A DNA stretch of 64,000 bases from an uncultured Eubacteriales bacterium (GTDB lineage Bacteria > Bacillota > Clostridia > Peptostreptococcales > Anaerovoracaceae). The stretch is taken from positions 5,089 through 69,088 of the forward strand of contig ONJG01000013.1 of the NCBI GenBank assembly GCA_900318105.1. The letters run 5' to 3'. A model generated the notes under the pieces. The model had not been told where the DNA came from. It did no database searches and was given only the letters and a program-made list of their open reading frames with translations. Shown in pieces: positions 1-64,000 of this stretch (positions are counted from its first letter, which is position 1; each line of letters begins with the position of its first letter). The position numbers were made by a program, and so were the translations under genes.

Positions 1-485
1 ATACCGTACGAATCGGGTCCGCTTGTAATTGCTCGTCCGAAATCAATTGATACTTCGTCTCCGAGAAGCCTTGCTGCTGCAATCTCATATCTCGCATCGC
101 GTACGGATAATTCTTCTCCGTTCTTTTCGTCCTTTGCATTGTGCTCTATGGCATACCAGTTTCTGAATTTGTATATATCCTTTGCAAGTTCAGATACATC
201 CTCATCATTCATTTCCTCCGGTACCAGAGCCGATATATTTCTTTTAAAGGAATCAACTATGATGTAAAGCTCTGTCTCATCATCAGGGATATTTCCGAGA
301 AAGCTTTCAAAAAAGCTGTCTACATGATCAGAGAGCAGCTCTGCATCGGCATGCGACAGAACTTCTTTTATGAGTTCTTCTTCTATGTGTTCTTCCTCCT
401 CGATAAGAGCATCGAAGTTCTCATAGAATCTGAACTCTTCGGGACTTTCTATATCAAGTTTTTCAAAAAGTCTGTCTCTGTCCAT
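1..485 (-). CDS. hypothetical acidic protein (N-terminal part only; the 3' end lies beyond the window start)
   Basis: The reverse-strand frame is open from the ATG at 485 to the window edge. My manual translation reads MDRDRLFEKLDIESPEEFRFYENFDALIEEEEHIEEELIKEVLSHADAELL.... The stop codon is outside the window, so the ORF track does not list it. I recognise no family. Confidence 0.55.
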   Translation of the reverse strand, partial: MDRDRLFEKLDIESPEEFRFYENFDALIEEEEHIEEELIKEVLSHADAELLSDHVDSFFESFLGNIPDDETELYIIVDSFKRNISALVPEEMNDEDVSELAKDIYKFRNWYAIEHNAKDEKNGEELSVRDARYEIAAARLLGDEVSIDFGRAITSGPDSYG

Positions 486-575
486 TATGTTCCTAAATCA
501 GTCTCATTTATGTTATAATTTCCGACGGAATATTATAACACAGAGACCGTAGTTTTTGAACACTGAGAGGATATT

Positions 576-1379
576 ATGCCACTGAAGACATTTGTATTCT
601 GCAACAAGAAATATTCATCCATTGCAGTTTACGACAATCTGATTAACATACTGAAAGACCGGGGACACGAAGTACTCGATGAATACAGAGAGGACGCCGA
701 TCTTCTTATCTGCATAGGCGGTGACGGCACGTTTCTGAGCTTTGCACACAAATGCGCATTTCCATCCGCACCAATACTCGGAATTAACACCGGACACCTG
801 GGGTTTTTCCAGGAATCTTCCGCAAACAACCTCGAGGCAACTGTTTCCGATATAGAGTCCGGCAATTACAAAATCCAGAACATTAAGCCCGTAAGCGCGA
901 GGATAATAGCCAGGGACCGCGAGTTTACCAGGATCGGTATCAATGAAATCGTAGTTCGCGGCACCTACTCTCACAGCTCGCATTTTTCGGTTTCCATTGC
1001 GGAGACGAAAATACAGGATTTCTCGGGAGACGGCATACTTGTGGCCACTGCAGTCGGCTCCACAGCATACAACTATTCTCTCGGAGGCTCGCTGGTTTCC
1101 CCTGATCTTAATGTCCTCCAGCTCACACCGATAGCTCCGATGAATACAAATGCGTACAGAAGCTTTAAGTCAAGCATACTGCTTCCTGCAACAGACACCA
1201 TTACAATACGGGGAACAGGCCGCAGCACAGGCGGCACCGCATTGATATCTTTTGACGGCAGGACACACGAGTTCAACAATGTTGAATATATAGAGATATC
1301 CCAGTCCGAACACGAAATTCATCTGATCAGACAGGACTCCTACGACTACTGGAACAAACTGAGCAGCAAATTGCTGTAA
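576..1379 (+). CDS. nadK: NAD kinase
   Basis: 267-aa ORF with the GGDGTFL motif (ICIGGDGTFLSF) and TAYNYSLGG, both typical of the PpnK/NadK family. Confidence 0.93.
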   Translation: MPLKTFVFCNKKYSSIAVYDNLINILKDRGHEVLDEYREDADLLICIGGDGTFLSFAHKCAFPSAPILGINTGHLGFFQESSANNLEATVSDIESGNYKIQNIKPVSARIIARDREFTRIGINEIVVRGTYSHSSHFSVSIAETKIQDFSGDGILVATAVGSTAYNYSLGGSLVSPDLNVLQLTPIAPMNTNAYRSFKSSILLPATDTITIRGTGRSTGGTALISFDGRTHEFNNVEYIEISQSEHEIHLIRQDSYDYWNKLSSKLL

Positions 1380-1384
1380 GATAC

Positions 1385-2296
1385 ATGGCTATTTCCAAAT
1401 ACGAGCATAAAGTCACGGCCGATGAGGTCGGCCTTACAATCAATCAAATACTGAAACGCAATTACAATTTCTCCGTCAGGTTCAAGACCAAGATGAAGTA
1501 TCAGTCTCTGGTGGATTTAAACGGAGAAATAACCAAAGGATATATAAAGCCCGCCGAAGGAGACATAATCTCTGTCAGGCTGCCTGAAGAATCAAGCGAC
1601 TTTCCTCCCGAGGATATTCCACTCGATATCATCTATGAGGATGACGATATTATAGTCATCAACAAGCAGCCCGGCATCATAGTCCACCCTACCAAGGGAC
1701 ATCCCTATCACACCATTGCAAACGGAATAATGAAATACATGGCTGATACCGGCCAGTCCTTTAAAGTGCGATTTGCCAACCGCATAGATATGGATACCTC
1801 CGGCATTATTATCGTGGCCAAGAATTCAAATGCGCAAAATGAGCTATCATCTCAGATGAGACGCGGCACTGTTGTAAAGAAATACATCGCCCTCGTCGAA
1901 GGAGATGTGACAGAAGATCATTTTGAAATCGACCTTCCGATCGGAAGACCTGGAGAAATATCCATACAGCGTGCCGTAATGGATGTTGCGGACGGCGGAA
2001 AAGAAGCTCTCAGCGAAGTTAAGGTGCTTGAGAGATATCATTCAAAAGAGTATGGAGACTTCAGCCTTGTTGAGGTCACTCTACACACCGGCCGCACCCA
2101 TCAGATAAGAGTTCACCTGTCTTCAATCGGCCACCCCATAGCAGGAGATGAATTATACGGCGGCAGCACCGGGCTCATATCACGTCAGGCCCTGCATGCC
2201 TGCTTTATTGAATTCAATCATCCTTTTTCCAATGAACGTATATCCTTTACTTCCGATATTCCCAAAGATATTAAAGCTACTGTAAAAATATTATAA
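1385..2296 (+). CDS. rluD: RluA-family rRNA pseudouridine synthase (RluD-like)
   Basis: 303-aa ORF with an S4-like N-terminus. It has the catalytic loop NRIDMDTSGIIIVAKN and the HQIRVHL motif. Confidence 0.9.
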   Translation: MAISKYEHKVTADEVGLTINQILKRNYNFSVRFKTKMKYQSLVDLNGEITKGYIKPAEGDIISVRLPEESSDFPPEDIPLDIIYEDDDIIVINKQPGIIVHPTKGHPYHTIANGIMKYMADTGQSFKVRFANRIDMDTSGIIIVAKNSNAQNELSSQMRRGTVVKKYIALVEGDVTEDHFEIDLPIGRPGEISIQRAVMDVADGGKEALSEVKVLERYHSKEYGDFSLVEVTLHTGRTHQIRVHLSSIGHPIAGDELYGGSTGLISRQALHACFIEFNHPFSNERISFTSDIPKDIKATVKIL

Positions 2297-2386
2297 AAAC
2301 AGATAGACAAGCGAGCGTTGAGCGGTTCGTTAGAATTCTCGAAAAGAATTCAACGGTTCGCGAACAGCGAGCGGTCTATCTGTTTT
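2296..2386. terminator. candidate bidirectional terminator or complex palindromic element between convergent rluD and pheT
   Basis: A perfect 13-bp inverted repeat: aaaacagatagac (2296-2308) and gtctatctgtttt (2374-2386). The arms are separated by 65 nt and flanked by A/T runs. Inside there is a GAATTC...GAATTC mini-hairpin. Confidence 0.45.
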
Positions 2387-2398
2387 ATAATTTGTAAA

Positions 2399-4819
2399 TC
2401 AGCGCAGTTCTGCTCCTACTTTGTTTCCGAGGACCTTGATGATTCCGTTCATCTTCTTGTCTATCTGTTTGGACGTCATAGTGGAGTCGTCGTTTCCTAT
2501 CTTGAGGCTGAGCATGACGGATTTCTTACCTTCCGGTATCTGCTCTCCCCTGTAGACCTCGACAAAGTGAAGTTCCTTGACCATGTACTTGATGGCTTCA
2601 CTTATGTCCTCCCATTTTACGGACTCATCTACCAGGAGCGACAGATCCTGCTCTACAAGCGGATACTGCGGCAGATGAACGAACTCGTTGGTCCTTGACG
2701 GATAAGGCTTGAGAATGTCCGAATCGAGTTCAAATACAGCAAGCTGCATATTCTTTACACCTGATTCGGAAAGCGTCTTGACCGATACAAGCCCGACCGA
2801 ACCGACCGTTTCTTTACCACTCATTACATTAAGCCATACCTTATCATCCGCCCATGATGGTTTTTCCTTCTGCTTAAAGCTCAGTTCTTCACAGTGGCAG
2901 TAAGAAGCGAGATTTTCGATCACACCTTTTACTCTGTAGAAAAGTGCAGCTGCATCCTTACCTGCGGATGCTCCCGAGATGTAATTTTTATGAACCGGCA
3001 ATGTCTCTTCCTCAGTTGACGGATGATATTCACCCGGTGCAAATACCTGCGCTGATTCGAAGATATCGAATTCATCGAAATACCTCTCGTTTTTGACTGT
3101 AGACTCAAGCATGCCAGGAACAAGTGAAGGCCTCAGCATCCCGAGTTCGGGAGCCGGTGGAGTGGCAAGTTTGATACATGCATCATCAGCAAATCCCGCT
3201 GCGTGGATGTATTTTTCATCAATCCACGGATATGTGAATACTTCATTATATCCGCATCTGAAAGCCAGATATTCTTTAATCTTCCTGCTCAGATCGACCT
3301 TGACCTGATTAACCGAAGAATCAAAGCTAATTTTCAGCGGCTGCTTCTTGAAGTACTCATATCCGATAAGCCTTGCGATATCTCCGAGTATGTCGTCGTG
3401 TATTGAAACATCACCGGTGGATCTCCATGTCGGAGCTATGCAGTGATATGTTCCGTTATCGAATCTGACTTCATATCCGAGTCTTGTGAGTATATCCTCT
3501 ATTTCAGATCTTTCGAGCACCTCACCGAGCCTTCTGTCGAGGAATTCCTGTGTGATGTCTATAACTGCATTCTCTGTCTTTACGGGATAGCAGTCGGTAA
3601 ATGCCGTGATTTTGCACTCAGGATAAATCTCCTTGAAAAGAGACAGTGCCATATTGACTCCGAGGTTGGCTCTTTGAGTGTCAATGCCCTTTTCATATCT
3701 CAAAGCTGCATCGGTCTTTTCATTGAAATATGCGGTCGTCCTTCTGATTCCCGGCGCTGTGAATACCGCACACTCTAGAATAATGGAATTCGTGCTGTCC
3801 AGTACCGAATCGTCTTTTCCGCCCTTGATACCCGCGAGGTTAAGAGGATGCTCTGCATCGCATATTACGAGATGATCGTTTGTAAGGTCCAGATCCTTCT
3901 CATCGAGCAGCACCAGCTGTTCGCCGTCCTTTGCAAGCCTTACGATGATTTCCTCACCTTTTACGTGAGTGCTGTCATATGCGTGCTGCGGCTGGCCTAC
4001 AGCCATAAGAACGAAGTTTGTAATATCCACAAGCGCATTGATGGGCCTCATGCCTGCGTTTGTGATAAGGGTCTTCATCCACTGCGGAGATTCTTTGACG
4101 CAGACATTGTCAATTTTGGCAGCTGTGAATCTCGGGCATCTGTCCGGCTCCTCAATGGTAACCTTGTACTCCGGAAGTCCTTCCGGCAGAGCAGTATCAA
4201 GTTCCTTAAGCGGTACCTTATAAATGGCAGCAAGTTCTCTTGCGACACCGTAGTGTCCCCAGAGATCCGGCCTGTTTGAAAGGGATTTATTATCCACTTC
4301 AAGGATAACATCGTCCATTCCCATCACTTCAGCGATATTCTGACCGACTTTGCAGTCTATTCCGAGCTCGGTGAAATCTGTTATCTCTCTCACATCGTTA
4401 GTGGCGATAACATCTCCAAGGTAAACTTCACTCGGAGAGCATATCATGCCGTACGAAGACTCGCCGCGAAGCTTGGTTTCCTTGAGAAGTACGGGTTCGC
4501 CCTCGCCGTGCCATACAACTTCGGAGCCCGGCTTTGCAACGCATACCTTATGTCCTTCCGTGAGATTGCTGCCTCCGCATACAATCTGCTTCAGGTCACT
4601 CTCTCCGACATCCACCATGCATATTCTGAGTGCATCTGCATTCGGATGAGCCTTTACTTCCTTTATCTCTCCCACAACTATGTCGTGGAATTTGTCTGCC
4701 GTATTGATTACATCTTCGACCTCAACAGTCCTCATCGTGAGGTCATAAGCTATCTGTTCGTAAGTGAGATCTTTGGGAAGATCCACATATCTCTGTAAGA
4801 ATTTAAGTGAAATATTCAT
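2399..4819 (-). CDS. pheT: phenylalanine--tRNA ligase beta subunit
   Basis: 806-aa ORF with an N-terminal tRNA-binding OB domain (VVGEIKEVKAHPNADALRICMVDVG), a B3/4-B5 core and an FDX-ACB-like C-terminus. It lies directly downstream of pheS. Confidence 0.96.
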   Translation of the reverse strand: MNISLKFLQRYVDLPKDLTYEQIAYDLTMRTVEVEDVINTADKFHDIVVGEIKEVKAHPNADALRICMVDVGESDLKQIVCGGSNLTEGHKVCVAKPGSEVVWHGEGEPVLLKETKLRGESSYGMICSPSEVYLGDVIATNDVREITDFTELGIDCKVGQNIAEVMGMDDVILEVDNKSLSNRPDLWGHYGVARELAAIYKVPLKELDTALPEGLPEYKVTIEEPDRCPRFTAAKIDNVCVKESPQWMKTLITNAGMRPINALVDITNFVLMAVGQPQHAYDSTHVKGEEIIVRLAKDGEQLVLLDEKDLDLTNDHLVICDAEHPLNLAGIKGGKDDSVLDSTNSIILECAVFTAPGIRRTTAYFNEKTDAALRYEKGIDTQRANLGVNMALSLFKEIYPECKITAFTDCYPVKTENAVIDITQEFLDRRLGEVLERSEIEDILTRLGYEVRFDNGTYHCIAPTWRSTGDVSIHDDILGDIARLIGYEYFKKQPLKISFDSSVNQVKVDLSRKIKEYLAFRCGYNEVFTYPWIDEKYIHAAGFADDACIKLATPPAPELGMLRPSLVPGMLESTVKNERYFDEFDIFESAQVFAPGEYHPSTEEETLPVHKNYISGASAGKDAAALFYRVKGVIENLASYCHCEELSFKQKEKPSWADDKVWLNVMSGKETVGSVGLVSVKTLSESGVKNMQLAVFELDSDILKPYPSRTNEFVHLPQYPLVEQDLSLLVDESVKWEDISEAIKYMVKELHFVEVYRGEQIPEGKKSVMLSLKIGNDDSTMTSKQIDKKMNGIIKVLGNKVGAELR

Positions 4820-4834
4820 AGCCCGCCTCCCTTT

Positions 4835-5872
4835 CTATTTGAACTGTTTTAGGAATCTGAGATCTGCGCTGTGGAAGAGTCTTACATCATCCACGCCGTA
4901 TCTCATCATTACGAGTCTGTCGAGTCCTATGTTGGTATAGAAACCTGTCCACTCATCAGGATCGAGATTTGCGGCTCTGAGCACGTTCGGATGAATGACT
5001 CCGCCAGGCATTACTTCAATCCATCCCGCGTGGTTGCAGGCCTTGCAGCCCTCTCCACCGCAGAGCAGGCATTCCATGTCTATCTCATATCCCGGCTCCG
5101 TAAATGGGAAGAATCCTTCTCTCATCCTGACATTGACCTTGCGGCCGAATACCTTTTCCAGAATGGTCTCGATCATAACACGGCCCGAACTGAATGATAC
5201 ATCCTTGTCCACGATAAGAGCCTCGTACTGGAAGAATGCCCTCTCGTGTCTTGCATCTGTTGTTTCATTTCTGTATACCCTGACCGGATATACGAATCTC
5301 GCAGGTGCACCGTGCTCCAGGAGATATCTGACAGAACCTCCGGTAAGATGCGGCCTTAGGCAGAGTCTTTCATTACCCCTTTTATCCTCTGTACCCTCGA
5401 GCCAGTATGTATCCATGGAGGCTCTTGCCGGATGATCCGCTGCGAAGTTCAGATTATCGAATGCGAATTTTTCACTGCTGATATCATCCTCTGAATATAT
5501 TTCAAATCCAAGAGATCTGAATGCATCATTCAGGTCATAGCACATCTGTGTTATCGGATGAAGAGCCCCTCTCTTTATATCCGTTCCCGGCAGAGTAAGG
5601 TCCAGTTCTCCCTCAACTGCAGATGCCGATGCAACCAGCTCTTTTTCTCTTTCCTGAATCTTCTCAGCAAACAGGTTTTTGATCTCGTTGGCTTTTTGTC
5701 CCACGGACTTTCTCATGTCCGGTTCAAGTCCACCGAGACTCTTAAGTACCTCCTGCAGAGCGCTTTTCTTTCCTGTAAGTTCCTTGCGGACGGATTCAAG
5801 TTCAGCTGAGTCTGATGCTGCTGCAATTTTCGAAAATCCTTCTTCGCGGATGCCTTCCAGTCTGTCCAACAT
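4835..5872 (-). CDS. pheS: phenylalanine--tRNA ligase alpha subunit
   Basis: Class II aaRS motifs are present (ADHPARASMDT, FRNE-like YRNETTDARH, GLDRLVMMRYG). The ORF-track start at 5893 is a TTG. The ATG at 5872 has AAGGAGG 7 nt upstream, so I prefer it. Confidence 0.94.
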   Translation of the reverse strand: MLDRLEGIREEGFSKIAAASDSAELESVRKELTGKKSALQEVLKSLGGLEPDMRKSVGQKANEIKNLFAEKIQEREKELVASASAVEGELDLTLPGTDIKRGALHPITQMCYDLNDAFRSLGFEIYSEDDISSEKFAFDNLNFAADHPARASMDTYWLEGTEDKRGNERLCLRPHLTGGSVRYLLEHGAPARFVYPVRVYRNETTDARHERAFFQYEALIVDKDVSFSSGRVMIETILEKVFGRKVNVRMREGFFPFTEPGYEIDMECLLCGGEGCKACNHAGWIEVMPGGVIHPNVLRAANLDPDEWTGFYTNIGLDRLVMMRYGVDDVRLFHSADLRFLKQFK

Positions 5873-5889
5873 CTCTATGTCCTCCTTTA

Positions 5890-7008
5890 TCAATCTTCAA
5901 ACAGTCCGCTTTTACGGACCATTCCATATCCTGTGTAAATTTTTGCTTTTTCTTTTCCTCTGAGTACTCTCAGGGCTCCTGCGCACATTGCTTCCTGCTC
6001 CACTTCATTTTCATATACATATACGGGAGCAATCCATTCAGTATATTGTTTTATATAGTCGATGAGACTTGAGAATCTCGTATATCTTCCTGTGATAAGA
6101 ATTCCGTCTACGCTTCCTTTAAGAACGGTAGCCATGGATCCTATGTATTTCACGATATTATAGCACAGCGCATCCCACACAAGCTTAGCATCCTCATCTC
6201 CTGCCATAACCCTCTCATAAACCTCATCGGCATCGGATGTTCCGAAATGCGATACGAAGCCGCCTGTACCGGTGCACAGATGCCTCATCTCTTCCGTGCT
6301 GTGCCCGTTATCGAAATAATCAAGCACTTCCATGAGCGGAAGAGACCCTGTTCGTGTGGCCGTAAAGGGTCCCTCGCCTCCGGCTCCCTGATTGCAGTCA
6401 ATCTGCCTGCCGTTTTCATGGGCGGCTATTGTGATTCCCCCGTCTATGTGAGCAACGACGAGTTTTGAACACTTATAGTCCATATTGCGCAGTTTGCAAT
6501 GCTTCATTGCTGTGCCTCTGAGATTAAGAGCATGTGACTCGGTGCGCCTTTGTATCTCCTTAACTCCGGTAACTCTCGCCACATCCGTGTACTCATCGAC
6601 GCATATGGGGTCTACCATAAACAGTCTCCCGCCATATCTCTGCTGCAGCTCATACGCAAGCTGCACACCGAGTATGGACGGGTGTATGGTCCTCCCTACG
6701 TTATTTCTTATATCACTCAGCAACAGGTCATTTACCTCGAATGTGCCCGACGGAACAGGATAGCAGCCGCCTCCTCTTCCGACAATTGCATCAAGGTCCG
6801 CAAGATCGAGATTATTTTCTTCGATCAGATTGTTTATCACATCCAGCCTGTATCCCAGCTGGTCATTTACATTATCAAATGAATTGAGAACAGCAGCATC
6901 ATGGCTGACAGACTCCTCATATATCCTGCAGTCGTCCTCAAACAGAGCAACTTTGGTTGATGTAGATCCCGGATTAACAACGAAAACTCTGAATTTATTG
7001 TCTCTCAT
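5890..7008 (-). CDS. buk: butyrate kinase
   Basis: 372-aa ORF with the N-terminus FRVFVVNPGSTSTKVALFED and an ASKHA-fold layout typical of butyrate kinases. Confidence 0.92.
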   Translation of the reverse strand: MRDNKFRVFVVNPGSTSTKVALFEDDCRIYEESVSHDAAVLNSFDNVNDQLGYRLDVINNLIEENNLDLADLDAIVGRGGGCYPVPSGTFEVNDLLLSDIRNNVGRTIHPSILGVQLAYELQQRYGGRLFMVDPICVDEYTDVARVTGVKEIQRRTESHALNLRGTAMKHCKLRNMDYKCSKLVVAHIDGGITIAAHENGRQIDCNQGAGGEGPFTATRTGSLPLMEVLDYFDNGHSTEEMRHLCTGTGGFVSHFGTSDADEVYERVMAGDEDAKLVWDALCYNIVKYIGSMATVLKGSVDGILITGRYTRFSSLIDYIKQYTEWIAPVYVYENEVEQEAMCAGALRVLRGKEKAKIYTGYGMVRKSGLFED

Positions 7009-7043
7009 TCTGTTCCTACTCTCCGATTGGTCTTAAATTATAT

Positions 7044-7071
7044 AAAAACGGTGGTCTGTTCAGAGCCACCG
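7044..7071 (-). terminator. rho-independent terminator after the secG / PPase-like gene pair
   Basis: The minus-strand RNA reads cggugg-c-ucu gaac aga-ccaccg, followed by UUUUU (the plus-strand A-run at 7044-7048). Confidence 0.6.
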
Positions 7072-7108
7072 CTGCGATATCATCTTCGATGTGCTCTGAA
7101 TTCAGGTA

Positions 7109-8923
7109 TCAGAAAAACATACCTCCGAACTCTATAAAGGCAGGTGTGAATGCGATGGCCACGGCTGTCATGATTTTAATCACGGAGCCAAGCGCATCAC
7201 AGGCTATTCTGTCGTAATACCTTCCTGTATTGTTGAATGCAAAGATAAAAGCCATGCCTGTTACTATGCAAGCTCCGATAAAGCCTATAAGACAATCAAC
7301 ACCCATTACAAATCCGACTGTCAATGGTGCCGCTATGGCAAACACTTCAAGTATAATATTGCCTCTGACAGATGTGATGTTTCTGTACTCTTCTGCACTT
7401 TCTCCGGCATAATCAAGCATCGAAATAGTGCTGAGTATCACGGACCTGATAAGGAAGCCCATAAAAACAAGAATAATCACGGTGCCGAATATCATACCAC
7501 CGAAAACAACGGGATTTGACAGATCAACCATTTCCCTTCCGGACTTGAAAGTAACAGACATGAGAAGTGCCGTAAGCGTCAAAGATGCAGCTACAGCTGA
7601 GTAGGCTCTTCCGGTAGCTTTGGCCTTTGCAGATGTATGTCTGAGAATATTGTAATAGCCTGTATTATCCTCCGCGCTGTCATCGTATGACATGGCAAAT
7701 GAACAGGATGCCGAAGTAGTTGTGGCATATTCCCTTACGGCGGTATTAACTGCCGCAATTGAACTAACCCCTACGGCCGCAAGCGCAACACCGTACTCCG
7801 TTGCTATGCTGTATGAAAGCACGATGGCAATTATCGTAAACAGAGCCGGAACGAAAGAGCTTATAAGTCCTACTGAAAGTCCGTGAAGCATGGGGACGTC
7901 TATATCTTCGTCTTTTGTCTTTGGGAGATTCCTTCTGAAAACATCAGCATCCATGGAGAAATATTTGCAAAACTCTCCGGACAAAAGCTGTGCGAGTATA
8001 CCAAAGCCTATACAATATGAGTATGAACGTGAGCCCAGGATTTCAATGCTGAAATATACGGATGCTGCAAACAGCAATACTCCTGAAACAAAACTACCCG
8101 CGGTAAACCCAAGATCAGATCTCTTGCCTGTTGCTGCCCTGAAAGCAAAAATGCCGACGACGGAGGCAACGATGCCTGCTCCCATTATAAGCAATGGATA
8201 CTTTGCAGCCGCACTTACGGTAAATGTTGAAGCAACGCCGGATGAATCAACACCGACTTCGGCCAGCAGAACTGCCGAGCAGACGGCAAGAAGAAATGTC
8301 ACGGCGAAATCCGAACCGACTGCAGCATATGCACCGTTATAGTCGATATTATTTTCGTTTGTTTCCGAGAGCTTGTGTGCAGAAGTGAGTATGGCTCCGG
8401 ACAATCTTATAATAACCCCTGAAATAGCCGCACCCAGGACAAAGCCTTCGGCAACATTAACGAATTCTTCCTGTTTGAACAGATACAAAAGGATGCTCAG
8501 AACTGCGAGCCCTGTTGTAACGATGGTGATGCCCATTACAGCTCCGCCTCTGAAAGATGACCTGAGGCCGCTTTTTATATCACCGTCGGCAAGTATTGAT
8601 GAGCTTGAAATGGTTGCGGAAGCAAAGCTCCTCGATCCGAGAAATACTGAACCAAAGCTGGTCAGTGCTCCTGCTATATATGCCGTAACGGATGAAGTGC
8701 CGGAGCCTATACCAAATCCATAAATCAGGCCGACGACAATAACGGTAATTGAAGCGGGTAAAATCTGAGCACTCCAAAATTCGCTGTACTTCTCGAGTGT
8801 GGCAGTGTAAACATCGGAAGCAATCCTGTTATTGCCGTGATGTCTTCTGAGCCAGGACTCGATTGATACAGCGCTTAAGATTCCGAACAGTACGCAAGCA
8901 AGTGTAACAACTTTTTCAAGCAT
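7109..8923 (-). CDS. membrane-integral pyrophosphatase (HppA/M-PPase) homolog with degenerate catalytic motifs
   Basis: 604-aa polytopic membrane ORF. It keeps M-PPase-like segments (SSFRGGAVMGITIV, NNTGRYYDR, VIKIMTAVAIAF). It lacks the [18 protein letters not shown] and GDTxGDPxKDT motifs. Confidence 0.7.
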   Translation of the reverse strand: MLEKVVTLACVLFGILSAVSIESWLRRHHGNNRIASDVYTATLEKYSEFWSAQILPASITVIVVGLIYGFGIGSGTSSVTAYIAGALTSFGSVFLGSRSFASATISSSSILADGDIKSGLRSSFRGGAVMGITIVTTGLAVLSILLYLFKQEEFVNVAEGFVLGAAISGVIIRLSGAILTSAHKLSETNENNIDYNGAYAAVGSDFAVTFLLAVCSAVLLAEVGVDSSGVASTFTVSAAAKYPLLIMGAGIVASVVGIFAFRAATGKRSDLGFTAGSFVSGVLLFAASVYFSIEILGSRSYSYCIGFGILAQLLSGEFCKYFSMDADVFRRNLPKTKDEDIDVPMLHGLSVGLISSFVPALFTIIAIVLSYSIATEYGVALAAVGVSSIAAVNTAVREYATTTSASCSFAMSYDDSAEDNTGYYNILRHTSAKAKATGRAYSAVAASLTLTALLMSVTFKSGREMVDLSNPVVFGGMIFGTVIILVFMGFLIRSVILSTISMLDYAGESAEEYRNITSVRGNIILEVFAIAAPLTVGFVMGVDCLIGFIGACIVTGMAFIFAFNNTGRYYDRIACDALGSVIKIMTAVAIAFTPAFIEFGGMFF

Positions 8924-8956
8924 GTGAAGTCTCCTGCTATTGCTGTTTCGGACGCC

Positions 8957-9190
8957 TTAGTTAAAGACAGCTACTATAACAAGTGAAAGAATGATGTAGA
9001 TTACGGCGCAAACCGTTGTAATTCTGGAGAGAAGAGCATCATATCCTCTGCTCTTTTTCTTTCCGAAAAGCTGCTCTGCTCCGCCGGCGATGGAACCTGA
9101 AAGACCATCGCTGTTACCGGACTGCAAGAGAATGCTGGCTATAAGCACCAGGCTTGCGAGTAAAAGTACTACCATCAGAAATGTATGCAT
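8957..9190 (-). CDS. secG: preprotein translocase subunit SecG
   Basis: The sequence MHTFLMVVLLLASLVLIASILLQSGNSDGLSGSIAGGAEQLFGKKKSRG is a typical SecG. The ATG at 9190 is preceded by GGAGG. The ORF-track start at 9202 overlaps that RBS. Confidence 0.88.
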   Translation of the reverse strand: MHTFLMVVLLLASLVLIASILLQSGNSDGLSGSIAGGAEQLFGKKKSRGYDALLSRITTVCAVIYIILSLVIVAVFN

Positions 9191-9219
9191 AATTACCTCC
9201 AAACGTAATTTGTTCTTTT

Positions 9220-9253
9220 AAAAAGCGCCCGATTTACCGAAAATCGAACGCTT
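9220..9253 (-). terminator. rho-independent terminator downstream of tpiA
   Basis: The 13-bp stem forms fully only on the minus-strand RNA (aagcguucgauuu / aaaucgggcgcuu, with two G-U pairs), followed by a U-run. This strand specificity supports the call. Confidence 0.6.
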
Positions 9254-9254
9254 T

Positions 9255-9284
9255 ATAGTACCACCATTTGACTTGACGTGTCAA
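9255..9284 (-). promoter_or_regulatory. possible sigma-A-type promoter for secG, abutting the tpiA terminator
   Basis: On the minus strand: TTGACA (9279-9284), an 18-nt spacer, then TACTAT (9255-9260). The predicted start falls inside the 5' arm of the terminator hairpin. Uncertain. Confidence 0.35.
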
Positions 9285-9302
9285 TTAAAATGGAGCGTGC
9301 TA

Positions 9303-10064
9303 TTAACCAAGTTCGGCAGCTGCATTAGCTATTGCTGTGAAATCATCAATTTTAAGGCTGGCCCCTCCGATAAGTCCGCCGTTAATATCCGGCTTTTCCA
9401 GAAGCTCTTTTGCATTGGACGGCTTCATGCTGCCACCGTAGAGAATAAGTATGGAATCGCCAGTTGCATTGTCGTAATTACCGGAGAGAACTCCTCTGAT
9501 AAATGCACACATTTCCTCTGCCTGCTCGGGTGTTGCTGTCTTGCCTGTTCCGATGGCCCAAATAGGCTCATATGCGACAACGATTTTTGCTGCCTCGGAT
9601 GCAGGTATTCCGGCAAAGTCAGCGAGAATCTGTCCTGCGACAAATGTCTGCTCTCCGCCCTGCTCTCTTACCTCAAGAGATTCGCCTACGCAGAGTATGG
9701 GTGTAATGCCTGCGTTAAGAAGGGCGATGAGTTTCTTGTTGACAGTTTCATCAGTCTCTGCAAAGTATTCCCTTCTCTCGGAATGTCCTACAACGCAATA
9801 ATCAACGCCTATTTCCTTGAGCATCGGCACGGATACCTCACCTGTGAATGCCCCGGATTCTTCAAAATGCACATTCTGTGCTCCGAATCCTATACCTGAA
9901 CCCGCAAGGCCTTCTTTGGTCTCCTTAAGATCCGTAAAAGGCACGAGCACTGCAACATCTTTTGCATTTGTCAGATTCTGTGCTGCGAGCTCCTTGCAAA
10001 AATCAAGAGCCTCGCTTGCGAGCTTGTTCATTTTCCAGTTTCCTGCGATTAAAAATTTCTTCAT
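9303..10064 (-). CDS. tpiA: triosephosphate isomerase
   Basis: 253-aa ORF with [25 protein letters not shown] and GGASLK motifs. Confidence 0.96.
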
Positions 10065-10110
10065 TTTCTATCTCCTGTCTTGTAATCCCAACATCAGTAA
10101 AAACCAATAA

Positions 10111-11295
10111 TTATTTGTCTTCTATCACGGCGATACCGGGTAGTTCTTTTCCTTCAAGGAATTCGAGGCTTGCTCCTCCTCCGGTACTGATATGTGTCAT
10201 CTTGTCTGCAAGTCCGAACTTTGCAACTGCGGCTGCGCTGTCGCCTCCGCCGATAACAGTAGTCGCATCACACTCAGCCAGGCATTCGGCAATTGCTTTG
10301 GTGCCTGCTGCAAATGTATCCATTTCAAACACTCCCATAGGTCCGTTCCAGACTATTGTCTTTGCGGATTTAAGAGCATCACCGAAAAGCTTTATCGTTT
10401 CGGGGCCTATATCAAGACCCATTCTGTTATCAGGTATTTTGTCTGCCGGATATGTATCGTGTGGAGAATTCTCCGCAAACTCATCTGCCGCAACCACATC
10501 CACGGGAAGCATGAATTTAACTCCCTTTTCCTCTGCGAGTTTTAGAATATCTCCCGCAAGTTCAAGGCCCTCCTCGTCAAGAAGCCATGTTCCGATTGAA
10601 TACCCCTGTGACTTAAAGAATGTATAAGACATCCCTCCTCCTACTATGAGTATATCCACTTTATCGAGGAGATTTGTAATTACAGGGATCTTATCCTTTA
10701 CTTTTGCACCGCCCATGACAGCGGCAAACGGTCTTTTCGGATTGTTGACTGCCTCTCCCAGGAACTTAAGCTCCTTTTCAATGAGGAAACCCGATACAGC
10801 AGGTATATAGTCGGCTATACCTGTAGTTGATGCATGTGCTCTGTGGACCGTTCCGAACGCCTCCTGCACAAATACATCTCCGAGCTCCGAAAGTTCCTTT
10901 GCAAATGCAGCGTCGTTTTTTTCTTCTTCGGCTCTGTATCTGACATTTTCGATGAGCATAATATCACCGGCAGAAAGGCTCTTTGCTGCGGTCTTTACTT
11001 CGTCATCCACAACAAGATCCGATGCCACAAATCTGACTTCTTTTCCGATGCATTCGGAAAGTCTCCTGGCTACAGGTGCAAGGCTGAATTCGGGTTTCGG
11101 CTCACCCTTTGGCCTTCCGAGGTGTGACATGAGAACAATTGCCGCTCCGTTTTCTGCCAGGTAGCTTATGCTCGGGAGCGCTGCCTGAATACGAGTATCG
11201 TCGGTGATCTTATCTCCGTCGAGAGGCACGTTGAAATCGCATCTCATCACGGCGGTCTTGCCCGCCCAGTTTACGTCTTTGATTGTCTTTTTCAT
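10111..11295 (-). CDS. pgk: phosphoglycerate kinase
   Basis: 394-aa ORF with [16 protein letters not shown] and GGGDSAAAV motifs. Confidence 0.97.
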
Positions 11296-11341
11296 TTAAT
11301 CCTATCTCCTTTTCGGGAGGGTAAATCCTCCGATATATTAA

Positions 11342-12379
11342 TTATTCACCCTTTGGAATCGGGAATGTATCGTTATCGACTTCATACATATGTCTTACAA
11401 ATCTGAGCATGTTTGAGGTATATCCGAACTCATTGTCGTAATATCCCACAATCTTGAAGAATTTATCATTTACTTCAATTCCCATCTTTCCGTCATAGAC
11501 AGATGGAGCCGAGCAACCGACAAAATCTATTGTAGTGACCTCATCCTCAGTATAAAGCAGTACATCCTTGAGGTAAGTCTCGGATGCTTCCTTCATTGCT
11601 TTGTTGATCTTATCAAGCGACGCTGCATTTCTGAGTACAACATCAAGGTCAACTGCAGATACGTCGACTGCAGGGATTCTGAACGCCATGCCGGTAATGG
11701 CTCCCTCGAGCTCCGGAATTACCAGCGCAACTGCCTTTGCGGCTCCTGTTGTCGTCGGAATTATGTTATTGAAAACCGAACGTCCCATTCTCCAGTTGTA
11801 TTTTGTACGCCCGTCATTTGTTTTTTGTTTTCCTGTTGTGGAGTGTATCGTTGTCAGGAGGCCTTCGTAAATGCCCCACTTATCATTGATAACCTTGCAT
11901 ATCGGCGCGAGGCAGTTGGTCGTGCATGATGCAGTGGACACAACATCCATATTGCGCTTGTACCAATCGTGATTAACGCCGTATACAAATGTCGGTGTGA
12001 CCTTGTCCTTTGCAGGTGCGGAAATGATTACTTTCTTGGCTCCCGCCGAGAGATGTGGTGCTGACTTTTCAGTGGATGTAAGCGTTCCGGTACCATCGAT
12101 TATGTACTCTGCTCCGCATTCACTCCACGGAATATTCGTCGGGTCTGATTCAAAATATACCGGAATCTTTTTTCCTCCTACGGTAATACCTTTCTCATAA
12201 GTGCCGACTTCCTCGGGAAACCTGCCGAATACCGAATCATATTTGAGCATATATGCAACATAGTCATAATCAGCATTACGCCAGTTGATGCCGACAACTT
12301 CCATTTCCGGGAAATTACGAATGGCTCTCATTACACATGTTGAAATTCTGCCCCACCCATTGATACCGACTTTTATCAT
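11342..12379 (-). CDS. gap: glyceraldehyde-3-phosphate dehydrogenase (divergent type I)
   Basis: 345-aa ORF with the catalytic ASCTTNCLAP, TIHSTT and IIPTTTGAAKAV motifs. It heads a gap-pgk-tpiA cluster. Confidence 0.92.
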   Translation of the reverse strand: MIKVGINGWGRISTCVMRAIRNFPEMEVVGINWRNADYDYVAYMLKYDSVFGRFPEEVGTYEKGITVGGKKIPVYFESDPTNIPWSECGAEYIIDGTGTLTSTEKSAPHLSAGAKKVIISAPAKDKVTPTFVYGVNHDWYKRNMDVVSTASCTTNCLAPICKVINDKWGIYEGLLTTIHSTTGKQKTNDGRTKYNWRMGRSVFNNIIPTTTGAAKAVALVIPELEGAITGMAFRIPAVDVSAVDLDVVLRNAASLDKINKAMKEASETYLKDVLLYTEDEVTTIDFVGCSAPSVYDGKMGIEVNDKFFKIVGYYDNEFGYTSNMLRFVRHMYEVDNDTFPIPKGE

Positions 12380-12477
12380 TTCTTCCTCCTGTAAAAATCC
12401 AAGTAATAATTAATAGGTATTAATTACACGACTATATTAACAAATAGAACTGAATCAAACAACACAAGACGGACACA

Positions 12478-13704
12478 CTATTTTTCCGTTTTAAGCTCCT
12501 CGAATTTCTCTCTTACCGAAGGAGCATTTTTGGTGAGTCTCTTTATGTTGACATTCTCAATTTTATTGTTAGCTGTATTGAGATGCTTCTCCGAAGTCAT
12601 CAGGTTTTCCTTAATCCTGTTCAGCGCGGCGATTGCATTGTCAATTCCCTTGATTGCATCTTCATATCTGTCAGTCGCAAGTCTGAAACTGTCTGCAAAG
12701 CTCTTTTTGAAAGTGTTCAGATTTTCCTCGAAATTGTTAAGCTCAAGCTCCTGATTCTGTACATATGCAAGCTTTTGCCTGTATTCGAGAGAATTCAGAG
12801 CGGCATTTCGAAGCAGCGAGATGATGGGTATAAAAAACTGCGGCCTTACGACGAACATCTTTGGATATCTGTATGAGACATCCACTATTCCGTTGTTATA
12901 CAGCTCATTATCGCTTTCAAGGAGTGAAACCAGCACGGCATATTCGCAGTTCTTTTCATTCCTGTCCTTATCGAGTTCCTTGAAGAAATCCTCGTTTTTA
13001 TGCTTGGTCCTGGTCGTATCCATTTCGTTTTTCATCTCAAACATAATGGATATAAATTCGGTGCCTCCGGCGGACTCCCTGAATATGAAGTCCCCTTTGC
13101 TGCCGCTGCTTGCGTCATTGTCCTTTTCGAATTCAGCATTTGGAAAAGCAGTCATTCTGATCTGATTGAACTGTGCCATGCAATGCTGCTCGAGGCTTTC
13201 TCCTATCATCTTGGTGGACTGTCTGGCTTTGAAATCCTTAAGCCTTTCGATTTCCTCGTCCCTCAGCTTTATCTCCCCTTTGTGCTTTTCGGCCAGGTTG
13301 TTTTCCCTGAGCTCACTTTCTTTCTTTTGCAGCTCAATATCGGACATCAGCTTTGTTATCTCGGTTCCTTTAATGGAAAGCTCTCTGTCCTTTTCCTGAA
13401 CTGCCTCGGAAACTGCCAGTTTCTTTTCAACATCTGCATTTTCGAGCAGAGCACGCAATCTTTCTATCTCGTTTTCTTTTTCTGCAATTTCCGAATTCTT
13501 TTTCGAAATCTCCTCACTATGGAGCTTATCCTGCTCCATCTTTGCGATTGTCAGATCGCTTTCATTCTTGCGGCTTAACTCCTCTTCTCTCCTCTCAAGT
13601 TCCTTATTGAACTCTTTGTCCCGGACCTGCTGAACAATCTGAGAGTATCCGGTCTCATCGACCTGAAATACTTTACCGCAATTCGGACATTTGATTTCCT
13701 GCAT
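12478..13704 (-). CDS. DUF2130-like protein: zinc ribbon, coiled coil and a putative PD-(D/E)xK nuclease-like C-terminus
   Basis: 408-aa ORF with an N-terminal CPNCGKVF zinc ribbon and a long E/K-rich coiled coil. GDFIFRE...ISIMFEMKNE resembles a D...ExK motif. Confidence 0.75.
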   Translation of the reverse strand: MQEIKCPNCGKVFQVDETGYSQIVQQVRDKEFNKELERREEELSRKNESDLTIAKMEQDKLHSEEISKKNSEIAEKENEIERLRALLENADVEKKLAVSEAVQEKDRELSIKGTEITKLMSDIELQKKESELRENNLAEKHKGEIKLRDEEIERLKDFKARQSTKMIGESLEQHCMAQFNQIRMTAFPNAEFEKDNDASSGSKGDFIFRESAGGTEFISIMFEMKNEMDTTRTKHKNEDFFKELDKDRNEKNCEYAVLVSLLESDNELYNNGIVDVSYRYPKMFVVRPQFFIPIISLLRNAALNSLEYRQKLAYVQNQELELNNFEENLNTFKKSFADSFRLATDRYEDAIKGIDNAIAALNRIKENLMTSEKHLNTANNKIENVNIKRLTKNAPSVREKFEELKTEK

Positions 13705-13722
13705 AATTACACCTCTGTAAAA

Positions 13723-14361
13723 CTACCTGGAATTATAAAGACATATCTGACTTAATATGCACGCATCACAATCCGGTTTTCTTGCATGGCAAATCTTTCT
13801 TCCATGAAATATAAGCAAATGATGCGACCTGATCCACTGCTCCTCGGGAATCCTCTTTCTGAGCTGTTCCTCTGTTTTTTCAACATCCTTTGCATTGGCT
13901 ATTCCGATTCTGTTGGAAACTCTGAATACGTGGGTATCTACCGCTATTGCGGGAACACCGAATGCCTCGGCAAGCACTACATTTGCCGTCTTTCTGCCGA
14001 CTCCCGGGAGACTCACAAGCTCATCGAAACTTCCCGGAACTTCCCCTCCGAAATCGTCGCATATCTTTGCTGCGAGTTTTACGATATTTACCGATTTGTT
14101 TTTGTAAAGACCTATTGTATGAATAATCTCCGAGACATCATCCGGATCCGCAGCGGCCAGAGCATGGGCATCGGGGTACCTTTCAAACAGGGCAGGTGTC
14201 ACCTTATTTACACTGACATCAGTGGTCTGTGCCGATAAAACAACAGCAACAATAAGCTCAAATCTGCTCCTGTGATCCAGCGCACATGCAGCTTCCGGAT
14301 GCATCTCCTCCAGCAGCGCCAGTGCTTCCTGTATTTCATTTTCCTTCAGTCTTTTTCTCAT
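13723..14361 (-). CDS. nth: endonuclease III
   Basis: 212-aa ORF with the HhH-GPD motif LPGVGRKTANVV and the C-terminal 4Fe-4S cluster CHARKPDCDACILSQIC. Confidence 0.93.
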   Translation of the reverse strand: MRKRLKENEIQEALALLEEMHPEAACALDHRSRFELIVAVVLSAQTTDVSVNKVTPALFERYPDAHALAAADPDDVSEIIHTIGLYKNKSVNIVKLAAKICDDFGGEVPGSFDELVSLPGVGRKTANVVLAEAFGVPAIAVDTHVFRVSNRIGIANAKDVEKTEEQLRKRIPEEQWIRSHHLLIFHGRKICHARKPDCDACILSQICLYNSR

Positions 14362-14452
14362 TATCGGATTTATAGATTAATTTCATTTGAAATAGTATAC
14401 AATTTATTTTAATATGAGGATAAGTTAATCAAATATATGAATCGAGGACAAT

Positions 14453-15109
14453 ATGGACGTTATAAGTGATAAATCGACACAGCCGCTTTCGGCCAATCTT
14501 TATGCCGACCTTCAGGCTGATATTCTCTCCGGAGAATTTCCGGATAATTCCAAGCTCACGGAACAGGTCATCTGCAAGAAATACAATGTCAGCAGAACTC
14601 CCGTGAGAGAAGCATTTCGTCAGCTCGAAGCCGACGGTCTTATCGAAAACGTTCCTAACAGAGGCGCTTATGTTACAGCCCTCTCAAAGAGAGACATATC
14701 GGATCTCTTTGACCTGAGATCGTTGTTTGAGGTCCAGGCCATCGAATGGGCCATTAAACGCATGACCAGTGACGATATAGATGCCCTGAGGGAAACCGTT
14801 GAATTCATGGAGTTCTATACTCTGAGAGGAGATATAGAGAAAGTCCTGATGTTCAACTCTCAGTTTCACAGCATACTCTATCAGGGAACCAAGGACAGGA
14901 TGATACAAAAAACCCTGTCCACCTATCAGACCTATCTTAAACATTCGGCTCCCGCAAAGACCTATACAGGTGACTATCTCAAGATAATACTTGAAGAGCA
15001 CAAAGCCATCTTTGATGCGGTTGAGTCCAAAAATCCTGCAGCCGGACGCAAAGCCATGGAATATCACATGGAGCAGTCCAAGCTCCGGAGAATGAGCAAT
15101 TACTTCTAA
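14453..15109 (+). CDS. GntR-family transcriptional regulator (FadR/FCD subfamily)
   Basis: 218-aa ORF with the wHTH segment LTEQVICKKYNVSRTPVREAFRQLEADGLI, followed by a helical FCD-like domain. Confidence 0.88.
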   Translation: MDVISDKSTQPLSANLYADLQADILSGEFPDNSKLTEQVICKKYNVSRTPVREAFRQLEADGLIENVPNRGAYVTALSKRDISDLFDLRSLFEVQAIEWAIKRMTSDDIDALRETVEFMEFYTLRGDIEKVLMFNSQFHSILYQGTKDRMIQKTLSTYQTYLKHSAPAKTYTGDYLKIILEEHKAIFDAVESKNPAAGRKAMEYHMEQSKLRRMSNYF

Positions 15110-15735
15110 TAAACCAGCAAATTCATAAGCATACTTACGGCCGGCGAGATTATCCTCCCGGTCATATTTGTTATTATCAACAGGAGAAGTATCCACGTTC
15201 CGCGCTGATAAAGCGGATACCACCAGTCATATTTATCCAGTTTAAAAAGCTGTGTGACAAGGCCGAAACCGTCGAGTGGCGGGCATGGTATCAGATTGAA
15301 TATCATCAGAACGAGATTAATTGACACTGCATAAAACAGTATCATTATTATGTTCTCCATGAGGGCGTTCGGCCCTACTGATGCATAATGCTTAATGACA
15401 AATCTCACCGGGATTGCAATGATGACAGCCAGTATGAGATTCATTGTCACTCCCGCGATTCTAACGAGGAACTCATCGCGCCTCCTGTGCTTGTAGTATC
15501 CCGGGTCGATCATAACGGGTTTGCCCCATCCGAATCCGACAAGGAGAAGTGCCGCAAATCCTATCCAGTCAATATGCGCAAGCGGATTTATCGTCAGTCT
15601 GCCCTGCCTCCTCGGCGTCGGATCGCCGAGCTTGTCCGACATCCATGCATGTGCAAATTCATGCATGGACAGTGCGAGCACTATGCCGGGAAGTGTCAGA
15701 ATCTTGTCCATTATTGCATCCAAGGTGATGTTCAT
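15106..15735 (-). CDS. site-2 protease family (peptidase M50) membrane protein
   Basis: 209-aa multi-TM ORF with the HEFAHAW zinc motif and the downstream LIPCPPLDG motif. Confidence 0.85.
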   Translation of the reverse strand: MNITLDAIMDKILTLPGIVLALSMHEFAHAWMSDKLGDPTPRRQGRLTINPLAHIDWIGFAALLLVGFGWGKPVMIDPGYYKHRRRDEFLVRIAGVTMNLILAVIIAIPVRFVIKHYASVGPNALMENIIMILFYAVSINLVLMIFNLIPCPPLDGFGLVTQLFKLDKYDWWYPLYQRGTWILLLLIITNMTGRIISPAVSMLMNLLVY

Positions 15736-15750
15736 AAAATTATCCCTTTC

Positions 15751-17229
15751 TCAGAGTATTTCCGTAAGCAGCCTTGAGATTGACTCGAGCGCTTTTTCTT
15801 TAAAATCTATATTGTCCCTGTCTTCCTGGGTGTATTCCCTGCAGAATTCGAGATCCTTTCTGAACTGATCGTTCATCCCCTTTGTGACATCGCTGTCATA
15901 AATGAAGGCGTTGGACTCAAAGTTAAGCCTGAAACTTCTTATATCGAAGTTTGTCGATCCCGTGGTGCATACTTCTTCATCAACCGTCAGGGTCTTGGCA
16001 TGCAGGAAGCCGTTCTCATAGATATATATCTTTGCGCCTTCCTTTATGAGGCGTCCTGCATTGTACAGGGTCGTTCTGTATACAAATGGATGATCAGGTA
16101 TGCAAGGAATCATTATCCTGACATCAAGCCCCGATCTTGCTGCCATGGCAAGCGAATCCAGCATGGGTTCATCCGGAACAAGATACGGTGTCTGAATGTA
16201 TATGCTTTCCATGGCTCCCGTAATCATCTTCATCATGGAGCGCTTGACTTCTTCCTTTTCCGACTCAGGTCCGCAGGAGACTATCTGAACCGGTATCTTT
16301 CCGTTTATGGGTTTGTATGCATATTTTATCGACTGCTCCACGAGGTTCAGGTCTTCTTTGGATGCAAATCTCCAGTCCATGTAAAATCTCTCGTTTAAAG
16401 CAGCGAGTGAATTACCCCTGATTATCATCTGAGTATCCCGCCAATAGCCGAATTTTTTCTTATAACCGAGATATTCCTTTGCGATGTTGAATCCGCCGAT
16501 ATAACCGATTTCATTGTCGATAATCGCGATTTTTCTGTGATTCCGGTAATTTATTCTGAAATACATGTGCCTGATCAGAGGCTTAAAGAAAAAGGCGTAT
16601 TTACCCCCGGCCTTTTTAAATTCACTCAGGTCATGACGTCCGATGCTCCTGCTTCCGAGAGCGTCCATCAGAAGCCTTACCTTTACCCCTTCCCTGGCCT
16701 TTTGCGTAAGCAGGTCCAGGAGGCGCTGTCCGACAAAATCGTCTTTGACTATGTAGTAGCATAGCTTGATGGTGTATTTGGCATTGACTATGTCCTCGCA
16801 CAGCCTGTTGAACATCTCCTGCCCGTCGTATATGAGCTCCACACTGTCATTATCCATCAGAAGGGAATCCGCATACTCGAGGTTCATTGAAATCATCCCC
16901 CGCCAGCGATTAATCACTTCGTTATCAGAATCCGAAATTCCCGTTTTGACGCTTTCTTTCTGCCATCCGAGGAGTGTGCTTATACCGAACTTTTCCTCCT
17001 CTGTCATCCTGAAAATCTGCTGCCTCGCTATATTCTGTGAAAGTATCAGATAGAGAATAAGCCCTACCACCGGCAGCATGAAGAGCAGCATGATCCAGGC
17101 CAGGGTTGCCGTCGGGGGTTTATTATCAATGAAAACAAGACCGAATGTAATAAGCGCATTCAGTATATATACCAGCACCATGATGTGCGAAAATGTGAAG
17201 AAATTTGCAATCTGATCAATTAATTCCAT
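15751..17229 (-). CDS. cls: cardiolipin synthase
   Basis: 492-aa ORF with two N-terminal TM helices and two HKD motifs (NHRKIAIID and LHAKTLTVD). Confidence 0.93.
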   Translation of the reverse strand: MELIDQIANFFTFSHIMVLVYILNALITFGLVFIDNKPPTATLAWIMLLFMLPVVGLILYLILSQNIARQQIFRMTEEEKFGISTLLGWQKESVKTGISDSDNEVINRWRGMISMNLEYADSLLMDNDSVELIYDGQEMFNRLCEDIVNAKYTIKLCYYIVKDDFVGQRLLDLLTQKAREGVKVRLLMDALGSRSIGRHDLSEFKKAGGKYAFFFKPLIRHMYFRINYRNHRKIAIIDNEIGYIGGFNIAKEYLGYKKKFGYWRDTQMIIRGNSLAALNERFYMDWRFASKEDLNLVEQSIKYAYKPINGKIPVQIVSCGPESEKEEVKRSMMKMITGAMESIYIQTPYLVPDEPMLDSLAMAARSGLDVRIMIPCIPDHPFVYRTTLYNAGRLIKEGAKIYIYENGFLHAKTLTVDEEVCTTGSTNFDIRSFRLNFESNAFIYDSDVTKGMNDQFRKDLEFCREYTQEDRDNIDFKEKALESISRLLTEIL

Positions 17230-18551
17230 TACAGCTCATGTCCTTCCAGACTGAATGTTTTGGTATCATCGATTCTGACCTTTACAATCCGGCCCACTAT
17301 ATCTTTCTCGTTTTTATCCGATGTAAAATTGACGAGCTTAAATCCGTCGGTTCTTCCGGAAAATATGTTGTCCGAAGTTTTGCTTACGCCGTCAACCATG
17401 ACTTCTACGGTCGTATCCTTGTATTTCAGATTCTTTTCATAGCTGATTCCGTCCATAAGTTCAACCAGTCTGTTGAACCTGTCGTGGCAGACATCATCCG
17501 GAATCTGATCCTCGAACTTTGCAGCTGGAGTCCCTTCTCTCGGCGAATATATGAATGTGAACGCGGAGTCATATCTGACCTTTCGTGCCATATCAAGGGT
17601 CTGCTCAAAGTCCTCTTCGCTTTCTCCCGGAAATCCGACTATAACATCGGTGGAAATTGTAATATCCGGAGCCACGGACCTGAGCTTATCCACTATCGCA
17701 AGATAGCTTTCGCTGTCATAGTGCCTGTTCATGCGCCTGAGCACCCTGTCGCTTCCGGACTGAACCGGAAGGTGGATGTTCCTGCAGAGTTTATCGCAGG
17801 TCCTGAAGCAGTCTATCATCTCATCCGATATGTCCTTTGGATGAGAAGTCATGAATCTTATTCTCTCCAGGCCATCGATTTCGTTTACGGCATGAATCAG
17901 ATCGGCGAAGCTGTTTCCGAGAGCATCCCTGTATGAGTCCACGTTCTGACCCAGAAGCATGACTTCCTTTACTCCGTCTGAAACCAGCCTTTCGACCTCG
18001 CAGACTATCTCGGACATCATACGGCTTTTCTCCCTGCCTCTGGTGTACGGAACTATGCAGTATGTGCAGAAATTGTTGCAGCCGAAGGTGATATTAACCA
18101 GAGCCTTGTGTCTGTGCATCCTTACGGGATGCATCTCATCCTCGGTGATGTCCGGATTATTATCAACGATGGCTCTTTGTTTCTTTCCGGTGGTCTTTCT
18201 GAGCTCGAGCAGTTCAGGAAGCTTCGCTATGTTCTGGGTGCCGAAAACTATGTCCACCCAGGAGAATCTCTTGTTGATCTCCTCAACTATTCTCGGCTGC
18301 TGGGGCATGCATCCGCACACGCAAAGCATGAAATCCGGATTGTTTTTCTTTAGCTTTTTAAACTGTCCGAGAACTCCGAAAAATCTCTTGTCGGCATTTT
18401 CTCTGACGCTGCAGGTATTCATAATAACGAGGTCGGCCTTATATGGGTCTTCCTCGTGTATATATCCCAGAGCTTCGAGCATCCCCGCTATATTCTCTGA
18501 GTCATGTTCATTCATCTGGCAACCATACGTTATGATATGGTACTTGCTCAT
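17229..18551 (-). CDS. miaB: tRNA (i6A37) methylthiotransferase MiaB
   Basis: 440-aa ORF with an N-terminal MTTase Cys triad (YGCQMN...), the radical-SAM motif CNNFCTYCIVP and a TRAM C-terminus. Confidence 0.94.
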   Translation of the reverse strand: MSKYHIITYGCQMNEHDSENIAGMLEALGYIHEEDPYKADLVIMNTCSVRENADKRFFGVLGQFKKLKKNNPDFMLCVCGCMPQQPRIVEEINKRFSWVDIVFGTQNIAKLPELLELRKTTGKKQRAIVDNNPDITEDEMHPVRMHRHKALVNITFGCNNFCTYCIVPYTRGREKSRMMSEIVCEVERLVSDGVKEVMLLGQNVDSYRDALGNSFADLIHAVNEIDGLERIRFMTSHPKDISDEMIDCFRTCDKLCRNIHLPVQSGSDRVLRRMNRHYDSESYLAIVDKLRSVAPDITISTDVIVGFPGESEEDFEQTLDMARKVRYDSAFTFIYSPREGTPAAKFEDQIPDDVCHDRFNRLVELMDGISYEKNLKYKDTTVEVMVDGVSKTSDNIFSGRTDGFKLVNFTSDKNEKDIVGRIVKVRIDDTKTFSLEGHEL

Positions 18552-18568
18552 TATTCTTCCTCTTTTCC

Positions 18569-19189
18569 TTAACTGTCTTTGCTGTCTGCATGCCCGACAG
18601 TCAGAGCTTCTTCTTCGCCTTTTGCGATCCTCCTTATGTTGGCTATATGCTGCATCATGAGGAACAGTACCATAAAGACTGCGAATATGACGCAGTATCT
18701 GTCAGGCATGAAATGCCACAGGAGAAACGGATAAGACACGGCAGCTCCGAGTGATGCGACAGACATCCTTTTACCTGATACCAGAAACAAAATCCCGGCA
18801 ATTGCAGCAGCCGCAAGTGCGCTCTGCCAGTTAAGAGCAAGCGCCGCACCGAGTGATGCCGCAACGCCCTTTCCCCCTTTGAATTTGTACAAAGCGGGAT
18901 AGCAGTGTCCAATCACTACGAAGGCGAAAGCGACCAGGCCGCCTGAATAACTGTGCGCAATATATATACCCGTCTTCACTGCTATGAAGGCTTTAAGTAT
19001 ATCAACCACAAATACGACTATGCCTGCCCAGAGCCCTATGACTCTGATGGTATTGGTCATACCTGCGTTTCCGCTGCCTTCTTTGCGTATATCTATTCCG
19101 TGCAGTTTGCCTATTATGATGGCGGGATTTATATTTCCAAGAGCATATGCTATGAGTGCTATGAGTATATAGGTCAGTGAGCCGTTCAT
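18569..19189 (-). CDS. plsY: glycerol-3-phosphate acyltransferase PlsY
   Basis: 206-aa membrane ORF with GSGNAGMTN and FKGGKGVA motifs. Confidence 0.93.
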   Translation of the reverse strand: MNGSLTYILIALIAYALGNINPAIIIGKLHGIDIRKEGSGNAGMTNTIRVIGLWAGIVVFVVDILKAFIAVKTGIYIAHSYSGGLVAFAFVVIGHCYPALYKFKGGKGVAASLGAALALNWQSALAAAAIAGILFLVSGKRMSVASLGAAVSYPFLLWHFMPDRYCVIFAVFMVLFLMMQHIANIRRIAKGEEEALTVGHADSKDS

Positions 19190-20511
19190 TTTCTCTCACC
19201 TCTTTTCTCGTTCCATACGAACTTTATGGAAGTCCCTTCGAAATTGAAATGTTCTCTTATCTTGTTTTCGAGATATCTCGAATATGAGAAGTGCATGAGC
19301 TCCTTATCATTGATGCTGAATGAAAAGAGAGGCGGCGCCGTTCCTATCTGAGTCGCGTAGTAAACCTTTAGCCTGCGGCCTTTATCCGAAGGCGGCTGCC
19401 TCATCATCACGGCATCCTCAATTATGCTGTTGAGTCTGCCGGTGGATATTCTCATGGTCCTTGCATCCTGAATGGATGCGCATCTTTCGATTATGTCAAA
19501 GATTCTGAGTTTGTTCAGGACGGAAACGAATAACACCGGGGCATACGAAGCAAATAGAAGTTCTGCTTTGAGTTTGCGTTCATAGTCCCTCATCGTATTG
19601 GTTTCCTTTTCGATGAGATCCCATTTATTGACCACTATCATAAGACCCTTGCCCGCCTCGTGTGCATAACCTGCTATTTTCTTATCCTGCTCGGTAAGTC
19701 CCTCGGCAGCATCGATCATAAGAACGCATATGTCGCAGCGCTCTATGGCTGCAATTGCTCTTATCACGCTGAATTTTTCGATGGAATCATTTACCTTGCT
19801 CTTCTTTCTGAGCCCGGCGGTGTCTATCAGGGTATATTCTCTGTCTTTATATGTAAAAGGCGTATCTATTGTGTCCCTCGTGGTTCCCGCAATAGGCGAA
19901 ACTATGACCCTGTTTTGCTTTGTAAGAGCGTTGACGAGAGACGACTTACCCACGTTCGGCTTTCCGATGATGGCTATATGCACGCTGTCCTCTTGCCCTG
20001 CAAAGGATTCATCGGGAAATCCGTCCACTATGCGGTCCAGAAGGTCTCCGATATTTGTCATATTGGCTGCACTGATAGGGACAGGTTCATCAAATCCGAG
20101 TTCGTAAAAATCATAGATCATCTCGTACGACTTGGATGGAGCATCGACTTTGTTGACTACCAGAATCACTTCTTTACCGGTACGTCTGAGAAGGTCAGCA
20201 ACCTCCCTGTCCGCCGTGGTCAGGCCTTCTTTTCCGTCCACCATAAAGAGAATGACATCCGCCATGTCCATGGCCATAACAGCCTGATCTCTCATCTGGG
20301 ATCTGATGGTGTCATCCGTCTTTACTTCAATGCCTCCCGTATCTATCACGGCAAATTCCTTACCGTTCCAGTCGGTCTCGGCATATATCCTGTCGCGCGT
20401 CACGCCCGGCGTATCTTCAACGATCGCCCTGCGCTCACCGACAAGCCTGTTAAAGAATGTGGATTTGCCGACATTCGGTCTGCCGACAATCGCGAGTATG
20501 GGTTTACTCAT
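19186..20511 (-). CDS. der: ribosome biogenesis GTPase Der (EngA)
   Basis: Tandem GTPase domains (GRPNVGKST and GKPNVGKSS) plus a KH-like C-terminus. I chose the start at MSKPILAIVG (20511); the longer ORF-track start would overlap ftsY. Confidence 0.94.
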   Translation of the reverse strand: MSKPILAIVGRPNVGKSTFFNRLVGERRAIVEDTPGVTRDRIYAETDWNGKEFAVIDTGGIEVKTDDTIRSQMRDQAVMAMDMADVILFMVDGKEGLTTADREVADLLRRTGKEVILVVNKVDAPSKSYEMIYDFYELGFDEPVPISAANMTNIGDLLDRIVDGFPDESFAGQEDSVHIAIIGKPNVGKSSLVNALTKQNRVIVSPIAGTTRDTIDTPFTYKDREYTLIDTAGLRKKSKVNDSIEKFSVIRAIAAIERCDICVLMIDAAEGLTEQDKKIAGYAHEAGKGLMIVVNKWDLIEKETNTMRDYERKLKAELLFASYAPVLFVSVLNKLRIFDIIERCASIQDARTMRISTGRLNSIIEDAVMMRQPPSDKGRRLKVYYATQIGTAPPLFSFSINDKELMHFSYSRYLENKIREHFNFEGTSIKFVWNEKRGERK

Positions 20512-21400
20512 CGAAAATGCCCTCCACGAATTCATGTGCATCGAACGGAATGAGGTCATCCATGCCCTCGCCCATGCCTATGAATTTAATTGGCATATCA
20601 TACTCATCCGCTATTGTGATGGAGATGCCGCCTCTTGCGGTGCTGTCCATCTTGGTGAGTATGATGCCCGTCATATCGGTTATGTTGGAAAACTCCTCCG
20701 CCTGGCTTACGGCGTTCTTACCCGTTGTGGCATCGAGAATAAGGAGGTTTTCTCTCGTGGCCTCCGGATACTCTCTTGAAATCACTTTGCTCATCTTTTC
20801 GAGCTCTTTCATGAGATTTACTTTATTCTGTAGCCTGCCGGCAGTATCGCAGATAAGCACGTCGATATTGTTGGCCTTTGCGGACTGAATTGCATCATAA
20901 ATAACGGACGTGGGGTCTGTACCTTCGTCGCGTTTTATAACTCTGACGCCTACCCTGTCTCCCCACATCTGAAGCTGCTCGGCCGCTGCGGCACGGAATG
21001 TATCCGCCGCTGCGAGCATGACGGATTTACCCTGATTCTTGTACATATGGGCGAGCTTTGCTATGGAAGTGGTCTTTCCTCCTCCGTTGATTCCTATCAT
21101 GAGGATGATGAGAGGATAATCCGTGCTCATTTTGTTGCGCTCACCCTTATCCATTATCTCTTCGAGTATGCGCGAGAGTTCCTTTCTGATACCGCGTTCC
21201 TTTGTAATATATTGCTCGTTAATCGTCTTATTGAGCTCCTTGATAATCTTATCTGCCGTATCAACTCCCACATCCGCCATAACAAGAGATTCCTCGAGCT
21301 GCTCGAGGAATTCCGGTCCGAGGTCCGGGTTGTCATATACGGCCATAGTGATACTGTCTATGAACTTCCTGAATGTCGATTTCTTTTCAAATAATCCCAT
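20504..21400 (-). CDS. ftsY: signal recognition particle receptor FtsY
   Basis: 298-aa ORF with the SRP-GTPase motifs GINGGGKTTS, DTAGR and TKMDSTARGG. Confidence 0.95.
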   Translation of the reverse strand: MGLFEKKSTFRKFIDSITMAVYDNPDLGPEFLEQLEESLVMADVGVDTADKIIKELNKTINEQYITKERGIRKELSRILEEIMDKGERNKMSTDYPLIILMIGINGGGKTTSIAKLAHMYKNQGKSVMLAAADTFRAAAAEQLQMWGDRVGVRVIKRDEGTDPTSVIYDAIQSAKANNIDVLICDTAGRLQNKVNLMKELEKMSKVISREYPEATRENLLILDATTGKNAVSQAEEFSNITDMTGIILTKMDSTARGGISITIADEYDMPIKFIGMGEGMDDLIPFDAHEFVEGIFDE

Positions 21401-21408
21401 ATAATCTC

Positions 21409-24400
21409 CTATTCAAGTCCTTCCACATCGAATTCGTCACCGAGTTTGAGTGAAAGCATCCTGGATATACCCTGCTCCGGCATGGTGACACCATAGAGAA
21501 CGTCTGCATGCTCCATGGTGGCCTTCTGGTGTGTAATCAGGGCAAACTGTATATTTTTGAAATTCCTGAGATAATCAGAGAATCTCTCGATATTTACCTC
21601 ATCAAGCGCTGCCTCAACCTCATCGAGTATTACAAACGGTGTCGGCTTGGCCTTGAGAACCGCAAACATAAGCGCTATGGCTGTAAGGGTTTTTTCACCG
21701 CCCGAGAGCAGGTTGATATTCTTGAGCTTCTTTCCGGGCGGCTGAGCCGTGATTTCGATTCCCGATTCAAGAGGCTTTGTTTCATCCTCAAGCCTTATCT
21801 CGGCATAGCCTCCGCCGAAGAGCTCCCTGAAAGACTCCTCGAAATTAACAACGACCTTGTCAAAGTTCTCCTTAAACCTTGTCTTAATGGTCTTATCCAT
21901 GTTTTTGATAATCTCGTCGAGCTCATCCATGGCTTTTGTAATATCTTTTTCCTGAGCTGTCATAAACTCGTAACGCTTGCTTACGGCTTTGTATTCCTCG
22001 ATTGAGCCGACGTTCACGTCTCCGAGTTCTGCAAGCCTGAGCCTGATCTCCCTGGACTCTCTGTTACCCGCGGTGATGGCAAAGTTCTCATCTCTCATGT
22101 CCATGGCCTCGGCAAATGATACCTCAAACTCATCCCAGAGCTTTTCCTTCTGGGTCTCGGAGAGGGTTTCGTTTCTTGTGGTCTTCACTTCGAGCCTGTA
22201 GCTCTCGTCCCTTATCTCCTCAAGTCTGCTCCTCTTCTCCTTTTGCTCGGCCATGAGTTTATCGGATCTCGACTTGTTATCCTCGAGTTTTTCTCCGAGT
22301 TCTGCGATGAGTTTTTCGAGTCTTTCTTTCTCCTTTTTAAGCTCGTTTTCCTTATCTCCGGACTCGGCACCCGTGCTGGTCAGCATCTCTTTGGATTTGG
22401 TGAGTTCCTGCTCAGCCTCAAGATTCTCTTCTATTGAAGACTCGAGATCAGCAACGGTATCTCTTACACGCTCAATGATTTCATTGCCTGAGAGCATCTT
22501 GCTTTCGTTTTCGCCGATTTTAACCTTAAGGGCAACGATTCTTTCGTTGTCCTCCTCGATAAGAGGCGTGATTTCATCAGTCTCTGCCATCAGCTTTTCA
22601 GCTCTGGCTTCCGATGTCTTATACTCGCTCTCCGCGGCATCAATCTTGCTTCTGTACTCGGCTATCATCTTGTCTGCACGCTCGATATCCGAAGCTATCG
22701 TATCCATTTCCGCTTTGTATCTTTCGGCGGCACCCTCATCGGCCTTGACCATGGATTCGGCATGCTCGATATCTGATTTGAGCACGTTGTATTCAATTTC
22801 CGAAGTTCCGATAATCGTTCTGAGTTCGTCTCTTTCGGCTCTGAGTTTATCCCTCAGGGTCTCCTCGGATGACTTTTCTTTTTCAAGTTCGGCAGTCTTC
22901 TTTTCAAACTCCTCAATTCTTGAATTGAGGGTTCCTATCTCCTGCTTTCTGTCGAGCAGATTCGCTGTTTTGTTGGCAAACCTTCCTCCTGTGATGGCAC
23001 CGAAAGCGTTTATGACTTCACCCTCAAGAGTGACTATTCTGAATCCGCCGATATTCTTCTTTGAGATGCTGATGGCATCATCCATATTGTCTGCGATTAT
23101 GACCCTGCAGAGGAGATAATCAATGATTTCATCGTATTTCTTATCGCAGGAAACCATCTCGGATGCTATTCCTATAAATCCCTTTGCAGACTTGACAGAT
23201 CCGTCGAGACCCAGCCTGTCTGCTCTTACGGATTTGACCGGAAGGAATGTGGCTCTTCCGGATTTGCTGGACTTAAGCCACGAAATAGCCTTGGTGGCTG
23301 CATCATCATCCTCGCATACTATGTGCTGAAGAGCTCCGCCGAGTGCTGTCTCCACAGCGGTTACGTATTCGGACGGAACCTCGATTATATCCGAAACAGT
23401 TCCGATTATGCCAGACTGCGATCTTTGCATCAGCATCCTGACGGTGTTGTTATAGCCCTCGTAGTTGGCCTCCATCTCCGCAATTGTGTTGCGGCGTGCC
23501 TCTGCCTGGCTTCTTTTGTGCGATATATCATCTATCTCCGCAGACAGCTTATCCACATTTGTGATTGCGGATAATATGTTATTGGATACTTCTTCAAGTC
23601 TCGCTTTATTCTTTTCGAGAGAAGCCTCCTTTTCTTCAAATTGTGCTCTGAGATCGCTGAGCCTCAGCTTGTTGTCTGATTCTGCAGATCCTCTGCCTTC
23701 AAATTCATCGGTCAGGGATTCTCTTCTCTCGTTTAATGTGTTCTTATAGCTCTCAAGGGTGTTGATCTCGGCATTCCTGGTTACGTTCTGATTGGTCAGG
23801 GTAATCATCTCATCCTTGAGCTTTTCTATCTCACGTGAGATTTCGTTATTCTTGAGCGTATGCTCGTTATACTCAATTACAGCCTTGTCGAGCTCAGCCC
23901 TGATCTGCTCCATCTCGCTGTTGGCGAATTTCTCGGCCTCTTCCAGTCTTGCGAGTTCTTCCTTTTCCTGCTCCAGCTTTTCTTTTGATGTTTCGAGGTC
24001 TTCGCTTATTCTCTCGAGCTCCTTTTCGATATTCAAAAGTCTTTCGTGGTTCAGTTTGCCGCCGCTTGTTATGATTCCGAGCTCATCAACAGCAGCGAGG
24101 AGCTTTGAATTGGCATCGGCATTCTGCTCGCTGAGCTCCGCTTCCTCAAGCCTCGCATCCTCAAGCTCGGTATCCATCTCATCGAGTCTGGATGCAGTCT
24201 CTTCTATGGTTTTTTTATAGGTTTCAAGCTCTTCTTTTCCGCTCTTTACATCGCTTTCGAGCTTTTCGAGATTGTGAAGTATTATATTGATTCCGAGAGT
24301 CTTGTATCTGCTTCTCAGCTCCAGATACTCAGTCGCCTTTTCGGAATCCTCCTTAAGACCGTCTATCCTGCCTTCGATCTCGTTTATGATATCCCTTACT

Positions 24401-24969
24401 CTGTCGAGGTCGAGATTGGCTGCTTTCAGTTTGTTCTCAGCCTCGGTCTTACGGCTTTTGTAAAGCACAACGCCCGCAGCCTCTTCGAATATCTGCCTGC
24501 GGTTTTCGGGTTTGGTACTTACTATATCAGCGATCTTGCCCTGGCCGATTATTGAGTAACCCTCCACACCGATGCCGGTATCCATAAAGAGTTCCCTTAT
24601 ATCCCTCAGCCTGCATTGATTGCCGTTAATGAGATATTCGCTTTCACCCGATCTGTACATGCGCCTTGTGACGGCTATTTCGCTGTATTCGAGCGGAAGT
24701 ATGCCTGCGGTATTGTCTATTACGAGCGTGACTTCGGCCATTCCTTTGGGTTTACGCGTGGTTGTGCCCGCAAAAATAACGTCCTGCATCTTGGCACCTC
24801 TGAGCTGCCTGGAGCTCTGCTCTCCGAGCACCCACCTGAGCGCATCGGATATATTGCTCTTACCTGAGCCGTTCGGACCTATAATACAAGTGACGCCGTC
24901 ATTAAGTTCAATGTTTACAGGATCTGCAAATGATTTGAAACCCTGCATCTCTATTCTCTTAAAATACAA
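21409..24969 (-). CDS. smc: chromosome segregation protein SMC
   Basis: 1186-aa ORF with Walker A GPNGSGKSN, long coiled coils and a hinge. It also has the signature LSGGEKTLTAIAL and Walker B FVILDEVEAALD. Confidence 0.96.
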   Translation of the reverse strand: MYFKRIEMQGFKSFADPVNIELNDGVTCIIGPNGSGKSNISDALRWVLGEQSSRQLRGAKMQDVIFAGTTTRKPKGMAEVTLVIDNTAGILPLEYSEIAVTRRMYRSGESEYLINGNQCRLRDIRELFMDTGIGVEGYSIIGQGKIADIVSTKPENRRQIFEEAAGVVLYKSRKTEAENKLKAANLDLDRVRDIINEIEGRIDGLKEDSEKATEYLELRSRYKTLGINIILHNLEKLESDVKSGKEELETYKKTIEETASRLDEMDTELEDARLEEAELSEQNADANSKLLAAVDELGIITSGGKLNHERLLNIEKELERISEDLETSKEKLEQEKEELARLEEAEKFANSEMEQIRAELDKAVIEYNEHTLKNNEISREIEKLKDEMITLTNQNVTRNAEINTLESYKNTLNERRESLTDEFEGRGSAESDNKLRLSDLRAQFEEKEASLEKNKARLEEVSNNILSAITNVDKLSAEIDDISHKRSQAEARRNTIAEMEANYEGYNNTVRMLMQRSQSGIIGTVSDIIEVPSEYVTAVETALGGALQHIVCEDDDAATKAISWLKSSKSGRATFLPVKSVRADRLGLDGSVKSAKGFIGIASEMVSCDKKYDEIIDYLLCRVIIADNMDDAISISKKNIGGFRIVTLEGEVINAFGAITGGRFANKTANLLDRKQEIGTLNSRIEEFEKKTAELEKEKSSEETLRDKLRAERDELRTIIGTSEIEYNVLKSDIEHAESMVKADEGAAERYKAEMDTIASDIERADKMIAEYRSKIDAAESEYKTSEARAEKLMAETDEITPLIEEDNERIVALKVKIGENESKMLSGNEIIERVRDTVADLESSIEENLEAEQELTKSKEMLTSTGAESGDKENELKKEKERLEKLIAELGEKLEDNKSRSDKLMAEQKEKRSRLEEIRDESYRLEVKTTRNETLSETQKEKLWDEFEVSFAEAMDMRDENFAITAGNRESREIRLRLAELGDVNVGSIEEYKAVSKRYEFMTAQEKDITKAMDELDEIIKNMDKTIKTRFKENFDKVVVNFEESFRELFGGGYAEIRLEDETKPLESGIEITAQPPGKKLKNINLLSGGEKTLTAIALMFAVLKAKPTPFVILDEVEAALDEVNIERFSDYLRNFKNIQFALITHQKATMEHADVLYGVTMPEQGISRMLSLKLGDEFDVEGLE

Positions 24970-25662
24970 CTAGTATGCTCCCTTCGAAAGTGCGTCTTCG
25001 GCTGCTGCCTGCTCGGCCCTGGCCTTGCTGCTGCCTTTGCCTTTTCCGCACATTTTTCCATTTATTATCAATTCTGTCTCAAATGTCTTGTTGTGATCAG
25101 GCCCGGATTCTCCGGAGAGCCTGTATTCTATCTTTGCTGATTTGTCCTTTTCCTGTACCCTTTCCTGAAGTCTGGTCTTAAAATCCCTGTTGAGCGATCC
25201 GCTCGCAGCCTGCTCTATCTTGTTACCGAGTATGCAGAGTATTATACGGCTGCATTCATCATATCCTCCGTCCAGCATTATAGCGCCCATAAGGGCTTCA
25301 AATGCATCGGAGAGTATCGACGCCTTTTTTCTTCCGCCGTTTGCGTCCTCACCGTTTCCGAGGTAGAGAAAGTCTCCGAGAGATATGTCGGATGCGGCAT
25401 TCGCAAGCGCTGCTTCGCAGACAACATCTGCCCTGTATCTTGAGAGGGATCCCTCATGGGCATCTCCCATTATCTCAAAAAGCCTCGTGCCTACAACTGC
25501 ATCAACGTAAGCATCTCCTATAAACTCGAGCCTTTCGTTGTTACGGGAGTATCCGAGTCCTTTTTCGGATGCATAAGAACTGTGGATCAGAGCCGTTTTG
25601 AGCAGTTCTTTGTCCCTGAACTCATATCCTATTATCTTTTCAAGTTCAGACAGGCCCGGCAT
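24970..25662 (-). CDS. rnc: ribonuclease III
   Basis: 230-aa ORF with the ERLEFIGDA signature and a C-terminal dsRBD. Confidence 0.95.
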   Translation of the reverse strand: MPGLSELEKIIGYEFRDKELLKTALIHSSYASEKGLGYSRNNERLEFIGDAYVDAVVGTRLFEIMGDAHEGSLSRYRADVVCEAALANAASDISLGDFLYLGNGEDANGGRKKASILSDAFEALMGAIMLDGGYDECSRIILCILGNKIEQAASGSLNRDFKTRLQERVQEKDKSAKIEYRLSGESGPDHNKTFETELIINGKMCGKGKGSSKARAEQAAAEDALSKGAY

Positions 25663-25668
25663 TTTAAA

Positions 25669-26703
25669 TTAATCCTCCGAATTGTCAGAATCGCTGCCGT
25701 GCTTGGAAACGGCTTCCTCAATCATTCCGGTGATATCGTTGCTCACATAGTCAACGGCGCGGTGGATTGCGTAATAAACTTCAGTGGCCTTTGAATTGCC
25801 GTGAATCTTCAGAACCGCTCCCTTGAGTCCGAGTATCGGGGCTCCTCCGGCATCGGAGTAGTCAAACTCTTCTTTTATCTCCTTTATTTTGGAGTATGCG
25901 AGCATGGCACCTGCCTTGGCCACAACGCCTTCGGTGAGTTTGCTTTTGAACTGGTTCATAATGGCCAGAGCCATACCCTCGCTTCCTTTAAGAAAGACAT
26001 TTCCAGAAAAACCGTCGGTCACCACAACATCTGCTTCTCCGAATACTATATCGCGGCCTTCGATATTTCCTTCAAAGTTTACAGAGCCGTTTTCTCCGGC
26101 TGCTTTAAGCATACCGAATGCTTCCTTATGGAGCTCATCTCCCTTTCCTTCCTCGGCACCTACGTTCAGCAGTTTTACAACGGGCATTTTGTTTCCGGTA
26201 ATTCCTTCAACAAAGATACTGCCCATAAGTCCGTTCTGAAAGATGTATTCGGGTTTGGCCTCGACGTTTGCGCCGCAGTCCAGAAGAAGAGTGTTTCCGG
26301 GTACGCCTATGCGGGGAAACCACGCGGCGATAGCGGGCCTTTTAATGCCCTTCATCCTGCCAAGTGTCAGTAGCCCGCCCGCGAGCAGCGCTCCCGTGCT
26401 GCCGCCTGAGATGAATATGTCAGCATCGCCGCTTTTGATCATATTCATGCCCTTGACGATGGTAGAGTCTTTTTTCTTTCTGACTGCCATGGCAGGTGTC
26501 TCGTGGTTTGTGATCACTTCCGTTGCATCCACCACCTCAATATTGTCACCGTGCCACCTGCAGTCGTCGAGCTCTTTTTTAATTGTCTCTTCCGGACCTA
26601 TAATAACGACCGTTTCTTTAATTTCCGAAGCAGCCCTGACTGCTCCTTTTACTATTTCTTCGGGCGCAAAGTCACCGCCCATTCCGTCTACTAATATTCT
26701 CAT
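25669..26703 (-). CDS. plsX: phosphate acyltransferase PlsX
   Basis: 344-aa ORF starting MRILVDGMGGDFAPEEIVKG, typical of PlsX. Confidence 0.96.
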   Translation of the reverse strand: MRILVDGMGGDFAPEEIVKGAVRAASEIKETVVIIGPEETIKKELDDCRWHGDNIEVVDATEVITNHETPAMAVRKKKDSTIVKGMNMIKSGDADIFISGGSTGALLAGGLLTLGRMKGIKRPAIAAWFPRIGVPGNTLLLDCGANVEAKPEYIFQNGLMGSIFVEGITGNKMPVVKLLNVGAEEGKGDELHKEAFGMLKAAGENGSVNFEGNIEGRDIVFGEADVVVTDGFSGNVFLKGSEGMALAIMNQFKSKLTEGVVAKAGAMLAYSKIKEIKEEFDYSDAGGAPILGLKGAVLKIHGNSKATEVYYAIHRAVDYVSNDITGMIEEAVSKHGSDSDNSED

Positions 26704-26730
26704 TTATTTCACCTAAAAAAGACCGCAAAA

Positions 26731-26760
26731 ATACTTGTATATTATACCATATACAAGTAT
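26731..26760 (-). promoter_or_regulatory. candidate plsX promoter (-10) overlapped by a perfect 12-6-12 inverted repeat (operator-like)
   Basis: ATACTTGTATAT (26731-26742) and ATATACAAGTAT (26749-26760) are exact reverse complements. On the minus strand the spacer carries an extended -10, TGgTATAAT (TATAAT = 26741-26746). It lies about 40 nt upstream of the plsX ATG and its AGGTGA RBS. Confidence 0.5.
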
Positions 26761-26836
26761 ATAAAGTTCGCCAAAATCATTCTGTTTTTGTATTAAATAT
26801 AAATACCGCGCACTGCGTAGTATTTAATATCGGACT

Positions 26837-28186
26837 TTATGCATCCTCTTTGAACGCATCCAGTTTCTGTGTGTAATTCCAGACCATAATTGCCTGAACG
26901 GTCTGCGAAACAAGTGAACCGGTCCATACTCCCCAGATTCCCATTTTTAGGACAAATACGCATACAGCCAGTACGCTGAGATTAACAAAGGCGAAAGATA
27001 CTATGCTGGCTCTCATCACCTCTTTCATCGCACCGACTCCCTGCAGGCATCCGACATAAGCAAACTTAAGAGTCTGGCTTATAGTGATGGCGCCTATAAA
27101 CAGGCAGGATTTGGCTCCTATGGATATGAATTCTGCTTCATTACTGAAGAAACCAAAGAATGTACGGCCTCCTAAAATGAACAGCGCTGCCAGTATCAGG
27201 GCGGAAACTGCCGACAGAGAGATTATGTTTCTCTTATATTGTTTAAGAAGTGCTTTGTCCTTGGCGCCGTGTGATCTGCCTATAAGTGCAACCGCAGCCG
27301 TCTGAAGACCCGTTCCGACAGCGACATTTACATTGAGAAGATGCATTCCTATTGAATATACCGCCATCTGGAACGATCCGATTCTGGCTACTATACCTGA
27401 AATTATCAGAATACTAACTCTGGTAGCCAGGCTGTCGGTAAAGGTGCTCCTGTACATCTCAAGCACCTCTTTGGAGCCCTCTTTGGTGGGCCTGAATTTC
27501 TTGCCCAGGCAGTAAGGAATATTTACAAAGTAATCCTTCTTCATGGCAACTATGGTCATCTGAATACATGCTGCCACCATACCGGCTACTGTAGCTATTG
27601 CAGCTCCTTTAACTCCGAGAGCCGGAAAACCAAAATGTCCTTCTATGAGCAGGTAATTGAGAATGATATTTACCACGCTCGATACAACATTCGAAATGAA
27701 TGTAAGATTGGTCTTTCCGAATCCCCGCATCGCAGCGTTAATGGCCATAAATACTGTATTGAAAATCATTCCGCCCATTACTATTCTGAAGTAGACAACA
27801 GAAGCATCCAGGGTATCCTCCTGATGAGAGAACACAATCATGAGAGGCCTGGCCAGCACTACAGCCAGTATGCTGAGTATGATGCTCGCAATGATAACGA
27901 ATTTCATAATGAGGTCGAATATGCGGTTTGCCTCATCTCTGTTCTTTTCTCCGACGCATCTGGCCACCAGGCTGGTCAGCACAATGTTAATCGAAAAGAA
28001 CACCGAAAGTATAAACAGTCTCGGCGCATTTGTAACGGATATTGCGGAGATGGCAGTTACGCCGAGAGCCGACACCATCTTGGAATCGATGATGTTGGTA
28101 AAAGTCGTAAACAGAGTCTCCAGAAATGAAGGAACTCCGATTTTATAAATCTCTGTTGATAAGTCTCTGTCTATTTTAAATCCCAT
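26837..28186 (-). CDS. MATE-family efflux transporter
   Basis: 449-aa, roughly 12-TM ORF with a MATE-like N-terminus (IYKIGVPSFLETLFTTFTNIIDSKMVSALG). Confidence 0.88.
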   Translation of the reverse strand: MGFKIDRDLSTEIYKIGVPSFLETLFTTFTNIIDSKMVSALGVTAISAISVTNAPRLFILSVFFSINIVLTSLVARCVGEKNRDEANRIFDLIMKFVIIASIILSILAVVLARPLMIVFSHQEDTLDASVVYFRIVMGGMIFNTVFMAINAAMRGFGKTNLTFISNVVSSVVNIILNYLLIEGHFGFPALGVKGAAIATVAGMVAACIQMTIVAMKKDYFVNIPYCLGKKFRPTKEGSKEVLEMYRSTFTDSLATRVSILIISGIVARIGSFQMAVYSIGMHLLNVNVAVGTGLQTAAVALIGRSHGAKDKALLKQYKRNIISLSAVSALILAALFILGGRTFFGFFSNEAEFISIGAKSCLFIGAITISQTLKFAYVGCLQGVGAMKEVMRASIVSFAFVNLSVLAVCVFVLKMGIWGVWTGSLVSQTVQAIMVWNYTQKLDAFKEDA

Positions 28187-28220
28187 TTTTTAGTACTATC
28201 TCCTGATTACTCGTATATTA

Positions 28221-29270
28221 TTAATCGCAATTATTACTTTTCCTTCTTCGAAGCTGGCCGCATGCAGCATCTATATCGCTTCCGAGAGTCCTCCTGACGG
28301 TTGCTGCTATCCCTTTATGTTCAAGGATTTCCTTAAACCTCAGGACATTCTCTCCACGGGCTTTTCTGTATTCTCTGCCCTCTACTTCATTAAGCGGTAT
28401 GAGATTGACGTGCGCCAGCATACCCTTTAGATGCGATGCCAGCTCCTCTGCGCATTGCCTTGAATCATTTACTCCGTCTATAAGAGCATATTCAAAGGTG
28501 ATTCTGCGACCCGTAGCATCAGTATACTCCTTACATGCCTGAATTAGTTCATTAAATTCATATTTTTTTGCGACAGGCATGGTTTTTTCCCTGAGCTCCT
28601 GATTCGGCGCATGCAGCGAGATTGCGAGATTGACCTGAGGAAAATCCCCGGCAAACTGCCTGATCCCCGGGATAATACCGCAGCTCGAAACAGTAATATT
28701 TCTGAGGCTCAGGTTGTATCCCCCGGGTTCATGAATGAGTTTAATAAATCTTCCGAGCTCGTCGTAGTTATCAAAAGGTTCTCCCATTCCCATGACCACG
28801 ACGTGATTTATATCCTCTCCTGTATGATTTCGCATGGCCAGTACTTCGCCGAGCATCTCGCCTCCAGTGAGTCCCCGCTCCAGACCATCCATGGTTGATG
28901 CGCAGAAAGTGCATCCCATGCGGCATCCCACCTGTGACGAAATGCAGATCGAATTACCGTAGCTGTATTTCATAAATACCGATTCGACCATAGCACCATC
29001 CGAAAAGCTGAACAGGCACTTCACAGTCCCGTCTTTTGATTCTCTGCTGTCTGTAATCTCCGGCTGTCCTATGTAATAATTCTCTGCGAGTTTTTCTCTC
29101 AGGGCTGCCGGCACATTATTCATATCGGCAAAGTCAGCGACACCCTTTGAAAGCCAGCCGAAAACCTGATCTGCCCTGAATGGCTTTTCTCCATATGCTG
29201 AAACGACCCCGCGTAATTCAGCGGGGCCGAGGTTCAGAATATTTTGTTTGCCGTTAATCGAATCATTCAT
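28221..29270 (-). CDS. rlmN: 23S rRNA (adenine2503-C2)-methyltransferase RlmN
   Basis: 349-aa ORF with the radical-SAM motif CRMGCTFCAS and a C-terminal catalytic Cys (DIDAACGQL). Confidence 0.94.
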   Translation of the reverse strand: MNDSINGKQNILNLGPAELRGVVSAYGEKPFRADQVFGWLSKGVADFADMNNVPAALREKLAENYYIGQPEITDSRESKDGTVKCLFSFSDGAMVESVFMKYSYGNSICISSQVGCRMGCTFCASTMDGLERGLTGGEMLGEVLAMRNHTGEDINHVVVMGMGEPFDNYDELGRFIKLIHEPGGYNLSLRNITVSSCGIIPGIRQFAGDFPQVNLAISLHAPNQELREKTMPVAKKYEFNELIQACKEYTDATGRRITFEYALIDGVNDSRQCAEELASHLKGMLAHVNLIPLNEVEGREYRKARGENVLRFKEILEHKGIAATVRRTLGSDIDAACGQLRRRKSNNCD

Positions 29271-29272
29271 TG

Positions 29273-32200
29273 TCAGATGCGCTCAACCTTGATGCCGGTC
29301 TTATGACCGTTGATATCGAAACTGTCAAGTCCGCTTGCATTTTCAATAGATACGGCTATCGTCTCATCCATGATGAAATCCTTTGCGTCATTAGCCGCTT
29401 TGCTGATTTCATCATCTGCTTCAAGGTAGATTTTAATCTGATCCATCATCTCGAAATCAGCCTGCTTTCTGAGCTGCTGTATTTTGGAGATGATCTCTCT
29501 TACATAACCCTGATCGATGAGTTCCCGGGTAAGAGTCGTGTCAAGGATTACAAACACGTTGTTATCCATGCCTACCACAAAGCCTTCCTTTGAGGAAATC
29601 CTTACATCAAGATAGTCTTCAGTAATCTCGTATTTTTCGCCGCCGAGCTCCATCTCGAGCGGTCCCTGAGCGATTTTTGAAATAGTCTCCTTTGCATCAA
29701 AGCCGGAGAGCTTTGAGCCGAATTCCTTTATATTCTTTCCAAGTACAGGTCCCGCAGTCTTGAAGTTTGGCTTGATCTGGAAGTTCATGTACTTATCAAG
29801 ATCATCTTCGAACTGAACTTCGTGTACATTGAGCTCTTCCATGATAAGTCCGGTGAGGTCACCAATAATATCTTTATAGTTACCATCTACAATGACCTTT
29901 GAAAGCGGCTGTCTTACCTTGAGTTTTTCCTGTTCTCTGGTGCTGCGTCCGAGATTGACAAGGGTCTTTACCAGGTCCATTCTCTCTTCAACCTTATCAT
30001 CTATCAGGCTTTCATCAGCCTTTGGATAATATGCGGTATGTACGGTTTCTTCTCCGGTAAGTTTTGTGTAGATTTCGTCTGCGATAAACGGTGCTACCGG
30101 CGCCATCATCTTGGCAACGCCTGTCAGAACTTCATAAGTCGTCGCATATGCAGCTCTCTTGTCAGCGCTCATGTTCTCGCCTTCGCCCTCGGCAAAGAAT
30201 CTTCTTCTGGCTCTTCTGATATACCAGTTTGACAGGTCTCCGTCGATAAACTCGCTGATAGCCCTTACGGTCCTCATGTGATCGTACTCGTCCATGGATT
30301 CCGTTGTCGATTTAATGAGTTTGTTGTACTTTGAGATAATCCATCTGTCGAGTTCGGGTCTTTCGGCATAAGGCACATCGAAATACTTAGTCTCAGCCTT
30401 GTCTATATTTGCATAGAGACAGAAGAAATTATATGTATTTCTCAGCGTGCTGAACACCTTGCTGATAACTTCTTTTACACCGTCCTCGTCATATTTGGTC
30501 GGTGTCCACGCAGGTGATGTCTGAAGGAGATACCACCTTACTGCATCGGCTCCGTATTTATCCATCTGATCGAACGGATCAACGGTGTTTCCGATGTGCT
30601 TGCTCATTTTCTTTCCGTTCTTGTCGAGTATGAGGTCGTTTACGAGCACGTTTCTGTACGGCGCACATCCCTTTACTATGGTTGATATGGCCATAAGTGA
30701 ATAGAACCATCCCCTGGTCTGGTCGATTCCCTCGTTGATGAAATCAGCAGGGAAAAGCTCCTCATCGAATTTGTCTGCATTTTCAAACGGATAATGCCAC
30801 TGTGCATAAGGCATCGCACCTGAGTCAAACCAGCAGTCCATAACTTCCGGTATCCTGTGCATGCTCTTTCCGCACTCGGGGCATTTGATGGTTATGTCAT
30901 CCACATAAGGTCTGTGGAGCTCTATCGACATATCGATATCCTGCTCAACGTCCGCGATAAGCTGTTCACGCGATCCCACGCAGTGAAGGTGTCCGCACTC
31001 GCACTTCCAGATCGGAATCGGAGTTCCCCAGTATCTGGATCTCGAAATAGCCCAGTCCTTGACGTCCTCGAGCCAGTTGCCGAATCTCTTTTCTCCGACA
31101 TAAGGCGGATACCAGTTGACCGTGTTGTTGTTTGCAACGAGCTGATCTCTCAGCTTGGTCATCTCTATGTACCAGGACTTGTTTGCATAGTATACAAGAG
31201 GAGTGCCGCATCTCCAGCAGTGCGGATATGCGTGCTCCATTTTTTGCTTGGAATAAATCTTGTTGTCCTGTGCGAGATACTTGATGATATCCACATCAAG
31301 TCCGTCTTCCATTACAAATCTGCCTGCCCATGGTGTCTCGGTATAGCAGCCTCTCTCATCAACGGGCTGCATTACTGCGAGATTGTACTTGCGTCCGCAG
31401 TTATAGTCGTCTTCACCGAAAGCAGGTGCCGTATGAACGATGCCCGTGCCGTCTTCCGTGGATACATAATCCATACATGTCACGATGAATGCGTTCTTTC
31501 CCTCTTCCGGTTTTACGAACGGCTCGAGCTGATCATAAGTCCAGTACTCCATTTCTGAGCCCTTGATCTTTTCAACCACCTCATATTCATCATTGGCCAG
31601 CACCTTGCCTGCAAGAGCCTCGGCCAGCCAGAGGTAATCACCCTCGCTGTCTCCTGACTTCATCAGGCATTTGACGTAATCGATATCCGGACCGACCGTA
31701 AGTGCGATATTTGATGCGAGAGTCCACGGAGTTGTGGTCCATGCGAGGAAATACTCATTATCATTGTCGCAGTTCGTACGATGGAATCTGCAGGTAAGGG
31801 TGTTTACCTTAACATCCTTGTAGCCCTGTGCCACCTCGTGCGAAGCAAGGCCCGTTCCGCAGCGCGGGCAGTATGGAAGAATCTTATATCCCTCATATAC
31901 GAGTCCTTTATCAAAGGCGTTCTTTATAATCCACCAGCCGGTCTCGATATAATCATTTTTGTAGGTGATATACGGGTCTTCCATGTCCGCAAGATAAGCC
32001 ATCTTTTCGGACATATCCGTCCACATCTGTGTGTATTTAAATACGGATTCACGACATTTTTCGTTGAATTCCTTGATTCCGTATTTTTCTATGTTTTGTT
32101 TTCCGGAGAGACCAAGCTGTTTTTCAACCTCTATCTCAACAGGGAGTCCGTGAGTATCCCAGCCACCTTTGCGCTTGACCTGAAATCCCTGCATGGTCTT

Positions 32201-32410
32201 GTATCTGTTGATCGAGTCCTTGAGGGTCCTGGCCATCATATGATGTATGCCGGGCTTGCCGTTGGCAGTAGGCGGACCTTCGTAGAATACGAACGAAGGT
32301 GATCCTTCACGTGCTTTTACGCAGAGATTGAGCATGTCCATCTTGTTCCATTCTTTGACCTGCTCCGCCTGAACCTCAGCTACTGGTTTATCCGATAAAT
32401 TCTGAAACAT
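29273..32410 (-). CDS. ileS: isoleucine--tRNA ligase, long type-2 (eukaryote-like) form
   Basis: 1045-aa ORF with the HIGH region GPPTANGKPGIHH and a KMSKHIGN (KMSKS) loop. The length and HIGH context match IleRS2 rather than the roughly 920-aa IleRS1. Confidence 0.95.
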   Translation of the reverse strand: MFQNLSDKPVAEVQAEQVKEWNKMDMLNLCVKAREGSPSFVFYEGPPTANGKPGIHHMMARTLKDSINRYKTMQGFQVKRKGGWDTHGLPVEIEVEKQLGLSGKQNIEKYGIKEFNEKCRESVFKYTQMWTDMSEKMAYLADMEDPYITYKNDYIETGWWIIKNAFDKGLVYEGYKILPYCPRCGTGLASHEVAQGYKDVKVNTLTCRFHRTNCDNDNEYFLAWTTTPWTLASNIALTVGPDIDYVKCLMKSGDSEGDYLWLAEALAGKVLANDEYEVVEKIKGSEMEYWTYDQLEPFVKPEEGKNAFIVTCMDYVSTEDGTGIVHTAPAFGEDDYNCGRKYNLAVMQPVDERGCYTETPWAGRFVMEDGLDVDIIKYLAQDNKIYSKQKMEHAYPHCWRCGTPLVYYANKSWYIEMTKLRDQLVANNNTVNWYPPYVGEKRFGNWLEDVKDWAISRSRYWGTPIPIWKCECGHLHCVGSREQLIADVEQDIDMSIELHRPYVDDITIKCPECGKSMHRIPEVMDCWFDSGAMPYAQWHYPFENADKFDEELFPADFINEGIDQTRGWFYSLMAISTIVKGCAPYRNVLVNDLILDKNGKKMSKHIGNTVDPFDQMDKYGADAVRWYLLQTSPAWTPTKYDEDGVKEVISKVFSTLRNTYNFFCLYANIDKAETKYFDVPYAERPELDRWIISKYNKLIKSTTESMDEYDHMRTVRAISEFIDGDLSNWYIRRARRRFFAEGEGENMSADKRAAYATTYEVLTGVAKMMAPVAPFIADEIYTKLTGEETVHTAYYPKADESLIDDKVEERMDLVKTLVNLGRSTREQEKLKVRQPLSKVIVDGNYKDIIGDLTGLIMEELNVHEVQFEDDLDKYMNFQIKPNFKTAGPVLGKNIKEFGSKLSGFDAKETISKIAQGPLEMELGGEKYEITEDYLDVRISSKEGFVVGMDNNVFVILDTTLTRELIDQGYVREIISKIQQLRKQADFEMMDQIKIYLEADDEISKAANDAKDFIMDETIAVSIENASGLDSFDINGHKTGIKVERI

Positions 32411-32512
32411 ATGAGTTATTTCTCCTGTAAATTATAGTTTTGTTTGCTCCCGCAATTGCTCATTTTAACACATCAGAGCATCTCATAACAGTCTGATTAT
32501 TTGAAAACAGCG

Positions 32513-34435
32513 CTATCTCTTTTTGGGTCCCGGTTTTTTGTCGCCTTTGCCGTCTTTATTACGATAAAACTCATTGCGCTGAGCTCTCTCCTCCGCCCTT
32601 CTCATCTTTACGTAGGCTGCGAGGTCGTTACTGTCAATTTCCATTATCTCCTTGTCTGTTTCAACATTGGAGATAATATCGGACACTCTGTCATAACTCT
32701 TGATAAAGAGTTCAACTGACTGTTTTATAGTGTTCATCCTGTCACTGTTTTCCGATTCCTTCATGACAGATTCCATTCCGTACTCGTCCTCTACTGCGTG
32801 ATTGGTTGTGTTCCTGACATCTCCGACATAATAGTAGGCAAACATCAGGTTAAGGAGCGCTTCCTGATCGGGGCAGATTGTATGGGAGCGTATGAATCCT
32901 TCATCCGGATCATCAATCTGTTTAACCCTGAATTTTGCATATTCTCTGTGATACAGCCTTCTGTCTTTTTTCTGGCCGACTGCACCCCTGCCGTAGAACT
33001 TCACAAAGTAATGCGAAATATCATCCATTTTGTATTTTTCAAATGGTTTCATATCATAATAAATCTGACCGAAATTGTTAATTACGGCTTCTTTCTCTTC
33101 TTCACTGCTGCAATAGTAGTAAATGCCTTTTTCAACAAAATCTTTGGGTGCCCTGGACTCGATGATTGTAAGAGTCTGTTGCCAGAATTCCTTTCTGTAA
33201 GCCCATTTGACAAGGTCTATAAACTCTATTTCATCCGTCTCGAGGAGATGTCCGTAATCATCGACTATGGCCTGTCCTATGTAAGTGAAGAAATGCTCCG
33301 TAAATGTCGAGCCGGCAACCACTTCATCTCCGGTTTTAAGGAGATTTCTGAGACTGGAGATACCCCTCTCAATATCTGAAATATCGCAAAGAGATATACC
33401 AATGTCTATATTTCTCATAGCATACAGGACGCTCTCTATATATTCGTTGCGAACGCCCGTCCTGTTCCAGTAGTCAAGGAGTATATCTGTCTTGCCGTAT
33501 CTGAGAAATGCTCTCGCACCTGCGAGAAGCTCGTTTATTCCGAATGATTCTGTGCTGTCGCTGATCCTGTTTGCGAGCTCATCCTGATCCTTTGTGGTGG
33601 TTACGATTTTGACCAGATTGAGATTGCTGTTCGGAAAAGCTTTAAGCGCATCCATGAGGTTTACCAGAATAAATGAGTCGGTAATGTCGTCGCTCTGCAG
33701 ACACATATAGAGCTCTACTTCGTTTCCATTCTGGGCATTTGCGATTTCCTGGAGGCAGCTTATTAGCCTGTCGAGCATGATGCCCTTTCCTCTCTTGAGT
33801 GAGATGAACCTCACCTTGACATCGTCGTTGCTGTCCAGCGCCTCGAATTTCGAGGAATCTTTCATTTCCTCATGAAGATAATTGGATATCCACCTGGTGC
33901 AGCTGACTAAATCCGCATCCTTGGCAAACTCATTTTGTACGGACTCAATCAATTCGGCTCTCAGTCTGCTGTCCTGCGCAAGTATGTCAAAGAACTTGTT
34001 GAACTTGTGAGTGCCGTCCGTATTCACTCTTTCCCTGAAGAATTTCTTGAGAAACTCTTCCAGCCTGTCCTGAACTTCAGGCGCCACGAGATCTCTCAGG
34101 TCCTGTTTTTCAATATCTATTTCATCGATAAACTCAGCCAGTCTGTACCTGAGCAGGCTGTATGTTGAAAGCGTGTTTGTGTCGGATGCATAGAAAGACT
34201 TGCCTTCTTTAAGGACGATTGGAATAAGGTCGTCACCCTCGTCGAATGTAGACTTTGTACCGAAAGTGACTATCTCATCGATGTCATAATTCGAGAGCAT
34301 GTATTTGCAGCTTGCCTCGGCAGACATCATGGCATCGCAGTACATCCTGCGTTCGCCCTGTTTTGCAAAGTAATAGTTGAGTCCCTCATTGGAATCCCCT
34401 CTGTAGAGGGATGTAATCATAACTCTGTATTTCAT
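32513..34435 (-). CDS. CARF-HEPN protein (Csx1/Csm6-like), orphan
   Basis: 640 aa counted from the ATG at 34435, which has AAGGAGA 6 nt upstream; the ORF-track start at 34453 overlaps that RBS. The N-terminus MKYRVMITSLYRG...EIVTFGTKST looks like a CARF beta1 strand and loop. DITDSF sits where the DxTHG motif would be. The C-terminal VRNTTNHA (32798-32815) is an R-x4-H HEPN motif. Confidence 0.6.
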   Translation of the reverse strand: MKYRVMITSLYRGDSNEGLNYYFAKQGERRMYCDAMMSAEASCKYMLSNYDIDEIVTFGTKSTFDEGDDLIPIVLKEGKSFYASDTNTLSTYSLLRYRLAEFIDEIDIEKQDLRDLVAPEVQDRLEEFLKKFFRERVNTDGTHKFNKFFDILAQDSRLRAELIESVQNEFAKDADLVSCTRWISNYLHEEMKDSSKFEALDSNDDVKVRFISLKRGKGIMLDRLISCLQEIANAQNGNEVELYMCLQSDDITDSFILVNLMDALKAFPNSNLNLVKIVTTTKDQDELANRISDSTESFGINELLAGARAFLRYGKTDILLDYWNRTGVRNEYIESVLYAMRNIDIGISLCDISDIERGISSLRNLLKTGDEVVAGSTFTEHFFTYIGQAIVDDYGHLLETDEIEFIDLVKWAYRKEFWQQTLTIIESRAPKDFVEKGIYYYCSSEEEKEAVINNFGQIYYDMKPFEKYKMDDISHYFVKFYGRGAVGQKKDRRLYHREYAKFRVKQIDDPDEGFIRSHTICPDQEALLNLMFAYYYVGDVRNTTNHAVEDEYGMESVMKESENSDRMNTIKQSVELFIKSYDRVSDIISNVETDKEIMEIDSNDLAAYVKMRRAEERAQRNEFYRNKDGKGDKKPGPKKR

Positions 34436-34481
34436 AATAGTTCTCCTTTTCAAACCCGCTATATTGTATCATATAATTGCG

Positions 34482-34510
34482 TTGACGCTTAGGTTTACAA
34501 GATATAAAAT
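34482..34510 (+). promoter_or_regulatory. sigma-A-type promoter for the 34548 gene
   Basis: TTGACG (34482-34487), a 17-nt spacer, then TAAAAT (34505-34510). It lies about 38 nt upstream of the ATG, which has an AAAGGAAG RBS. Confidence 0.5.
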
Positions 34511-34547
34511 TACAAAAAATTCAGCTTATTTCGATTGAAAGGAAGAC

Positions 34548-34874
34548 ATGCCTCTAATTATTCTGGGAGCAATAGTTGTAATAGCAATCATCATTTACTG
34601 GTATATCGGAAATCAAAACAGTGATGAACCCATAGATCCGCGCGAAATACGCGACCGGTATTCACACGCCTTTGAAGAAAAAGCCAGAGACATCGCAAAC
34701 GGCGTCGGAGACGATATCAAAAAAACCGTCAGGAAACGCGCCGGCATATTCGATGTCGACTACGATGTTGAGGATGACGGATACGGGGCCCGTGATTCAA
34801 AGGATCCTGAAGACAACACCATCCCGTTTCCATCAGATGTTGAAGGCGAAAAACGAAAACGCGATATCCATTGA
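34548..34874 (+). CDS. small membrane-anchored acidic protein, hypothetical
   Basis: 108-aa ORF with one N-terminal TM helix (PLIILGAIVVIAIIIYWYI) and a charged D/E/K-rich tail. Its own promoter, RBS and downstream terminator support expression. Confidence 0.6.
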   Translation: MPLIILGAIVVIAIIIYWYIGNQNSDEPIDPREIRDRYSHAFEEKARDIANGVGDDIKKTVRKRAGIFDVDYDVEDDGYGARDSKDPEDNTIPFPSDVEGEKRKRDIH

Positions 34875-34900
34875 AAACCGTTATCCGGTAACGGATGAAT

Positions 34901-34940
34901 AAAATCAAAAGGCGGTTCGTATGAACCGCCTCTTTTGTTT
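34901..34940. terminator. bidirectional rho-independent terminator
   Basis: Stem aggcggttc (34910-34918) / gaaccgcct (34923-34931) with a 4-nt loop. An A-run lies upstream and a T-run downstream. It sits between convergent genes. Confidence 0.8.
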
Positions 34941-34942
34941 GC

Positions 34943-35260
34943 TTATTTGAGTTCGCTCTTGATCTGTTCGAATTTCTCTTTGAGCTTGTCGTCGAGATCT
35001 GTGTTTCCAAGAACGTCATCAGCCATAGCCTTGAGATCGCTTACCTTGGACATTACTTTTTCATCGAGATCTGTTTTTCCGAGAACGTCCTTGGCCTTGG
35101 AGAGTGCCTTCTCGTCGAGGTCTGTTCCCTCGAGGACTGCATCAGCCTTGGTCTTGAGTTCAGTGAACTTGGCTACTGCCTTTTCATCAAGGTCTGTTTT
35201 GTTCAGAGCTTCCTCTGCAGCTTTTTTAAGTTCTGCTGCGAATTTTGCGAAATCTGCCAT
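34943..35260 (-). CDS. small hydrophilic TDLDEK-repeat protein, hypothetical
   Basis: 105-aa K/E/D-rich ORF with four copies of the (G)xTDLD(E/D)K motif. It has an AAAGGAGA RBS and ends at the bidirectional terminator. Confidence 0.65.
   Translation of the reverse strand: MADFAKFAAELKKAAEEALNKTDLDEKAVAKFTELKTKADAVLEGTDLDEKALSKAKDVLGKTDLDEKVMSKVSDLKAMADDVLGNTDLDDKLKEKFEQIKSELK
34986..35200 (-). repeat. in-frame tandem repeats encoding the TDLDEK motif
   Basis: The core tc(g/a)tc(g/a)ag(a/g)tctgt recurs, with tctgt at 34998, 35070, 35121 and 35193. The spacings are 72, 51 and 72 bp, which equal 24, 17 and 24 codons. Confidence 0.7.
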
Positions 35261-35322
35261 AATTGTCTCCTTTCAACAATTGATAACTTAAGTGTTATTG
35301 TATGATATTTTACTTATGCAAG

Positions 35323-35339
35323 ATTAATCCCGGATTAAT
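35323..35339. promoter_or_regulatory. 8-1-8 palindrome between pnp and the repeat-protein gene (weak terminator or operator)
   Basis: The sequence attaatcc-c-ggattaat. On the minus strand it abuts a TTGCAT hexamer. Its function is unknown. Confidence 0.3.
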
Positions 35340-35345
35340 TTACTT

Positions 35346-37463
35346 TTAATCTTTGACGAGCTCCTTGCGTGAAAGGTTGATCCTGTTCTGGCTGTCAATC
35401 TCCGTAACCTTTACGGTCACTTTGTCTCCGATGTTCATAACATCCTCGACCTTTTCAACCCTGTGATTTGCAATCTTCGAAATATGAAGCAGTCCTTCCT
35501 TACCTGGCAGGATCTCGATAAATGCACCGAAGTTCATAATTCTGGTAACGGTACCTTCGTAGATTTCTCCGACCTCAACATCCTTTGTGATGAGTTCAAT
35601 CTCCTTCTTTGCAGCCTCAGCGCTTTCCTGATCAACTGCGTAGATGGCGATGAATCCGACATCATCATCGGAAATATCGATCTTGGCACCGGTCTCCTCG
35701 ACGATTCTGTTTACGGTCTTTCCTCCCGGTCCGATTACGAGTCTTACCTTATCAGGATCGATTCTCATGCTGATAAACCTAGGAGCATACGGGCTGAGCT
35801 CTTTGCGTGGCTCAGGAATCTCCTCGAGCATGTTCTGGAGGATGTGCGCCCTTCCGACCTTGGCCTGTTCAAGCGCCTGCTCCATAATCTCCTTGGAAAG
35901 GCCGTGAACCTTGATGTCCATCTGAAGAGCAGTAACACCATCAGGTGTGCCCGTTACCTTGAAGTCCATGTCTCCGAGGAAGTCTTCCATGCCCTGAATA
36001 TCGCTCAGGATGGCGAACTTGCTGGAGCCGTCTTCGTTGAATCCTTCGATAAGGCCCATTGCGATACCACTGACAGGCTTTTTAATCGGAACGCCTGCAT
36101 CCATCAGTGCGAGCGTGGAGCCGCATGTTGAAGCCATTGAAGATGATCCGTTGGATGAGAGAATCTCGGATACCACTCTGATGGCATACGGGAACTCCTC
36201 CTCGCTCGGAAGCACCGGCAGAAGCGCTCTTTCAGCAAGAGCACCATGACCGATTTCTCTTCTGCCAGGTGATCTTGACGGCTTGGCCTCGCCTGTGCAG
36301 TATCCCGGGAAGTTGTACTGATGCATATATCTCTTTCTCGTTACATCGTCATCGATGCCGTCGAGCCACTGCGCTTCCGAAAGCGGTGCGAGTGTAGCGA
36401 TTGAAAGAGCCTGTGTCTGTCCTCTCTTGAAGAGTCCGGATCCGTGAGTTCTCGGAAGATATCCCGTCTCGCTCCAGAGCGGTCTGATCTCATCAGGTCT
36501 TCTGTCATCAGGTCTTACGCCCTCATCAAGGATTCTGCGTCTTACCTCTTCCTTTTTGATGTTATAGAGAACCTCGTCAACCTCGGCCATTCTGTCTTCG
36601 AATTCCTCTGCAAAATGCTCTTTTGCATCCTCTGCAACAGCGTCCATGTTGGCGATTCTTTCCTGCTTGTCGAATGTGTAGATTGCATCAACCATCTTCT
36701 GTGTTGAATACTCTCTTACTGCGGCATCAACGTCTTCGCCTGCCTTGAATACGACATAATCCTGTTTTTCCTTGCCGACCTCGGCTACGATATCCTTGAT
36801 GAATCTGCAGATATCCTTGATAGCCTCATGTCCGAAAAGAATAGCCTCGAGCATCTTCTCTTCGGGTACCTCATTTGCACCTGCCTCTACCATCATGATG
36901 GCTTCTTCTGTTCCGCAGATATCGAGGTGCAGATCGGATTTCTGTCTCTGCTCGAATGTAGGATTGAGCACGAGCTCTCCGTCCACTATTCCGACGATAA
37001 CGCCGGCAGTCGGACCGTCCCATGGAATATCTGAAATGGCAAGTGCCACGGATGTACCGATAAGCGATGCCACCTCAGGTGAGCAGTCGTGGTCGACAGA
37101 AAATGCTGTGGCTGTCACAACTACATCATTTCTGTATCCCTTTGGGAAAAGCGGTCTGAGAGGTCTGTCGATAAGCCTTGAAACAAGTGTGGCTTTATCG
37201 CTCGGACGTCCTTCTCTTTTGAGATAACCACCCGGGATCTTTCCAACCGAGTAGAGCTTTTCCTCAAAATTGCAGGTCAGCGGGAAGAAATCCACATCCT
37301 GCTTCGGTTCCTTGCTTGCGCAGACAGTGCAGCTGATGACCGTGTCGCCGTATCTGACAACTGCCTGTCCGTTGGCCTGCTCTGCGATCTTTCCGATTTC
37401 AACCTCGAGAAGTCTGCCGCCGAGTGCCGTCTTATAAGTCTTGTAATCTTCGTATCTACCCAT
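35346..37463 (-). CDS. pnp: polyribonucleotide nucleotidyltransferase (PNPase)
   Basis: 705-aa ORF with two RNase PH domains plus KH and S1 domains (VGEIYEGTVTRIMNFGAFIEILPGKEGLLHIS). Confidence 0.97.
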   Translation of the reverse strand: MGRYEDYKTYKTALGGRLLEVEIGKIAEQANGQAVVRYGDTVISCTVCASKEPKQDVDFFPLTCNFEEKLYSVGKIPGGYLKREGRPSDKATLVSRLIDRPLRPLFPKGYRNDVVVTATAFSVDHDCSPEVASLIGTSVALAISDIPWDGPTAGVIVGIVDGELVLNPTFEQRQKSDLHLDICGTEEAIMMVEAGANEVPEEKMLEAILFGHEAIKDICRFIKDIVAEVGKEKQDYVVFKAGEDVDAAVREYSTQKMVDAIYTFDKQERIANMDAVAEDAKEHFAEEFEDRMAEVDEVLYNIKKEEVRRRILDEGVRPDDRRPDEIRPLWSETGYLPRTHGSGLFKRGQTQALSIATLAPLSEAQWLDGIDDDVTRKRYMHQYNFPGYCTGEAKPSRSPGRREIGHGALAERALLPVLPSEEEFPYAIRVVSEILSSNGSSSMASTCGSTLALMDAGVPIKKPVSGIAMGLIEGFNEDGSSKFAILSDIQGMEDFLGDMDFKVTGTPDGVTALQMDIKVHGLSKEIMEQALEQAKVGRAHILQNMLEEIPEPRKELSPYAPRFISMRIDPDKVRLVIGPGGKTVNRIVEETGAKIDISDDDVGFIAIYAVDQESAEAAKKEIELITKDVEVGEIYEGTVTRIMNFGAFIEILPGKEGLLHISKIANHRVEKVEDVMNIGDKVTVKVTEIDSQNRINLSRKELVKD

Positions 37464-37625
37464 TTATTAACAACTCCTTCCTGTTAATTCATTTCTCTTC
37501 TATGGGCATGCCGATTTTTAACTATCGGCGCTTATGGTTTGTATGCTCTCAGATTTCCTCTCTCCGTAAGGTTTTCGCAAAACATACACAAAGCGGGAGG
37601 CGTGCTCCCGCTTCGATTCAAATAA
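37464..37625 (-). promoter_or_regulatory. rpsO-pnp intergenic leader containing hairpins
   Basis: A 162-nt untranslated spacer. It contains the rpsO-proximal hairpin and a second hairpin, gccgat...atcggc, at about 37510-37535. The arrangement is analogous to known pnp leaders. Confidence 0.4.
37591..37613 (-). terminator. hairpin downstream of rpsO (terminator or attenuator / processing stem)
   Basis: GC-rich stem aagcgggag / ctcccgctt with a short loop. On the minus strand it is followed by uguguauguuuug. Confidence 0.55.
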
Positions 37626-37892
37626 TTATTTTCTGAGTCCCAGACGAGCGATAAGGCTTCTGTATCTTTCGATATCAGTTTCTCTGAGATATTTCAGAAG
37701 GTTTCTTCTCTGACCTACCATCTTGAGCAGACCTCTTCTTGAATGGAAGTCCTTGTGGTGCTCTTTAAGATGCTCGTTGAGGTCGTTGATTCTGTAAGTG
37801 AGGATTGCTACCTGAACCTCAGGGGATCCTGTGTCACCCTCGGATGTAGCATACTCTTTGATGATTTCCTGTTTCTTTTCTTTTGTAAGCAT
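37626..37892 (-). CDS. rpsO: 30S ribosomal protein S15
   Basis: 88-aa ORF reading [14 protein letters not shown]...[14 protein letters not shown]...[23 protein letters not shown]. Confidence 0.97.
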
Positions 37893-37977
37893 AAAAATAA
37901 ACTCCTTTACTTTCGATTCACCGGCTCTGCGCGGCCGTCGGAGATACGTACCGCTGAAGGGTCGGTATATTGATAAT
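37893..37977 (-). promoter_or_regulatory. rpsO 5' untranslated region, unusually GC-rich (possible S15 autoregulatory leader)
   Basis: The minus-strand sequence ccgacccttcagcggtacgtatctccgacggccgcgcagagccgg precedes an AAAGGAG RBS. I could not resolve a convincing fold by eye. Confidence 0.3.
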
Positions 37978-38006
37978 TATTGCTGCATTTCTGCAACGCA
38001 GCAATA
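37978..38006 (-). terminator. hairpin downstream of ribF
   Basis: A 9-bp stem, tattgctgc / gcagcaata, with an 11-nt loop. The downstream sequence is A/U-rich but has no clean U-run. Confidence 0.4.
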
Positions 38007-38029
38007 TTAACATGTTTAAGCCTTGTTGT

Positions 38030-38977
38030 CTATCTTTTTTTACGATACTCTTCGGCATTTCTGCAATCTTCGGATATCTGTCTGAAAAGCTCCTTTTCAG
38101 AGGAAAACCTGACCTCGCCCCTGGAGAAATGATCAAAGAAGACAACTATATCTTTATCATACAGTTCTCCGTTGAAATCAAAAATGTTGGTTTCTATATT
38201 CTTATCCGAAGGACCGTCCGAGACTGTCGGTCTGATGCCTATATTTGAAACGCTTGCGTACTCCCTTCCGTCAATTAAAATGCGGCTGAAGTATACTCCG
38301 TTTGGCGGAAGTGCTATATCAGCAGGTGCGGGAATGTTAACGGTCGGAATACCCATGGCTGAGCCAAGTCTCTTTCCATGAGTGACCGTTCCTTTGAATG
38401 AATACGGCCTGCCAAGATAAGCTGCCGTAAGCTCCATGTTTCCGATTTTTATCATCTCCCTTATGAGGGTGGAGCTGACGACCTTGTTTTCAAACCTCAC
38501 AGCTTCATGTATGTTGACATCGATTCCGCTTCTCTCGCATTCCTTTTTAAGGGTATCGGCATTGCCTCCCGCCCTGGCTCCGTAGCTGTAGTTGAAACCG
38601 ACCGAAACGCAGCCTGCATTGAGTTTTCCGGCTATGATGTCGTTAAAGAAATCCCCTGCGCTCATGGTCATTATATGCTCATCAAACGGCACGTTAACCA
38701 GGATATCGAATCCCATTTCTTCTATGAGTTTTACCTTCTCATCCTCCGAGCATATGAGTTTCAGCGCATCTGGATCCTCATCAGACCTTTGCATGATGAA
38801 ATTAAAAGGATGATTGGAAAACGTAAAACAAAGAGACTTCAGACCACCGGCATTTGCAGAGGATATTGCATCCTCCATTATCTTCCGATGTCCGATGTGA
38901 AGTCCGTCGAAATTTCCGAGTGCAACGGATGTCTTATCGCTTATATTCAGTTTATCCAGACTATTGTATATCTGCAT
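38030..38977 (-). CDS. ribF: bifunctional riboflavin kinase / FAD synthetase
   Basis: 315-aa ORF with ALGNFDGLHIGH and a C-terminal riboflavin kinase domain (GKRLGSAMGIPTVN). Confidence 0.95.
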   Translation of the reverse strand: MQIYNSLDKLNISDKTSVALGNFDGLHIGHRKIMEDAISSANAGGLKSLCFTFSNHPFNFIMQRSDEDPDALKLICSEDEKVKLIEEMGFDILVNVPFDEHIMTMSAGDFFNDIIAGKLNAGCVSVGFNYSYGARAGGNADTLKKECERSGIDVNIHEAVRFENKVVSSTLIREMIKIGNMELTAAYLGRPYSFKGTVTHGKRLGSAMGIPTVNIPAPADIALPPNGVYFSRILIDGREYASVSNIGIRPTVSDGPSDKNIETNIFDFNGELYDKDIVVFFDHFSRGEVRFSSEKELFRQISEDCRNAEEYRKKR

Positions 38978-39863
38978 TGATTACCTTTTGCGGTTTGATT
39001 GAATCATTCTCAATACTACCTATACCTATAAATGAATCACCGGAATAGATTCTATAGTAATTCCCGTAATTTGTCTCCTCCGTAACGGAATATGCCCAAG
39101 AATCGGAGGGGTTTCCGTTGATAAATGCCATAACTCTGTTATCGTTAAGCTGAACTTTTCCGAGGTTTATAAGTGTTTCCTCCATTGGAATCAGGTATTT
39201 TTCAATGTCCCCGGCATTCAGCCCGGTAAGTTCCTCGATTGAGACAGCATCTTCTATCCTGAAATATCCCGATCCGGTCCTCTCAAGAGCTGTCATGCAT
39301 GCTCCGCAGCCAAGCTCACGCCCGATATCGTCTATTATGGTTCTGATATATGTACCTTTTGAGCAATTTACGTCGAACTCGATTATACCTGAATCAAGGT
39401 CCATATGACTGATTTCATTTTTCGTGATCTCAACCTTTCTGGTTTTAAGTTCGAATTCCACTCCCTCTCTTGCGAGCTCATATGCCCTCTTTCCGTTTAC
39501 TCTGAGCGCAGAATATTTGGGAGGCAGCTGCTCAACCACGCCGGTATACGCCTTAAATGCCTCTCTGAGCATACTTTCGTTTACAACCGAGTAGTCATGC
39601 GTTTCCAGAATTTCTCCTGTTATATCGAGAGTATCTGTCACTGTGCCGAGCTGCATCACGGCGTGATATGACTTGTAATCCGCATCGTAGTATTCGATTA
39701 TGCGGGTCGCCTTTCCTATGCAAACAGGAAGAACGCCCGTAGCCATGGGGTCGAGCGTTCCTGTATGTCCTATTTTCTTAATGTGCAGCAGGCCTCTTAA
39801 CTTGGCGCATACATCCTGCGAAGTCCAGCCCGCCGGCTTGTTAACATTTATGATTCCGTTCAT
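38961..39863 (-). CDS. truB: tRNA pseudouridine(55) synthase
   Basis: 300-aa ORF reading [16 protein letters not shown]...[19 protein letters not shown]. Confidence 0.95.
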
Positions 39864-39874
39864 AGAATCCTTTT

Positions 39875-40492
39875 TTACTGACCGGAGAAATCAACTGTGC
39901 TTGAGTTGTTTTCTCTGTCTTTAATCATCTTTTCAAGAGCGATTACGATTGTAACGACTTCTTTTTCGAACTGCGGCTGATAAATGTCGATGCAGTATTT
40001 GTCATGAAGAGACAGCATCTTCTGTCCGATTGCCGCGACAGGCTGACCGAACTGGTCTTTAAGCGTGAAATTCAGCCCGAGGATATTGCCCTCAAGCTGC
40101 CATCCCAGGCCTTCGATGTTGGTGATGTCCTTGACTAAATGAAAGAGCTCATTTGACAGGGTGAACTTTGTGCCGTCAGCCATTTCTATAAGGCGTTTCT
40201 CGTGCAGACTGACAGGCTTTCTTTCCATATAAGCCACTTTGTTTCCTGCTGCATCGAGAATGTCAGTCTTGTTCTTGATGGAAACGACTTTGGTGCTGGT
40301 GGTGTATTTTACTTCGTCATTTTCGTCGGTTACATTAATCTGATTGTGAAGTGCTGCACTCATCGATCCGAAATCCAGGGATGTATAGAGCGAATATGCA
40401 GGTTCTCCGAACTGCTCGGGGAAACTTGCACTTGCCGCGGTCCCCGACTCATGAAATGACTGCATATCTTTCAGTTTTGAAAAAATACTCAT
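39875..40492 (-). CDS. LURP-one-related (DUF567, tubby/scramblase-like fold) protein with an extended N-terminus
   Basis: 205-aa ORF. Its C-terminal two thirds resemble bacterial LURP-one-related proteins ([43 protein letters not shown]...[11 protein letters not shown]). Confidence 0.6.
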
Positions 40493-40570
40493 GACTATAC
40501 CTCCTTGATGTCTTTTTATCGCACTTATTATACAACTTTGTCCACCCGGAAGAAAGAAAAAGCAGGTTGT

Positions 40571-41551
40571 CTAGCCTGCTCTGTTGACTGATTTGATGAG
40601 CTCCGGAACTATCGTCCGCTCTGCTTCATCGACATCCAATGTCGTAAATGTGCATCCTGCGGCGAGGATGTGACCTCCACCTCCGAATTTACTGGCTACT
40701 GCCTGCATATTTGCATAGCTCCTGCCTCTCAGGCTGGCTCTTACGTTCAGCTCAGATTGTTTAAGCAGACATCCCACTTCGACGCCGTCGATACTCATCA
40801 CCTGCTGGACTATGCCGTCAGCCTCATCCATGGTGCAGTTCATTTCATTCAGAAGATCCTGCGTGATGCGCCCGACTGCGATTTTTCCGCCTTCATAGTA
40901 GTTCAAATTGGACAGTACCATGCTTTCCATTTTGAGAGCTTCCTTGGACTTTCTTTCGTAAATCAGCGCACTGATTTGTTTTGAATTGAATCCCTCTATG
41001 TTATACAGGTGTCCCACTATGTCATGGGATCTCCTTGTGGTGTTGATATGCTGGAAATTCCCGGTGTCCGTTGTTATGGCCGTAAAGATGCAGTTGGCCA
41101 TATCCAGGCTTATCTCAACGCCAAGAGCCTTTATCAGATTGTATATTATCTCTCCCGTGGCTGCGGATTTGGGCTCGGAACGAATGAAATCAAAGCGTAT
41201 TGTGCTCGATTTGTTCTGATGATGATCGATGCAGCCCTTGAGCTTGCCCCTCTCAAAAGCAGATTCCCTGCCCGGAATCCTGTTAATGTCATTGCAGTCG
41301 AGCATGAGCGACAACTGAATCTCCTCCAGAACGCTGTCGTCCTCCGTCGTGCAACCGATTTCAAGGAAATCGAGATTCTTGGGGACGGGCTCGTTTATCA
41401 TGATGTATGCTTTTTTACCAAGCTGCCTGAGCGCAAGACAGATGGCAGTGGCGGAACCGAGCGCATCTCCGTCCATATTAACATGAGGGTATATCATTAT
41501 ACCGTCTAGATCCTTCAATAGAGTTGCAATGCTTTTTATCGTGTCGTTCAT
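40571..41551 (-). CDS. nrnA: DHH/DHHA1 phosphoesterase (NrnA-like oligoribonuclease / pAp phosphatase)
   Basis: 326-aa ORF with HVNMDGDALGS, DHHQN and GGGH motifs. Confidence 0.87.
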   Translation of the reverse strand: MNDTIKSIATLLKDLDGIMIYPHVNMDGDALGSATAICLALRQLGKKAYIMINEPVPKNLDFLEIGCTTEDDSVLEEIQLSLMLDCNDINRIPGRESAFERGKLKGCIDHHQNKSSTIRFDFIRSEPKSAATGEIIYNLIKALGVEISLDMANCIFTAITTDTGNFQHINTTRRSHDIVGHLYNIEGFNSKQISALIYERKSKEALKMESMVLSNLNYYEGGKIAVGRITQDLLNEMNCTMDEADGIVQQVMSIDGVEVGCLLKQSELNVRASLRGRSYANMQAVASKFGGGGHILAAGCTFTTLDVDEAERTIVPELIKSVNRAG

Positions 41552-41907
41552 TATAAATTTTCCAATATTGAGTCTATATGTCTGCCGTAATCACCGGATG
41601 TATCGAGCTTGAAGATGAGTTCCGGAGTGTGTCGGATGGGAATATCCCTTGAAACCTGTCCTCTGATTGCTCCCTTGGCTCTTTCAAATCCCTCTATTAC
41701 TTCGGCATAAACCTCTTCTTTGTTTTCATCCGACAGGCAAACAGGCGAAACGTAGACGGTCGCATAGCTACCGTCCCTCGTTACGTCACAGCCTGTGATG
41801 CTTATGATTCTTGATGTAAGTGCCGGGTCCTTGGCTCCGTTGATCAGAAATCCGCTCACGCTTTTTTTGATTTCCTCACTGAGCCTTCCCTGTCTGTGTC
41901 TGGCCAT
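41551..41907 (-). CDS. rbfA: ribosome-binding factor A
   Basis: 118-aa ORF in the conserved position downstream of infB. It has RbfA-like sequence (ITGCDVTRDGSYATVYVS). Confidence 0.92.
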   Translation of the reverse strand: MARHRQGRLSEEIKKSVSGFLINGAKDPALTSRIISITGCDVTRDGSYATVYVSPVCLSDENKEEVYAEVIEGFERAKGAIRGQVSRDIPIRHTPELIFKLDTSGDYGRHIDSILENL

Positions 41908-41908
41908 T

Positions 41909-44632
41909 TTATTTTCTTTCTATTTCCACCATTTCGAAGCACTCAATCACATCATCGGGTTTGATATCGTTGTACTTCTCAATTCCGAGTCCGCATTCGT
42001 ATCCTGCGGCAACTTCCTTGACGTCATCCTTGAATCTTCTGAGCGAGGATATTACGCCCTCGTGGATAACTATGCCGTCACGTACGAGCCTGATCTGTGC
42101 GTTTCTCTTGACCTCTCCCTCTGTTACGTAGCATCCGGCCACGATACCGAGGTTCGGCACCTTGAATGTATCCCTGACCTCGGCTTTTCCGAGTACTTCC
42201 TCTTTGTATTCCGGATCGAGCATACCCTTCATGGCTGCCTCCACTTCATCGATGATGTCGTAGATTACCCTGTAAAGCCTGATCTCGACATCTGCGGCGG
42301 CTGCCTGGTTTGTAACGGCTGTTGTAGGTCTTACATTGAATCCGATAATGATGGCATTTGATGTCTCAGCCAGCATTACGTCTGATTCGTTGATTGTACC
42401 GACGCCTGAGTGAATTACATTGATCTTGACCTCAGGAGTCTCCAGCTTTTCAAGTGATGAGATGATTGCACCGACTGAGCCCTGTACGTCAGCCTTGATA
42501 ATGAGGTTGAGTTCCTTGGCCTCTCCCTCCTGAATCTGACTGAAGAGTTTGTCGAGAGTCATGCTGGCATTGCGCGCCATGACCTCTTCTCTCATCTTAT
42601 CTTTTCTGTTCTGGGCTATTTCCCTTGCTGTCTTGTCATCTCTTACCGCATTGAAGATATCTCCGGCTGCAGGAACATCTGCAAGTCCGAGAATCTCAAC
42701 TGCGGTGGCAGGACCGGCTTTTCTGATGGCCTTGCCTTTATCGTCGGTCATCACCCTGATCTTACCTGAGGATGTTCCGGCCACCACGCTCTGTCCTGTC
42801 TTAAGTGTTCCGTTGGATACAAGGAGCGTGGCGACGGGGCCTTTGGCCTTGTCGAGCCTGGCCTCGATAACCGTACCGCTGGCCAGTCTGTCCGGATTGG
42901 CCTTGAGCTCGAGCACATCTGCCTGAAGGAGTATCATCTCGAGAAGATCCGTGATGCCTTCGCCCTTCTTTGCAGATACGGGTACCGAGATAACCTCTCC
43001 ACCCCATTCCTCGACGAGCACTCCGTTATCCATGAGTTCCTGTTTGACTCTGTCGGGATTTGCACCCGGTTTATCCATCTTGTTGATGGCTACTATGATC
43101 GGAACTCCCGCAGCCTTGGCGTGGCTTATGGACTCGATTGTCTGAGGCATAACTCCGTCATCTGCTGCAACCACGAGTACTGCAATATCCGTAACCTGCG
43201 CACCTCTTGCACGCATGGTGGTGAATGCTTCGTGACCCGGAGTATCCAGGAATACGATTTTCTTTCCGTTTATCTCAACTTCGGATGCACCGATATGCTG
43301 GGTGATTCCGCCTGATTCTCCGGCGGTTACATTCGTATTTCTGATGGCATCGAGCAGAGATGTCTTTCCATGGTCGACGTGACCCATAACCGTGATGATA
43401 GGAGGTCTCGGCTGAAGTTCGCTTTCGGAATCCTCGTGCATATCGATTCCCTCTTCGACGATTTCGGGCTCTTCCTCTGTGACCACAATCTGAAGTCCGA
43501 GGTCTGCCGCGAGCATCTCAACCATATCCTTATCCAGTGACTGGTTGATGGTGGCCATAACTCCCATCTGCATCATCGACATGATTATCTTGGAAACACT
43601 GATCTCGGCCTGCTCCGAAAGTCCTGCTACCGTAATAGGCACGGTAACTGCGATTGTGCCCTCGGGGAGCAGTTCTTCGGGTTCGGGTTCTTCCACGACC
43701 TTTGTCTTATATTTCTTCTTATGACGCTCCTGTTTTTCAAGAGCTCTTTCATCATAAATGTCATTGCCCTGATTTCTGCGTCTTCCGCCCGGGCCGTCTT
43801 CTCTTCGGTCATTCCTGGACATTCTGTCCTTGTTATCGAAGAATTTCTTGCTTTTACCCTTGGATGGTCTGCTGCCGCCGCTCTGAGCTGCATCTCCGCT
43901 GCCATGGGCCTTTCTCTGCGCTCCGCCTTTTCCGTCATCGGAGCTCTCACCGGCTGTGGCTTTTTTCTTTCTCGTAGTTTTGGCACTTTCTGCGCTTGCA
44001 GCGAGTTTTTCCTTCTGGCGTTTTCTCTGTTCTTCTGCCTTCTTCTTTTCGGTCTCGGCATCGGATATTTTCTTGAAACGCATGGGTTTTCCGGGTGCGT
44101 TTACATAATCTTCAGGAGCTTCGGGGGTTTCCTCCTTTATTTCGGCTTTTTCCTCTTTTGCAGGTTTCTCTTCTTCTTTTGCTTTTTGGGATTTTTCTTC
44201 CTTCTCAGCCTTTGTTTCTTTAACTTCTTTATCTTTTTTTGCAGTCTTTTTATCTTCACCTGCATCCGAAATCTCCTCAGACGGTGCATCTGAGTCCTTT
44301 ACCGCTGCGGCCGTATCATCTTCGGGCTTTTCTTCCTCCTTGGGAGCGACCGGTTTTTTTGGAATAACGGGCTTTCCTACGGGCGCCTTGGCCACAGGCG
44401 TGGCTTTGGGCACAACAGGCACAGCCTTAATCTTGGGCTTGACGGTACCATCCGCGCCGGTGCCGGAGTTTCCTTTCATGAGATTAATGGTGCTCACAAG
44501 TCTTTCGGCATCCACATCCTCAATAGAGGATCTGGCTCCTCCGACCTCGATACCCATCTTGACTGCATAATCCTTGAGTTCCTGCAAACTTATGTCAAGT
44601 TCTTTGGTAAGCTCACTAACTTTTTTTGACAT
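41909..44632 (-). CDS. infB: translation initiation factor IF-2
   Basis: 907-aa ORF with a long K/E/A-rich N-terminal region and the GTPase motifs GHVDHGKTSLLD, DTPGH and NKMD. Confidence 0.97.
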   Translation of the reverse strand: MSKKVSELTKELDISLQELKDYAVKMGIEVGGARSSIEDVDAERLVSTINLMKGNSGTGADGTVKPKIKAVPVVPKATPVAKAPVGKPVIPKKPVAPKEEEKPEDDTAAAVKDSDAPSEEISDAGEDKKTAKKDKEVKETKAEKEEKSQKAKEEEKPAKEEKAEIKEETPEAPEDYVNAPGKPMRFKKISDAETEKKKAEEQRKRQKEKLAASAESAKTTRKKKATAGESSDDGKGGAQRKAHGSGDAAQSGGSRPSKGKSKKFFDNKDRMSRNDRREDGPGGRRRNQGNDIYDERALEKQERHKKKYKTKVVEEPEPEELLPEGTIAVTVPITVAGLSEQAEISVSKIIMSMMQMGVMATINQSLDKDMVEMLAADLGLQIVVTEEEPEIVEEGIDMHEDSESELQPRPPIITVMGHVDHGKTSLLDAIRNTNVTAGESGGITQHIGASEVEINGKKIVFLDTPGHEAFTTMRARGAQVTDIAVLVVAADDGVMPQTIESISHAKAAGVPIIVAINKMDKPGANPDRVKQELMDNGVLVEEWGGEVISVPVSAKKGEGITDLLEMILLQADVLELKANPDRLASGTVIEARLDKAKGPVATLLVSNGTLKTGQSVVAGTSSGKIRVMTDDKGKAIRKAGPATAVEILGLADVPAAGDIFNAVRDDKTAREIAQNRKDKMREEVMARNASMTLDKLFSQIQEGEAKELNLIIKADVQGSVGAIISSLEKLETPEVKINVIHSGVGTINESDVMLAETSNAIIIGFNVRPTTAVTNQAAAADVEIRLYRVIYDIIDEVEAAMKGMLDPEYKEEVLGKAEVRDTFKVPNLGIVAGCYVTEGEVKRNAQIRLVRDGIVIHEGVISSLRRFKDDVKEVAAGYECGLGIEKYNDIKPDDVIECFEMVEIERK

Positions 44633-44888
44633 TCAATTCCTCCCCCTGTCTGTCAAGAGCTATGTTTATAGCTGTTTCTATGCTGTCTGCGTCCACATTT
44701 GTTCTGCAGGCGCGGTTAAATGCTTTACGCTTAATCGCGTTTTCGATACATTCTTTTCTGCTGCAAAGGTAGTAACCTCTGCCTTCACTGTTTCCGTCTG
44801 TGTCTGCCGAGATGGTATCTCCCGACAAGGTAAAGCGCAGGAGTTCATCCTGTGGCTTTGACTCCCTGCAAGAGATGCATCTACGCAT
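44616..44888 (-). CDS. ylxR: YlxR/RnpM-family (DUF448) RNA-binding protein
   Basis: The sequence MRRCISCRESKPQDELLRF...GRGYYLC is typical of the family. I prefer the ATG at 44888. The ORF-track start at 44915 is a TTG lying 35 nt inside nusA. Confidence 0.85.
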   Translation of the reverse strand: MRRCISCRESKPQDELLRFTLSGDTISADTDGNSEGRGYYLCSRKECIENAIKRKAFNRACRTNVDADSIETAINIALDRQGEELNVKKS

Positions 44889-46059
44889 CGGTTTCGGACT
44901 CTGATGTCTCCTCAACTTCCTCTACCTCTTTTGCTTCTGTTTCTGGTTCTTCTGCCGGTTCTTCTGCAAGCGGCTCCTCGTATTCCATCTCATCTGCATC
45001 TTCGTATTCATCGAAGTCAAATCCCATCTCCTTGAGCTGGTCATTGCTCTTGATGTCGATCTTCCAGCCGCTGACCCTGGCTGCAAGCCTTACGTTCTGG
45101 CCCTCTCTTCCGATGGCAAGTGAAAGCTGCTGCTCGGGCACCACTGCCGTAGCGGACTTCTCATCCTCGTTGATGTATACACCTTCAACTATAGCCGGTT
45201 TGAGGACGTTGCTTATGAGAACAGCAGGATCCTCATCCCATACTATGATGTCGATTTTTTCTCCGAAGAGCTCGTCCGTGATGTTCTGAACTCTTGCTCC
45301 TCTGTTTCCGACGCATGCTCCCACGGGATCGACGTTCGGATCGTTGGAATAAACGGCTATCTTTGTGCGGGATCCTGCCTCCCTGGCAGTTCCCTTTATC
45401 TCTACAGTTCCGTCTGCGATTTCGGGTATCTCAAGTTCAAAGAGTCCTCTGACGAGTCCCGGATGCGATCTTGAGAGCAGCACCTGAGGTCCCTTGCTCT
45501 CCTTCTTTACATCCATGACATATACTTTGATTCTCTCTCCCGGCTTGAAGTTTTCGGACTTGACCTGCTCTGATGCAGGCACCCTGCCCTCTGTTCTTCC
45601 GAGTGAAATCAGCATGGTGCCGTTGTTGATCCTCTCGACCTTTCCTGTGACAATCTGGCCTTTCTTTTCGATAAATTCATTGTAGGAATTGGTTCTCTCG
45701 GCTTCTCTGTTCTTCTGAACGAATACCTGCTTTGCACCCTGGGCTGCGATTCTGTTGAAGTCCTTGGGGTCGATTTCGTATTCAACGATATCTCCGAGTT
45801 CATATCCGTCATAGATTTCCTTTGCATCTGCAAGCGAAATCTGTGTAAGATCGTCTTCCACTTCCTCAACAACTTCCATTCCCATGAAAACAGTAACATT
45901 ACCATTTTCCATATCCACGTCAACCCTGACGTTGGAAGCTCCGTAATTCTTCCTGTATGCATTCTCTATGGAGTCTTTGATCGCTCCGATAATCTCCTCC
46001 TCAGAGAGATTCTTTTCTTTCTTAAGATCTTCAAACGCTTCCAGAAAATCGTTGTTCAT
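44881..46059 (-). CDS. nusA: transcription termination/antitermination factor NusA
   Basis: 392-aa ORF with an NTD, an S1 domain (GQIVTGKVERINNGTMLISLG) and two KH domains. It ends in an acidic C-terminal tail. Confidence 0.96.
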   Translation of the reverse strand: MNNDFLEAFEDLKKEKNLSEEEIIGAIKDSIENAYRKNYGASNVRVDVDMENGNVTVFMGMEVVEEVEDDLTQISLADAKEIYDGYELGDIVEYEIDPKDFNRIAAQGAKQVFVQKNREAERTNSYNEFIEKKGQIVTGKVERINNGTMLISLGRTEGRVPASEQVKSENFKPGERIKVYVMDVKKESKGPQVLLSRSHPGLVRGLFELEIPEIADGTVEIKGTAREAGSRTKIAVYSNDPNVDPVGACVGNRGARVQNITDELFGEKIDIIVWDEDPAVLISNVLKPAIVEGVYINEDEKSATAVVPEQQLSLAIGREGQNVRLAARVSGWKIDIKSNDQLKEMGFDFDEYEDADEMEYEEPLAEEPAEEPETEAKEVEEVEETSESETDA

Positions 46060-46073
46060 TATGTCCTCCTTAG

Positions 46074-46550
46074 TTAGAAAACCACTGCCAAGTTTATCTT
46101 TGAAATCTTTTCGAACGGCACTTTCAGTTCTTCATCATCCGTTTTGATAATCACGAGATTATCGTCTTTACCTATAAGCGTGCCTTCGAAATTCTTGCTG
46201 CCGTTAATCTGTTCGTAAGTTTTTAGTTCAACCTGCCTTCCGGCAAATCTTATAAAGTCAGTCTCTTTGACAAGCTCCCTGTCAAGCCCGGGAGAACTCA
46301 CCTCGAGATTATAACTCCTGTCTATAATATCCGTTTCATCGAGCCTGTCTGAAAGATATCTGTTAAGCTCTTCGCACTCCTCGATGCTTACGTACTCTGT
46401 CGTGGCATCTGCGGGTTTATCCGGATATACTCTGAGCACCCAGTCAGGGCCTTCCTTTTTGTACTCTACCTTGTAGAGTTCGAGATTATGCTCCTTCAGG
46501 TAGTCAGTAAGCAGGAGAGATACCTCGCTGCATATGTCTTGCCTGGCCAT
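46074..46550 (-). CDS. rimP: ribosome maturation factor RimP
   Basis: 158-aa ORF directly upstream of nusA. It has the LEVSSPGLDRELV motif. Confidence 0.93.
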   Translation of the reverse strand: MARQDICSEVSLLLTDYLKEHNLELYKVEYKKEGPDWVLRVYPDKPADATTEYVSIEECEELNRYLSDRLDETDIIDRSYNLEVSSPGLDRELVKETDFIRFAGRQVELKTYEQINGSKNFEGTLIGKDDNLVIIKTDDEELKVPFEKISKINLAVVF

Positions 46551-46581
46551 ATAGCCTCCGTGTTTTCGTATACATAAGTGA

Positions 46582-46603
46582 AAGAGTGGGCTTCCCCACT
46601 CTT
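46582..46603 (-). terminator. hairpin between the PBP1A gene and rimP
   Basis: A 9-bp stem, aagagtggg / cccactctt, with a 4-nt loop. Only a short U-tract follows on the minus strand. Confidence 0.45.
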
Positions 46604-46643
46604 CCGAAATAACTTACCGTGCTTATATATATCACTAAACAGC

Positions 46644-48824
46644 TTAATTTGCAAGCTTTTTGTCTTTTCCCTTGGGTTCCGTGCCCTTGGTGTAGTACTC
46701 ACCGTTCTTCTTGATGACATTTTCGGGCATTTGTCTGTAAGACCCGTCTCTTACTCCGTCCACTTGGCTCATTATCGTGCTCCATAGGGATGCAGCAGCA
46801 GAAGATCCTTCAAACATGCTTACATTTTCATCTGTTCCCACCCAGAGTGCAGCGGAATACTTCGGGGTAAAGCCGTTAAACCATATATCGTAGTTGTCGT
46901 TTGTCGTTCCGGTTTTTCCTCCTACGGAAACTCCGCTTATCTTAGCATTGCTGCCCAGTCCGTCGCTTACCACCGTCCTGAGGATGTCGGTCATTATCCA
47001 TGCCACTCCCTCATCGAGCACCCTGACTTCCTCGGGTTTGCCGTCCAGTATTACCTCTCCGTCGCTGTTTTCAACTTTTGTATAGCAGACAGGAGAATAC
47101 CTTACACCGCCGTTCGGAAAAGTCGCATATGCCAGTGACATCTCAAGCGGCGTGACTCCCTCCGTCATGGCGCCGAGAGCCAGTGCGGCGAGGTTGACAT
47201 CGTTGTACGGCTCGCTTGTGTCGCTGACGGCGGTCGTGATTCCGAATTTCTGAACCATTTCCATGGAATAATCTATCCCTATCTGCGTAAGGATCTTTAC
47301 GGCACAGGTATTAATGGACAATTCGAGCGCTCTTCTGAACGTCTTCTTTCCGGTAAACGATCTGCTCGCGTTAAGCGGCCAGGTCTTTCCGTTTATCTTA
47401 AGCGGCTCATCGGTGACATTGGAACCTGCAGTCAGATAGTCGCCGTATCCCTTTGCGCCCTGTTTGTCTATTTTCTTATCAACAAATTTAAACTTCTGGT
47501 TGTTGGCAGCATATTCCAGGCTCTTCTGGAGTGCCGGAGCATATACCGAAACAGGTTTTATGGATGATCCCGGCTGCCTCGGACTCGTAGCTCTGTTAAA
47601 GAGCATCTGCCCTTTGTTTTTCCTGCCTCCGACCATCGCTTTGACATGTCCGGTCTCGACCTCGCTGATTACCATAGCGGCTTCGACATTTTCATCGCCC
47701 GCTGCGCCCGGGAAGTTCGAATCATCCTTGAATTCGTTTGTAATCAAGCTCTGAGTCTTGGTATCCAGGGTCGAATAGATTCTGAGGCCTTTTGTATATA
47801 CCCAGCTTTCGGCCTGTTCCGCAGTCAGATTGTATGCCTCCATGAGGTCCTTCTGGACTGTCTCTATCAGATAATCTTTGAATGACGATCTTGATGCTTC
47901 GGTTTCCTTGCCAGGCTCAATGAATTCCGTTGCCGGCATTTTTGCTGCTTTGGCTTCTTCGGCTGTTATCATGCCCTGCTCTGCCATGAGGTCCAGGACC
48001 ATATTCCTTCTATCTTCGGATATGTCATTTACGTACAGATCCTTTGAGAGCTCGGTTGTTCTCTCTCCTTCCTCGTTTACAAGAAGCGCATATTCGCCGG
48101 GCGCCTGCGGGAGAGCCGCAAGTGCGGCGCACTGCTCAAGAGACAGGTCCTCCACCTCTTTTGAAAAATAAACCCTTGATGCCGTATCAACACCATAGCA
48201 GCTGTATCCCAGATATATGGTGTTGAGATATGCGGTCAGAATCTCTTCCTTGCTGAGCACCTGCTCTATTTCATAAGCATAGTACATCTCAGTGACTTTA
48301 CGTTCTATGGACCTTATTTCCTTTTCCTCGGGGAGGAATATATTCCTGGCCAGCTGCTGAGTGATGGTGCTCGTGCCGCTTATGCGTCCCCCGTGCACGG
48401 CATCCAGAATGGCTCCGAATATCCTCCTGAAGTTAAATCCGCTGTGCTCCCAGAATGTTTTGTCTTCGACGGCTACAAAAGCATTCTTGAGATTATCCGG
48501 AAGCTGCTCGTATGTTACGATTCTTCTGTTCTCGTTGTAATATATCTCATCCAGGAGCCTGCCCCGGTCATCGTATATCTGTGTGCTGAGTTCGAGCGTG
48601 TCATATATTTTTGTTGGGTCAATCGGGTCCGCATTCCTTATAATCTCCCTGCCGTACCACGCAGCCCCGCCTACGGCAGCAAGCGAACCGAATATAATCA
48701 CAAATAAAATAGTAAGAAAGAATGCCTTGATGAAAGGATGTTTCTTCCTTGCTCTCTTTTTCTTCCGCGGCGATATCCCCGCTTTGTGATTTGCTTTCCT
48801 CTTTTTAGCCATATGTATATTCAA
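46644..48824 (-). CDS. class A penicillin-binding protein (PBP1A family transglycosylase/transpeptidase)
   Basis: 726-aa ORF with a basic N-terminus and a TM helix. It has the glycosyltransferase motif EDKTFWEHSGF and the transpeptidase motifs SSIKP and KTGTT. Confidence 0.92.
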   Translation of the reverse strand: MNIHMAKKRKANHKAGISPRKKKRARKKHPFIKAFFLTILFVIIFGSLAAVGGAAWYGREIIRNADPIDPTKIYDTLELSTQIYDDRGRLLDEIYYNENRRIVTYEQLPDNLKNAFVAVEDKTFWEHSGFNFRRIFGAILDAVHGGRISGTSTITQQLARNIFLPEEKEIRSIERKVTEMYYAYEIEQVLSKEEILTAYLNTIYLGYSCYGVDTASRVYFSKEVEDLSLEQCAALAALPQAPGEYALLVNEEGERTTELSKDLYVNDISEDRRNMVLDLMAEQGMITAEEAKAAKMPATEFIEPGKETEASRSSFKDYLIETVQKDLMEAYNLTAEQAESWVYTKGLRIYSTLDTKTQSLITNEFKDDSNFPGAAGDENVEAAMVISEVETGHVKAMVGGRKNKGQMLFNRATSPRQPGSSIKPVSVYAPALQKSLEYAANNQKFKFVDKKIDKQGAKGYGDYLTAGSNVTDEPLKINGKTWPLNASRSFTGKKTFRRALELSINTCAVKILTQIGIDYSMEMVQKFGITTAVSDTSEPYNDVNLAALALGAMTEGVTPLEMSLAYATFPNGGVRYSPVCYTKVENSDGEVILDGKPEEVRVLDEGVAWIMTDILRTVVSDGLGSNAKISGVSVGGKTGTTNDNYDIWFNGFTPKYSAALWVGTDENVSMFEGSSAAASLWSTIMSQVDGVRDGSYRQMPENVIKKNGEYYTKGTEPKGKDKKLAN

Positions 48825-48844
48825 ACGCGCATATATACGCGCAC

Positions 48845-48872
48845 AAAAAACTCCGGAGACATTGCTCCGAAG
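48845..48872 (-). terminator. rho-independent terminator after the metal ATPase gene
   Basis: The minus-strand RNA reads cuucggag caaugu cuccggag, followed by UUUUUU. Confidence 0.65.
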
Positions 48873-48926
48873 CGATTATAACACAATATCTAGAACATTT
48901 GGCGCAAAGAGCCACAATATTTTCCG

Positions 48927-50903
48927 TTAATTCTGCACTTTTAGCTGTTCATTATCCTTTATGAGCATCCTCATGGAATTGAGAATACATATGACTGCAA
49001 CACCAACATCCGCAAATACGGCAACCCACATATTGGCTATGCCTGCAGCACCGAGTATGAGGCAGGCGAACTTCACAAAGAGCGCAAATACTATATTCAT
49101 CCTGGAAATGCCTATTGTCCTGGATGCAATTTTCATTACCTTTGGAATTCTGGTCAGATTATCATCCATAATGACCACGTCCGCTGCTTCTATCGCGGCA
49201 TCGGAGCCAAGAGATCCCATGGCTATTCCGACATCGGCGATGGACAGAACCGGAGCATCGTTTATTCCGTCTCCTATAAATGCGAGTTTGCCCTTTCCTT
49301 TTGTCGATGCCTTTATCACAGAGAGCATCTCCTCAGCAACATTTACTTTGTCCTGTGGCAGCAGCTCCGCTCTGTAGTCTGTGATGCCAAGTTCTGATGC
49401 AACGGATGAGGCCACGCTCTCAGAGTCTCCTGTGAGCATCACGACGTGCTTTACTCCTGCTTTGAGCATGGCTGAGATAGCTTCTTTTGCATTGGCTTTG
49501 GGCTTATCCGATACGACAATCGTGCCAATGTATTTGCCGTTCCTGGCCACATAGCAATGCGTGCCCGCTGCATCGGCCAAAGTATCCTCTGTCTCTATGC
49601 CCTGCTCTTCCAGGTAGGATTTTTTACCCACGATAATCTCATCCCTGCCTACTATGGCCTTGACTCCGCCTCCTGCCTGAACCTGCGTATCCTTAATTTT
49701 TGAAGGCGGATATGGTTTTTTGCATGCTTCGGTTATGGCAGATGCTATAGGATGTGTGGAGCCAGACTCTGCAGCCGCAGCGTACCTTATGAGCTCGTCA
49801 GTGTCCATTTCCCCGGCAGCTTCCATGTAGCTTACACTGAATTTACCCTCTGTGAGAGTTCCTGTCTTGTCGGTGACTATTGTGTCGAGCATGGACATCT
49901 GCTCAAGGAAATTTGAGCCCTTTACAAGGACGCCTTCCTTTGATGCAGCTCCTATCCCTCCGAAAAATGCAAGCGGAACCGATATCACAAGGGCGCACGG
50001 GCATGAGATTACAAGGAATGTGCATGCTCTCAGCAGCCATTTTGAGAATTCTGCCGTAAAGTTTCCGGATATGAGCGGCGGTATAAATGCGAGAGCCACA
50101 GCAGCAATTACGACAATTGGTGTGTAATATTTTGCAAATCTCGTGATAAAGCTCTCGGTTTCGGATTTCCTCGAAGCTGCATTTTCGACAAGCTCGAGTA
50201 TCTGCATTACGGTTGAGTCGTCATACTCTTTGACAGCCTGAACCTTGAGGAGCGTGTCACCGTTTATGCATCCCGATATCACGCTTTCTCCTTCTTTCAC
50301 CTCTCTCGGAACGGATTCTCCGGTCAGGGCCGCAGTGTTTATAAGCCCGTGCCCTTCGACAACAAGAGCATCCGTCGGTATCCTCTCACCGGGTTTTACG
50401 ATGAGGATGTCGCCGACTTCTATATCATCGGGTTCTATTACTTCAGTGCTGCCGTCCTCGTTTTCCCTGTTCGCGAATTCCGGTGCTATGTCCATAAGAT
50501 CCGAAATTGCACCTCTGGATTTACCGACAGCGTAGCTCTGAAAGAACTCACCCACCTGATAGAAGAGCATAACGGCGACGGCTTCCTCAAACTCTCCGCA
50601 GCCGAATGCTCCGACCGTGGCAAGTGTCATTAGAAAACTCTCATCAAAAAGCTGTTTGTTCTTAATCCCGATAAAGCACTTGCGAATGACATCGTGACCC
50701 ACGATGAAATACGGAACAAGATATAAAAGCTTGATTGCAATCCCTGCATAAAGAGCAGGCGAAGCTGGCGCGCTCCCGGGTCCCTCCGCTGTTTCTAAAG
50801 GCGGGAGTAAGAGGTGCTCCGCTGCCAGAAGCAGCGCAAACATCACCAGCGCAATTATGATTCTTTTTAATTCTATTTTTTGTTTTTCTGTTAATTGATT
50901 CAT
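48927..50903 (-). CDS. cadA: heavy-metal (Cd/Zn/Co-type) translocating P1B-type ATPase
   Basis: 658-aa ORF with SCPCALVIS in a TM helix, the phosphorylation site DKTGTLT, GDGINDAP and HP motifs. It has no fused N-terminal HMA domain. Confidence 0.9.
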   Translation of the reverse strand: MNQLTEKQKIELKRIIIALVMFALLLAAEHLLLPPLETAEGPGSAPASPALYAGIAIKLLYLVPYFIVGHDVIRKCFIGIKNKQLFDESFLMTLATVGAFGCGEFEEAVAVMLFYQVGEFFQSYAVGKSRGAISDLMDIAPEFANRENEDGSTEVIEPDDIEVGDILIVKPGERIPTDALVVEGHGLINTAALTGESVPREVKEGESVISGCINGDTLLKVQAVKEYDDSTVMQILELVENAASRKSETESFITRFAKYYTPIVVIAAVALAFIPPLISGNFTAEFSKWLLRACTFLVISCPCALVISVPLAFFGGIGAASKEGVLVKGSNFLEQMSMLDTIVTDKTGTLTEGKFSVSYMEAAGEMDTDELIRYAAAAESGSTHPIASAITEACKKPYPPSKIKDTQVQAGGGVKAIVGRDEIIVGKKSYLEEQGIETEDTLADAAGTHCYVARNGKYIGTIVVSDKPKANAKEAISAMLKAGVKHVVMLTGDSESVASSVASELGITDYRAELLPQDKVNVAEEMLSVIKASTKGKGKLAFIGDGINDAPVLSIADVGIAMGSLGSDAAIEAADVVIMDDNLTRIPKVMKIASRTIGISRMNIVFALFVKFACLILGAAGIANMWVAVFADVGVAVICILNSMRMLIKDNEQLKVQN

Positions 50904-50907
50904 ATAA

Positions 50908-51126
50908 TTAAAGCACTACGCGGCAATCCGGCTCAACTTTTGCGATGCACTTCACCGCTTCCTGAACGATTTCTTCAAATCTTGCATCATCTGCATCAAT
51001 CATCATCTTTTGTGTCATAAAGCTTACCGATGCATCGTTTACTCCATCAATATTCTTTATGGCCTCTTCCATCTTTGCAGCGCAGTTTGCACAATCGAGA
51101 TCCTGCAGTTTAAACTTCTTTTTCAT
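50908..51126 (-). CDS. stand-alone heavy-metal-associated (HMA) domain protein
   Basis: The sequence MKKKFKLQDLDCANCAAKMEEAI carries a CxxC metal site. The ATG at 51126 has AAGGAGG upstream. It is in a different frame from the ATPase, 4 nt upstream of it. Confidence 0.8.
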   Translation of the reverse strand: MKKKFKLQDLDCANCAAKMEEAIKNIDGVNDASVSFMTQKMMIDADDARFEEIVQEAVKCIAKVEPDCRVVL

Positions 51127-51139
51127 TGTAGCTTCCTCC

Positions 51140-51454
51140 TTATTCCTCAATATGTTCTTTGCCCATGGCGATAATCGTCTTTACGTGTTCGTCATCAAGC
51201 GAATAATAGATGGCTTTGCCGTCTCTTCTGCTCTTTACGAGTTTGCCGGCCTTTAGCGCCCTGAGCTGATGCGATACGGCAGACTGATTCATCTCAATAT
51301 CTTCACAGATTTCAGTCACGTTATTTTCTCCGTCAAAGAGATCATAGAGAATCTTGATGCGTGTAGAGTCTGCAAACATCTTGAAGAGATCCGCCAGATC
51401 AAGCAAATCCTCCTCGCTCATTCCTTTCAGTTTGTAATCATCGCTTGATTTCAT
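51140..51454 (-). CDS. ArsR/SmtB-family metal-sensing repressor (alpha5-site type)
   Basis: 104-aa ORF with the HTH segment STRIKILYDL...QSAVSHQLRALKAGKLV. The C-terminal DDEHVKTIIAMGKEHIEE fits a D-x-H-x10-H-x2-E site. Confidence 0.88.
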   Translation of the reverse strand: MKSSDDYKLKGMSEEDLLDLADLFKMFADSTRIKILYDLFDGENNVTEICEDIEMNQSAVSHQLRALKAGKLVKSRRDGKAIYYSLDDEHVKTIIAMGKEHIEE

Positions 51455-51484
51455 ATTTACCTCCGCGTTTTACATAAAAGCAAA

Positions 51485-51528
51485 GAACATATGATGATAC
51501 ATTCATATGAATATATTAGCATATGTTC
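51485..51528. promoter_or_regulatory. nested inverted repeats, candidate ArsR/SmtB operator
   Basis: The outer arms are gaacatatg (51485-51493) and catatgttc (51520-51528). The inner perfect 12-bp palindrome is attcatatgaat (51501-51512), a TGAAT/ATTCA-type half-site pair. Confidence 0.5.
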
Positions 51529-51540
51529 ATTAAAAGTCAA
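51513..51540 (-). promoter_or_regulatory. sigma-A-type promoter of the metal-resistance operon
   Basis: On the minus strand: TTGACT (51535-51540), a 16-nt spacer, then TAATAT (51513-51518). The palindromes cover the spacer and the predicted start site. Confidence 0.55.
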
Positions 51541-51575
51541 TATTGAGTTTTAATTATTCAGCGAAACCGTCTGAT

Positions 51576-54500
51576 CTATGCGATGTCGAATATTGTCATC
51601 TGCGCAGATTCGGGCAGTCCCGCAAAAAGGCCGTGACGCTTCAGGTCTTCAATATTGGTCGCGGACAGCCTGGTGCGTGACCTTACATCATCAAGCGTGT
51701 TGAATACCTTTTCCGAATATGCTTTGGTCAGGGATTCGGCGGCCGTATCACCTATTCCGCTTATGGCATTGAACGGAAGCATTACCTTTCCATCCACGAC
51801 CGAGAATTTGCACGCCTCGGCAACGCCGAGTACAGGTTCTGCAAACTCAATGCCCCTCGAAAGCGCTTCGTACATTACCTCGTATACCGTAAGCTGTTCT
51901 TTTTCCTTGGCTGTTGCGGTATTTCCGAGCCTTTGAAGCTCATCCATCCTGCGCTCCACATCGGCCATGCTCTTTCCGGCTATTTCAGCATCGAAGTTAT
52001 CCACCTTGGATGTAAACCAGGCCGCATAAAAGGCCTCCGGGTAATATACCTTAAACCAGGCCATGCGGATTGACATCATTACATAGGCCGCAGCGTGGGC
52101 ACGCGGGAACATGTACTTCAAGGTTTCGCACGACCAGATATACCAGTCCGGAACTCCGTGGTCCTTCATCAGAGCCAGCTGCTCATCGCTGAGCTTTTTA
52201 TTCTTACGGACTATCTCCATTATCTTGAAGGCATCCGCGTTCTCAAGGCCCTTGCTGATAAGGAATGTCATGATATCGTCACGACAGGATATTACCTCGC
52301 TTATGGTCGCGGTTTTGTTTCTGATCAAATCCTGCGCGTTGTTGGTCCATACATCGGTGCCGTGCGAGAATCCCGACATCTTGATAAGAGCCTCAACCGT
52401 ATCGGGTTTAATATCATCCAGCATCTGCCTGGTGAAATTGGTTCCGAATTCCGGAATCGCATAGGTTCCGTGCGTAAACCTGTAATCCTCGTTTTTTATG
52501 TGAAGTTCATCGAGCGATGTAAATATGCTTAATGTCTTAGGGTCATCCAGCGGAATGCTCATTGGTTCCACGCCCGTCATCACCTGCAGATGCCTTATCA
52601 TCTGAGGAACATCATGCCCCAGTATGTCGAGTTTCAGCAGGTTTGATTCTATCTTGTGATAATCAAAATGGGTCGTTATTACATCGGTGTCCCTTTTGTT
52701 AGCCGGCTTTTGAATCGGGCAGAACTCGAATATCTCATGGTCGTCCGGAACAACGATAATTCCGCCCGGATGCTGTCCCGTCGTTCTCTTTACTCCGGTG
52801 CAGCCTTTGACCAGGTAGTCAATGTCATATTTGCTGGCTTTGATGTGATTGTCCTCTACGTAGTGTTTAACGTAGCCGAAAGCGGTTTTGTCTGCGATTG
52901 TCGCTACCGTGCCGGCCTTGAATACATTCTTGTCTCCGAAAATCTCACCTACATATCTGTGAGCAATCGGCTGGTATTCGCCTGCAAAGTTAAGGTCGAT
53001 ATCCGGTTCTTTGTTTCCTGTAAATCCGAGGAAGGTGGCAAACGGTATATTAAGGCCTTCCTTTTTCATTCTGGCGCCGCACTTCGGACAGCTCTTTTCG
53101 GGCATGTCGTAGCCTGTATCGTAGTTCAGTCCGAGCTCCGTCTGAGGTATATATGTCTTGCACTCGGGGCATATGTAATGAGGCGGAAGAGGATTTACCT
53201 CTGTGATGCCCGCCATGGTGGCTGCAAACGAAGAACCCACAGATCCCCTGGATCCTACCAGATATCCGTCCGACAGCGACTTTTCAACGAGCATTTTGGC
53301 GGCTATGTACATCACGGCATAGCCGTTTGAAATAATCGAGTTAAGCTCCACCTCGAGCCTCTCCTCCACATCTTTGGGAAGAGGATCTCCGTATATGGAC
53401 CTCGCCTTTTCATAGCAGCTCTCTCTTAGCTTTGTCTCAGAGCCCTCGATCTTGGGCGGGAACTTTCCGTCGGGAATAGGTTTAACATCCTCTATCACAG
53501 CGGCTATCCTGTTCGTATTTGTAATTACTATCTCTTCGGCCCTGTCACCGAGATATGAGAATTCTTCCATCATCTCATCGGTCGTTCTGAGATAGAGAGA
53601 GTCTGACGGAGTGTCCCTGAATCCTATGCCCTGCATTATGATGTTTCTGTAGATGGAGGATTCCTGATTGGGATAGTGAGCGTCCGTTGTTGCTACCGTG
53701 AGCTTGCCCAGTTTGTCTGCAATTTCAACAACCTTAAGGTTGTTTGCAATAAGTTCGTTATCGTCAGTCGCCCTTCCTTCTTCGATCAGGAAGCGGTTAT
53801 TTCCGAGAGGCTGTATCTCAAGATAATCGTAAAAGCTCGCTATTTCAATGAGTTCATCATCGCTCTTTCCCTCTATCACAGCCTGATAGAACTCTCCCGC
53901 CTCGCAGGCGGATCCTATGATGAGACCCTCTCTGTGAGCCTCGAGCACCGAGCGCGGAATCCTCGGTCTTTTGTAGAAATAGTCTATATGCGACAGGCTG
54001 ACAAGTTTATATATATTCTTGAGCCCTGTCTGGTTTTTGGCCAGGATGATTATGTGATACGTCCTGTTCTTCTTTATATCTATGCTGCCGTCATCAAGAA
54101 TGGCATTTTCATCAGGATAGAGGTAGCCTTCCAGGCCGTATATAACCTTGATGTCCCTGCCGCGCCCGGCCTGACGTGCGGCTTCTGCAGCCGCATCGGG
54201 AAATGCCTGCACAACTCCGTGGTCCGTGATTGCAACAGCAGGCTGGCCCCAGTGTGCAGCTGTCCTCACTATATCCGCAGCCTCGTTAAAGCCGTCATTG
54301 TCGCTCATTTTGGTGTGGCAGTGAAGCTCCACCCTCCTGCCGTTCTGATACTTATCCTCCCTGATGGTCTTTTCTGTTTTCTTGAGAGAATTGACCATCA
54401 TCACGTTTTCATGCTCATAAGTATCGTATTCAATGGAGCCTCTGGCTTTTATCATGTCTCCTTCTCCGAGGTTCTCATCGATTTCACTCATTTTGTTCTG

Positions 54501-55076
54501 AGATACAAAGCTCTTGATGCAGAGCGTCTTAGCCTTGTTTGCAACAAAAATACTGACCAGAACACGGCCGCTCTTGATGGGGATGGAATCCATTTTGAAT
54601 ATCTCTCCCTCTATTACGGCCTTGTCACTTGTACCGACAAAGCCTTCGAGTTCGCCATAATCCGCCGCTTCTCCGCTGAAATCGGCACCGAGTATGACGA
54701 GTTCTCCTGCGGAATTTGTAAATGCGGGTTTATCGGCATCGCGTTTTCTGTATGGTCTTCCTCCGTTGTAGCCTCCGTTGCTTCCGTTTTGCTCATGCTC
54801 TGCATTATCAAAGACTTTTATCCCCGTGTAGGCATAGTTAAAGCTGATGCGCTTTGCGGCTCCTATGCGCGCCATAATGCGCTCTTTCATGATATTCTCT
54901 GTTCTTTTTGGCATCACAAAATTGAGCTTGGTGTCTACTCTTATCACCAGGCCCGATTTGTCCGCGGACTCCTTCACCGAGATATTGGTTATCTCGATGT
55001 CGATGTCCTGCTCGGATTTGCCGCTTGCCTCTGTAAGCTCGGCAATTGTGAGAATCTCAGCAGGTATTTTTATCAC
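51576..55076 (-). CDS. polC: PolC-type DNA polymerase III alpha subunit lacking the 3'-5' exonuclease domain
   Basis: 1166-aa ORF with a GTG start overlapping the ispG stop (GTGA). It has an OB domain, PHP motifs (VELHCHTKMS, ITDHGVVQAFP), the PolC zinc module (CPECK...CPKCG) and palm motifs (PDIDLNF, GVKRTTGQHPGG). Only about 25 residues lie where the DnaQ-like domain normally sits. Confidence 0.9.
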   Translation of the reverse strand: MIKIPAEILTIAELTEASGKSEQDIDIEITNISVKESADKSGLVIRVDTKLNFVMPKRTENIMKERIMARIGAAKRISFNYAYTGIKVFDNAEHEQNGSNGGYNGGRPYRKRDADKPAFTNSAGELVILGADFSGEAADYGELEGFVGTSDKAVIEGEIFKMDSIPIKSGRVLVSIFVANKAKTLCIKSFVSQNKMSEIDENLGEGDMIKARGSIEYDTYEHENVMMVNSLKKTEKTIREDKYQNGRRVELHCHTKMSDNDGFNEAADIVRTAAHWGQPAVAITDHGVVQAFPDAAAEAARQAGRGRDIKVIYGLEGYLYPDENAILDDGSIDIKKNRTYHIIILAKNQTGLKNIYKLVSLSHIDYFYKRPRIPRSVLEAHREGLIIGSACEAGEFYQAVIEGKSDDELIEIASFYDYLEIQPLGNNRFLIEEGRATDDNELIANNLKVVEIADKLGKLTVATTDAHYPNQESSIYRNIIMQGIGFRDTPSDSLYLRTTDEMMEEFSYLGDRAEEIVITNTNRIAAVIEDVKPIPDGKFPPKIEGSETKLRESCYEKARSIYGDPLPKDVEERLEVELNSIISNGYAVMYIAAKMLVEKSLSDGYLVGSRGSVGSSFAATMAGITEVNPLPPHYICPECKTYIPQTELGLNYDTGYDMPEKSCPKCGARMKKEGLNIPFATFLGFTGNKEPDIDLNFAGEYQPIAHRYVGEIFGDKNVFKAGTVATIADKTAFGYVKHYVEDNHIKASKYDIDYLVKGCTGVKRTTGQHPGGIIVVPDDHEIFEFCPIQKPANKRDTDVITTHFDYHKIESNLLKLDILGHDVPQMIRHLQVMTGVEPMSIPLDDPKTLSIFTSLDELHIKNEDYRFTHGTYAIPEFGTNFTRQMLDDIKPDTVEALIKMSGFSHGTDVWTNNAQDLIRNKTATISEVISCRDDIMTFLISKGLENADAFKIMEIVRKNKKLSDEQLALMKDHGVPDWYIWSCETLKYMFPRAHAAAYVMMSIRMAWFKVYYPEAFYAAWFTSKVDNFDAEIAGKSMADVERRMDELQRLGNTATAKEKEQLTVYEVMYEALSRGIEFAEPVLGVAEACKFSVVDGKVMLPFNAISGIGDTAAESLTKAYSEKVFNTLDDVRSRTRLSATNIEDLKRHGLFAGLPESAQMTIFDIA

Positions 55077-56158
55077 TTTGAATTATCGGCCTCCACAAGC
55101 TCTATCAGTCTGTCAACAAGTGCATCCTCGCTCACTTTCTCAATTATCTCACCGTGCGAGAACACCAGCCCTTCGCCGCGTCCTCCGGCGATTCCGTAGT
55201 CGGCTTCCCTGCTCTCACCGGGGCCGTTTACCGCACATCCCATAACTGCTATCTTAAGCGGTCTGAGTCCTCTGTCGGCCCTTGCGGCAGCTATAGGCAC
55301 CAGTCTGTCTTCGGCTTCATTTGCCAGCCCGATCAGATCTATCTCGGTCCTTCCGCAGGTCGGGCATGAAACGACCTCAATGGCCTTTTCTCTCAGGCCG
55401 ACGGTCTCAAGTATGCGTCTTGCAAAGAGCACTTCCTTAACCGGATCGTCTGTGAGTGATACTCTCATGGTATCTCCTATGCCGGCAAGAAGGAGTGAAC
55501 CTATTCCGACGGCGGATTTGAGTTCTCCGTTCCTGGGCGTTCCCGACTCGGTAATTCCTATATGAATGGGCTTGTCAGTGAGCTCTCTCAGCCTCATGTG
55601 TGCATCGTAATTCATCTTTACATCGGATGATTTAATGGATACCACGAGCTGATCGTAGCCGAGCTCCTCGATTATGCCCAGCATCCCGGCGCCGCTTTCG
55701 GCGAGCCCGTCAGCAGTCACGCCGCCGTATTTCTCAAGAATATCCTTTTGAAGAGAGCCTGAGTTTACTCCGACCCTGATGGGAATATTCCTCTCCCTGG
55801 CTTTTTCTACGACCGCCTTTACTCTGTCCATGCTGCCGATATTACCGGGATTGATTCTTATCTTGTCTGCCCCGTTTTCAATCGCGGCTATGGCAAGTCT
55901 GTAATCAAAGTGGATATCCGCAACAAGAGGAACCTTTACCTGCTTTTTTGCGCGCCCCAGTGACTCTGCAGCCTCCATATCCGGAATGGCAGCCCTCACT
56001 ATCTCGCAGCCGGCATCCGAAAGTTCCTTTATCTGCCTTACCAGGGCATCGGTATCCCTTGTGTCCACATTGGTCATCGACTGAATGGATACTGGAGCGC
56101 CTCCTCCGATGAGTACGCCTCCACAATTAACTTGTACTGTATTTCTTATTTTGCTCAT
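55073..56158 (-). CDS. ispG: 4-hydroxy-3-methylbut-2-enyl diphosphate synthase
   Basis: 361-aa ORF with a TIM-barrel domain and a 4Fe-4S domain (SCPTCGRT...GCAVNGPGE). Confidence 0.96.
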   Translation of the reverse strand: MSKIRNTVQVNCGGVLIGGGAPVSIQSMTNVDTRDTDALVRQIKELSDAGCEIVRAAIPDMEAAESLGRAKKQVKVPLVADIHFDYRLAIAAIENGADKIRINPGNIGSMDRVKAVVEKARERNIPIRVGVNSGSLQKDILEKYGGVTADGLAESGAGMLGIIEELGYDQLVVSIKSSDVKMNYDAHMRLRELTDKPIHIGITESGTPRNGELKSAVGIGSLLLAGIGDTMRVSLTDDPVKEVLFARRILETVGLREKAIEVVSCPTCGRTEIDLIGLANEAEDRLVPIAAARADRGLRPLKIAVMGCAVNGPGESREADYGIAGGRGEGLVFSHGEIIEKVSEDALVDRLIELVEADNSK

Positions 56159-56161
56159 TTC

Positions 56162-57169
56162 CTATCCGAAAATATTCTTTATGTCGTTAAATGTTATAAG
56201 CACGGCAAATGCAATCAGCAGCATCATCCCCGCCACCGTTGCTTTGTATTCCATATCATCTGTTATCCTGCCGCCGCTGATGACCTTGAGGAAGATAAAG
56301 AAAATCTTTCCTCCGTCGAGTCCCGGTATCGGCAGCAGATTGAAGAATGCGAGGTTGAGACTTACCAGGACAAGCAGCATCAGATAGCTCGTTGCCCCAT
56401 ATGACGTTGTCTGATCCACTACCCTGACCAGACCGACGGGTCCTGCCATGTCATCTGCATTTACACCGTTTGTAATCATGCTTTTAATTGCGCCGGCAAA
56501 CGCAGTGCATACTTCCCATGTGAGCCTGACTCCGCCCGTGATGCTCTTTCCGAAGCTCTTCTTGTAAGCAGACACAATGCCGACGACATAGCGCTGCTCA
56601 TCATCAAGATACTCGGGAGTAATATCGGCTTCCATCGCCTCTCCTCCGCGCTTTATCACAAAATGCATGGTAGAGCCGTCCTTGTTTGCATCAATGGCGG
56701 AAGTTACATCCTCCCACTCCCTTGTTGCACGGCCGTCTATCTCGAGAATTGTGTCTCCGGCTCTGAGTCCGGCTGCCTCTGCAGGCGATCCCGGGCTTAC
56801 GCTTTCGAGAGTGTTACTCGGAAAACCCGTGATTCCCACCACTATAATCGATACGAGAATGGCGATGAGAATATTCATCGTAACTCCCGCAAGCAATATC
56901 GCTATCTTCTGCGGATTGCTTTTGCTGCTGTAGGATGTGGGACTGTCGACCGTCTCTTCTTCTCCTTCCATTGCACAAAAACCGCCAAGCGGAAGAAGCC
57001 TGACAGAATACTGAGTATCGCCTTTCTTTCTCTGGAACAGAAGCGGTCCCATTCCCACCGAAAACTCGTTTACTTTAACGCCGCATAACTTGGCAACCAC
57101 CATATGTCCCCACTCGTGCGGTATTACCAGCACAAGCAGCATCAATACAAACAAAACTGCCGTTAACAC
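56162..57169 (-). CDS. rseP: RIP metalloprotease RseP
   Basis: 335-aa ORF with HEWGHMVVA, one PDZ domain and the NLLPIPGLDGG motif. Confidence 0.9.
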   Translation of the reverse strand: MLTAVLFVLMLLVLVIPHEWGHMVVAKLCGVKVNEFSVGMGPLLFQRKKGDTQYSVRLLPLGGFCAMEGEEETVDSPTSYSSKSNPQKIAILLAGVTMNILIAILVSIIVVGITGFPSNTLESVSPGSPAEAAGLRAGDTILEIDGRATREWEDVTSAIDANKDGSTMHFVIKRGGEAMEADITPEYLDDEQRYVVGIVSAYKKSFGKSITGGVRLTWEVCTAFAGAIKSMITNGVNADDMAGPVGLVRVVDQTTSYGATSYLMLLVLVSLNLAFFNLLPIPGLDGGKIFFIFLKVISGGRITDDMEYKATVAGMMLLIAFAVLITFNDIKNIFG

Positions 57170-57204
57170 TTAATATATAATTCCTTTCTGTTACTTTACT
57201 GAAT

Positions 57205-58437
57205 TCACTCGGTTTTGAGCATCTTTCTTGCCATTATCCTGGATTCGTTATCTATGGCAAGTATTTCCTCAACCGTTCCGGGTCTGCTGAAACCGGATTT
57301 GTCCATCACCCGTTCTATTGTCTCCGGTATGTCCGTAAAACCTATATTTCCTGCGAGGAACATCGCGACGAGTTCCTCGTTTGCGCCGTTCATGACGACC
57401 GGCGCACTGCCGCCTTCCCTGATGGCGGCATACGCGATGTCGAGGCACCTGAAGGTTTTCCTGTCTGCTTTTTCAAATGTGAGATTTGCTCCCTTGGTGA
57501 AAAAGTCCAGGCTCCCGTCAGACCCCCTGTCCTCATCAAGTCCGCTGAATTCCGGAATCAAACTGAGTCTGTCCGGATAATTAAGCGCAAGTCCGATTGG
57601 AATCTTCATGTCGGGAATTCCCATCTGAGCAATTACAGAACCGTCCATGAACTCCACCATGGAATGCACAATGCTCTCAGGATGCACGTGTACGTCTATC
57701 TTATCCGCAGGGATGTCGAATAACCACCTGGCCTCGATTACCTCCAGTCCTTTGTTCATCATCGTTGCGGAATCTATCGTAATCTTTGATCCCATGGACC
57801 AGTTCGGGTGATTGAGAGCCTGCTCAATCGTTACGTCCCTCATCTCATCGAGTGTCCTTCCTCTGAAAGGTCCGCCCGATGCGGTCAGAAGAATTCTTCG
57901 GATCGCTCTGTCCGGTCCGTCACCTGCGTCATCTTTGTATGCCCTTGCGCACGCACTGCCGCCGTTTCCTTCAAGGCACTGGAATATCGCGCTGTGCTCG
58001 CTGTCCACCGGTATAAGTTTTACACCTTTCTCCCTGCAGAGCTCTGTGACTATCTCACCTCCGGCGACAAGGGTTTCCTTATTGGCAAGCGCGATGTCTC
58101 TCCCGTGTGAAATTGCCTCATATGTAGGAGCAAGCCCGCTTATGCCCATAAGCGCATTCAGAACAATATCGCAGTCCATGCCTGCGATTTCCACAAGTCC
58201 TGCATCCCCATAGTGCACATCGATCTCTGGAAACTCACTCTTCACTCTCTTTGCATCATCGGAATTACCGACGCAGACCGACTCCGGTGCGAATTCCCTT
58301 ATCTGGGCAATCAAATCGTCCACCCGGCTGCGGCAGCTGAGTCCGCAAGCCGAGAATTTGTCCCTGTTATTCCTGATTATCTCGAGCGCCTGAGTCCCTA
58401 TGGAACCGGTGCTTCCAAGTATAAGTACTTTCTTCAT
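57205..58437 (-). CDS. dxr: 1-deoxy-D-xylulose 5-phosphate reductoisomerase
   Basis: The start MKKVLILGSTGSIGTQ (58437) is preferred because the ORF-track start would overlap cdsA. DSEHSAIFQC and LTASGGPF motifs are present. Confidence 0.95.
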   Translation of the reverse strand: MKKVLILGSTGSIGTQALEIIRNNRDKFSACGLSCRSRVDDLIAQIREFAPESVCVGNSDDAKRVKSEFPEIDVHYGDAGLVEIAGMDCDIVLNALMGISGLAPTYEAISHGRDIALANKETLVAGGEIVTELCREKGVKLIPVDSEHSAIFQCLEGNGGSACARAYKDDAGDGPDRAIRRILLTASGGPFRGRTLDEMRDVTIEQALNHPNWSMGSKITIDSATMMNKGLEVIEARWLFDIPADKIDVHVHPESIVHSMVEFMDGSVIAQMGIPDMKIPIGLALNYPDRLSLIPEFSGLDEDRGSDGSLDFFTKGANLTFEKADRKTFRCLDIAYAAIREGGSAPVVMNGANEELVAMFLAGNIGFTDIPETIERVMDKSGFSRPGTVEEILAIDNESRIMARKMLKTE

Positions 58438-59267
58438 ACGTTCAGAATCTGTGTCAGTCCGCATATCTCATAATAGATTACTGGTGCGACGAATATGACG
58501 CTGTCGAACCTGTCCATGATGCCGCCATGGCCCGGTATGAGGTTTCCGTAGTCCTTGATGCCCATCTTGCGTTTGAAAGCAGACGCGGTCAGGTCTCCCG
58601 CCATCCCGGCAGCTCCTCCCAGCAGCCCGAGCATAAGGCAGATGAGAGCGGCATTATCAAGTCCGCTGTTTCTCATAAAAAAGTAACCGAAGAGCCATGA
58701 GAAAAGCGAGCTTCCGATAAGCCCTCCGACTGCACCCTCTATTGTTTTCTTGGGGCTGAGGTTAGGCGCCATCTTATGTTTTCCGAGGAAATATCCCGTG
58801 AAATATGCAAATATATCCGAACCGAAAGCTGCAATGACAACTATCCAAATGAATAGTCTGTATTCAGTCTGATCAATCAGCACCATATGGTATGCAAAGA
58901 ACGGGATATATACCAGCGTAGTGACCGTTGCAATTGCATCATAAGGTCCTCTTTCGTTAATCTTCCATCCGTAAATGAGACCTGCGGCAACCACCATAAA
59001 CAGCCAGATGCAGATCATCATCATGTTTTCGTAAAAACGCGGTACGGCAGAGCTCGCAGATGGTATGGCCGTTGAAAAGAGGAGCAATGTGAAAATATAG
59101 CAGATTGTCTTGCTCGGTTTTACATCGAGATTGTTCCATCCGTTGCAGAATTCATGAACTCCCATGAGAGAAATGAGAAGGGCTGCTGCCCACAGGGCAA
59201 CTCCTCCGAAGTAGAGCACCACCAGAAGCGGCGCCATTAAAAGTCCCGATAAAATTCTGGTTTTCAT
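58434..59267 (-). CDS. cdsA: phosphatidate cytidylyltransferase
   Basis: 277-aa membrane ORF with the C-terminal signature SAFKRKMGIKDYGNLIPGHGGIMDRFDS. Confidence 0.93.
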   Translation of the reverse strand: MKTRILSGLLMAPLLVVLYFGGVALWAAALLISLMGVHEFCNGWNNLDVKPSKTICYIFTLLLFSTAIPSASSAVPRFYENMMMICIWLFMVVAAGLIYGWKINERGPYDAIATVTTLVYIPFFAYHMVLIDQTEYRLFIWIVVIAAFGSDIFAYFTGYFLGKHKMAPNLSPKKTIEGAVGGLIGSSLFSWLFGYFFMRNSGLDNAALICLMLGLLGGAAGMAGDLTASAFKRKMGIKDYGNLIPGHGGIMDRFDSVIFVAPVIYYEICGLTQILNV

Positions 59268-60379
59268 AGTTTGTTTATTCCTTCTGTGCTTTTTCTTTTT
59301 TGCATATATTTCTCAAACCGGATTTTAATCAATGCCGCAACAGGCACCGAAATGAGCATGCCCACAATGCCTCCGATCTTGCCGCCCACAAGCAGTGCGA
59401 CTATGACCAGGACCGGATGCACCTCAACATTGCTGCTGAGCATTCTCGGATTGATTATATTTCCGTCTATGAACATAACGGCCAATAGTATGACGCCGCC
59501 TATTAACAGCTGAGTCAGCGAGCCCTCGGCCAGGCATACCACAATAAGCGAGCCGAATCCCACAACCGGTCCCACGTAAGGTATCAGGTTGCCGACACCG
59601 GTCAGGATTCCTATGACAGCCGCATACGGTATCCCCGCTATTAGAAGCGCAACCGTCACCATGATTCCGACCAGGCAGGCATCAATGGCCTGTCCCCTTA
59701 TATAGCCCGAGAATACTCTCTTTGCGTCCTTGGCAAACGCACTTAGCTTTTCTCTTGTGCTGTCAGAGGCAAAGCTGTTGAACACGTCCATCCAGTAGCT
59801 CCGGATGCCCGAATCCAGCATGAAATATACAGCGAAAATCACGGAGAAGAGAAGCGTTGACGCTCCTGTCTTGACACCGCTGAAGATGCCTCCCAGCTTG
59901 CCGCTTATGCTGGCCAGGTTTATGTTGAAGCTCTTAAGCGTCTTTTCAAGAGCGGACTTGAAATCATTGAACTGTTCGCTAAGTACCGTTGCATACTGCC
60001 TGACATCTTCAAAATTGAGCGCTGAAATGCTTTTGGTAAATGTCCAGATTACAACGGTGATCAGAACTCCGATAATAAAAAATGCTATCGCAAAAGTGAT
60101 TAGGACGGACACCGTCTTGCGTGTCTTTTCGGATCTGAGCCCGTGAAGCAATTTTTCATCTATCTTAAGCGCAAGCGGATTTAAAAGATATGCTATGCAC
60201 ATGCCCAGTATCAGCGGTTTTATAACCGCGCCTGCAAATGCCAGTACCGTGGGCGCCTTGGTCCAGATATAGTATATAAAAAGACAGAGCACGAATATCG
60301 TGAGTGCCGTCTTTATTACATATACGGATTTGGCCGAATATTCCTCGTTGTAAATATCCTTCAGTTTTCTTAATTTCAT
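59264..60379 (-). CDS. AI-2E family transporter (PerM/YhhT-like)
   Basis: 371-aa, roughly 8-TM ORF with the family-typical segment GILTGVGNLIPYVGPVVG. Confidence 0.83.
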   Translation of the reverse strand: MKLRKLKDIYNEEYSAKSVYVIKTALTIFVLCLFIYYIWTKAPTVLAFAGAVIKPLILGMCIAYLLNPLALKIDEKLLHGLRSEKTRKTVSVLITFAIAFFIIGVLITVVIWTFTKSISALNFEDVRQYATVLSEQFNDFKSALEKTLKSFNINLASISGKLGGIFSGVKTGASTLLFSVIFAVYFMLDSGIRSYWMDVFNSFASDSTREKLSAFAKDAKRVFSGYIRGQAIDACLVGIMVTVALLIAGIPYAAVIGILTGVGNLIPYVGPVVGFGSLIVVCLAEGSLTQLLIGGVILLAVMFIDGNIINPRMLSSNVEVHPVLVIVALLVGGKIGGIVGMLISVPVAALIKIRFEKYMQKRKSTEGINKL

Positions 60380-60430
60380 ACCCTTTGTTTACTCCTGCTG
60401 AATCAGGAAAACAACTCATAGTCCGGATTG

Positions 60431-61243
60431 CTATCTGCCGCCGAATCTCCTCTCGCGGTTTGAAAACGCCTCTATCATCGACTTGTACTCCTCCGGAGTG
60501 AAATCGGGCCACAGAGTGTCCGTAAACATCAATTCACTGTATGCTGCCTGCCAGGTGAGGAAATTGGACATTCTCTCCTCTCCGCTCGTCCTGATGATAA
60601 GGTCGGGGTCTGGCACATCAAACAAGGCACTGCCTGAATAAAGATGTCTGGATATGTCCTTTTCCTCCAGTGTCGAAATCATGGATGGCATCACGGATGC
60701 GAACGCTTCCTCCATCATTTCGGCGGCTGTCCCCGGAGCCAGATCCGGCAGGGACTTTATCATCTCTTTAATCGCTGTTTCCGACAGTTCGCTGTACAGG
60801 CTCCTGACGCTCCTAAGTATCTCATCCCTGCCTCCGTAATTTAAGGCGATATTGAATATGAGACCGTCATTGCCTGCCAGGCGGCTTACCATTTTATCGA
60901 TGGCATCGACGGATGCTCTGGGCAGCATGTCGTACTCACCGAATATATTGATATGCACGTTGTTTTCGTCCAGCTCTTCGAGCTCGGAATTTACGTACTT
61001 GACGATAAGATTGAATATGCCACTGACCTCTTCGGTGCTTCTCTTCCAGTTTTCCGTCGAAAAAGCATAAACGGTCAGGTATTTAATCCCCATATCAGAC
61101 GAGGCGATGACTATCTTTTTCATCGCCTGCATGCCGGCATTGTGGCCCATAACGCGCGGAACGCCGTGCGCCTTGGCCCATCTGCCGTTACCATCCATTA
61201 TTATTCCGACATGCGCCGGGACAGGTCTCTTGTCTTCGCTCAT
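60431..61243 (-). CDS. uppS: isoprenyl transferase (undecaprenyl diphosphate synthase)
   Basis: 270-aa ORF with HVGIIMDGNGRWA, FSTENWKR, NYGGR, IRTSGEERMSNFL and RERRFGG motifs. Confidence 0.95.
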   Translation of the reverse strand: MSEDKRPVPAHVGIIMDGNGRWAKAHGVPRVMGHNAGMQAMKKIVIASSDMGIKYLTVYAFSTENWKRSTEEVSGIFNLIVKYVNSELEELDENNVHINIFGEYDMLPRASVDAIDKMVSRLAGNDGLIFNIALNYGGRDEILRSVRSLYSELSETAIKEMIKSLPDLAPGTAAEMMEEAFASVMPSMISTLEEKDISRHLYSGSALFDVPDPDLIIRTSGEERMSNFLTWQAAYSELMFTDTLWPDFTPEEYKSMIEAFSNRERRFGGR

Positions 61244-61279
61244 AACAGTACTTGTAAATTCCCCTTTATACGTAGTAAA

Positions 61280-61296
61280 CGTGGCTTTGCGCCACG
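61280..61296 (-). terminator. small hairpin between frr and uppS
   Basis: A 6-bp stem, cgtggc / gccacg, with a 5-nt loop. UUU follows on the minus strand. Weak. Confidence 0.3.
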
Positions 61297-61331
61297 CTTA
61301 CATTTCAGTCATTATTATCTGTTTTATCCGA

Positions 61332-61883
61332 CTAAACTTCCATCAGTTCCTTTTCTTTGTCAGCTATCATATCATCGATATCCTTGATCGCTTTATCGCA
61401 GGTCTTCTGGGTTTCATCGAGGTCTTCCTTCAGATCGTCCTCAGTGATTTCCCCTGCCTTCTGGGATTTCTTGAGCTCTTCGTTGATATCGCGTCTCATG
61501 TTTCTGATGGCGACTTTAGCGTCTTCTCCATAGCCTTTAACCACCTTGGTGAGTTCCTTACGTCTCTCCTCTGTGAGCTGAGGTATGGCAAGCCTTATGA
61601 CCTTGCCGTCATTTGCCGGTGTTATACCGATATTTGCTTCATTCAGCGCTCTTTCGATATCCGATATCGACTGAGGGTCGAAAGGCGAAATCATAAGAGT
61701 TCTCGGATCCGGCACCGAAATATTGGCCAGTGCTTTAAGAGAAGTAGGCGTGCCGTAATAGTCGACCATTACCTTGTCAAGAAGTGCGGGATTCGCTCTG
61801 CCCGCCCTTACCGTATTGAGGTTTTCCTTAAGAAAATTCTTGGTGCTTTCGATTCTTTCTTCAAGTGATTTTTTCTCAGCCAT
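61332..61883 (-). CDS. frr: ribosome recycling factor
   Basis: 183-aa ORF reading LKENLNTVRAGRANPALLD...LAIPQLTEERRKELTK. Confidence 0.97.
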   Translation of the reverse strand: MAEKKSLEERIESTKNFLKENLNTVRAGRANPALLDKVMVDYYGTPTSLKALANISVPDPRTLMISPFDPQSISDIERALNEANIGITPANDGKVIRLAIPQLTEERRKELTKVVKGYGEDAKVAIRNMRRDINEELKKSQKAGEITEDDLKEDLDETQKTCDKAIKDIDDMIADKEKELMEV

Positions 61884-61892
61884 AGCTTCCTC

Positions 61893-62597
61893 CTATTGAA
61901 TGAGTGTTCCTACGTTTTCACCGTTGATAACTTTCATGAGATTGCCTTCTTTTGCAAGCGCAAACACATATATCTTGGTATCTGTATCCTTGCACAGCGT
62001 AGCTGCTGTCAGGTCCATTACCTTGAGGTCTTTTTCAATTATATCCATGTAGCCAAGCTCGGTATACCTTTCGGCGTCCGGGTCTTTGTCCGGGTCTGCC
62101 GAATACACGGCATCCACGTTTTTGGCCAGGAGGAGCACGTCAGCTCCTATTTCGGCAGCTCTGAGAGCCGCGGTGGTATCGGTTGTAAAGAACGGAGATC
62201 CCGTGCCTCCTCCGAAAACAACGACTTTGCCCTCTTCAAGATAGTCCAGGGCCTTGCGTCTTGCATAGCCCTCGGCCATATCCCTGATTTCTATTGAAGT
62301 CATGAGTTTTGCGGGGCAACCAACAGACAGAAGTGCATCCTGAAGTGCAAGACCGTTCATGACGGTTGCGAGCATGCCCATGTAGTCAGCTGTGGGCTGG
62401 TCTATATTGCCTCCTGTGCGCCCGCGGAAGAAGTTGCCTCCTCCGACTACAACACCGACTTCAACACCGGCATCTCTGATTTCTTTTATCTGCCGGGCGA
62501 CCTTTTCAAGTTCAGCATCATTGACACCGAACTTATCGGATCCTGAGAGAGCTTCTCCGCTTACTTTTATCAAAACACGTTTGTATCTTACTGACAT
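61893..62597 (-). CDS. pyrH: UMP kinase
   Basis: The start MSVRYKRVLIKVSGEAL (ATG at 62597) is preceded by AGGAGA. The 30 extra codons in the ORF-track version look non-coding. Confidence 0.95.
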   Translation of the reverse strand: MSVRYKRVLIKVSGEALSGSDKFGVNDAELEKVARQIKEIRDAGVEVGVVVGGGNFFRGRTGGNIDQPTADYMGMLATVMNGLALQDALLSVGCPAKLMTSIEIRDMAEGYARRKALDYLEEGKVVVFGGGTGSPFFTTDTTAALRAAEIGADVLLLAKNVDAVYSADPDKDPDAERYTELGYMDIIEKDLKVMDLTAATLCKDTDTKIYVFALAKEGNLMKVINGENVGTLIQ

Positions 62598-62741
62598 ATA
62601 ATCTCTCCTGAGCAATAGTTGACTGCAGCTGCAAGTAAGCTGCACCCACTGCCAAGAATTATAGCATTTTTTAATTGTCTTCTCCACCTCAACAGAAATA
62701 AAATAATACAGGGAAATGCAAAATATTAATTAAAATAACAC

Positions 62742-62769
62742 TTGCATTTTATTCTCGAGGGATTATAAT
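62742..62769 (+). promoter_or_regulatory. near-consensus sigma-A promoter for the small peptide gene
   Basis: TTGCAT (62742-62747), a 16-nt spacer, then a perfect TATAAT (62764-62769). Confidence 0.6.
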
Positions 62770-62820
62770 GATGTGCTAAAATATAAACAGTTAATAATAG
62801 TTTTATTAGGAGGTAACACT

Positions 62821-63054
62821 ATGTCAGATAAAATCAAGTTAACAGAAGAGATGCTCGAAGAGATTACAGGTGGTATGCCTGATGTAATCTGGATGGCAGA
62901 TGATCTCGCTGCCCTGAGACTCGCACAATCCGTTGAGGAGATTGCAAGGATTTTCGACAAAAAAGGCCTTGCCTTCGGAGCTGATAAGGCAGAGAGCATT
63001 ATCAGACTGGCTTCAAAAGGCAAAGAGAAAGAAGCAGAAAAAAAGCTTTTTTAA
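62821..63054 (+). CDS. 77-aa peptide precursor with a double-glycine-type leader
   Basis: AGGAGG (62808-62813) lies 7 nt before the ATG at 62821. The N-terminus is MSDKIKLTEEMLEEITGG, with the GG codons at 62869-62874. The ORF-track start at 62773 would lie at or upstream of the predicted transcription start. Confidence 0.55.
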   Translation: MSDKIKLTEEMLEEITGGMPDVIWMADDLAALRLAQSVEEIARIFDKKGLAFGADKAESIIRLASKGKEKEAEKKLF

Positions 63055-63078
63055 GAAATTGCAAACCATACTGAATTG

Positions 63079-63120
63079 AAAAGCAGCCTGAGGTGTAATA
63101 ATTGACCTCAGGCTGCTTTT
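63079..63120. terminator. bidirectional rho-independent terminator
   Basis: A perfect 12-bp stem, gcagcctgaggt (63083-63094) / acctcaggctgc (63105-63116). AAAA lies upstream and TTTT downstream. It sits between the convergent peptide gene and thrS. Confidence 0.85.
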
Positions 63121-63155
63121 GTATTTCCTCCAACTTCCCGCGAGTGAGTTCACGC

Positions 63156-64000
63156 TTAATTCAATTTGGAATTCTTATTATTATTCTTTTCGTCCTTCTT
63201 TTCAATCTTGCGAATTTCCTTTGTGCGGATTTCCTCGCAGATATCCGATATGAATTCATCGAGAGCTTTGACGCCTTCGTCTCCCTGATATCTCGATCTG
63301 ACGGATACCTTGCCTTCCTCGGCTTCCTTGGCACCGATTACGAGCATATACGGAACCTTCTCCATCTGCGCCTTTCTGACCATGTAGCCGATTCTCTCTC
63401 CGCTCTTATCAACAGTGACATCGACACCGTTTCTCCTGAGTTCTTTTCTGACTTCCTCGGCATAATCAGCCACATTATCTGAGATAGGCAGTATCCTTAC
63501 CTGCTCAGGGCAGAGCCATGTAGGCAGATTGCCCGCATATTTTTCAATCAGCCATGCGAGTGTGCGCTCGTAGCATCCGATTGAAGTCCTGTGAATGATA
63601 TAAGGTCTCTTCTTCTGTCCGTCCTTGTCTATGAAGTACATATCATAGCGTTCTGCCAGCACGGTATCGAGCTGGATTGTGATCATCGTGTCTTCTTTGC
63701 CATATACATTCTTAGCCTGGATGTCGAGCTTCGGACCGTAAAATGCAGCTTCGCCCACAGCCTCTGTGAACTCGAGCCCGATTTCATTAAGAACTTCTCT
63801 TATGAAGCCTTCGTTATGCTCCCATTCCTCAGGGGTGCCGAGGTAGTCCTCTGCATGCTCGGGATCCCATTTGGAGAGTCTGTAAGTGACATTCTCCTCA
63901 AGACCGAGAGTTGTCAGGCAGTACTTGGCAAGCTCAACGCAGTTCTTGAATTCGTCTCTTACCTGCTCCGGCGTCATTACGAGGTGGCCCTCAGAAATCG
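63156..64000 (-). CDS. thrS: threonine--tRNA ligase (C-terminal part; the 5' end lies beyond the window end)
   Basis: The frame is open to the window edge. It has a class II core and an anticodon-binding domain (FYGPKLDIQ..., IHRTSIGCYERTLAWLIE, PEQVRILPIS), followed by a short K/N-rich tail. Confidence 0.94.
   Translation of the reverse strand, partial: ISEGHLVMTPEQVRDEFKNCVELAKYCLTTLGLEENVTYRLSKWDPEHAEDYLGTPEEWEHNEGFIREVLNEIGLEFTEAVGEAAFYGPKLDIQAKNVYGKEDTMITIQLDTVLAERYDMYFIDKDGQKKRPYIIHRTSIGCYERTLAWLIEKYAGNLPTWLCPEQVRILPISDNVADYAEEVRKELRRNGVDVTVDKSGERIGYMVRKAQMEKVPYMLVIGAKEAEEGKVSVRSRYQGDEGVKALDEFISDICEEIRTKEIRKIEKKDEKNNNKNSKLN

What the first reader, a model, noticed from the sequence alone, without database searches (positions are those of the whole stretch)
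32513..34435. Orphan CARF-HEPN (Csx1/Csm6-like) effector embedded in a housekeeping gene array
**Evidence for a CARF-HEPN fusion**
- The N-terminus MKYRVMITSLYRG... followed by EIVTFGTKST resembles the first strand and loop elements of CARF Rossmann-like domains.
- DITDSF sits where the Csx1 DxTHG family has D-x-T-H-G.
- YYVGDVRNTTNHAVEDE (nt 32798-32815) is an R-x4-H HEPN RNase motif in the RN...H form typical of Csx1/Csm6.

**Why it is unusual**
- The 64 kb contains no cas gene, no Cas10 or other nucleotide cyclase, and no CRISPR array.
- The gene is wedged between pnp and ileS, on the same strand as ileS and about 100 nt upstream of it, with no visible terminator.
- The protein is about 200 aa longer than typical Csx1/Csm6.
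- Its DxTHG motif is degenerate.
- It ends in a Lys/Arg-rich tail (RNKDGKGDKKPGPKKR).

**Interpretation**
- It is a candidate stand-alone, ligand-gated RNase for defence or stress response. The activating signal and its source are unknown.
Basis: partly seen in the sequence, partly recalled or inferred. Interest (0 to 1): 0.75.

Follow-up and report, generated by a model that had tools for sequence, protein, structure and literature searches.

The report
Orphan Csx1-like RNase linked to MATE transporters
The gene encodes a real relative of the CRISPR helper RNase Csx1, from a large ruminant-gut family that has left CRISPR loci, lost the residues that normally grip the CRISPR signal molecule, and often sits next to a MATE membrane-transporter gene.

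Summary
Window 32513-34435 (-) encodes a 640-aa protein. It matches PADLOC CARF-HEPN/Csx1 profiles (E 1.5e-23). Its AlphaFold model matches solved Csx1/Csm6 structures. Its RNxxNH HEPN motif is invariant across homologs.

It is an orphan. The 64 kb holds no cas gene or CRISPR array. None of about 80 non-redundant homolog loci from four phyla, almost all ruminant gut, has an array. Only distant long-type relatives sit beside type III loci or arrays.

- **Sensor motif lost.** CARF motif II (TxGxR, whose Arg contacts cA4 phosphates in Csx1-Crn2) is QGGxR in the long-type relatives. It is Q-S-D-D-I here, with Gly and Arg lost and acidic residues in their place.
- **Extra length explained.** Most of it is a 145-aa helical insertion inside the CARF domain. 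That insertion has no structural match.
- **Transporter link.** A MATE transporter gene is directly adjacent on the same strand in 24 of 84 homolog clusters, usually overlapping. Three of four independently chosen homologs of the window's own MatE are followed by a homolog of this gene.
- **Recent acquisition.** The closest relatives lack both genes. Here the gene sits between the ancestral ileS promoter and ileS, and MatE sits between rlmN and plsX.

It is most likely a ligand-gated RNase retuned to a non-cOA signal. The ligand and the MATE connection are unproven.

The parts
32513..34435 (-). Gene X: 640-aa Csx1-like CARF / HTH-like / HEPN protein (stop codon 32513-32515)
   Evidence: ORF. 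PADLOC CARF-HEPN/Csx1 hits. AF2 model with pLDDT 84.5. Foldseek matches to Csx1/Csm6. 232 full-length homologs.
34253..34435 (-). CARF N-terminal part (res 1-61): strand 1 (ITSL, T8/S9), a beta-hairpin, helix 1 (SAEASCKY) and strand 2
   Evidence: Secondary structure of the model. T8, L10, E40, A41, K44 and Y45 are conserved and are shared with the long-type relatives.
33821..34252 (-). Family-specific helical insertion of about 145 aa (res 62-205) between CARF strands 2 and 3. It accounts for most of the extra length.
   Evidence: Helices 79-190 in the full model. Conserved residues include R96, Y97, R98, D112, F149 and W182. An isolated-domain model finds no PDB match (best E 2.2).
33545..33820 (-). 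CARF C-terminal part (res 206-297): strands 3-6
   Evidence: Model strands 207-212, 240-247, 272-281 and 288-293. Foldseek match to the CARF-HTH fragment 8y75, E 4e-5.
33671..33703 (-). CARF motif II region (res 245-255, CLQSDDITDSF). The Gly and the Arg/Lys of TxGxR/K are replaced by Asp and Ile.
   Evidence: Column frequencies. Comparison with long-type relatives carrying DMQGGxRTDGY. Role of the motif-II Arg in cA4 binding (PMC11317161). Basic residue after strand 4 as the CARF signature (PMC4012209).
33224..33544 (-). Central helical (HTH-like) domain (res 298-404), carrying the most conserved block, IDxGISLCDI
   Evidence: The best PADLOC stretches cover res 288-484. Invariant residues I343-D351. 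Foldseek matches to the fragments 8y75 and 8y7f.
32666..33223 (-). HEPN domain (res 405-590)
   Evidence: All-helical in the model. PADLOC Csx1/Csm6 model aligned to res 289-626. Foldseek match to the HTH-HEPN fragment 8y7f, prob 0.99.
32798..32815 (-). HEPN catalytic motif R541-N-T-T-N-H546 (Rx4H)
   Evidence: R541, N542 and H546 are invariant and kept in all complete homologs. The spacing is the same as R401/N402/H406 of Csx1-Crn2 (PMC11317161).
32516..32665 (-). C-terminal helix and low-complexity basic tail (res 591-640)
   Evidence: Model helix 602-629 followed by a low-confidence tail. Tails are variable and polar/basic across homologs.
34461..34489 (-). Promoter block AGCGTCAACG...TGATACAATAT upstream of X. 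It is homologous to the block directly upstream of ileS in the closest relative.
   Evidence: Alignment of the window's upstream-of-X spacer with the L129 ileS upstream spacer. Promoter function is inferred, not shown.
32411..32512 (-). 102-nt X-ileS spacer without a terminator. It contains a TATAAT and the ileS RBS.
   Evidence: Sequence. Terminator scan.
28221..32410 (-). ileS (29273-32410) and rlmN (28221-29270), the housekeeping pair now flanked by X and MatE
   Evidence: ORFs. ileS homologs. The same pair appears in relatives without X or MatE.
26837..28186 (-). MATE-family transporter (449 aa, subfamily C). It is the likely partner of X and is inserted between rlmN and plsX.
   Evidence: Pfam MatE, E 1e-44. 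68% identical to the MatE that directly precedes X in L014. 3 of 4 independently chosen homologs are followed by an X homolog. Absent between rlmN and plsX in relatives.
34548..34874 (+). Divergent 108-aa membrane-anchored acidic protein. It marks the ancestral upstream boundary of the ileS promoter region.
   Evidence: ORF. Its homolog sits directly and divergently upstream of ileS in L129/L130; in L131 a weaker homolog (40% identity) lies about 2 kb upstream with a GGDEF gene between.

Best explanation
Gene X is a Csx1-family protein. Its layout is a CARF sensor, a central HTH-like helical domain and a HEPN RNase. It belongs to a large 'short-type' clade (about 620-650 aa) that has left type III CRISPR-Cas loci.

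**Shown**
- The fold and domain order match Csx1/Csm6.
- The Rx4H HEPN motif is invariant.
- No CRISPR linkage appears in any of about 80 non-redundant loci.
- CARF motif II (TxGxR/K) has lost its Gly and basic residue and gained acidic residues.
- A 145-aa helical insertion sits inside the CARF domain.
- The gene recurs directly beside MATE transporter genes of three subfamilies, often with overlapping stop and start codons, in both gene orders.
- The closest relatives of this organism lack both X and MatE.
- In the window X lies between the ancestral ileS promoter block and ileS. MatE lies two genes further on the same strand (X-ileS-rlmN-MatE).

**Inferred**
- By analogy with Csx1 and Csm6, the protein acts as a homodimer or higher oligomer. 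Ligand binding at the CARF dimer interface would twist the central domain and bring the two Rx4H motifs together into one active RNase site.
- Because the residues that hold the cOA phosphates are gone, the activating ligand is probably not a canonical cyclic oligoadenylate.
- The ligand may instead be another small molecule whose cellular level is linked to the partner MATE transporter, either as its substrate or through its transport state.
- The output would be RNA cleavage, giving growth arrest or a stress or defence response.
- In this genome X is probably co-transcribed with ileS from the former ileS promoter.
For: **Identity**
- PADLOC CARF2--CARF_HEPN scores E 1.5e-23 and Csx1/Csm6 scores E 1e-16.
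- The AF2 model has pLDDT 84.5.
- Foldseek PDB top hits are all Csx1/Csm6, and the CARF-HTH and HTH-HEPN fragments match separately.

**Catalytic site**
- R541, N542 and H546 are invariant.
- The RNxxxH spacing matches R401/N402/H406 of Csx1-Crn2 (PMC11317161).

**Descent from CRISPR-linked proteins**
- The long-type relative P0199 scores E 1e-72 against the family profile. It lies beside RAMP, Csx19, Cas10 and Cas6 genes.
- The L069 relative lies beside a genuine CRISPR array.

**Loss of CRISPR linkage**
- No array was found in the other 75 sequences scanned, 1.15 Mb in all.
- No cas families appeared among the 25 listed of 74 PADLOC families hit by 135 distinct neighbour proteins.
- No cas gene is in the window.

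**Pocket change**
- Long-type relatives carry QGGxR. The window clade carries Q[SN][DE][DN][AI].
- The motif-II Arg inserts into the cA4 ring and contacts its phosphates.
- CARF families that lack the basic residue after strand 4 (RtcR, RV2818) were already predicted to bind other ligands (PMC4012209).

**MATE link**
- MatE is adjacent on the same strand in 24 of 84 clusters. The background MatE frequency is 1.2%, giving P about 4e-19. At 60% clustering it is 7 of 37 (P 3e-5).
- Gaps are mostly -4 or -1 nt.
- Three MatE subfamilies are involved.
- In a reciprocal test, 3 of 4 MatE-C homologs are followed by X.

**Acquisition and operon**
- The closest relatives lack both genes.
- The ileS promoter block now lies upstream of X.
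- There is no terminator between X and ileS.
Against: - No biochemical data exist, and neither the ligand nor RNase activity was tested.
- About 70% of family members have no adjacent MatE. In the window the two genes are 4.3 kb apart.
- MATE genes are common in Clostridia. Part of the adjacency signal reflects shared ancestry. At 45% single-linkage clustering only 3 of 14 clusters show it (P 0.004).
- Other pocket residues (T8, E40, K44) are conserved and shared with the long-type relatives. A cOA bound in a non-canonical way is therefore not excluded.
- Whole genomes could not be examined, so a type III system elsewhere in these genomes is not excluded.
Confidence: 0.55

Rival explanations
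1. X is a trans-acting type III CRISPR accessory effector. It is an ordinary cOA-activated Csx1 that is simply encoded away from the CRISPR-Cas locus and responds to Cas10-made cyclic oligoadenylate produced elsewhere in the genome.
For: - The architecture is Csx1-like with an intact HEPN motif.
- A sister long-type protein lies in a type III locus and another beside a CRISPR array.
- Makarova et al. 2014 note that every CARF family has some members not linked to CRISPR-Cas.
- Several pocket residues are shared with the long-type relatives.
Against: - None of about 80 non-redundant short-type loci has an array within up to 10 kb on each side where the contig allows.
- No cas families appear among the listed neighbour hits.
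- The Gly and Arg of motif II that contact cA4 are lost and replaced by acidic residues across the whole clade.
- The gene instead tracks MATE transporter genes.
Confidence: 0.2
2. X is a ligand-independent HEPN toxin or abortive-infection RNase. The CARF domain is a structural relic or an oligomerisation scaffold. Activity would be controlled by expression level, by a protein partner or by a phage trigger, and not by a small molecule.
For: - Motif II is degenerate.
- Distribution is patchy and crosses four phyla, and the closest relatives lack the gene. This pattern is typical of accessory or defence genes.
- A few loci carry defence genes nearby, including AbiO, Nhi, DRT UG26, PD-T4-6 kinase and a HaeIII-type restriction enzyme.
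Against: - The CARF core and its insertion are strongly conserved, with many invariant polar residues: T8, D34, E40, K44, D53, R96-R98, N203, D293 and T295. That is more than a scaffold would need.
- Most neighbours are metabolic genes and not defence genes.
- No homolog is found in phages, plasmids or IMG/VR.
- No antitoxin-like partner is conserved.
Confidence: 0.15
3. X is a dedicated regulator of the MATE operon or of local RNA metabolism. It would sense a transporter substrate and cleave or bind specific mRNAs (for example its own operon transcript) to tune efflux, with no defence or growth-arrest role.
For: - Stop and start codons overlap with MatE in both gene orders.
- The linkage is reciprocal.
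- The family is restricted to one habitat, the ruminant gut.
- In the window X lies in one apparent transcription unit with ileS, rlmN and MatE.
Against: - Most family members lack an adjacent MatE.
- Known Csx1/Csm6 HEPN RNases are non-specific.
- No precedent was found in the searchable literature for a HEPN or CARF link to MATE transporters.
Confidence: 0.1

Closest known systems
Csx1 (e.g. Marinitoga sp. Csx1-Crn2, PDB 8Y6Z/8Y7G; Sulfolobus islandicus Csx1, PDB 6QZT)
   Same: - The domain order is the same: CARF, central HTH-like helical domain, HEPN.
- These are the best Foldseek matches (E 2e-7 to 9e-4, TM up to 0.51-0.55 on the target).
- The catalytic motif has the same RNxxxH spacing.
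- PADLOC Csx1/CARF-HEPN profiles hit the protein.
   Different: - No sequence-level hit to any PDB chain, and no Pfam or NCBIfam Csx1 model hit.
- Motif II TxGxR/K is replaced by Q-S-D-D-I.
- A 145-aa helical insertion sits inside the CARF domain.
- There is no Crn2 domain.
- The gene is not encoded in or near a type III CRISPR-Cas locus.
Long-type relatives of the same superfamily (720-1000 aa; P0199/L127 and the L069 protein)
   Same: - They are homologous over the CARF core, the central domain and HEPN (hmmsearch E about 1e-72).
- They share the N-terminal LTT[LM]S...YC.G...E.G.KY motifs and RNxxNH.
- They also carry a helical insertion in the CARF domain.
   Different: - They retain D-M-Q-G-G-x-R in motif II.
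- Their insertion is longer.
- Two lie beside a type III cas gene set or a CRISPR array. A third examined, P0204, shows no cas neighbours.
- The window clade has lost both the motif and the CRISPR linkage.
Csm6 (Thermus thermophilus 5FSH/8JH1; Enterococcus italicus 6TUG)
   Same: It is a CARF-helical-HEPN, cOA-gated RNase. It gives weaker Foldseek matches (E 6e-4 to 1e-2).
   Different: TM scores are lower (0.2-0.3). The Csm6 middle domain is of a different type. Csm6 is CRISPR-associated.
RtcR-type CARF sensors outside CRISPR
   Same: They set a precedent for a CARF domain that works outside CRISPR-Cas. They lack the basic residue after strand 4 and were predicted to bind a different ligand (PMC4012209).
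   Different: The RtcR output domain is a sigma-54 AAA+ activator with an HTH and not a HEPN RNase. No detectable sequence relationship was tested or seen here.

Membership tests
CARF superfamily | [quoted passage not shown] | tested here: met
   The AF2 model has strands 3-9, 54-59, 207-212, 240-247, 272-281 and 288-293 with intervening helices. Foldseek matches the CARF-HTH fragment 8y75 at E 4e-5 and TM 0.52-0.55.
CARF superfamily | Polar Ser/Thr at the end of strand 1 | tested here: met
   T8 is present in 63 of 66 homologs. Position 9 is S, P or T. The definition comes from PMC4012209.
CARF superfamily | Conserved basic residue just after strand 4 ([DN]x[ST]xxx[RK]; TxGxR/K motif II) | tested here: not met
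   The window has C245-L-Q-S-D-D-I251. The family consensus is C-x-Q-[SN]-[DE]-[DN]-[AI]. Long-type relatives keep D-M-Q-G-G-x-R. RtcR and RV2818 are accepted CARF families that also lack this residue.
CARF superfamily | Binds a cyclic oligoadenylate or other nucleotide ligand at a dimer interface | not testable with these tools
   This needs binding assays or a dimer model with a ligand. No coordinates or multimer prediction were available.
HEPN superfamily | All-alpha domain carrying an Rx4-6H motif | tested here: met
   Helical region 405-590. R541-N-T-T-N-H546 is invariant in 66 homologs and kept down to 24% identity.
HEPN superfamily | Metal-independent RNase activity | not testable with these tools
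   A biochemical assay is required.
Csx1 family (CARF-HTH-HEPN) | Domain order CARF, central helical/HTH domain, HEPN, with structural similarity to solved Csx1 | tested here: met
   The Foldseek top 6 hits are Csx1-Crn2 chains and SisCsx1 ranks 8th. Domain limits of Csx1-Crn2 come from PMC11317161.
Csx1 family (CARF-HTH-HEPN) | Match to curated Csx1 sequence models (Pfam Cas_DxTHG and related; NCBIfam/TIGRFAM Csx1 models) | tested here: not met
   Pfam returned 0 families at E<=10. NCBIfam returned 0 families at E<=10. Only the PADLOC CARF-HEPN/Csx1 profiles hit.
Type III CRISPR-Cas ancillary effectors | Encoded in or beside a type III cas locus or CRISPR array | tested here: not met
   The window has no array and no cas genes. 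No short-type homolog locus has an array. No cas genes appear in the annotated contexts or among the listed neighbour families.
Type III CRISPR-Cas ancillary effectors | A Cas10 or other cOA synthase present in the same genome | not testable with these tools
   Only 64 kb of this genome, and up to 10 kb on each side in relatives, could be read.

The most novel reading that the evidence does not exclude
X and MATE together form a two-gene, CRISPR-independent signalling module that spreads among ruminant-gut bacteria. In it, a Csx1-derived RNase has been retuned through its remodelled motif II and the new helical insertion. It would sense a non-cOA small molecule handled by the partner transporter, such as a xenobiotic, a toxin or an exported nucleotide-like compound. 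Transporter load or phage-induced membrane events would then be converted into RNA cleavage and growth arrest.
Probability: 0.25. Interest if true: 0.8.

Novelty: new variant of a known kind. Interest (0 to 1): 0.6.

Why it matters
CARF-HEPN RNases are understood almost entirely as receivers of the cyclic-oligoadenylate alarm made by type III CRISPR systems. This is a large, well conserved clade with these features:
- It keeps the RNase active site.
- It has left CRISPR loci.
- It has lost the residues that hold the cOA phosphates and gained a new insertion in the sensor domain.
- It is repeatedly coupled to MATE transporter genes by overlapping stop and start codons.

If confirmed, it would be a natural case of a CRISPR signalling effector rewired to a different input. 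It would offer a tractable way to find new CARF ligands. It would also be the first link between HEPN RNases and MATE transporters that I could find.

The family is confined to one ecosystem, the ruminant gut, and crosses four phyla. That points to niche-specific horizontal spread.

For annotation, the whole family is currently labelled 'hypothetical protein' and has no Pfam or NCBIfam model.

Tried and rejected
- **Curated sequence models.** Pfam and NCBIfam scans of X returned nothing at E<=10. Five homologs gave only sub-threshold noise in the current Pfam scan, and the precomputed PF27248 tag on some of them was not reproduced.
- **PDB sequence searches.** Neither the single sequence nor the 66-sequence profile found a hit.
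- **RNA and repeats.** Rfam on the whole window found nothing, so there is no CRISPR repeat family and no T-box. TRF and the repeat finder found no array.
- **Mobile elements.** Phage (INPHARED), plasmid (PLSDB) and IMG/VR searches found no homolog.
- **'Csa3' in the window.** It was followed up and rejected as a CARF protein. It is a 104-aa ArsR-type HTH.
- **CRISPR-like hits in L071, L074 and L075.** They were rejected as coding tandem repeats whose 'spacers' are identical.
- **Defence-island hypothesis.** Only a handful of 135 neighbour families are defence genes. This is not decisive.
- **Insertion domain.** It was modelled alone (pLDDT 71) and searched against PDB with no significant match.
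- **Literature.**
  - Searches for CARF or HEPN together with MATE transporters found nothing relevant.
  - A search for CARF domains in rumen organisms also found nothing relevant.
  - The 2020 CARF classification paper (Makarova et al., NAR) is not in the held library. I could not check whether this clade is listed there.
- **Unresolved.** The PADLOC 'mad3' hit in the window (E 1.6e-64) was not traced to a gene. It is none of the 30 proteins scanned individually.
Full report
**1. The observation**

The ORF is real. It runs 32513..34435 on the minus strand and gives 640 aa from ATG 34435. An AAGGAG at 34443-34448 precedes that ATG. A TTG at 34453 is possible, but homolog N-termini favour the ATG.

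RNTTNH maps to nt 32798-32815 exactly. The 102-nt gap to ileS (ATG at 32410) has no terminator-like site.

One correction is needed. pnp (35346-37463) is not the direct neighbour. Two small ORFs and a bidirectional terminator (34907-34934) lie between pnp and X.

The window has no CRISPR array and no Rfam family. PADLOC found no cas gene among 43 other proteins. The one 'Csa3' hit is an ArsR-type HTH of 104 aa, next to a gene best read as the P-type ATPase (assigned by size).

NCBIfam shows a housekeeping Bacillota array: PolC, SMC, IF-2, NusA, PheT, Der and MiaB. The closest named IleS proteins are from Mogibacterium (72%) and from Emergencia, Ihubacter and Anaerovoracaceae (71%). The organism is therefore an uncultured Anaerovoracaceae-like clostridium.

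**2. What the protein is**

Curated sequence models do not recognise it:
- Pfam and NCBIfam give nothing, even at E<=10.
- PDB sequence searches give nothing.

PADLOC profiles do recognise it:
- CARF2--CARF_HEPN: E 1.5e-23.
- 'CARF' (Csx1): E 1.5e-17.
- Csx1/Csm6: E 1e-16, aligned to residues 289-626.

An AlphaFold2 model built on 66 homologs has pLDDT 84.5. Its structural matches are as follows:
- The best Foldseek hits in PDB are all Csx1 or Csm6.
- These include Marinitoga Csx1-Crn2 (E 2e-7; TM 0.42-0.51 on the target), S. islandicus Csx1, and the Csm6 proteins of E. italicus and T. thermophilus.
- The CARF-HTH fragment (8y75, E 4e-5) and the CARF-less HTH-HEPN fragment (8y7f, prob 0.99) are matched separately. 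Both halves of the protein therefore support the assignment.

R541, N542 and H546 are invariant in 66 homologs. The pattern holds in all complete homologs down to 24% identity. The spacing equals R401/N402/H406 of Csx1-Crn2 (PMC11317161).

**3. Where the extra length comes from**

The model places a conserved helical segment of about 145 aa (residues 62-205) between CARF strands 2 and 3. Modelled alone, it is a helical bundle with no significant PDB match (best E 2.2). That isolated model has only moderate confidence (pLDDT 71). A C-terminal helix and a variable, polar/basic, low-complexity tail make up the rest.

**4. The family and its relatives**

- **Size.** There are 232 word-indexed hits, all full length and all 'hypothetical'. 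A profile search of 1.8 billion representatives gives 225 clusters at E<=1e-30.
- **Spread.**
  - Sixty-nine loci were retrieved from species-representative genomes.
  - By their record titles they come from Bacillota, Spirochaetota (Sphaerochaetaceae), Actinomycetota (Coriobacteriales/Atopobiaceae) and Chloroflexota (Flexilinea, Leptolinea).
  - The Bacillota records span Lachnospiraceae, Anaerovoracaceae, Mogibacterium, Oscillospiraceae, Christensenella, Solobacterium and Oribacterium sp. NK2B42.
- **Habitat.** Nearly all come from ruminant gut MAG sets. Forty-four more loci came from metagenomes.
- **Mobile elements.** No homolog is found in phage, plasmid or IMG/VR collections.
- **CRISPR linkage.**
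  - Among 76 sequences (75 loci plus the window, 1.15 Mb), only L069 has a genuine CRISPR array. Its protein is a distant 853-aa relative.
  - A second distant 'long-type' relative, P0199 (845 aa), lies next to RAMP, Csx19, Cas10 and Cas6 genes.
  - A third, P0204, has no obvious cas neighbours.
  - The short-type clade therefore descends from, or is sister to, proteins found beside type III cas genes or CRISPR arrays, and has itself lost the linkage.

**5. The sensor pocket has changed**

Makarova et al. 2014 define the CARF signature in two parts. One is a Ser/Thr at the end of strand 1. The other is a basic residue just after strand 4 ([DN]x[ST]xxx[RK]). They note that families lacking that basic residue (RtcR, RV2818) probably bind other ligands (PMC4012209).

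In Csx1-Crn2, motif II is TxGxR. Its Arg reaches into the cA4 ring and contacts the phosphates (PMC11317161).

Motif II compares as follows:

| Group | Motif II after strand 4 |
|---|---|
| Long-type relatives | D-[VM]-Q-G-G-x-R-T-D-G-Y |
| Window protein | C245-L-Q-S-D-D-I251 |
| Window clade consensus | C-x-Q-[SN]-[DE]-[DN]-[AI] |
| Other short-type clades | DMQG[LIM]xx[AV] or VSLGNDSxVD |

No short-type clade keeps the Arg. Strand-1 T8 and helix-1 E40 and K44 remain conserved, and the long-type proteins share them.

I read this as a retained but retuned ligand site. That reading is an inference from sequence register and predicted secondary structure.

**6. An unexpected partner**

I called ORFs in all loci and clustered the neighbours.

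- **Adjacency.**
  - A MATE transporter (Pfam MatE) lies directly beside X on the same strand in 24 of 84 X clusters at 90% identity. Among clusters with both flanks readable, it is 20 of 65.
  - Stop and start codons mostly overlap by 4 or 1 nt.
  - Both gene orders occur.
- **Significance.** The background MatE frequency in the same loci is 10/811.

  | X clustering threshold | Clusters with adjacent MatE | P |
  |---|---|---|
  | 90% identity | 24 of 84 | about 4e-19 |
  | 60% identity | 7 of 37 | 3e-5 |
  | 45% identity | 3 of 14 | 0.004 |

- **Subfamilies.** Three MatE subfamilies, below 45% identity to one another, are involved.
- **The window's own MatE.** MatE at 26837-28186 is 68% identical to the MatE that directly precedes X in L014.
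- **Reciprocal test.** Three are followed immediately by an X homolog, at 48%, 28% and 29% identity to the window X.
- **Limit.** The link is not universal. About 70% of X genes have other neighbours. Recurrent ones include YitT/DUF2179 membrane proteins, SDR enzymes, ABC exporters and a carboxylesterase.
- **Defence genes.** They are rare among 135 neighbour families.

**7. How the gene sits in this genome**

The three closest relatives have IleS identities of 90, 87 and 81%. They keep a conserved backbone:
- L131 and L132 show truB-ribF-rpsO-pnp upstream of a variable region.
- All three show ileS-rlmN-plsX-rnc-smc-ftsY-der downstream of it.
- A homolog of the small divergent ORF lies directly upstream of ileS in L129/L130. 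In L131 a weaker homolog lies about 2 kb upstream. None was detected in L132.
- All three lack both X and MatE.

In the window, X lies between the small divergent ORF (34548-34874) and ileS. MatE lies between rlmN and plsX.

The sequence block directly upstream of ileS in L129 (AGCGTCAACG...TGATATAATAT) aligns with the block upstream of X (34461-34489), not with the X-ileS spacer. X was therefore inserted behind the old ileS promoter.

The four genes follow one another on the same strand:

| Junction | Gap |
|---|---|
| X to ileS | 102 nt |
| ileS to rlmN | 2 nt |
| rlmN to MatE | 34 nt |

Co-transcription of all four genes is plausible but not shown. GC content around X (0.436-0.447) is within the window's range.

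**8. Mechanism and rivals**

*Best reading.* X is a Csx1-type RNase that acts as a homo-oligomer and is gated by a ligand. Its sensor no longer recognises cOA in the canonical way. In a substantial part of the family it is functionally tied to a MATE transporter. The activation mechanism (CARF rotation transmitted through the central domain to form a composite Rx4H site) is borrowed from Csx1-Crn2 and Csm6. It was not tested here.

*Rivals.*
- A normal cOA-activated effector encoded away from its CRISPR locus.
- A ligand-independent toxin or abortive-infection RNase.
- A dedicated regulator of the transporter operon.

None is excluded. The first is weakened by the motif-II loss and by the complete lack of CRISPR linkage.

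**9. Novelty**

The kind of protein is known. PADLOC profiles detect the family, and CARF genes not linked to CRISPR have been noted since 2014. The following are not described in any paper I could search:
- The clade-wide loss of the cOA-contacting residues.
- The insertion inside the CARF domain.
- The restriction to the ruminant gut with spread across phyla.
- The MATE coupling.

The 2020 CARF classification paper was not available to check. I rate this a new variant of a known kind, of moderate to high interest.

Noticed in passing
window 34943-35260 (-): A 105-aa ORF is built from four imperfect repeats of about 24 aa (TDLDEK...). The repeat finder sees them as four 39-nt direct repeats spaced 51-72 nt apart. 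A strong bidirectional terminator follows at 34907-34934. The function is unknown.
   Followed up: no
window 34548-34874 (+): A 108-aa protein has an N-terminal transmembrane helix and an acidic tail. A homolog lies directly and divergently upstream of ileS in the closest relative (L129/L130, 60% identity). In L131 a weaker homolog (40%) lies about 2 kb upstream with a GGDEF gene between. It marks the ancestral ileS promoter region.
   Followed up: partly
window 51140-51454 (-) and 48927-50903 (-): A 104-aa ArsR-type HTH lies next to a 658-aa gene that I take, from its size, to be the P-type metal ATPase reported. The HTH scores E 1.3e-19 against PADLOC 'Csa3' and also hits CasR and CARF3 models through the HTH alone. 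This is a false-positive trap for cas annotation.
   Followed up: yes
window 13723-14361 (-): A 212-aa protein matches the PADLOC 'REase_II, type II nicking endonuclease' model at E 5.7e-19. No methyltransferase partner was looked for.
   Followed up: no
window, gene not identified: One window protein hits PADLOC 'mad3' (MADS system) at E 1.6e-64. It is none of the 30 proteins scanned individually. It is therefore one of the remaining large housekeeping-looking ORFs, such as PolC, SMC, IF-2, NusA, Der, the cardiolipin synthase or the P-type ATPase. It is probably a generic domain hit.
   Followed up: partly
L129-L132 versus window 32411-35345: The interval between pnp and ileS is a variable hotspot in this lineage. 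It holds ppk plus a GGDEF gene in L131, and ppk plus a Na+/H+ antiporter in L132. In L129 a 2980-aa protein and an arylsulfotransferase-like protein lie upstream of ileS (pnp is not within that locus). In the window it holds X plus two small ORFs.
   Followed up: partly
window 32411-32512 and 34436-34547: No T-box or other Rfam leader lies upstream of ileS. The intergenic regions here and in relatives (128 nt in L129) are too short for one. This is unusual for a Bacillota ileS.
   Followed up: no
L127 3469-13376; L069 1-9300 and 13047-13337: The long-type relatives sit beside a type III-like locus with RAMP genes, Csx19, a Cas10 palm and Cas6 (L127), and beside a CRISPR array with repeat GTGCTTATCTTCCCCAATGGGGGATTGAAAC (L069).
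   Followed up: partly
L004 7262-9992: In one Clostridiales lineage, X is immediately preceded by a HaeIII-type restriction endonuclease gene and a Ser/Thr kinase gene. The kinase probably accounts for a PD-T4-6 hit. This is one of the few defence-like contexts.
   Followed up: no
L071 14168-16212; L074 16441-16615; L075 13696-13973: Tandem coding repeats of about 55-60 nt periodicity mimic CRISPR arrays in a simple k-mer scan, but their 'spacers' are identical.
   Followed up: yes

Follow-up and report, generated by a model that had tools for sequence, protein, structure and literature searches.

The N-terminal domain (NTD) of a typical PolC-type DNA polymerase III alpha subunit consists of two tau-domain-V-like subdomains. 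Canonical PolC (e.g., that of B. subtilis or of E. faecium, PDB 9QPC) has the second of these subdomains as well as a ~210-aa DEDDh exonuclease domain between PHP strands 3 and 4. A variant without the exonuclease ("exo-less") was described by Timinskas et al. in 2014, whose survey assigned 6% of PolCs to it, from hosts in Clostridia and Negativicutes, and reported that in 12 surveyed genomes it was the only PolC and was always paired with DnaE1 (PMC3919608). In the available part of that survey, the variant (e.g., Acidaminococcus fermentans YP_003399045) has the domain order NTD-OB-PHP-Pol3-HhH and a complete PHP motif (HHDHEHCDH), with two Acidaminococcus exo-less PolCs, among the Table S1 entries listed, keeping nine of nine PHP residues (PMC3919608). 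A similar domain composition has also been engineered in the laboratory, in Gka-PolC-deltaN-deltaExo from G. kaustophilus (3F2B) and Sau-PolC-deltaN-deltaExo, the latter a fast polymerase with a kpol of 330 per second (PMC3656037). In our literature search, no biochemical study of any natural exo-less PolC was found.

Replicases can also proofread through the PHP domain, as T. thermophilus Pol III alpha does, and to our knowledge PHP exonuclease activity has so far been demonstrated for no PolC. In M. tuberculosis, the PHP exonuclease of DnaE1 is the replicative proofreader, according to the available part of that report (PMC5636811).

Here, we analysed a polC gene carried on a 64,000-nucleotide stretch of DNA (the window), whose nearest genomes by this gene are Anaerovoracaceae/Mogibacterium, i.e., Clostridia, and whose host is most likely a rumen or gut member of the Anaerovoracaceae, Mogibacterium-like Clostridia. 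An earlier note on this DNA, made from the sequence alone, had pointed to a PolC without its proofreading domain and had rated its novelty too high: the observation holds up, but the variant is already in the 2014 survey (PMC3919608).

Identity and architecture of the gene

The polC ORF (51576..55076, minus strand, as are all features given below) encodes 1166 aa from a GTG start, with a 4-nt overlap with the ispG stop, and this N-terminus is taken as real because homologues also open with MIKIP.... The curated equivalog cut-offs of both NCBIfam PolC models were exceeded (NF001688, 1385.5 bits vs a cut-off of 873; TIGR01405, 1289.2 bits vs 1043), each alignment being split into two stretches that skip the exonuclease positions of the profile, and Pfam recognized PHP, DNA_pol3_alpha, finger, and HHH_6 domains. 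The AlphaFold model (mean pLDDT 85.5) had 3f2b as its best PDB match (TM 0.92, 46% identity, 1020 columns). The reading frame is intact, very strong purifying selection acts on it (dN/dS = 0.03 against relative L001), and the gene is almost certainly a functional exo-less orthologue of polC.

The remaining architecture is NTD1-OB-PHP-Pol3-HhH followed by a clamp motif. A pre-OB segment and OB domain (residues 114-236; 54369..54737) align from residue 143 onward with the 3f2b OB domain, with beta-barrel strands modelled at residues 153-234. The PHP domain (Pfam 250-416) falls into an N-terminal part (residues 248-316; 54129..54335) and a C-terminal part (residues 341-530; 53487..54056), between which lies the junction described below. 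The Pol3 core, with palm, thumb, and fingers (residues 531-1085; 51822..53486; Pfam DNA_pol3_alpha and finger), holds the catalytic aspartates D692 and D694, invariant in 120/120 homologues, and a Zn module whose four cysteines (C636, C639, C663, and C666) are invariant in a 53-sequence alignment. It is followed by a tandem helix-hairpin-helix (residues 1090-1155; 51612..51809; Pfam HHH_6) and a C-terminal beta-clamp-binding motif, QMTIF (residues 1159-1163; 51588..51602; consensus AQxSIFDL), in which Q1159 is invariant among aligned homologues and which corresponds in form and position to the QIELF and QLSLF motifs of PolCs in the available part of Table S1 of Timinskas et al. (PMC3919608). 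The PolC-type identity proposed in the earlier note is borne out by the two profile scores and by the presence of the OB domain, of the palm motifs that it had named (PDIDLNF and GVKRTTGQHPGG), and of all four Zn-module cysteines. Gene and locus are orthologous to those of canonical PolC, with which the protein shares OB, PHP, Zn module, palm, fingers, and HhH, while lacking both the DEDDh domain and the second NTD subdomain.

At the position where exo-containing PolCs have about 200-250 residues (with a DnaQ-type exonuclease of ~210 aa), this protein has only a 24-aa junction (GYLYPDENAILDDGSIDIKKNRTY, residues 317-340; 54057..54128), flanked directly by the PHP ligands E316 and H341; its coordinates are those proposed earlier, where it had been estimated at ~25 residues. 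The junction sequence is conserved, with a length of 23-24 aa in all 120 homologues, is modelled with pLDDT >=90, and resembles the two linkers with which the consensus of the exo inserts begins and ends (GYLVDD... and ...KKKARPY). A cryptic or diverged exonuclease domain was also considered and is ruled out: the RNase_T family (PF00929), for which the earlier note had suggested a scan, was absent from the protein by Pfam even at E<=1, and a custom HMM built from 107 PolC exonuclease inserts, which detected E. coli DnaQ as positive control at 3.5e-36, had zero matches in this PolC and its 120 homologues. The absence claimed from the sequence therefore holds, and the DnaQ-type proofreading domain has been cleanly lost from an otherwise intact PolC. 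One supporting statement was literally wrong, namely that no D-x-E or H-x4-D occurs anywhere in the protein; the former occurs seven times and the latter twice, and these strings are chance occurrences, with no exonuclease domain at profile level.

The N-terminal region is reduced as well. Residues 1-84 (54825..55076) form a compact alpha/beta fold (pLDDT ~80) corresponding to NTD subdomain 1, and hhalign placed residues 27-81 onto positions 28-80 of a long-NTD profile (E 9e-5, with a probability of only 59%); the N-terminal 146 aa had no significant match among PDB sequences. In place of subdomain 2 is a Gly/Asn-rich, disordered linker (residues 85-113; 54738..54824; pLDDT <50), and it is here that ~90 residues are missing in a pairwise alignment with the 1254-aa Emergencia-type homologue P0119. 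The shortening, put at ~75 aa from the sequence alone, thus amounts to ~90 aa relative to Emergencia-type relatives; only NTD subdomain 1 is retained, and subdomain 2 has also been lost in the Mogibacterium-like subclade.

In domain order, PHP motif, C-terminal clamp motif (QxxLF type), and length (about 1150-1250 aa), this PolC is like the exo-less variant of Timinskas et al., at least as the variant appears in the available part of that survey, and its host likewise belongs to one of the two classes, Clostridia and Negativicutes, in which the variant is paired with DnaE1. Unlike the surveyed examples, it comes from the Anaerovoracaceae lineage, and its subclade has lost NTD subdomain 2 in addition. 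With Gka-PolC-deltaN-deltaExo (3F2B), it shares the same domain composition minus Exo (TM 0.92), and phmmer aligned the two in a single unbroken stretch. The Gka and Sau constructs were made by deletion in the laboratory, have an artificial linker, and lack the entire NTD, whereas this PolC keeps NTD subdomain 1 and has a conserved linker of natural origin that folds with confidence in the model; it is the natural counterpart of those catalytically competent constructs. They differ further in the PHP motif, which in G. kaustophilus is incomplete because an N stands at the position equivalent to D465 (...GNVHY vs ...TDAHY here).

Recurrence of the junction and conservation of the locus

One concern, raised when the gene was first noted, was that ~0.6 kb might be missing from the assembly at the junction; a related reading is that the gene is a decaying paralogue of a full-length polC. 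A tandem exo-less paralogue is indeed known in another lineage (P0250 in L082, where it adjoins a full-length, exo-containing PolC and has a degenerate PHP site), but nothing else favors such an explanation. The 23-24-aa junction was found in 120 homologue clusters drawn from assemblies of ENA, NCBI, JGI, and Logan. It also recurs in 80 Anaerovoracaceae species genomes, some of them isolate chromosomes; these genomes include M. pumilum ATCC 700696 (a finished chromosome), M. timidum, Emergencia timonensis, and Ihubacter. Recurrence in so many independent protein clusters and species genomes excludes an assembly deletion, and, together with the dN/dS of 0.03, refutes a pseudogene; further, the frame is intact, the locus is orthologous, and the PHP site is intact, unlike that of P0250. 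We regard the chance of an artefact or decaying paralogue as negligible.

The locus itself is conserved, and the ispG/rseP...polC...rimP-nusA neighborhood recognized in the earlier note was recovered by Pfam and in relatives. Upstream of polC lie ispG, rseP, dxr, and cdsA (55073..59267; Pfam GcpE, Peptidase_M50 with PDZ, DXP reductoisomerase, and CTP_transf_1), and downstream rimP, nusA, ylxR, and infB (41909..46550; Pfam RimP and NusA). The order cdsA-dxr-rseP-ispG-polC was kept in 15 of 16 relatives checked, the exception (L009) having no detected dxr, and by tblastn rimP-nusA was found downstream wherever the fetched locus of a relative extends far enough. In cultured Mogibacterium, rimP directly follows polC, while in the window four extra genes separate the two (ArsR, HMA, P-type ATPase, and PBP1 by Pfam). 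An Rfam scan of the window gave zero matches at gathering thresholds.

Loss of the exonuclease domain was counted on a neighbor-joining (NJ) tree with nodes below 70% bootstrap collapsed, giving a conservative count of at least ~7 losses. The uncollapsed NJ tree had 16 state changes, an overestimate, since its deep nodes are weak and P0121 and P0122 carry the query-type linker motif. These counts suggest several independent exo losses among Clostridia-type PolCs, with linkers of 11-38 aa.

The PHP metal site and candidate proofreaders

All nine PHP ligands (H252, H254, D261, H286, and E316 in the N-terminal part; H341, C391, D465, and H467 in the C-terminal part) are intact, which answers a question about metal-residue integrity left by the earlier note, and they are invariant in 120/120 homologues, within a fold predicted with pLDDT >=90. 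By comparison, the PHP motif is degenerate in many PolCs of other lineages. Among representatives at 50% identity, 22 of 23 exo-less PolCs have an intact site, compared with 70 of 112 that contain the exonuclease, the single exo-less exception being the tandem paralogue P0250. This association of exonuclease loss with an intact PHP site may only mirror phylogeny, as most clostridial PolCs keep the site with or without the exonuclease. Alternatively, completeness in all exo-less representatives but one tandem paralogue would suggest that the DnaQ insert is made superfluous by an ancestral PHP proofreader in PolC+DnaE1 bacteria. M. tuberculosis DnaE1 and T. thermophilus Pol III alpha likewise combine a complete nine-residue PHP site with no cis DnaQ-type domain; these are DnaE1-type enzymes, not PolC, and the likeness is one of inferred mechanism only. 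As indirect support for PHP exonuclease activity in PolC, a substitution at a PHP cysteine ligand of C. thermocellum PolC (C669Y) gives a ~30-fold mutator (bioRxiv 10.1101/2021.07.30.454558), and C391 aligns with the G. kaustophilus PHP cysteine that the same preprint equates with C. thermocellum C669/C670. We lean slightly toward the PHP domain as the proofreader of this PolC. Of the options that the earlier note had left open (the PHP domain, a DnaQ-like protein in trans, or a second full-length polC elsewhere in the genome, which may still exist), the intact PHP site and the searches described next narrow the choice.

Proofreading might instead be supplied in trans, E. coli style, by a separately encoded DnaQ-like (epsilon-type) exonuclease, with the PHP site kept for some other reason, for example a structural one. 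DnaQ homologues encoded on their own are common, averaging >3 per bacterial proteome in a 2026 polymerase survey whose data set, in the available part of the paper, includes M. diversum (PMC12926913). Around polC, however, no candidate appeared: no DEDDh domain was detected by the PolC-exo HMM at E<=1 in 11,993 ORFs (1.5 Mb) from the window and the polC loci of 80 relatives, neither the window nor the region within 10 kb of polC in those relatives holds a DnaQ-like gene or another C-family polymerase, and thirty further ORFs of the window contain no RNase_T and no DnaE by Pfam. A DnaQ gene beside polC is likewise rejected, the ORFs between polC and rimP being the four named above. The invariance of the nine PHP ligands also fits a selected catalytic site, and we consider a trans-acting exonuclease unlikely.

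A different division of labor, raised as speculation by Timinskas et al., would make DnaE1 the principal high-fidelity replicase and leave exo-less PolC with a reduced or specialized role, in which loss of its proofreader is tolerated (PMC3919608). That survey credits clostridial DnaE1 with every property expected of a replicase acting on its own, and confines exo-less PolC to PolC+DnaE1 lineages (PMC3919608), and the count of at least ~7 losses suggests that the exonuclease domain is dispensable in a PolC+DnaE1 background. Against a reduced role stand the polC dN/dS of 0.03, the retention of the clamp motif and of every catalytic residue, and the conserved locus. Moreover, in C. thermocellum, which has both PolC and DnaE1, the PHP-site mutation in PolC raises the genome-wide mutation rate ~30-fold, which implies that PolC synthesizes much of the DNA there. 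We judge this division of labor to be improbable, slightly more so than a proofreader in trans.

The preferred reading is of an orthologous, functional polC from which the exonuclease was excised, with PHP proofreading in cis and DnaE1 as partner, and taken as a whole we consider it reasonably probable. In such a history, the DnaQ-type domain would have been excised between the third and fourth PHP strands in an ancestor of the family, the former inward and outward linker strands would persist as the 24-residue hairpin, and the Mogibacterium-like subclade would subsequently have dropped the second N-terminal subdomain. Proofreading in the 3'-5' direction would then be provided in cis by the PHP metal centre with its full set of nine residues, by comparison with M. 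tuberculosis DnaE1 and T. thermophilus alpha, and PolC would partner a DnaE1 whose gene lies outside this locus, an arrangement shared by all Clostridia surveyed.

Meaning for clostridial replication

The importance of the finding is modest. For annotation, it is a reminder that a clostridial PolC of ~1150 aa is not a truncated or misassembled gene. The stronger proposal, that the Anaerovoracaceae PolC is a natural minimal PolC, devoid of Exo and of NTD subdomain 2, whose PHP trinuclear centre is the sole replicative proofreader, is one we put forward tentatively, at somewhat less than even confidence; if true, it would give the first demonstration of PHP proofreading in a PolC-type replicase. 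The family offers a clean natural test case, with cultured isolates (M. pumilum, M. timidum, and Emergencia timonensis), a PolC that matches the deltaExo constructs of structural and kinetic work, and a fully conserved PHP site. Questions that it could help to address are whether a PolC is able to proofread by means of PHP, and what has repeatedly made the DnaQ insert dispensable in PolC+DnaE1 bacteria.

An intact PolC from which the exonuclease domain is missing

The query polC ORF (51576..55076, minus strand) encodes 1166 aa and begins with GTG, overlapping the ispG stop codon just upstream by 4 nt. Its identification as PolC in an earlier note, made from the sequence alone, was borne out by NCBIfam scores far exceeding both PolC equivalog cut-offs (NF001688, 1385.5 bits against 873; TIGR01405, 1289.2 bits against 1043). 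Both matches were split into two stretches that skipped the exonuclease positions of the profiles, and the Pfam domains present were PHP, DNA_pol3_alpha, the finger domain, and HHH_6. RNase_T (PF00929), the DnaQ-type exonuclease normally inserted in the PHP domain, was absent from the Pfam scan even at E ≤ 1, and a PolC-exo profile built from the inserts of 107 exonuclease-containing PolCs gave zero matches in the query and 120 homologues, with E. coli DnaQ found at 3.5e-36 as positive control. The exonuclease absence proposed earlier therefore stands, though the literal claim that D-x-E and H-x4-D motifs occur nowhere in the protein does not (7 and 2 chance occurrences, respectively).

The junction left behind spans residues 317-340 (nt 54057-54128, exactly where the earlier note had placed it) and is flanked by the PHP ligands E316 and H341, a position at which exonuclease-containing PolCs hold about 200-250 residues. 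In all of the best 120 protein clusters from ENA, NCBI, JGI, and Logan (55-100% identity to the query, all 1125-1254 aa, none with PF00929), it is 23-24 residues long with the conserved sequence YLYPDEDA..DG.IDIKKNRTYH. Since this sequence is akin to both termini of the consensus for exonuclease inserts (start, GYLVDDKEKIV...; end, ...KKKARPY), the globular exonuclease was cleanly removed, with its entry and exit strands retained. In a search of PDB sequences, residues 143-1163 formed a single unbroken alignment to the PolC construct crystallised from G. kaustophilus, itself with the exonuclease domain deleted, and full-length E. faecium PolC aligned in two stretches with the exonuclease region between them. 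[quoted passage not shown] The same holds for the palm aspartates D692 and D694 in all 120 and, in the 53-sequence alignment, for the four cysteines of the zinc module and for Q1159 in QMTIF, the clamp motif at the C-terminus. Upstream of the OB domain, the model retains only one compact subdomain (residues 1-84) and a disordered Gly/Asn-rich linker (residues 85-113). Homologues likewise start with MIKIP..., which excludes a misassigned start codon as the cause of the short N-terminus, and the shortening recognised from the sequence amounts to ~90 residues relative to Emergencia-type PolCs (1254 aa). The retained part maps to the first of the two N-terminal subdomains by hhalign (E 9e-5, probability only 59%). 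Because the Emergencia-type proteins are likewise exo-less yet longer N-terminally, exonuclease loss is the older, family-wide event and loss of the second N-terminal subdomain a later one, specific to the Mogibacterium-like subclade.

Conservation and gene context

Scanning one genome per species yielded 80 loci, none of which matched the PolC-exo profile. Represented among them are uncultured Anaerovoracaceae from rumen and gut (closest, RUG13350, 92%), Mogibacterium pumilum ATCC 700696 (chromosome), M. timidum, M. diversum, M. kristiansenii, Emergencia timonensis, Ihubacter, Eubacterium pyruvativorans, and others. Between the query polC and its closest relative, dN/dS was 0.03, and the gene order cdsA-dxr-rseP-ispG-polC-...-rimP-nusA-ylxR-infB is common to the query locus and the relatives checked, in agreement with the canonical neighbourhood described earlier. 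Together, the shared junction, the exo-less species loci, the dN/dS value, and synteny rule out an artefact or pseudogene, and we conclude that the query gene is orthologous to canonical polC rather than an additional copy.

Directly after polC lies rimP in cultured Mogibacterium; in the window, genes for an ArsR regulator, an HMA metal-binding protein, a P-type ATPase, and a class A PBP (PBP1) are inserted between the two (46644-51454, minus strand). Close rumen relatives also carry this four-gene block, plus extra DNA, and cultured Mogibacterium species are without it; the gap between polC and rimP looks like a site of variable insertion.

Elsewhere in the window, a 646-aa ORF flanked by ileS and the gene for PNPase (32513-34453, minus strand) matched no Pfam family at E ≤ 1e-4, and a 408-aa protein with the function-unknown domain DUF2130 (12478-13704, minus strand) is encoded with the gap-pgk-tpi glycolytic cluster on one side and an HhH-GPD gene of the endonuclease III type on the other. 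T-box leaders are common upstream of aminoacyl-tRNA synthetase genes in Firmicutes; no Rfam family reached its gathering score on either strand of the 64-kb window, including upstream of ileS and pheST.

Recurrent loss of the exonuclease insert

Among the best 150 matches of an HMMER search run exhaustively against 1.84 billion representatives, about 23 were clusters lacking the exonuclease; their linkers measure 11-61 aa and differ in sequence. A bootstrapped NJ tree of the shared PolC core placed the query in an all-exo-less group (98% support) and strongly supported several sister pairs of exo-less and exo-containing proteins (e.g., P0131/P0132, 99%; P0176/P0135, 98%). With weak nodes collapsed to soft polytomies, at least seven state changes are required, which, as far as this tree can be read, indicates that the insert was lost repeatedly. 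Four representatives (P0130, P0139, P0199, and P0229) have shortened inserts, with 61-173 aa between the PHP ligands versus ~210, and may carry partly eroded exonuclease domains between the full and exo-less forms.

A complete PHP motif was found in 22/23 exo-less versus 70/112 exo-containing representatives (Fisher p = 0.001, uncorrected for phylogeny). The lone exo-less exception, P0250 (1178 aa), has a degenerate motif (HRSLENSDQ) and would be left without any proofreader in cis. It lies directly downstream of a full-length 1400-aa exo-containing PolC (pair at 5702-13537 of L082, the unrelated metagenomic contig ena:ERZ27319752:k141_497749, with IS200/IS605-type TnpB genes nearby) and is thus a tandem paralogue, the reverse of the query's situation. 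Anaerovoracaceae-type exo-less polC genes (59-64% identity to the query) also occur on five contigs (L018, L019, L021, L057, and L063) filed as Oscillospiraceae, Sphaerochaetaceae, Acutalibacteraceae, Flexilinea, and Bacteroidaceae 'cleanbin' genomes, records that are probably mis-binned or mislabelled.

Proposed proofreading without a DnaQ domain

Exo-less PolCs as a kind are already documented, and their novelty here is low. In the survey of Timinskas et al. (2014, PMC3919608), the Exo insertion was missing from 6% of PolCs, all from Clostridia and Negativicutes except one extra Thermotogae copy, and Table S1 includes two Acidaminococcus examples (1191 and 1210 aa) that have PHP 9/9 and carry QIELF at the C-terminus; a 2026 survey mapped PHP and DnaQ proofreaders, with mostly three active ones in Clostridia (PMC12926913). 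To this kind, the Anaerovoracaceae lineage contributes one more member, and its extra N-terminal truncation a minor variation.

The query PolC is intact, under selection, syntenic, and without a DnaQ domain, which supports the overall interpretation first drawn from the sequence. Given its nine invariant ligands and the precedent of M. tuberculosis DnaE1, which proofreads through its PHP domain (PMC5636811), we infer that the PHP metal centre would proofread in cis. Proofreading by a trans-acting DnaQ is unlikely, and neither the PolC-exo profile nor Pfam scans found such a gene in the window or within 10 kb of polC in the 80 relatives. A second, full-length polC may exist elsewhere in the genome. 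Table S2 of the 2014 study lists 12 genomes with NTD-OB-PHP-Pol3-HhH as the only PolC (PMC3919608). Every genome with an exo-less PolC in that study pairs it with DnaE1, and its authors raised the speculative idea of DnaE1 as the principal replicase of these organisms (PMC3919608), leaving PolC a reduced role, which we regard as quite improbable here. An engineered S. aureus deltaN-deltaExo PolC is a fast polymerase (PMC3656037), so exonuclease removal is compatible with catalysis. Returning to cis proofreading by the PHP centre, a well-conserved natural deltaExo PolC in culturable species could decide whether PolC proofreads via PHP.
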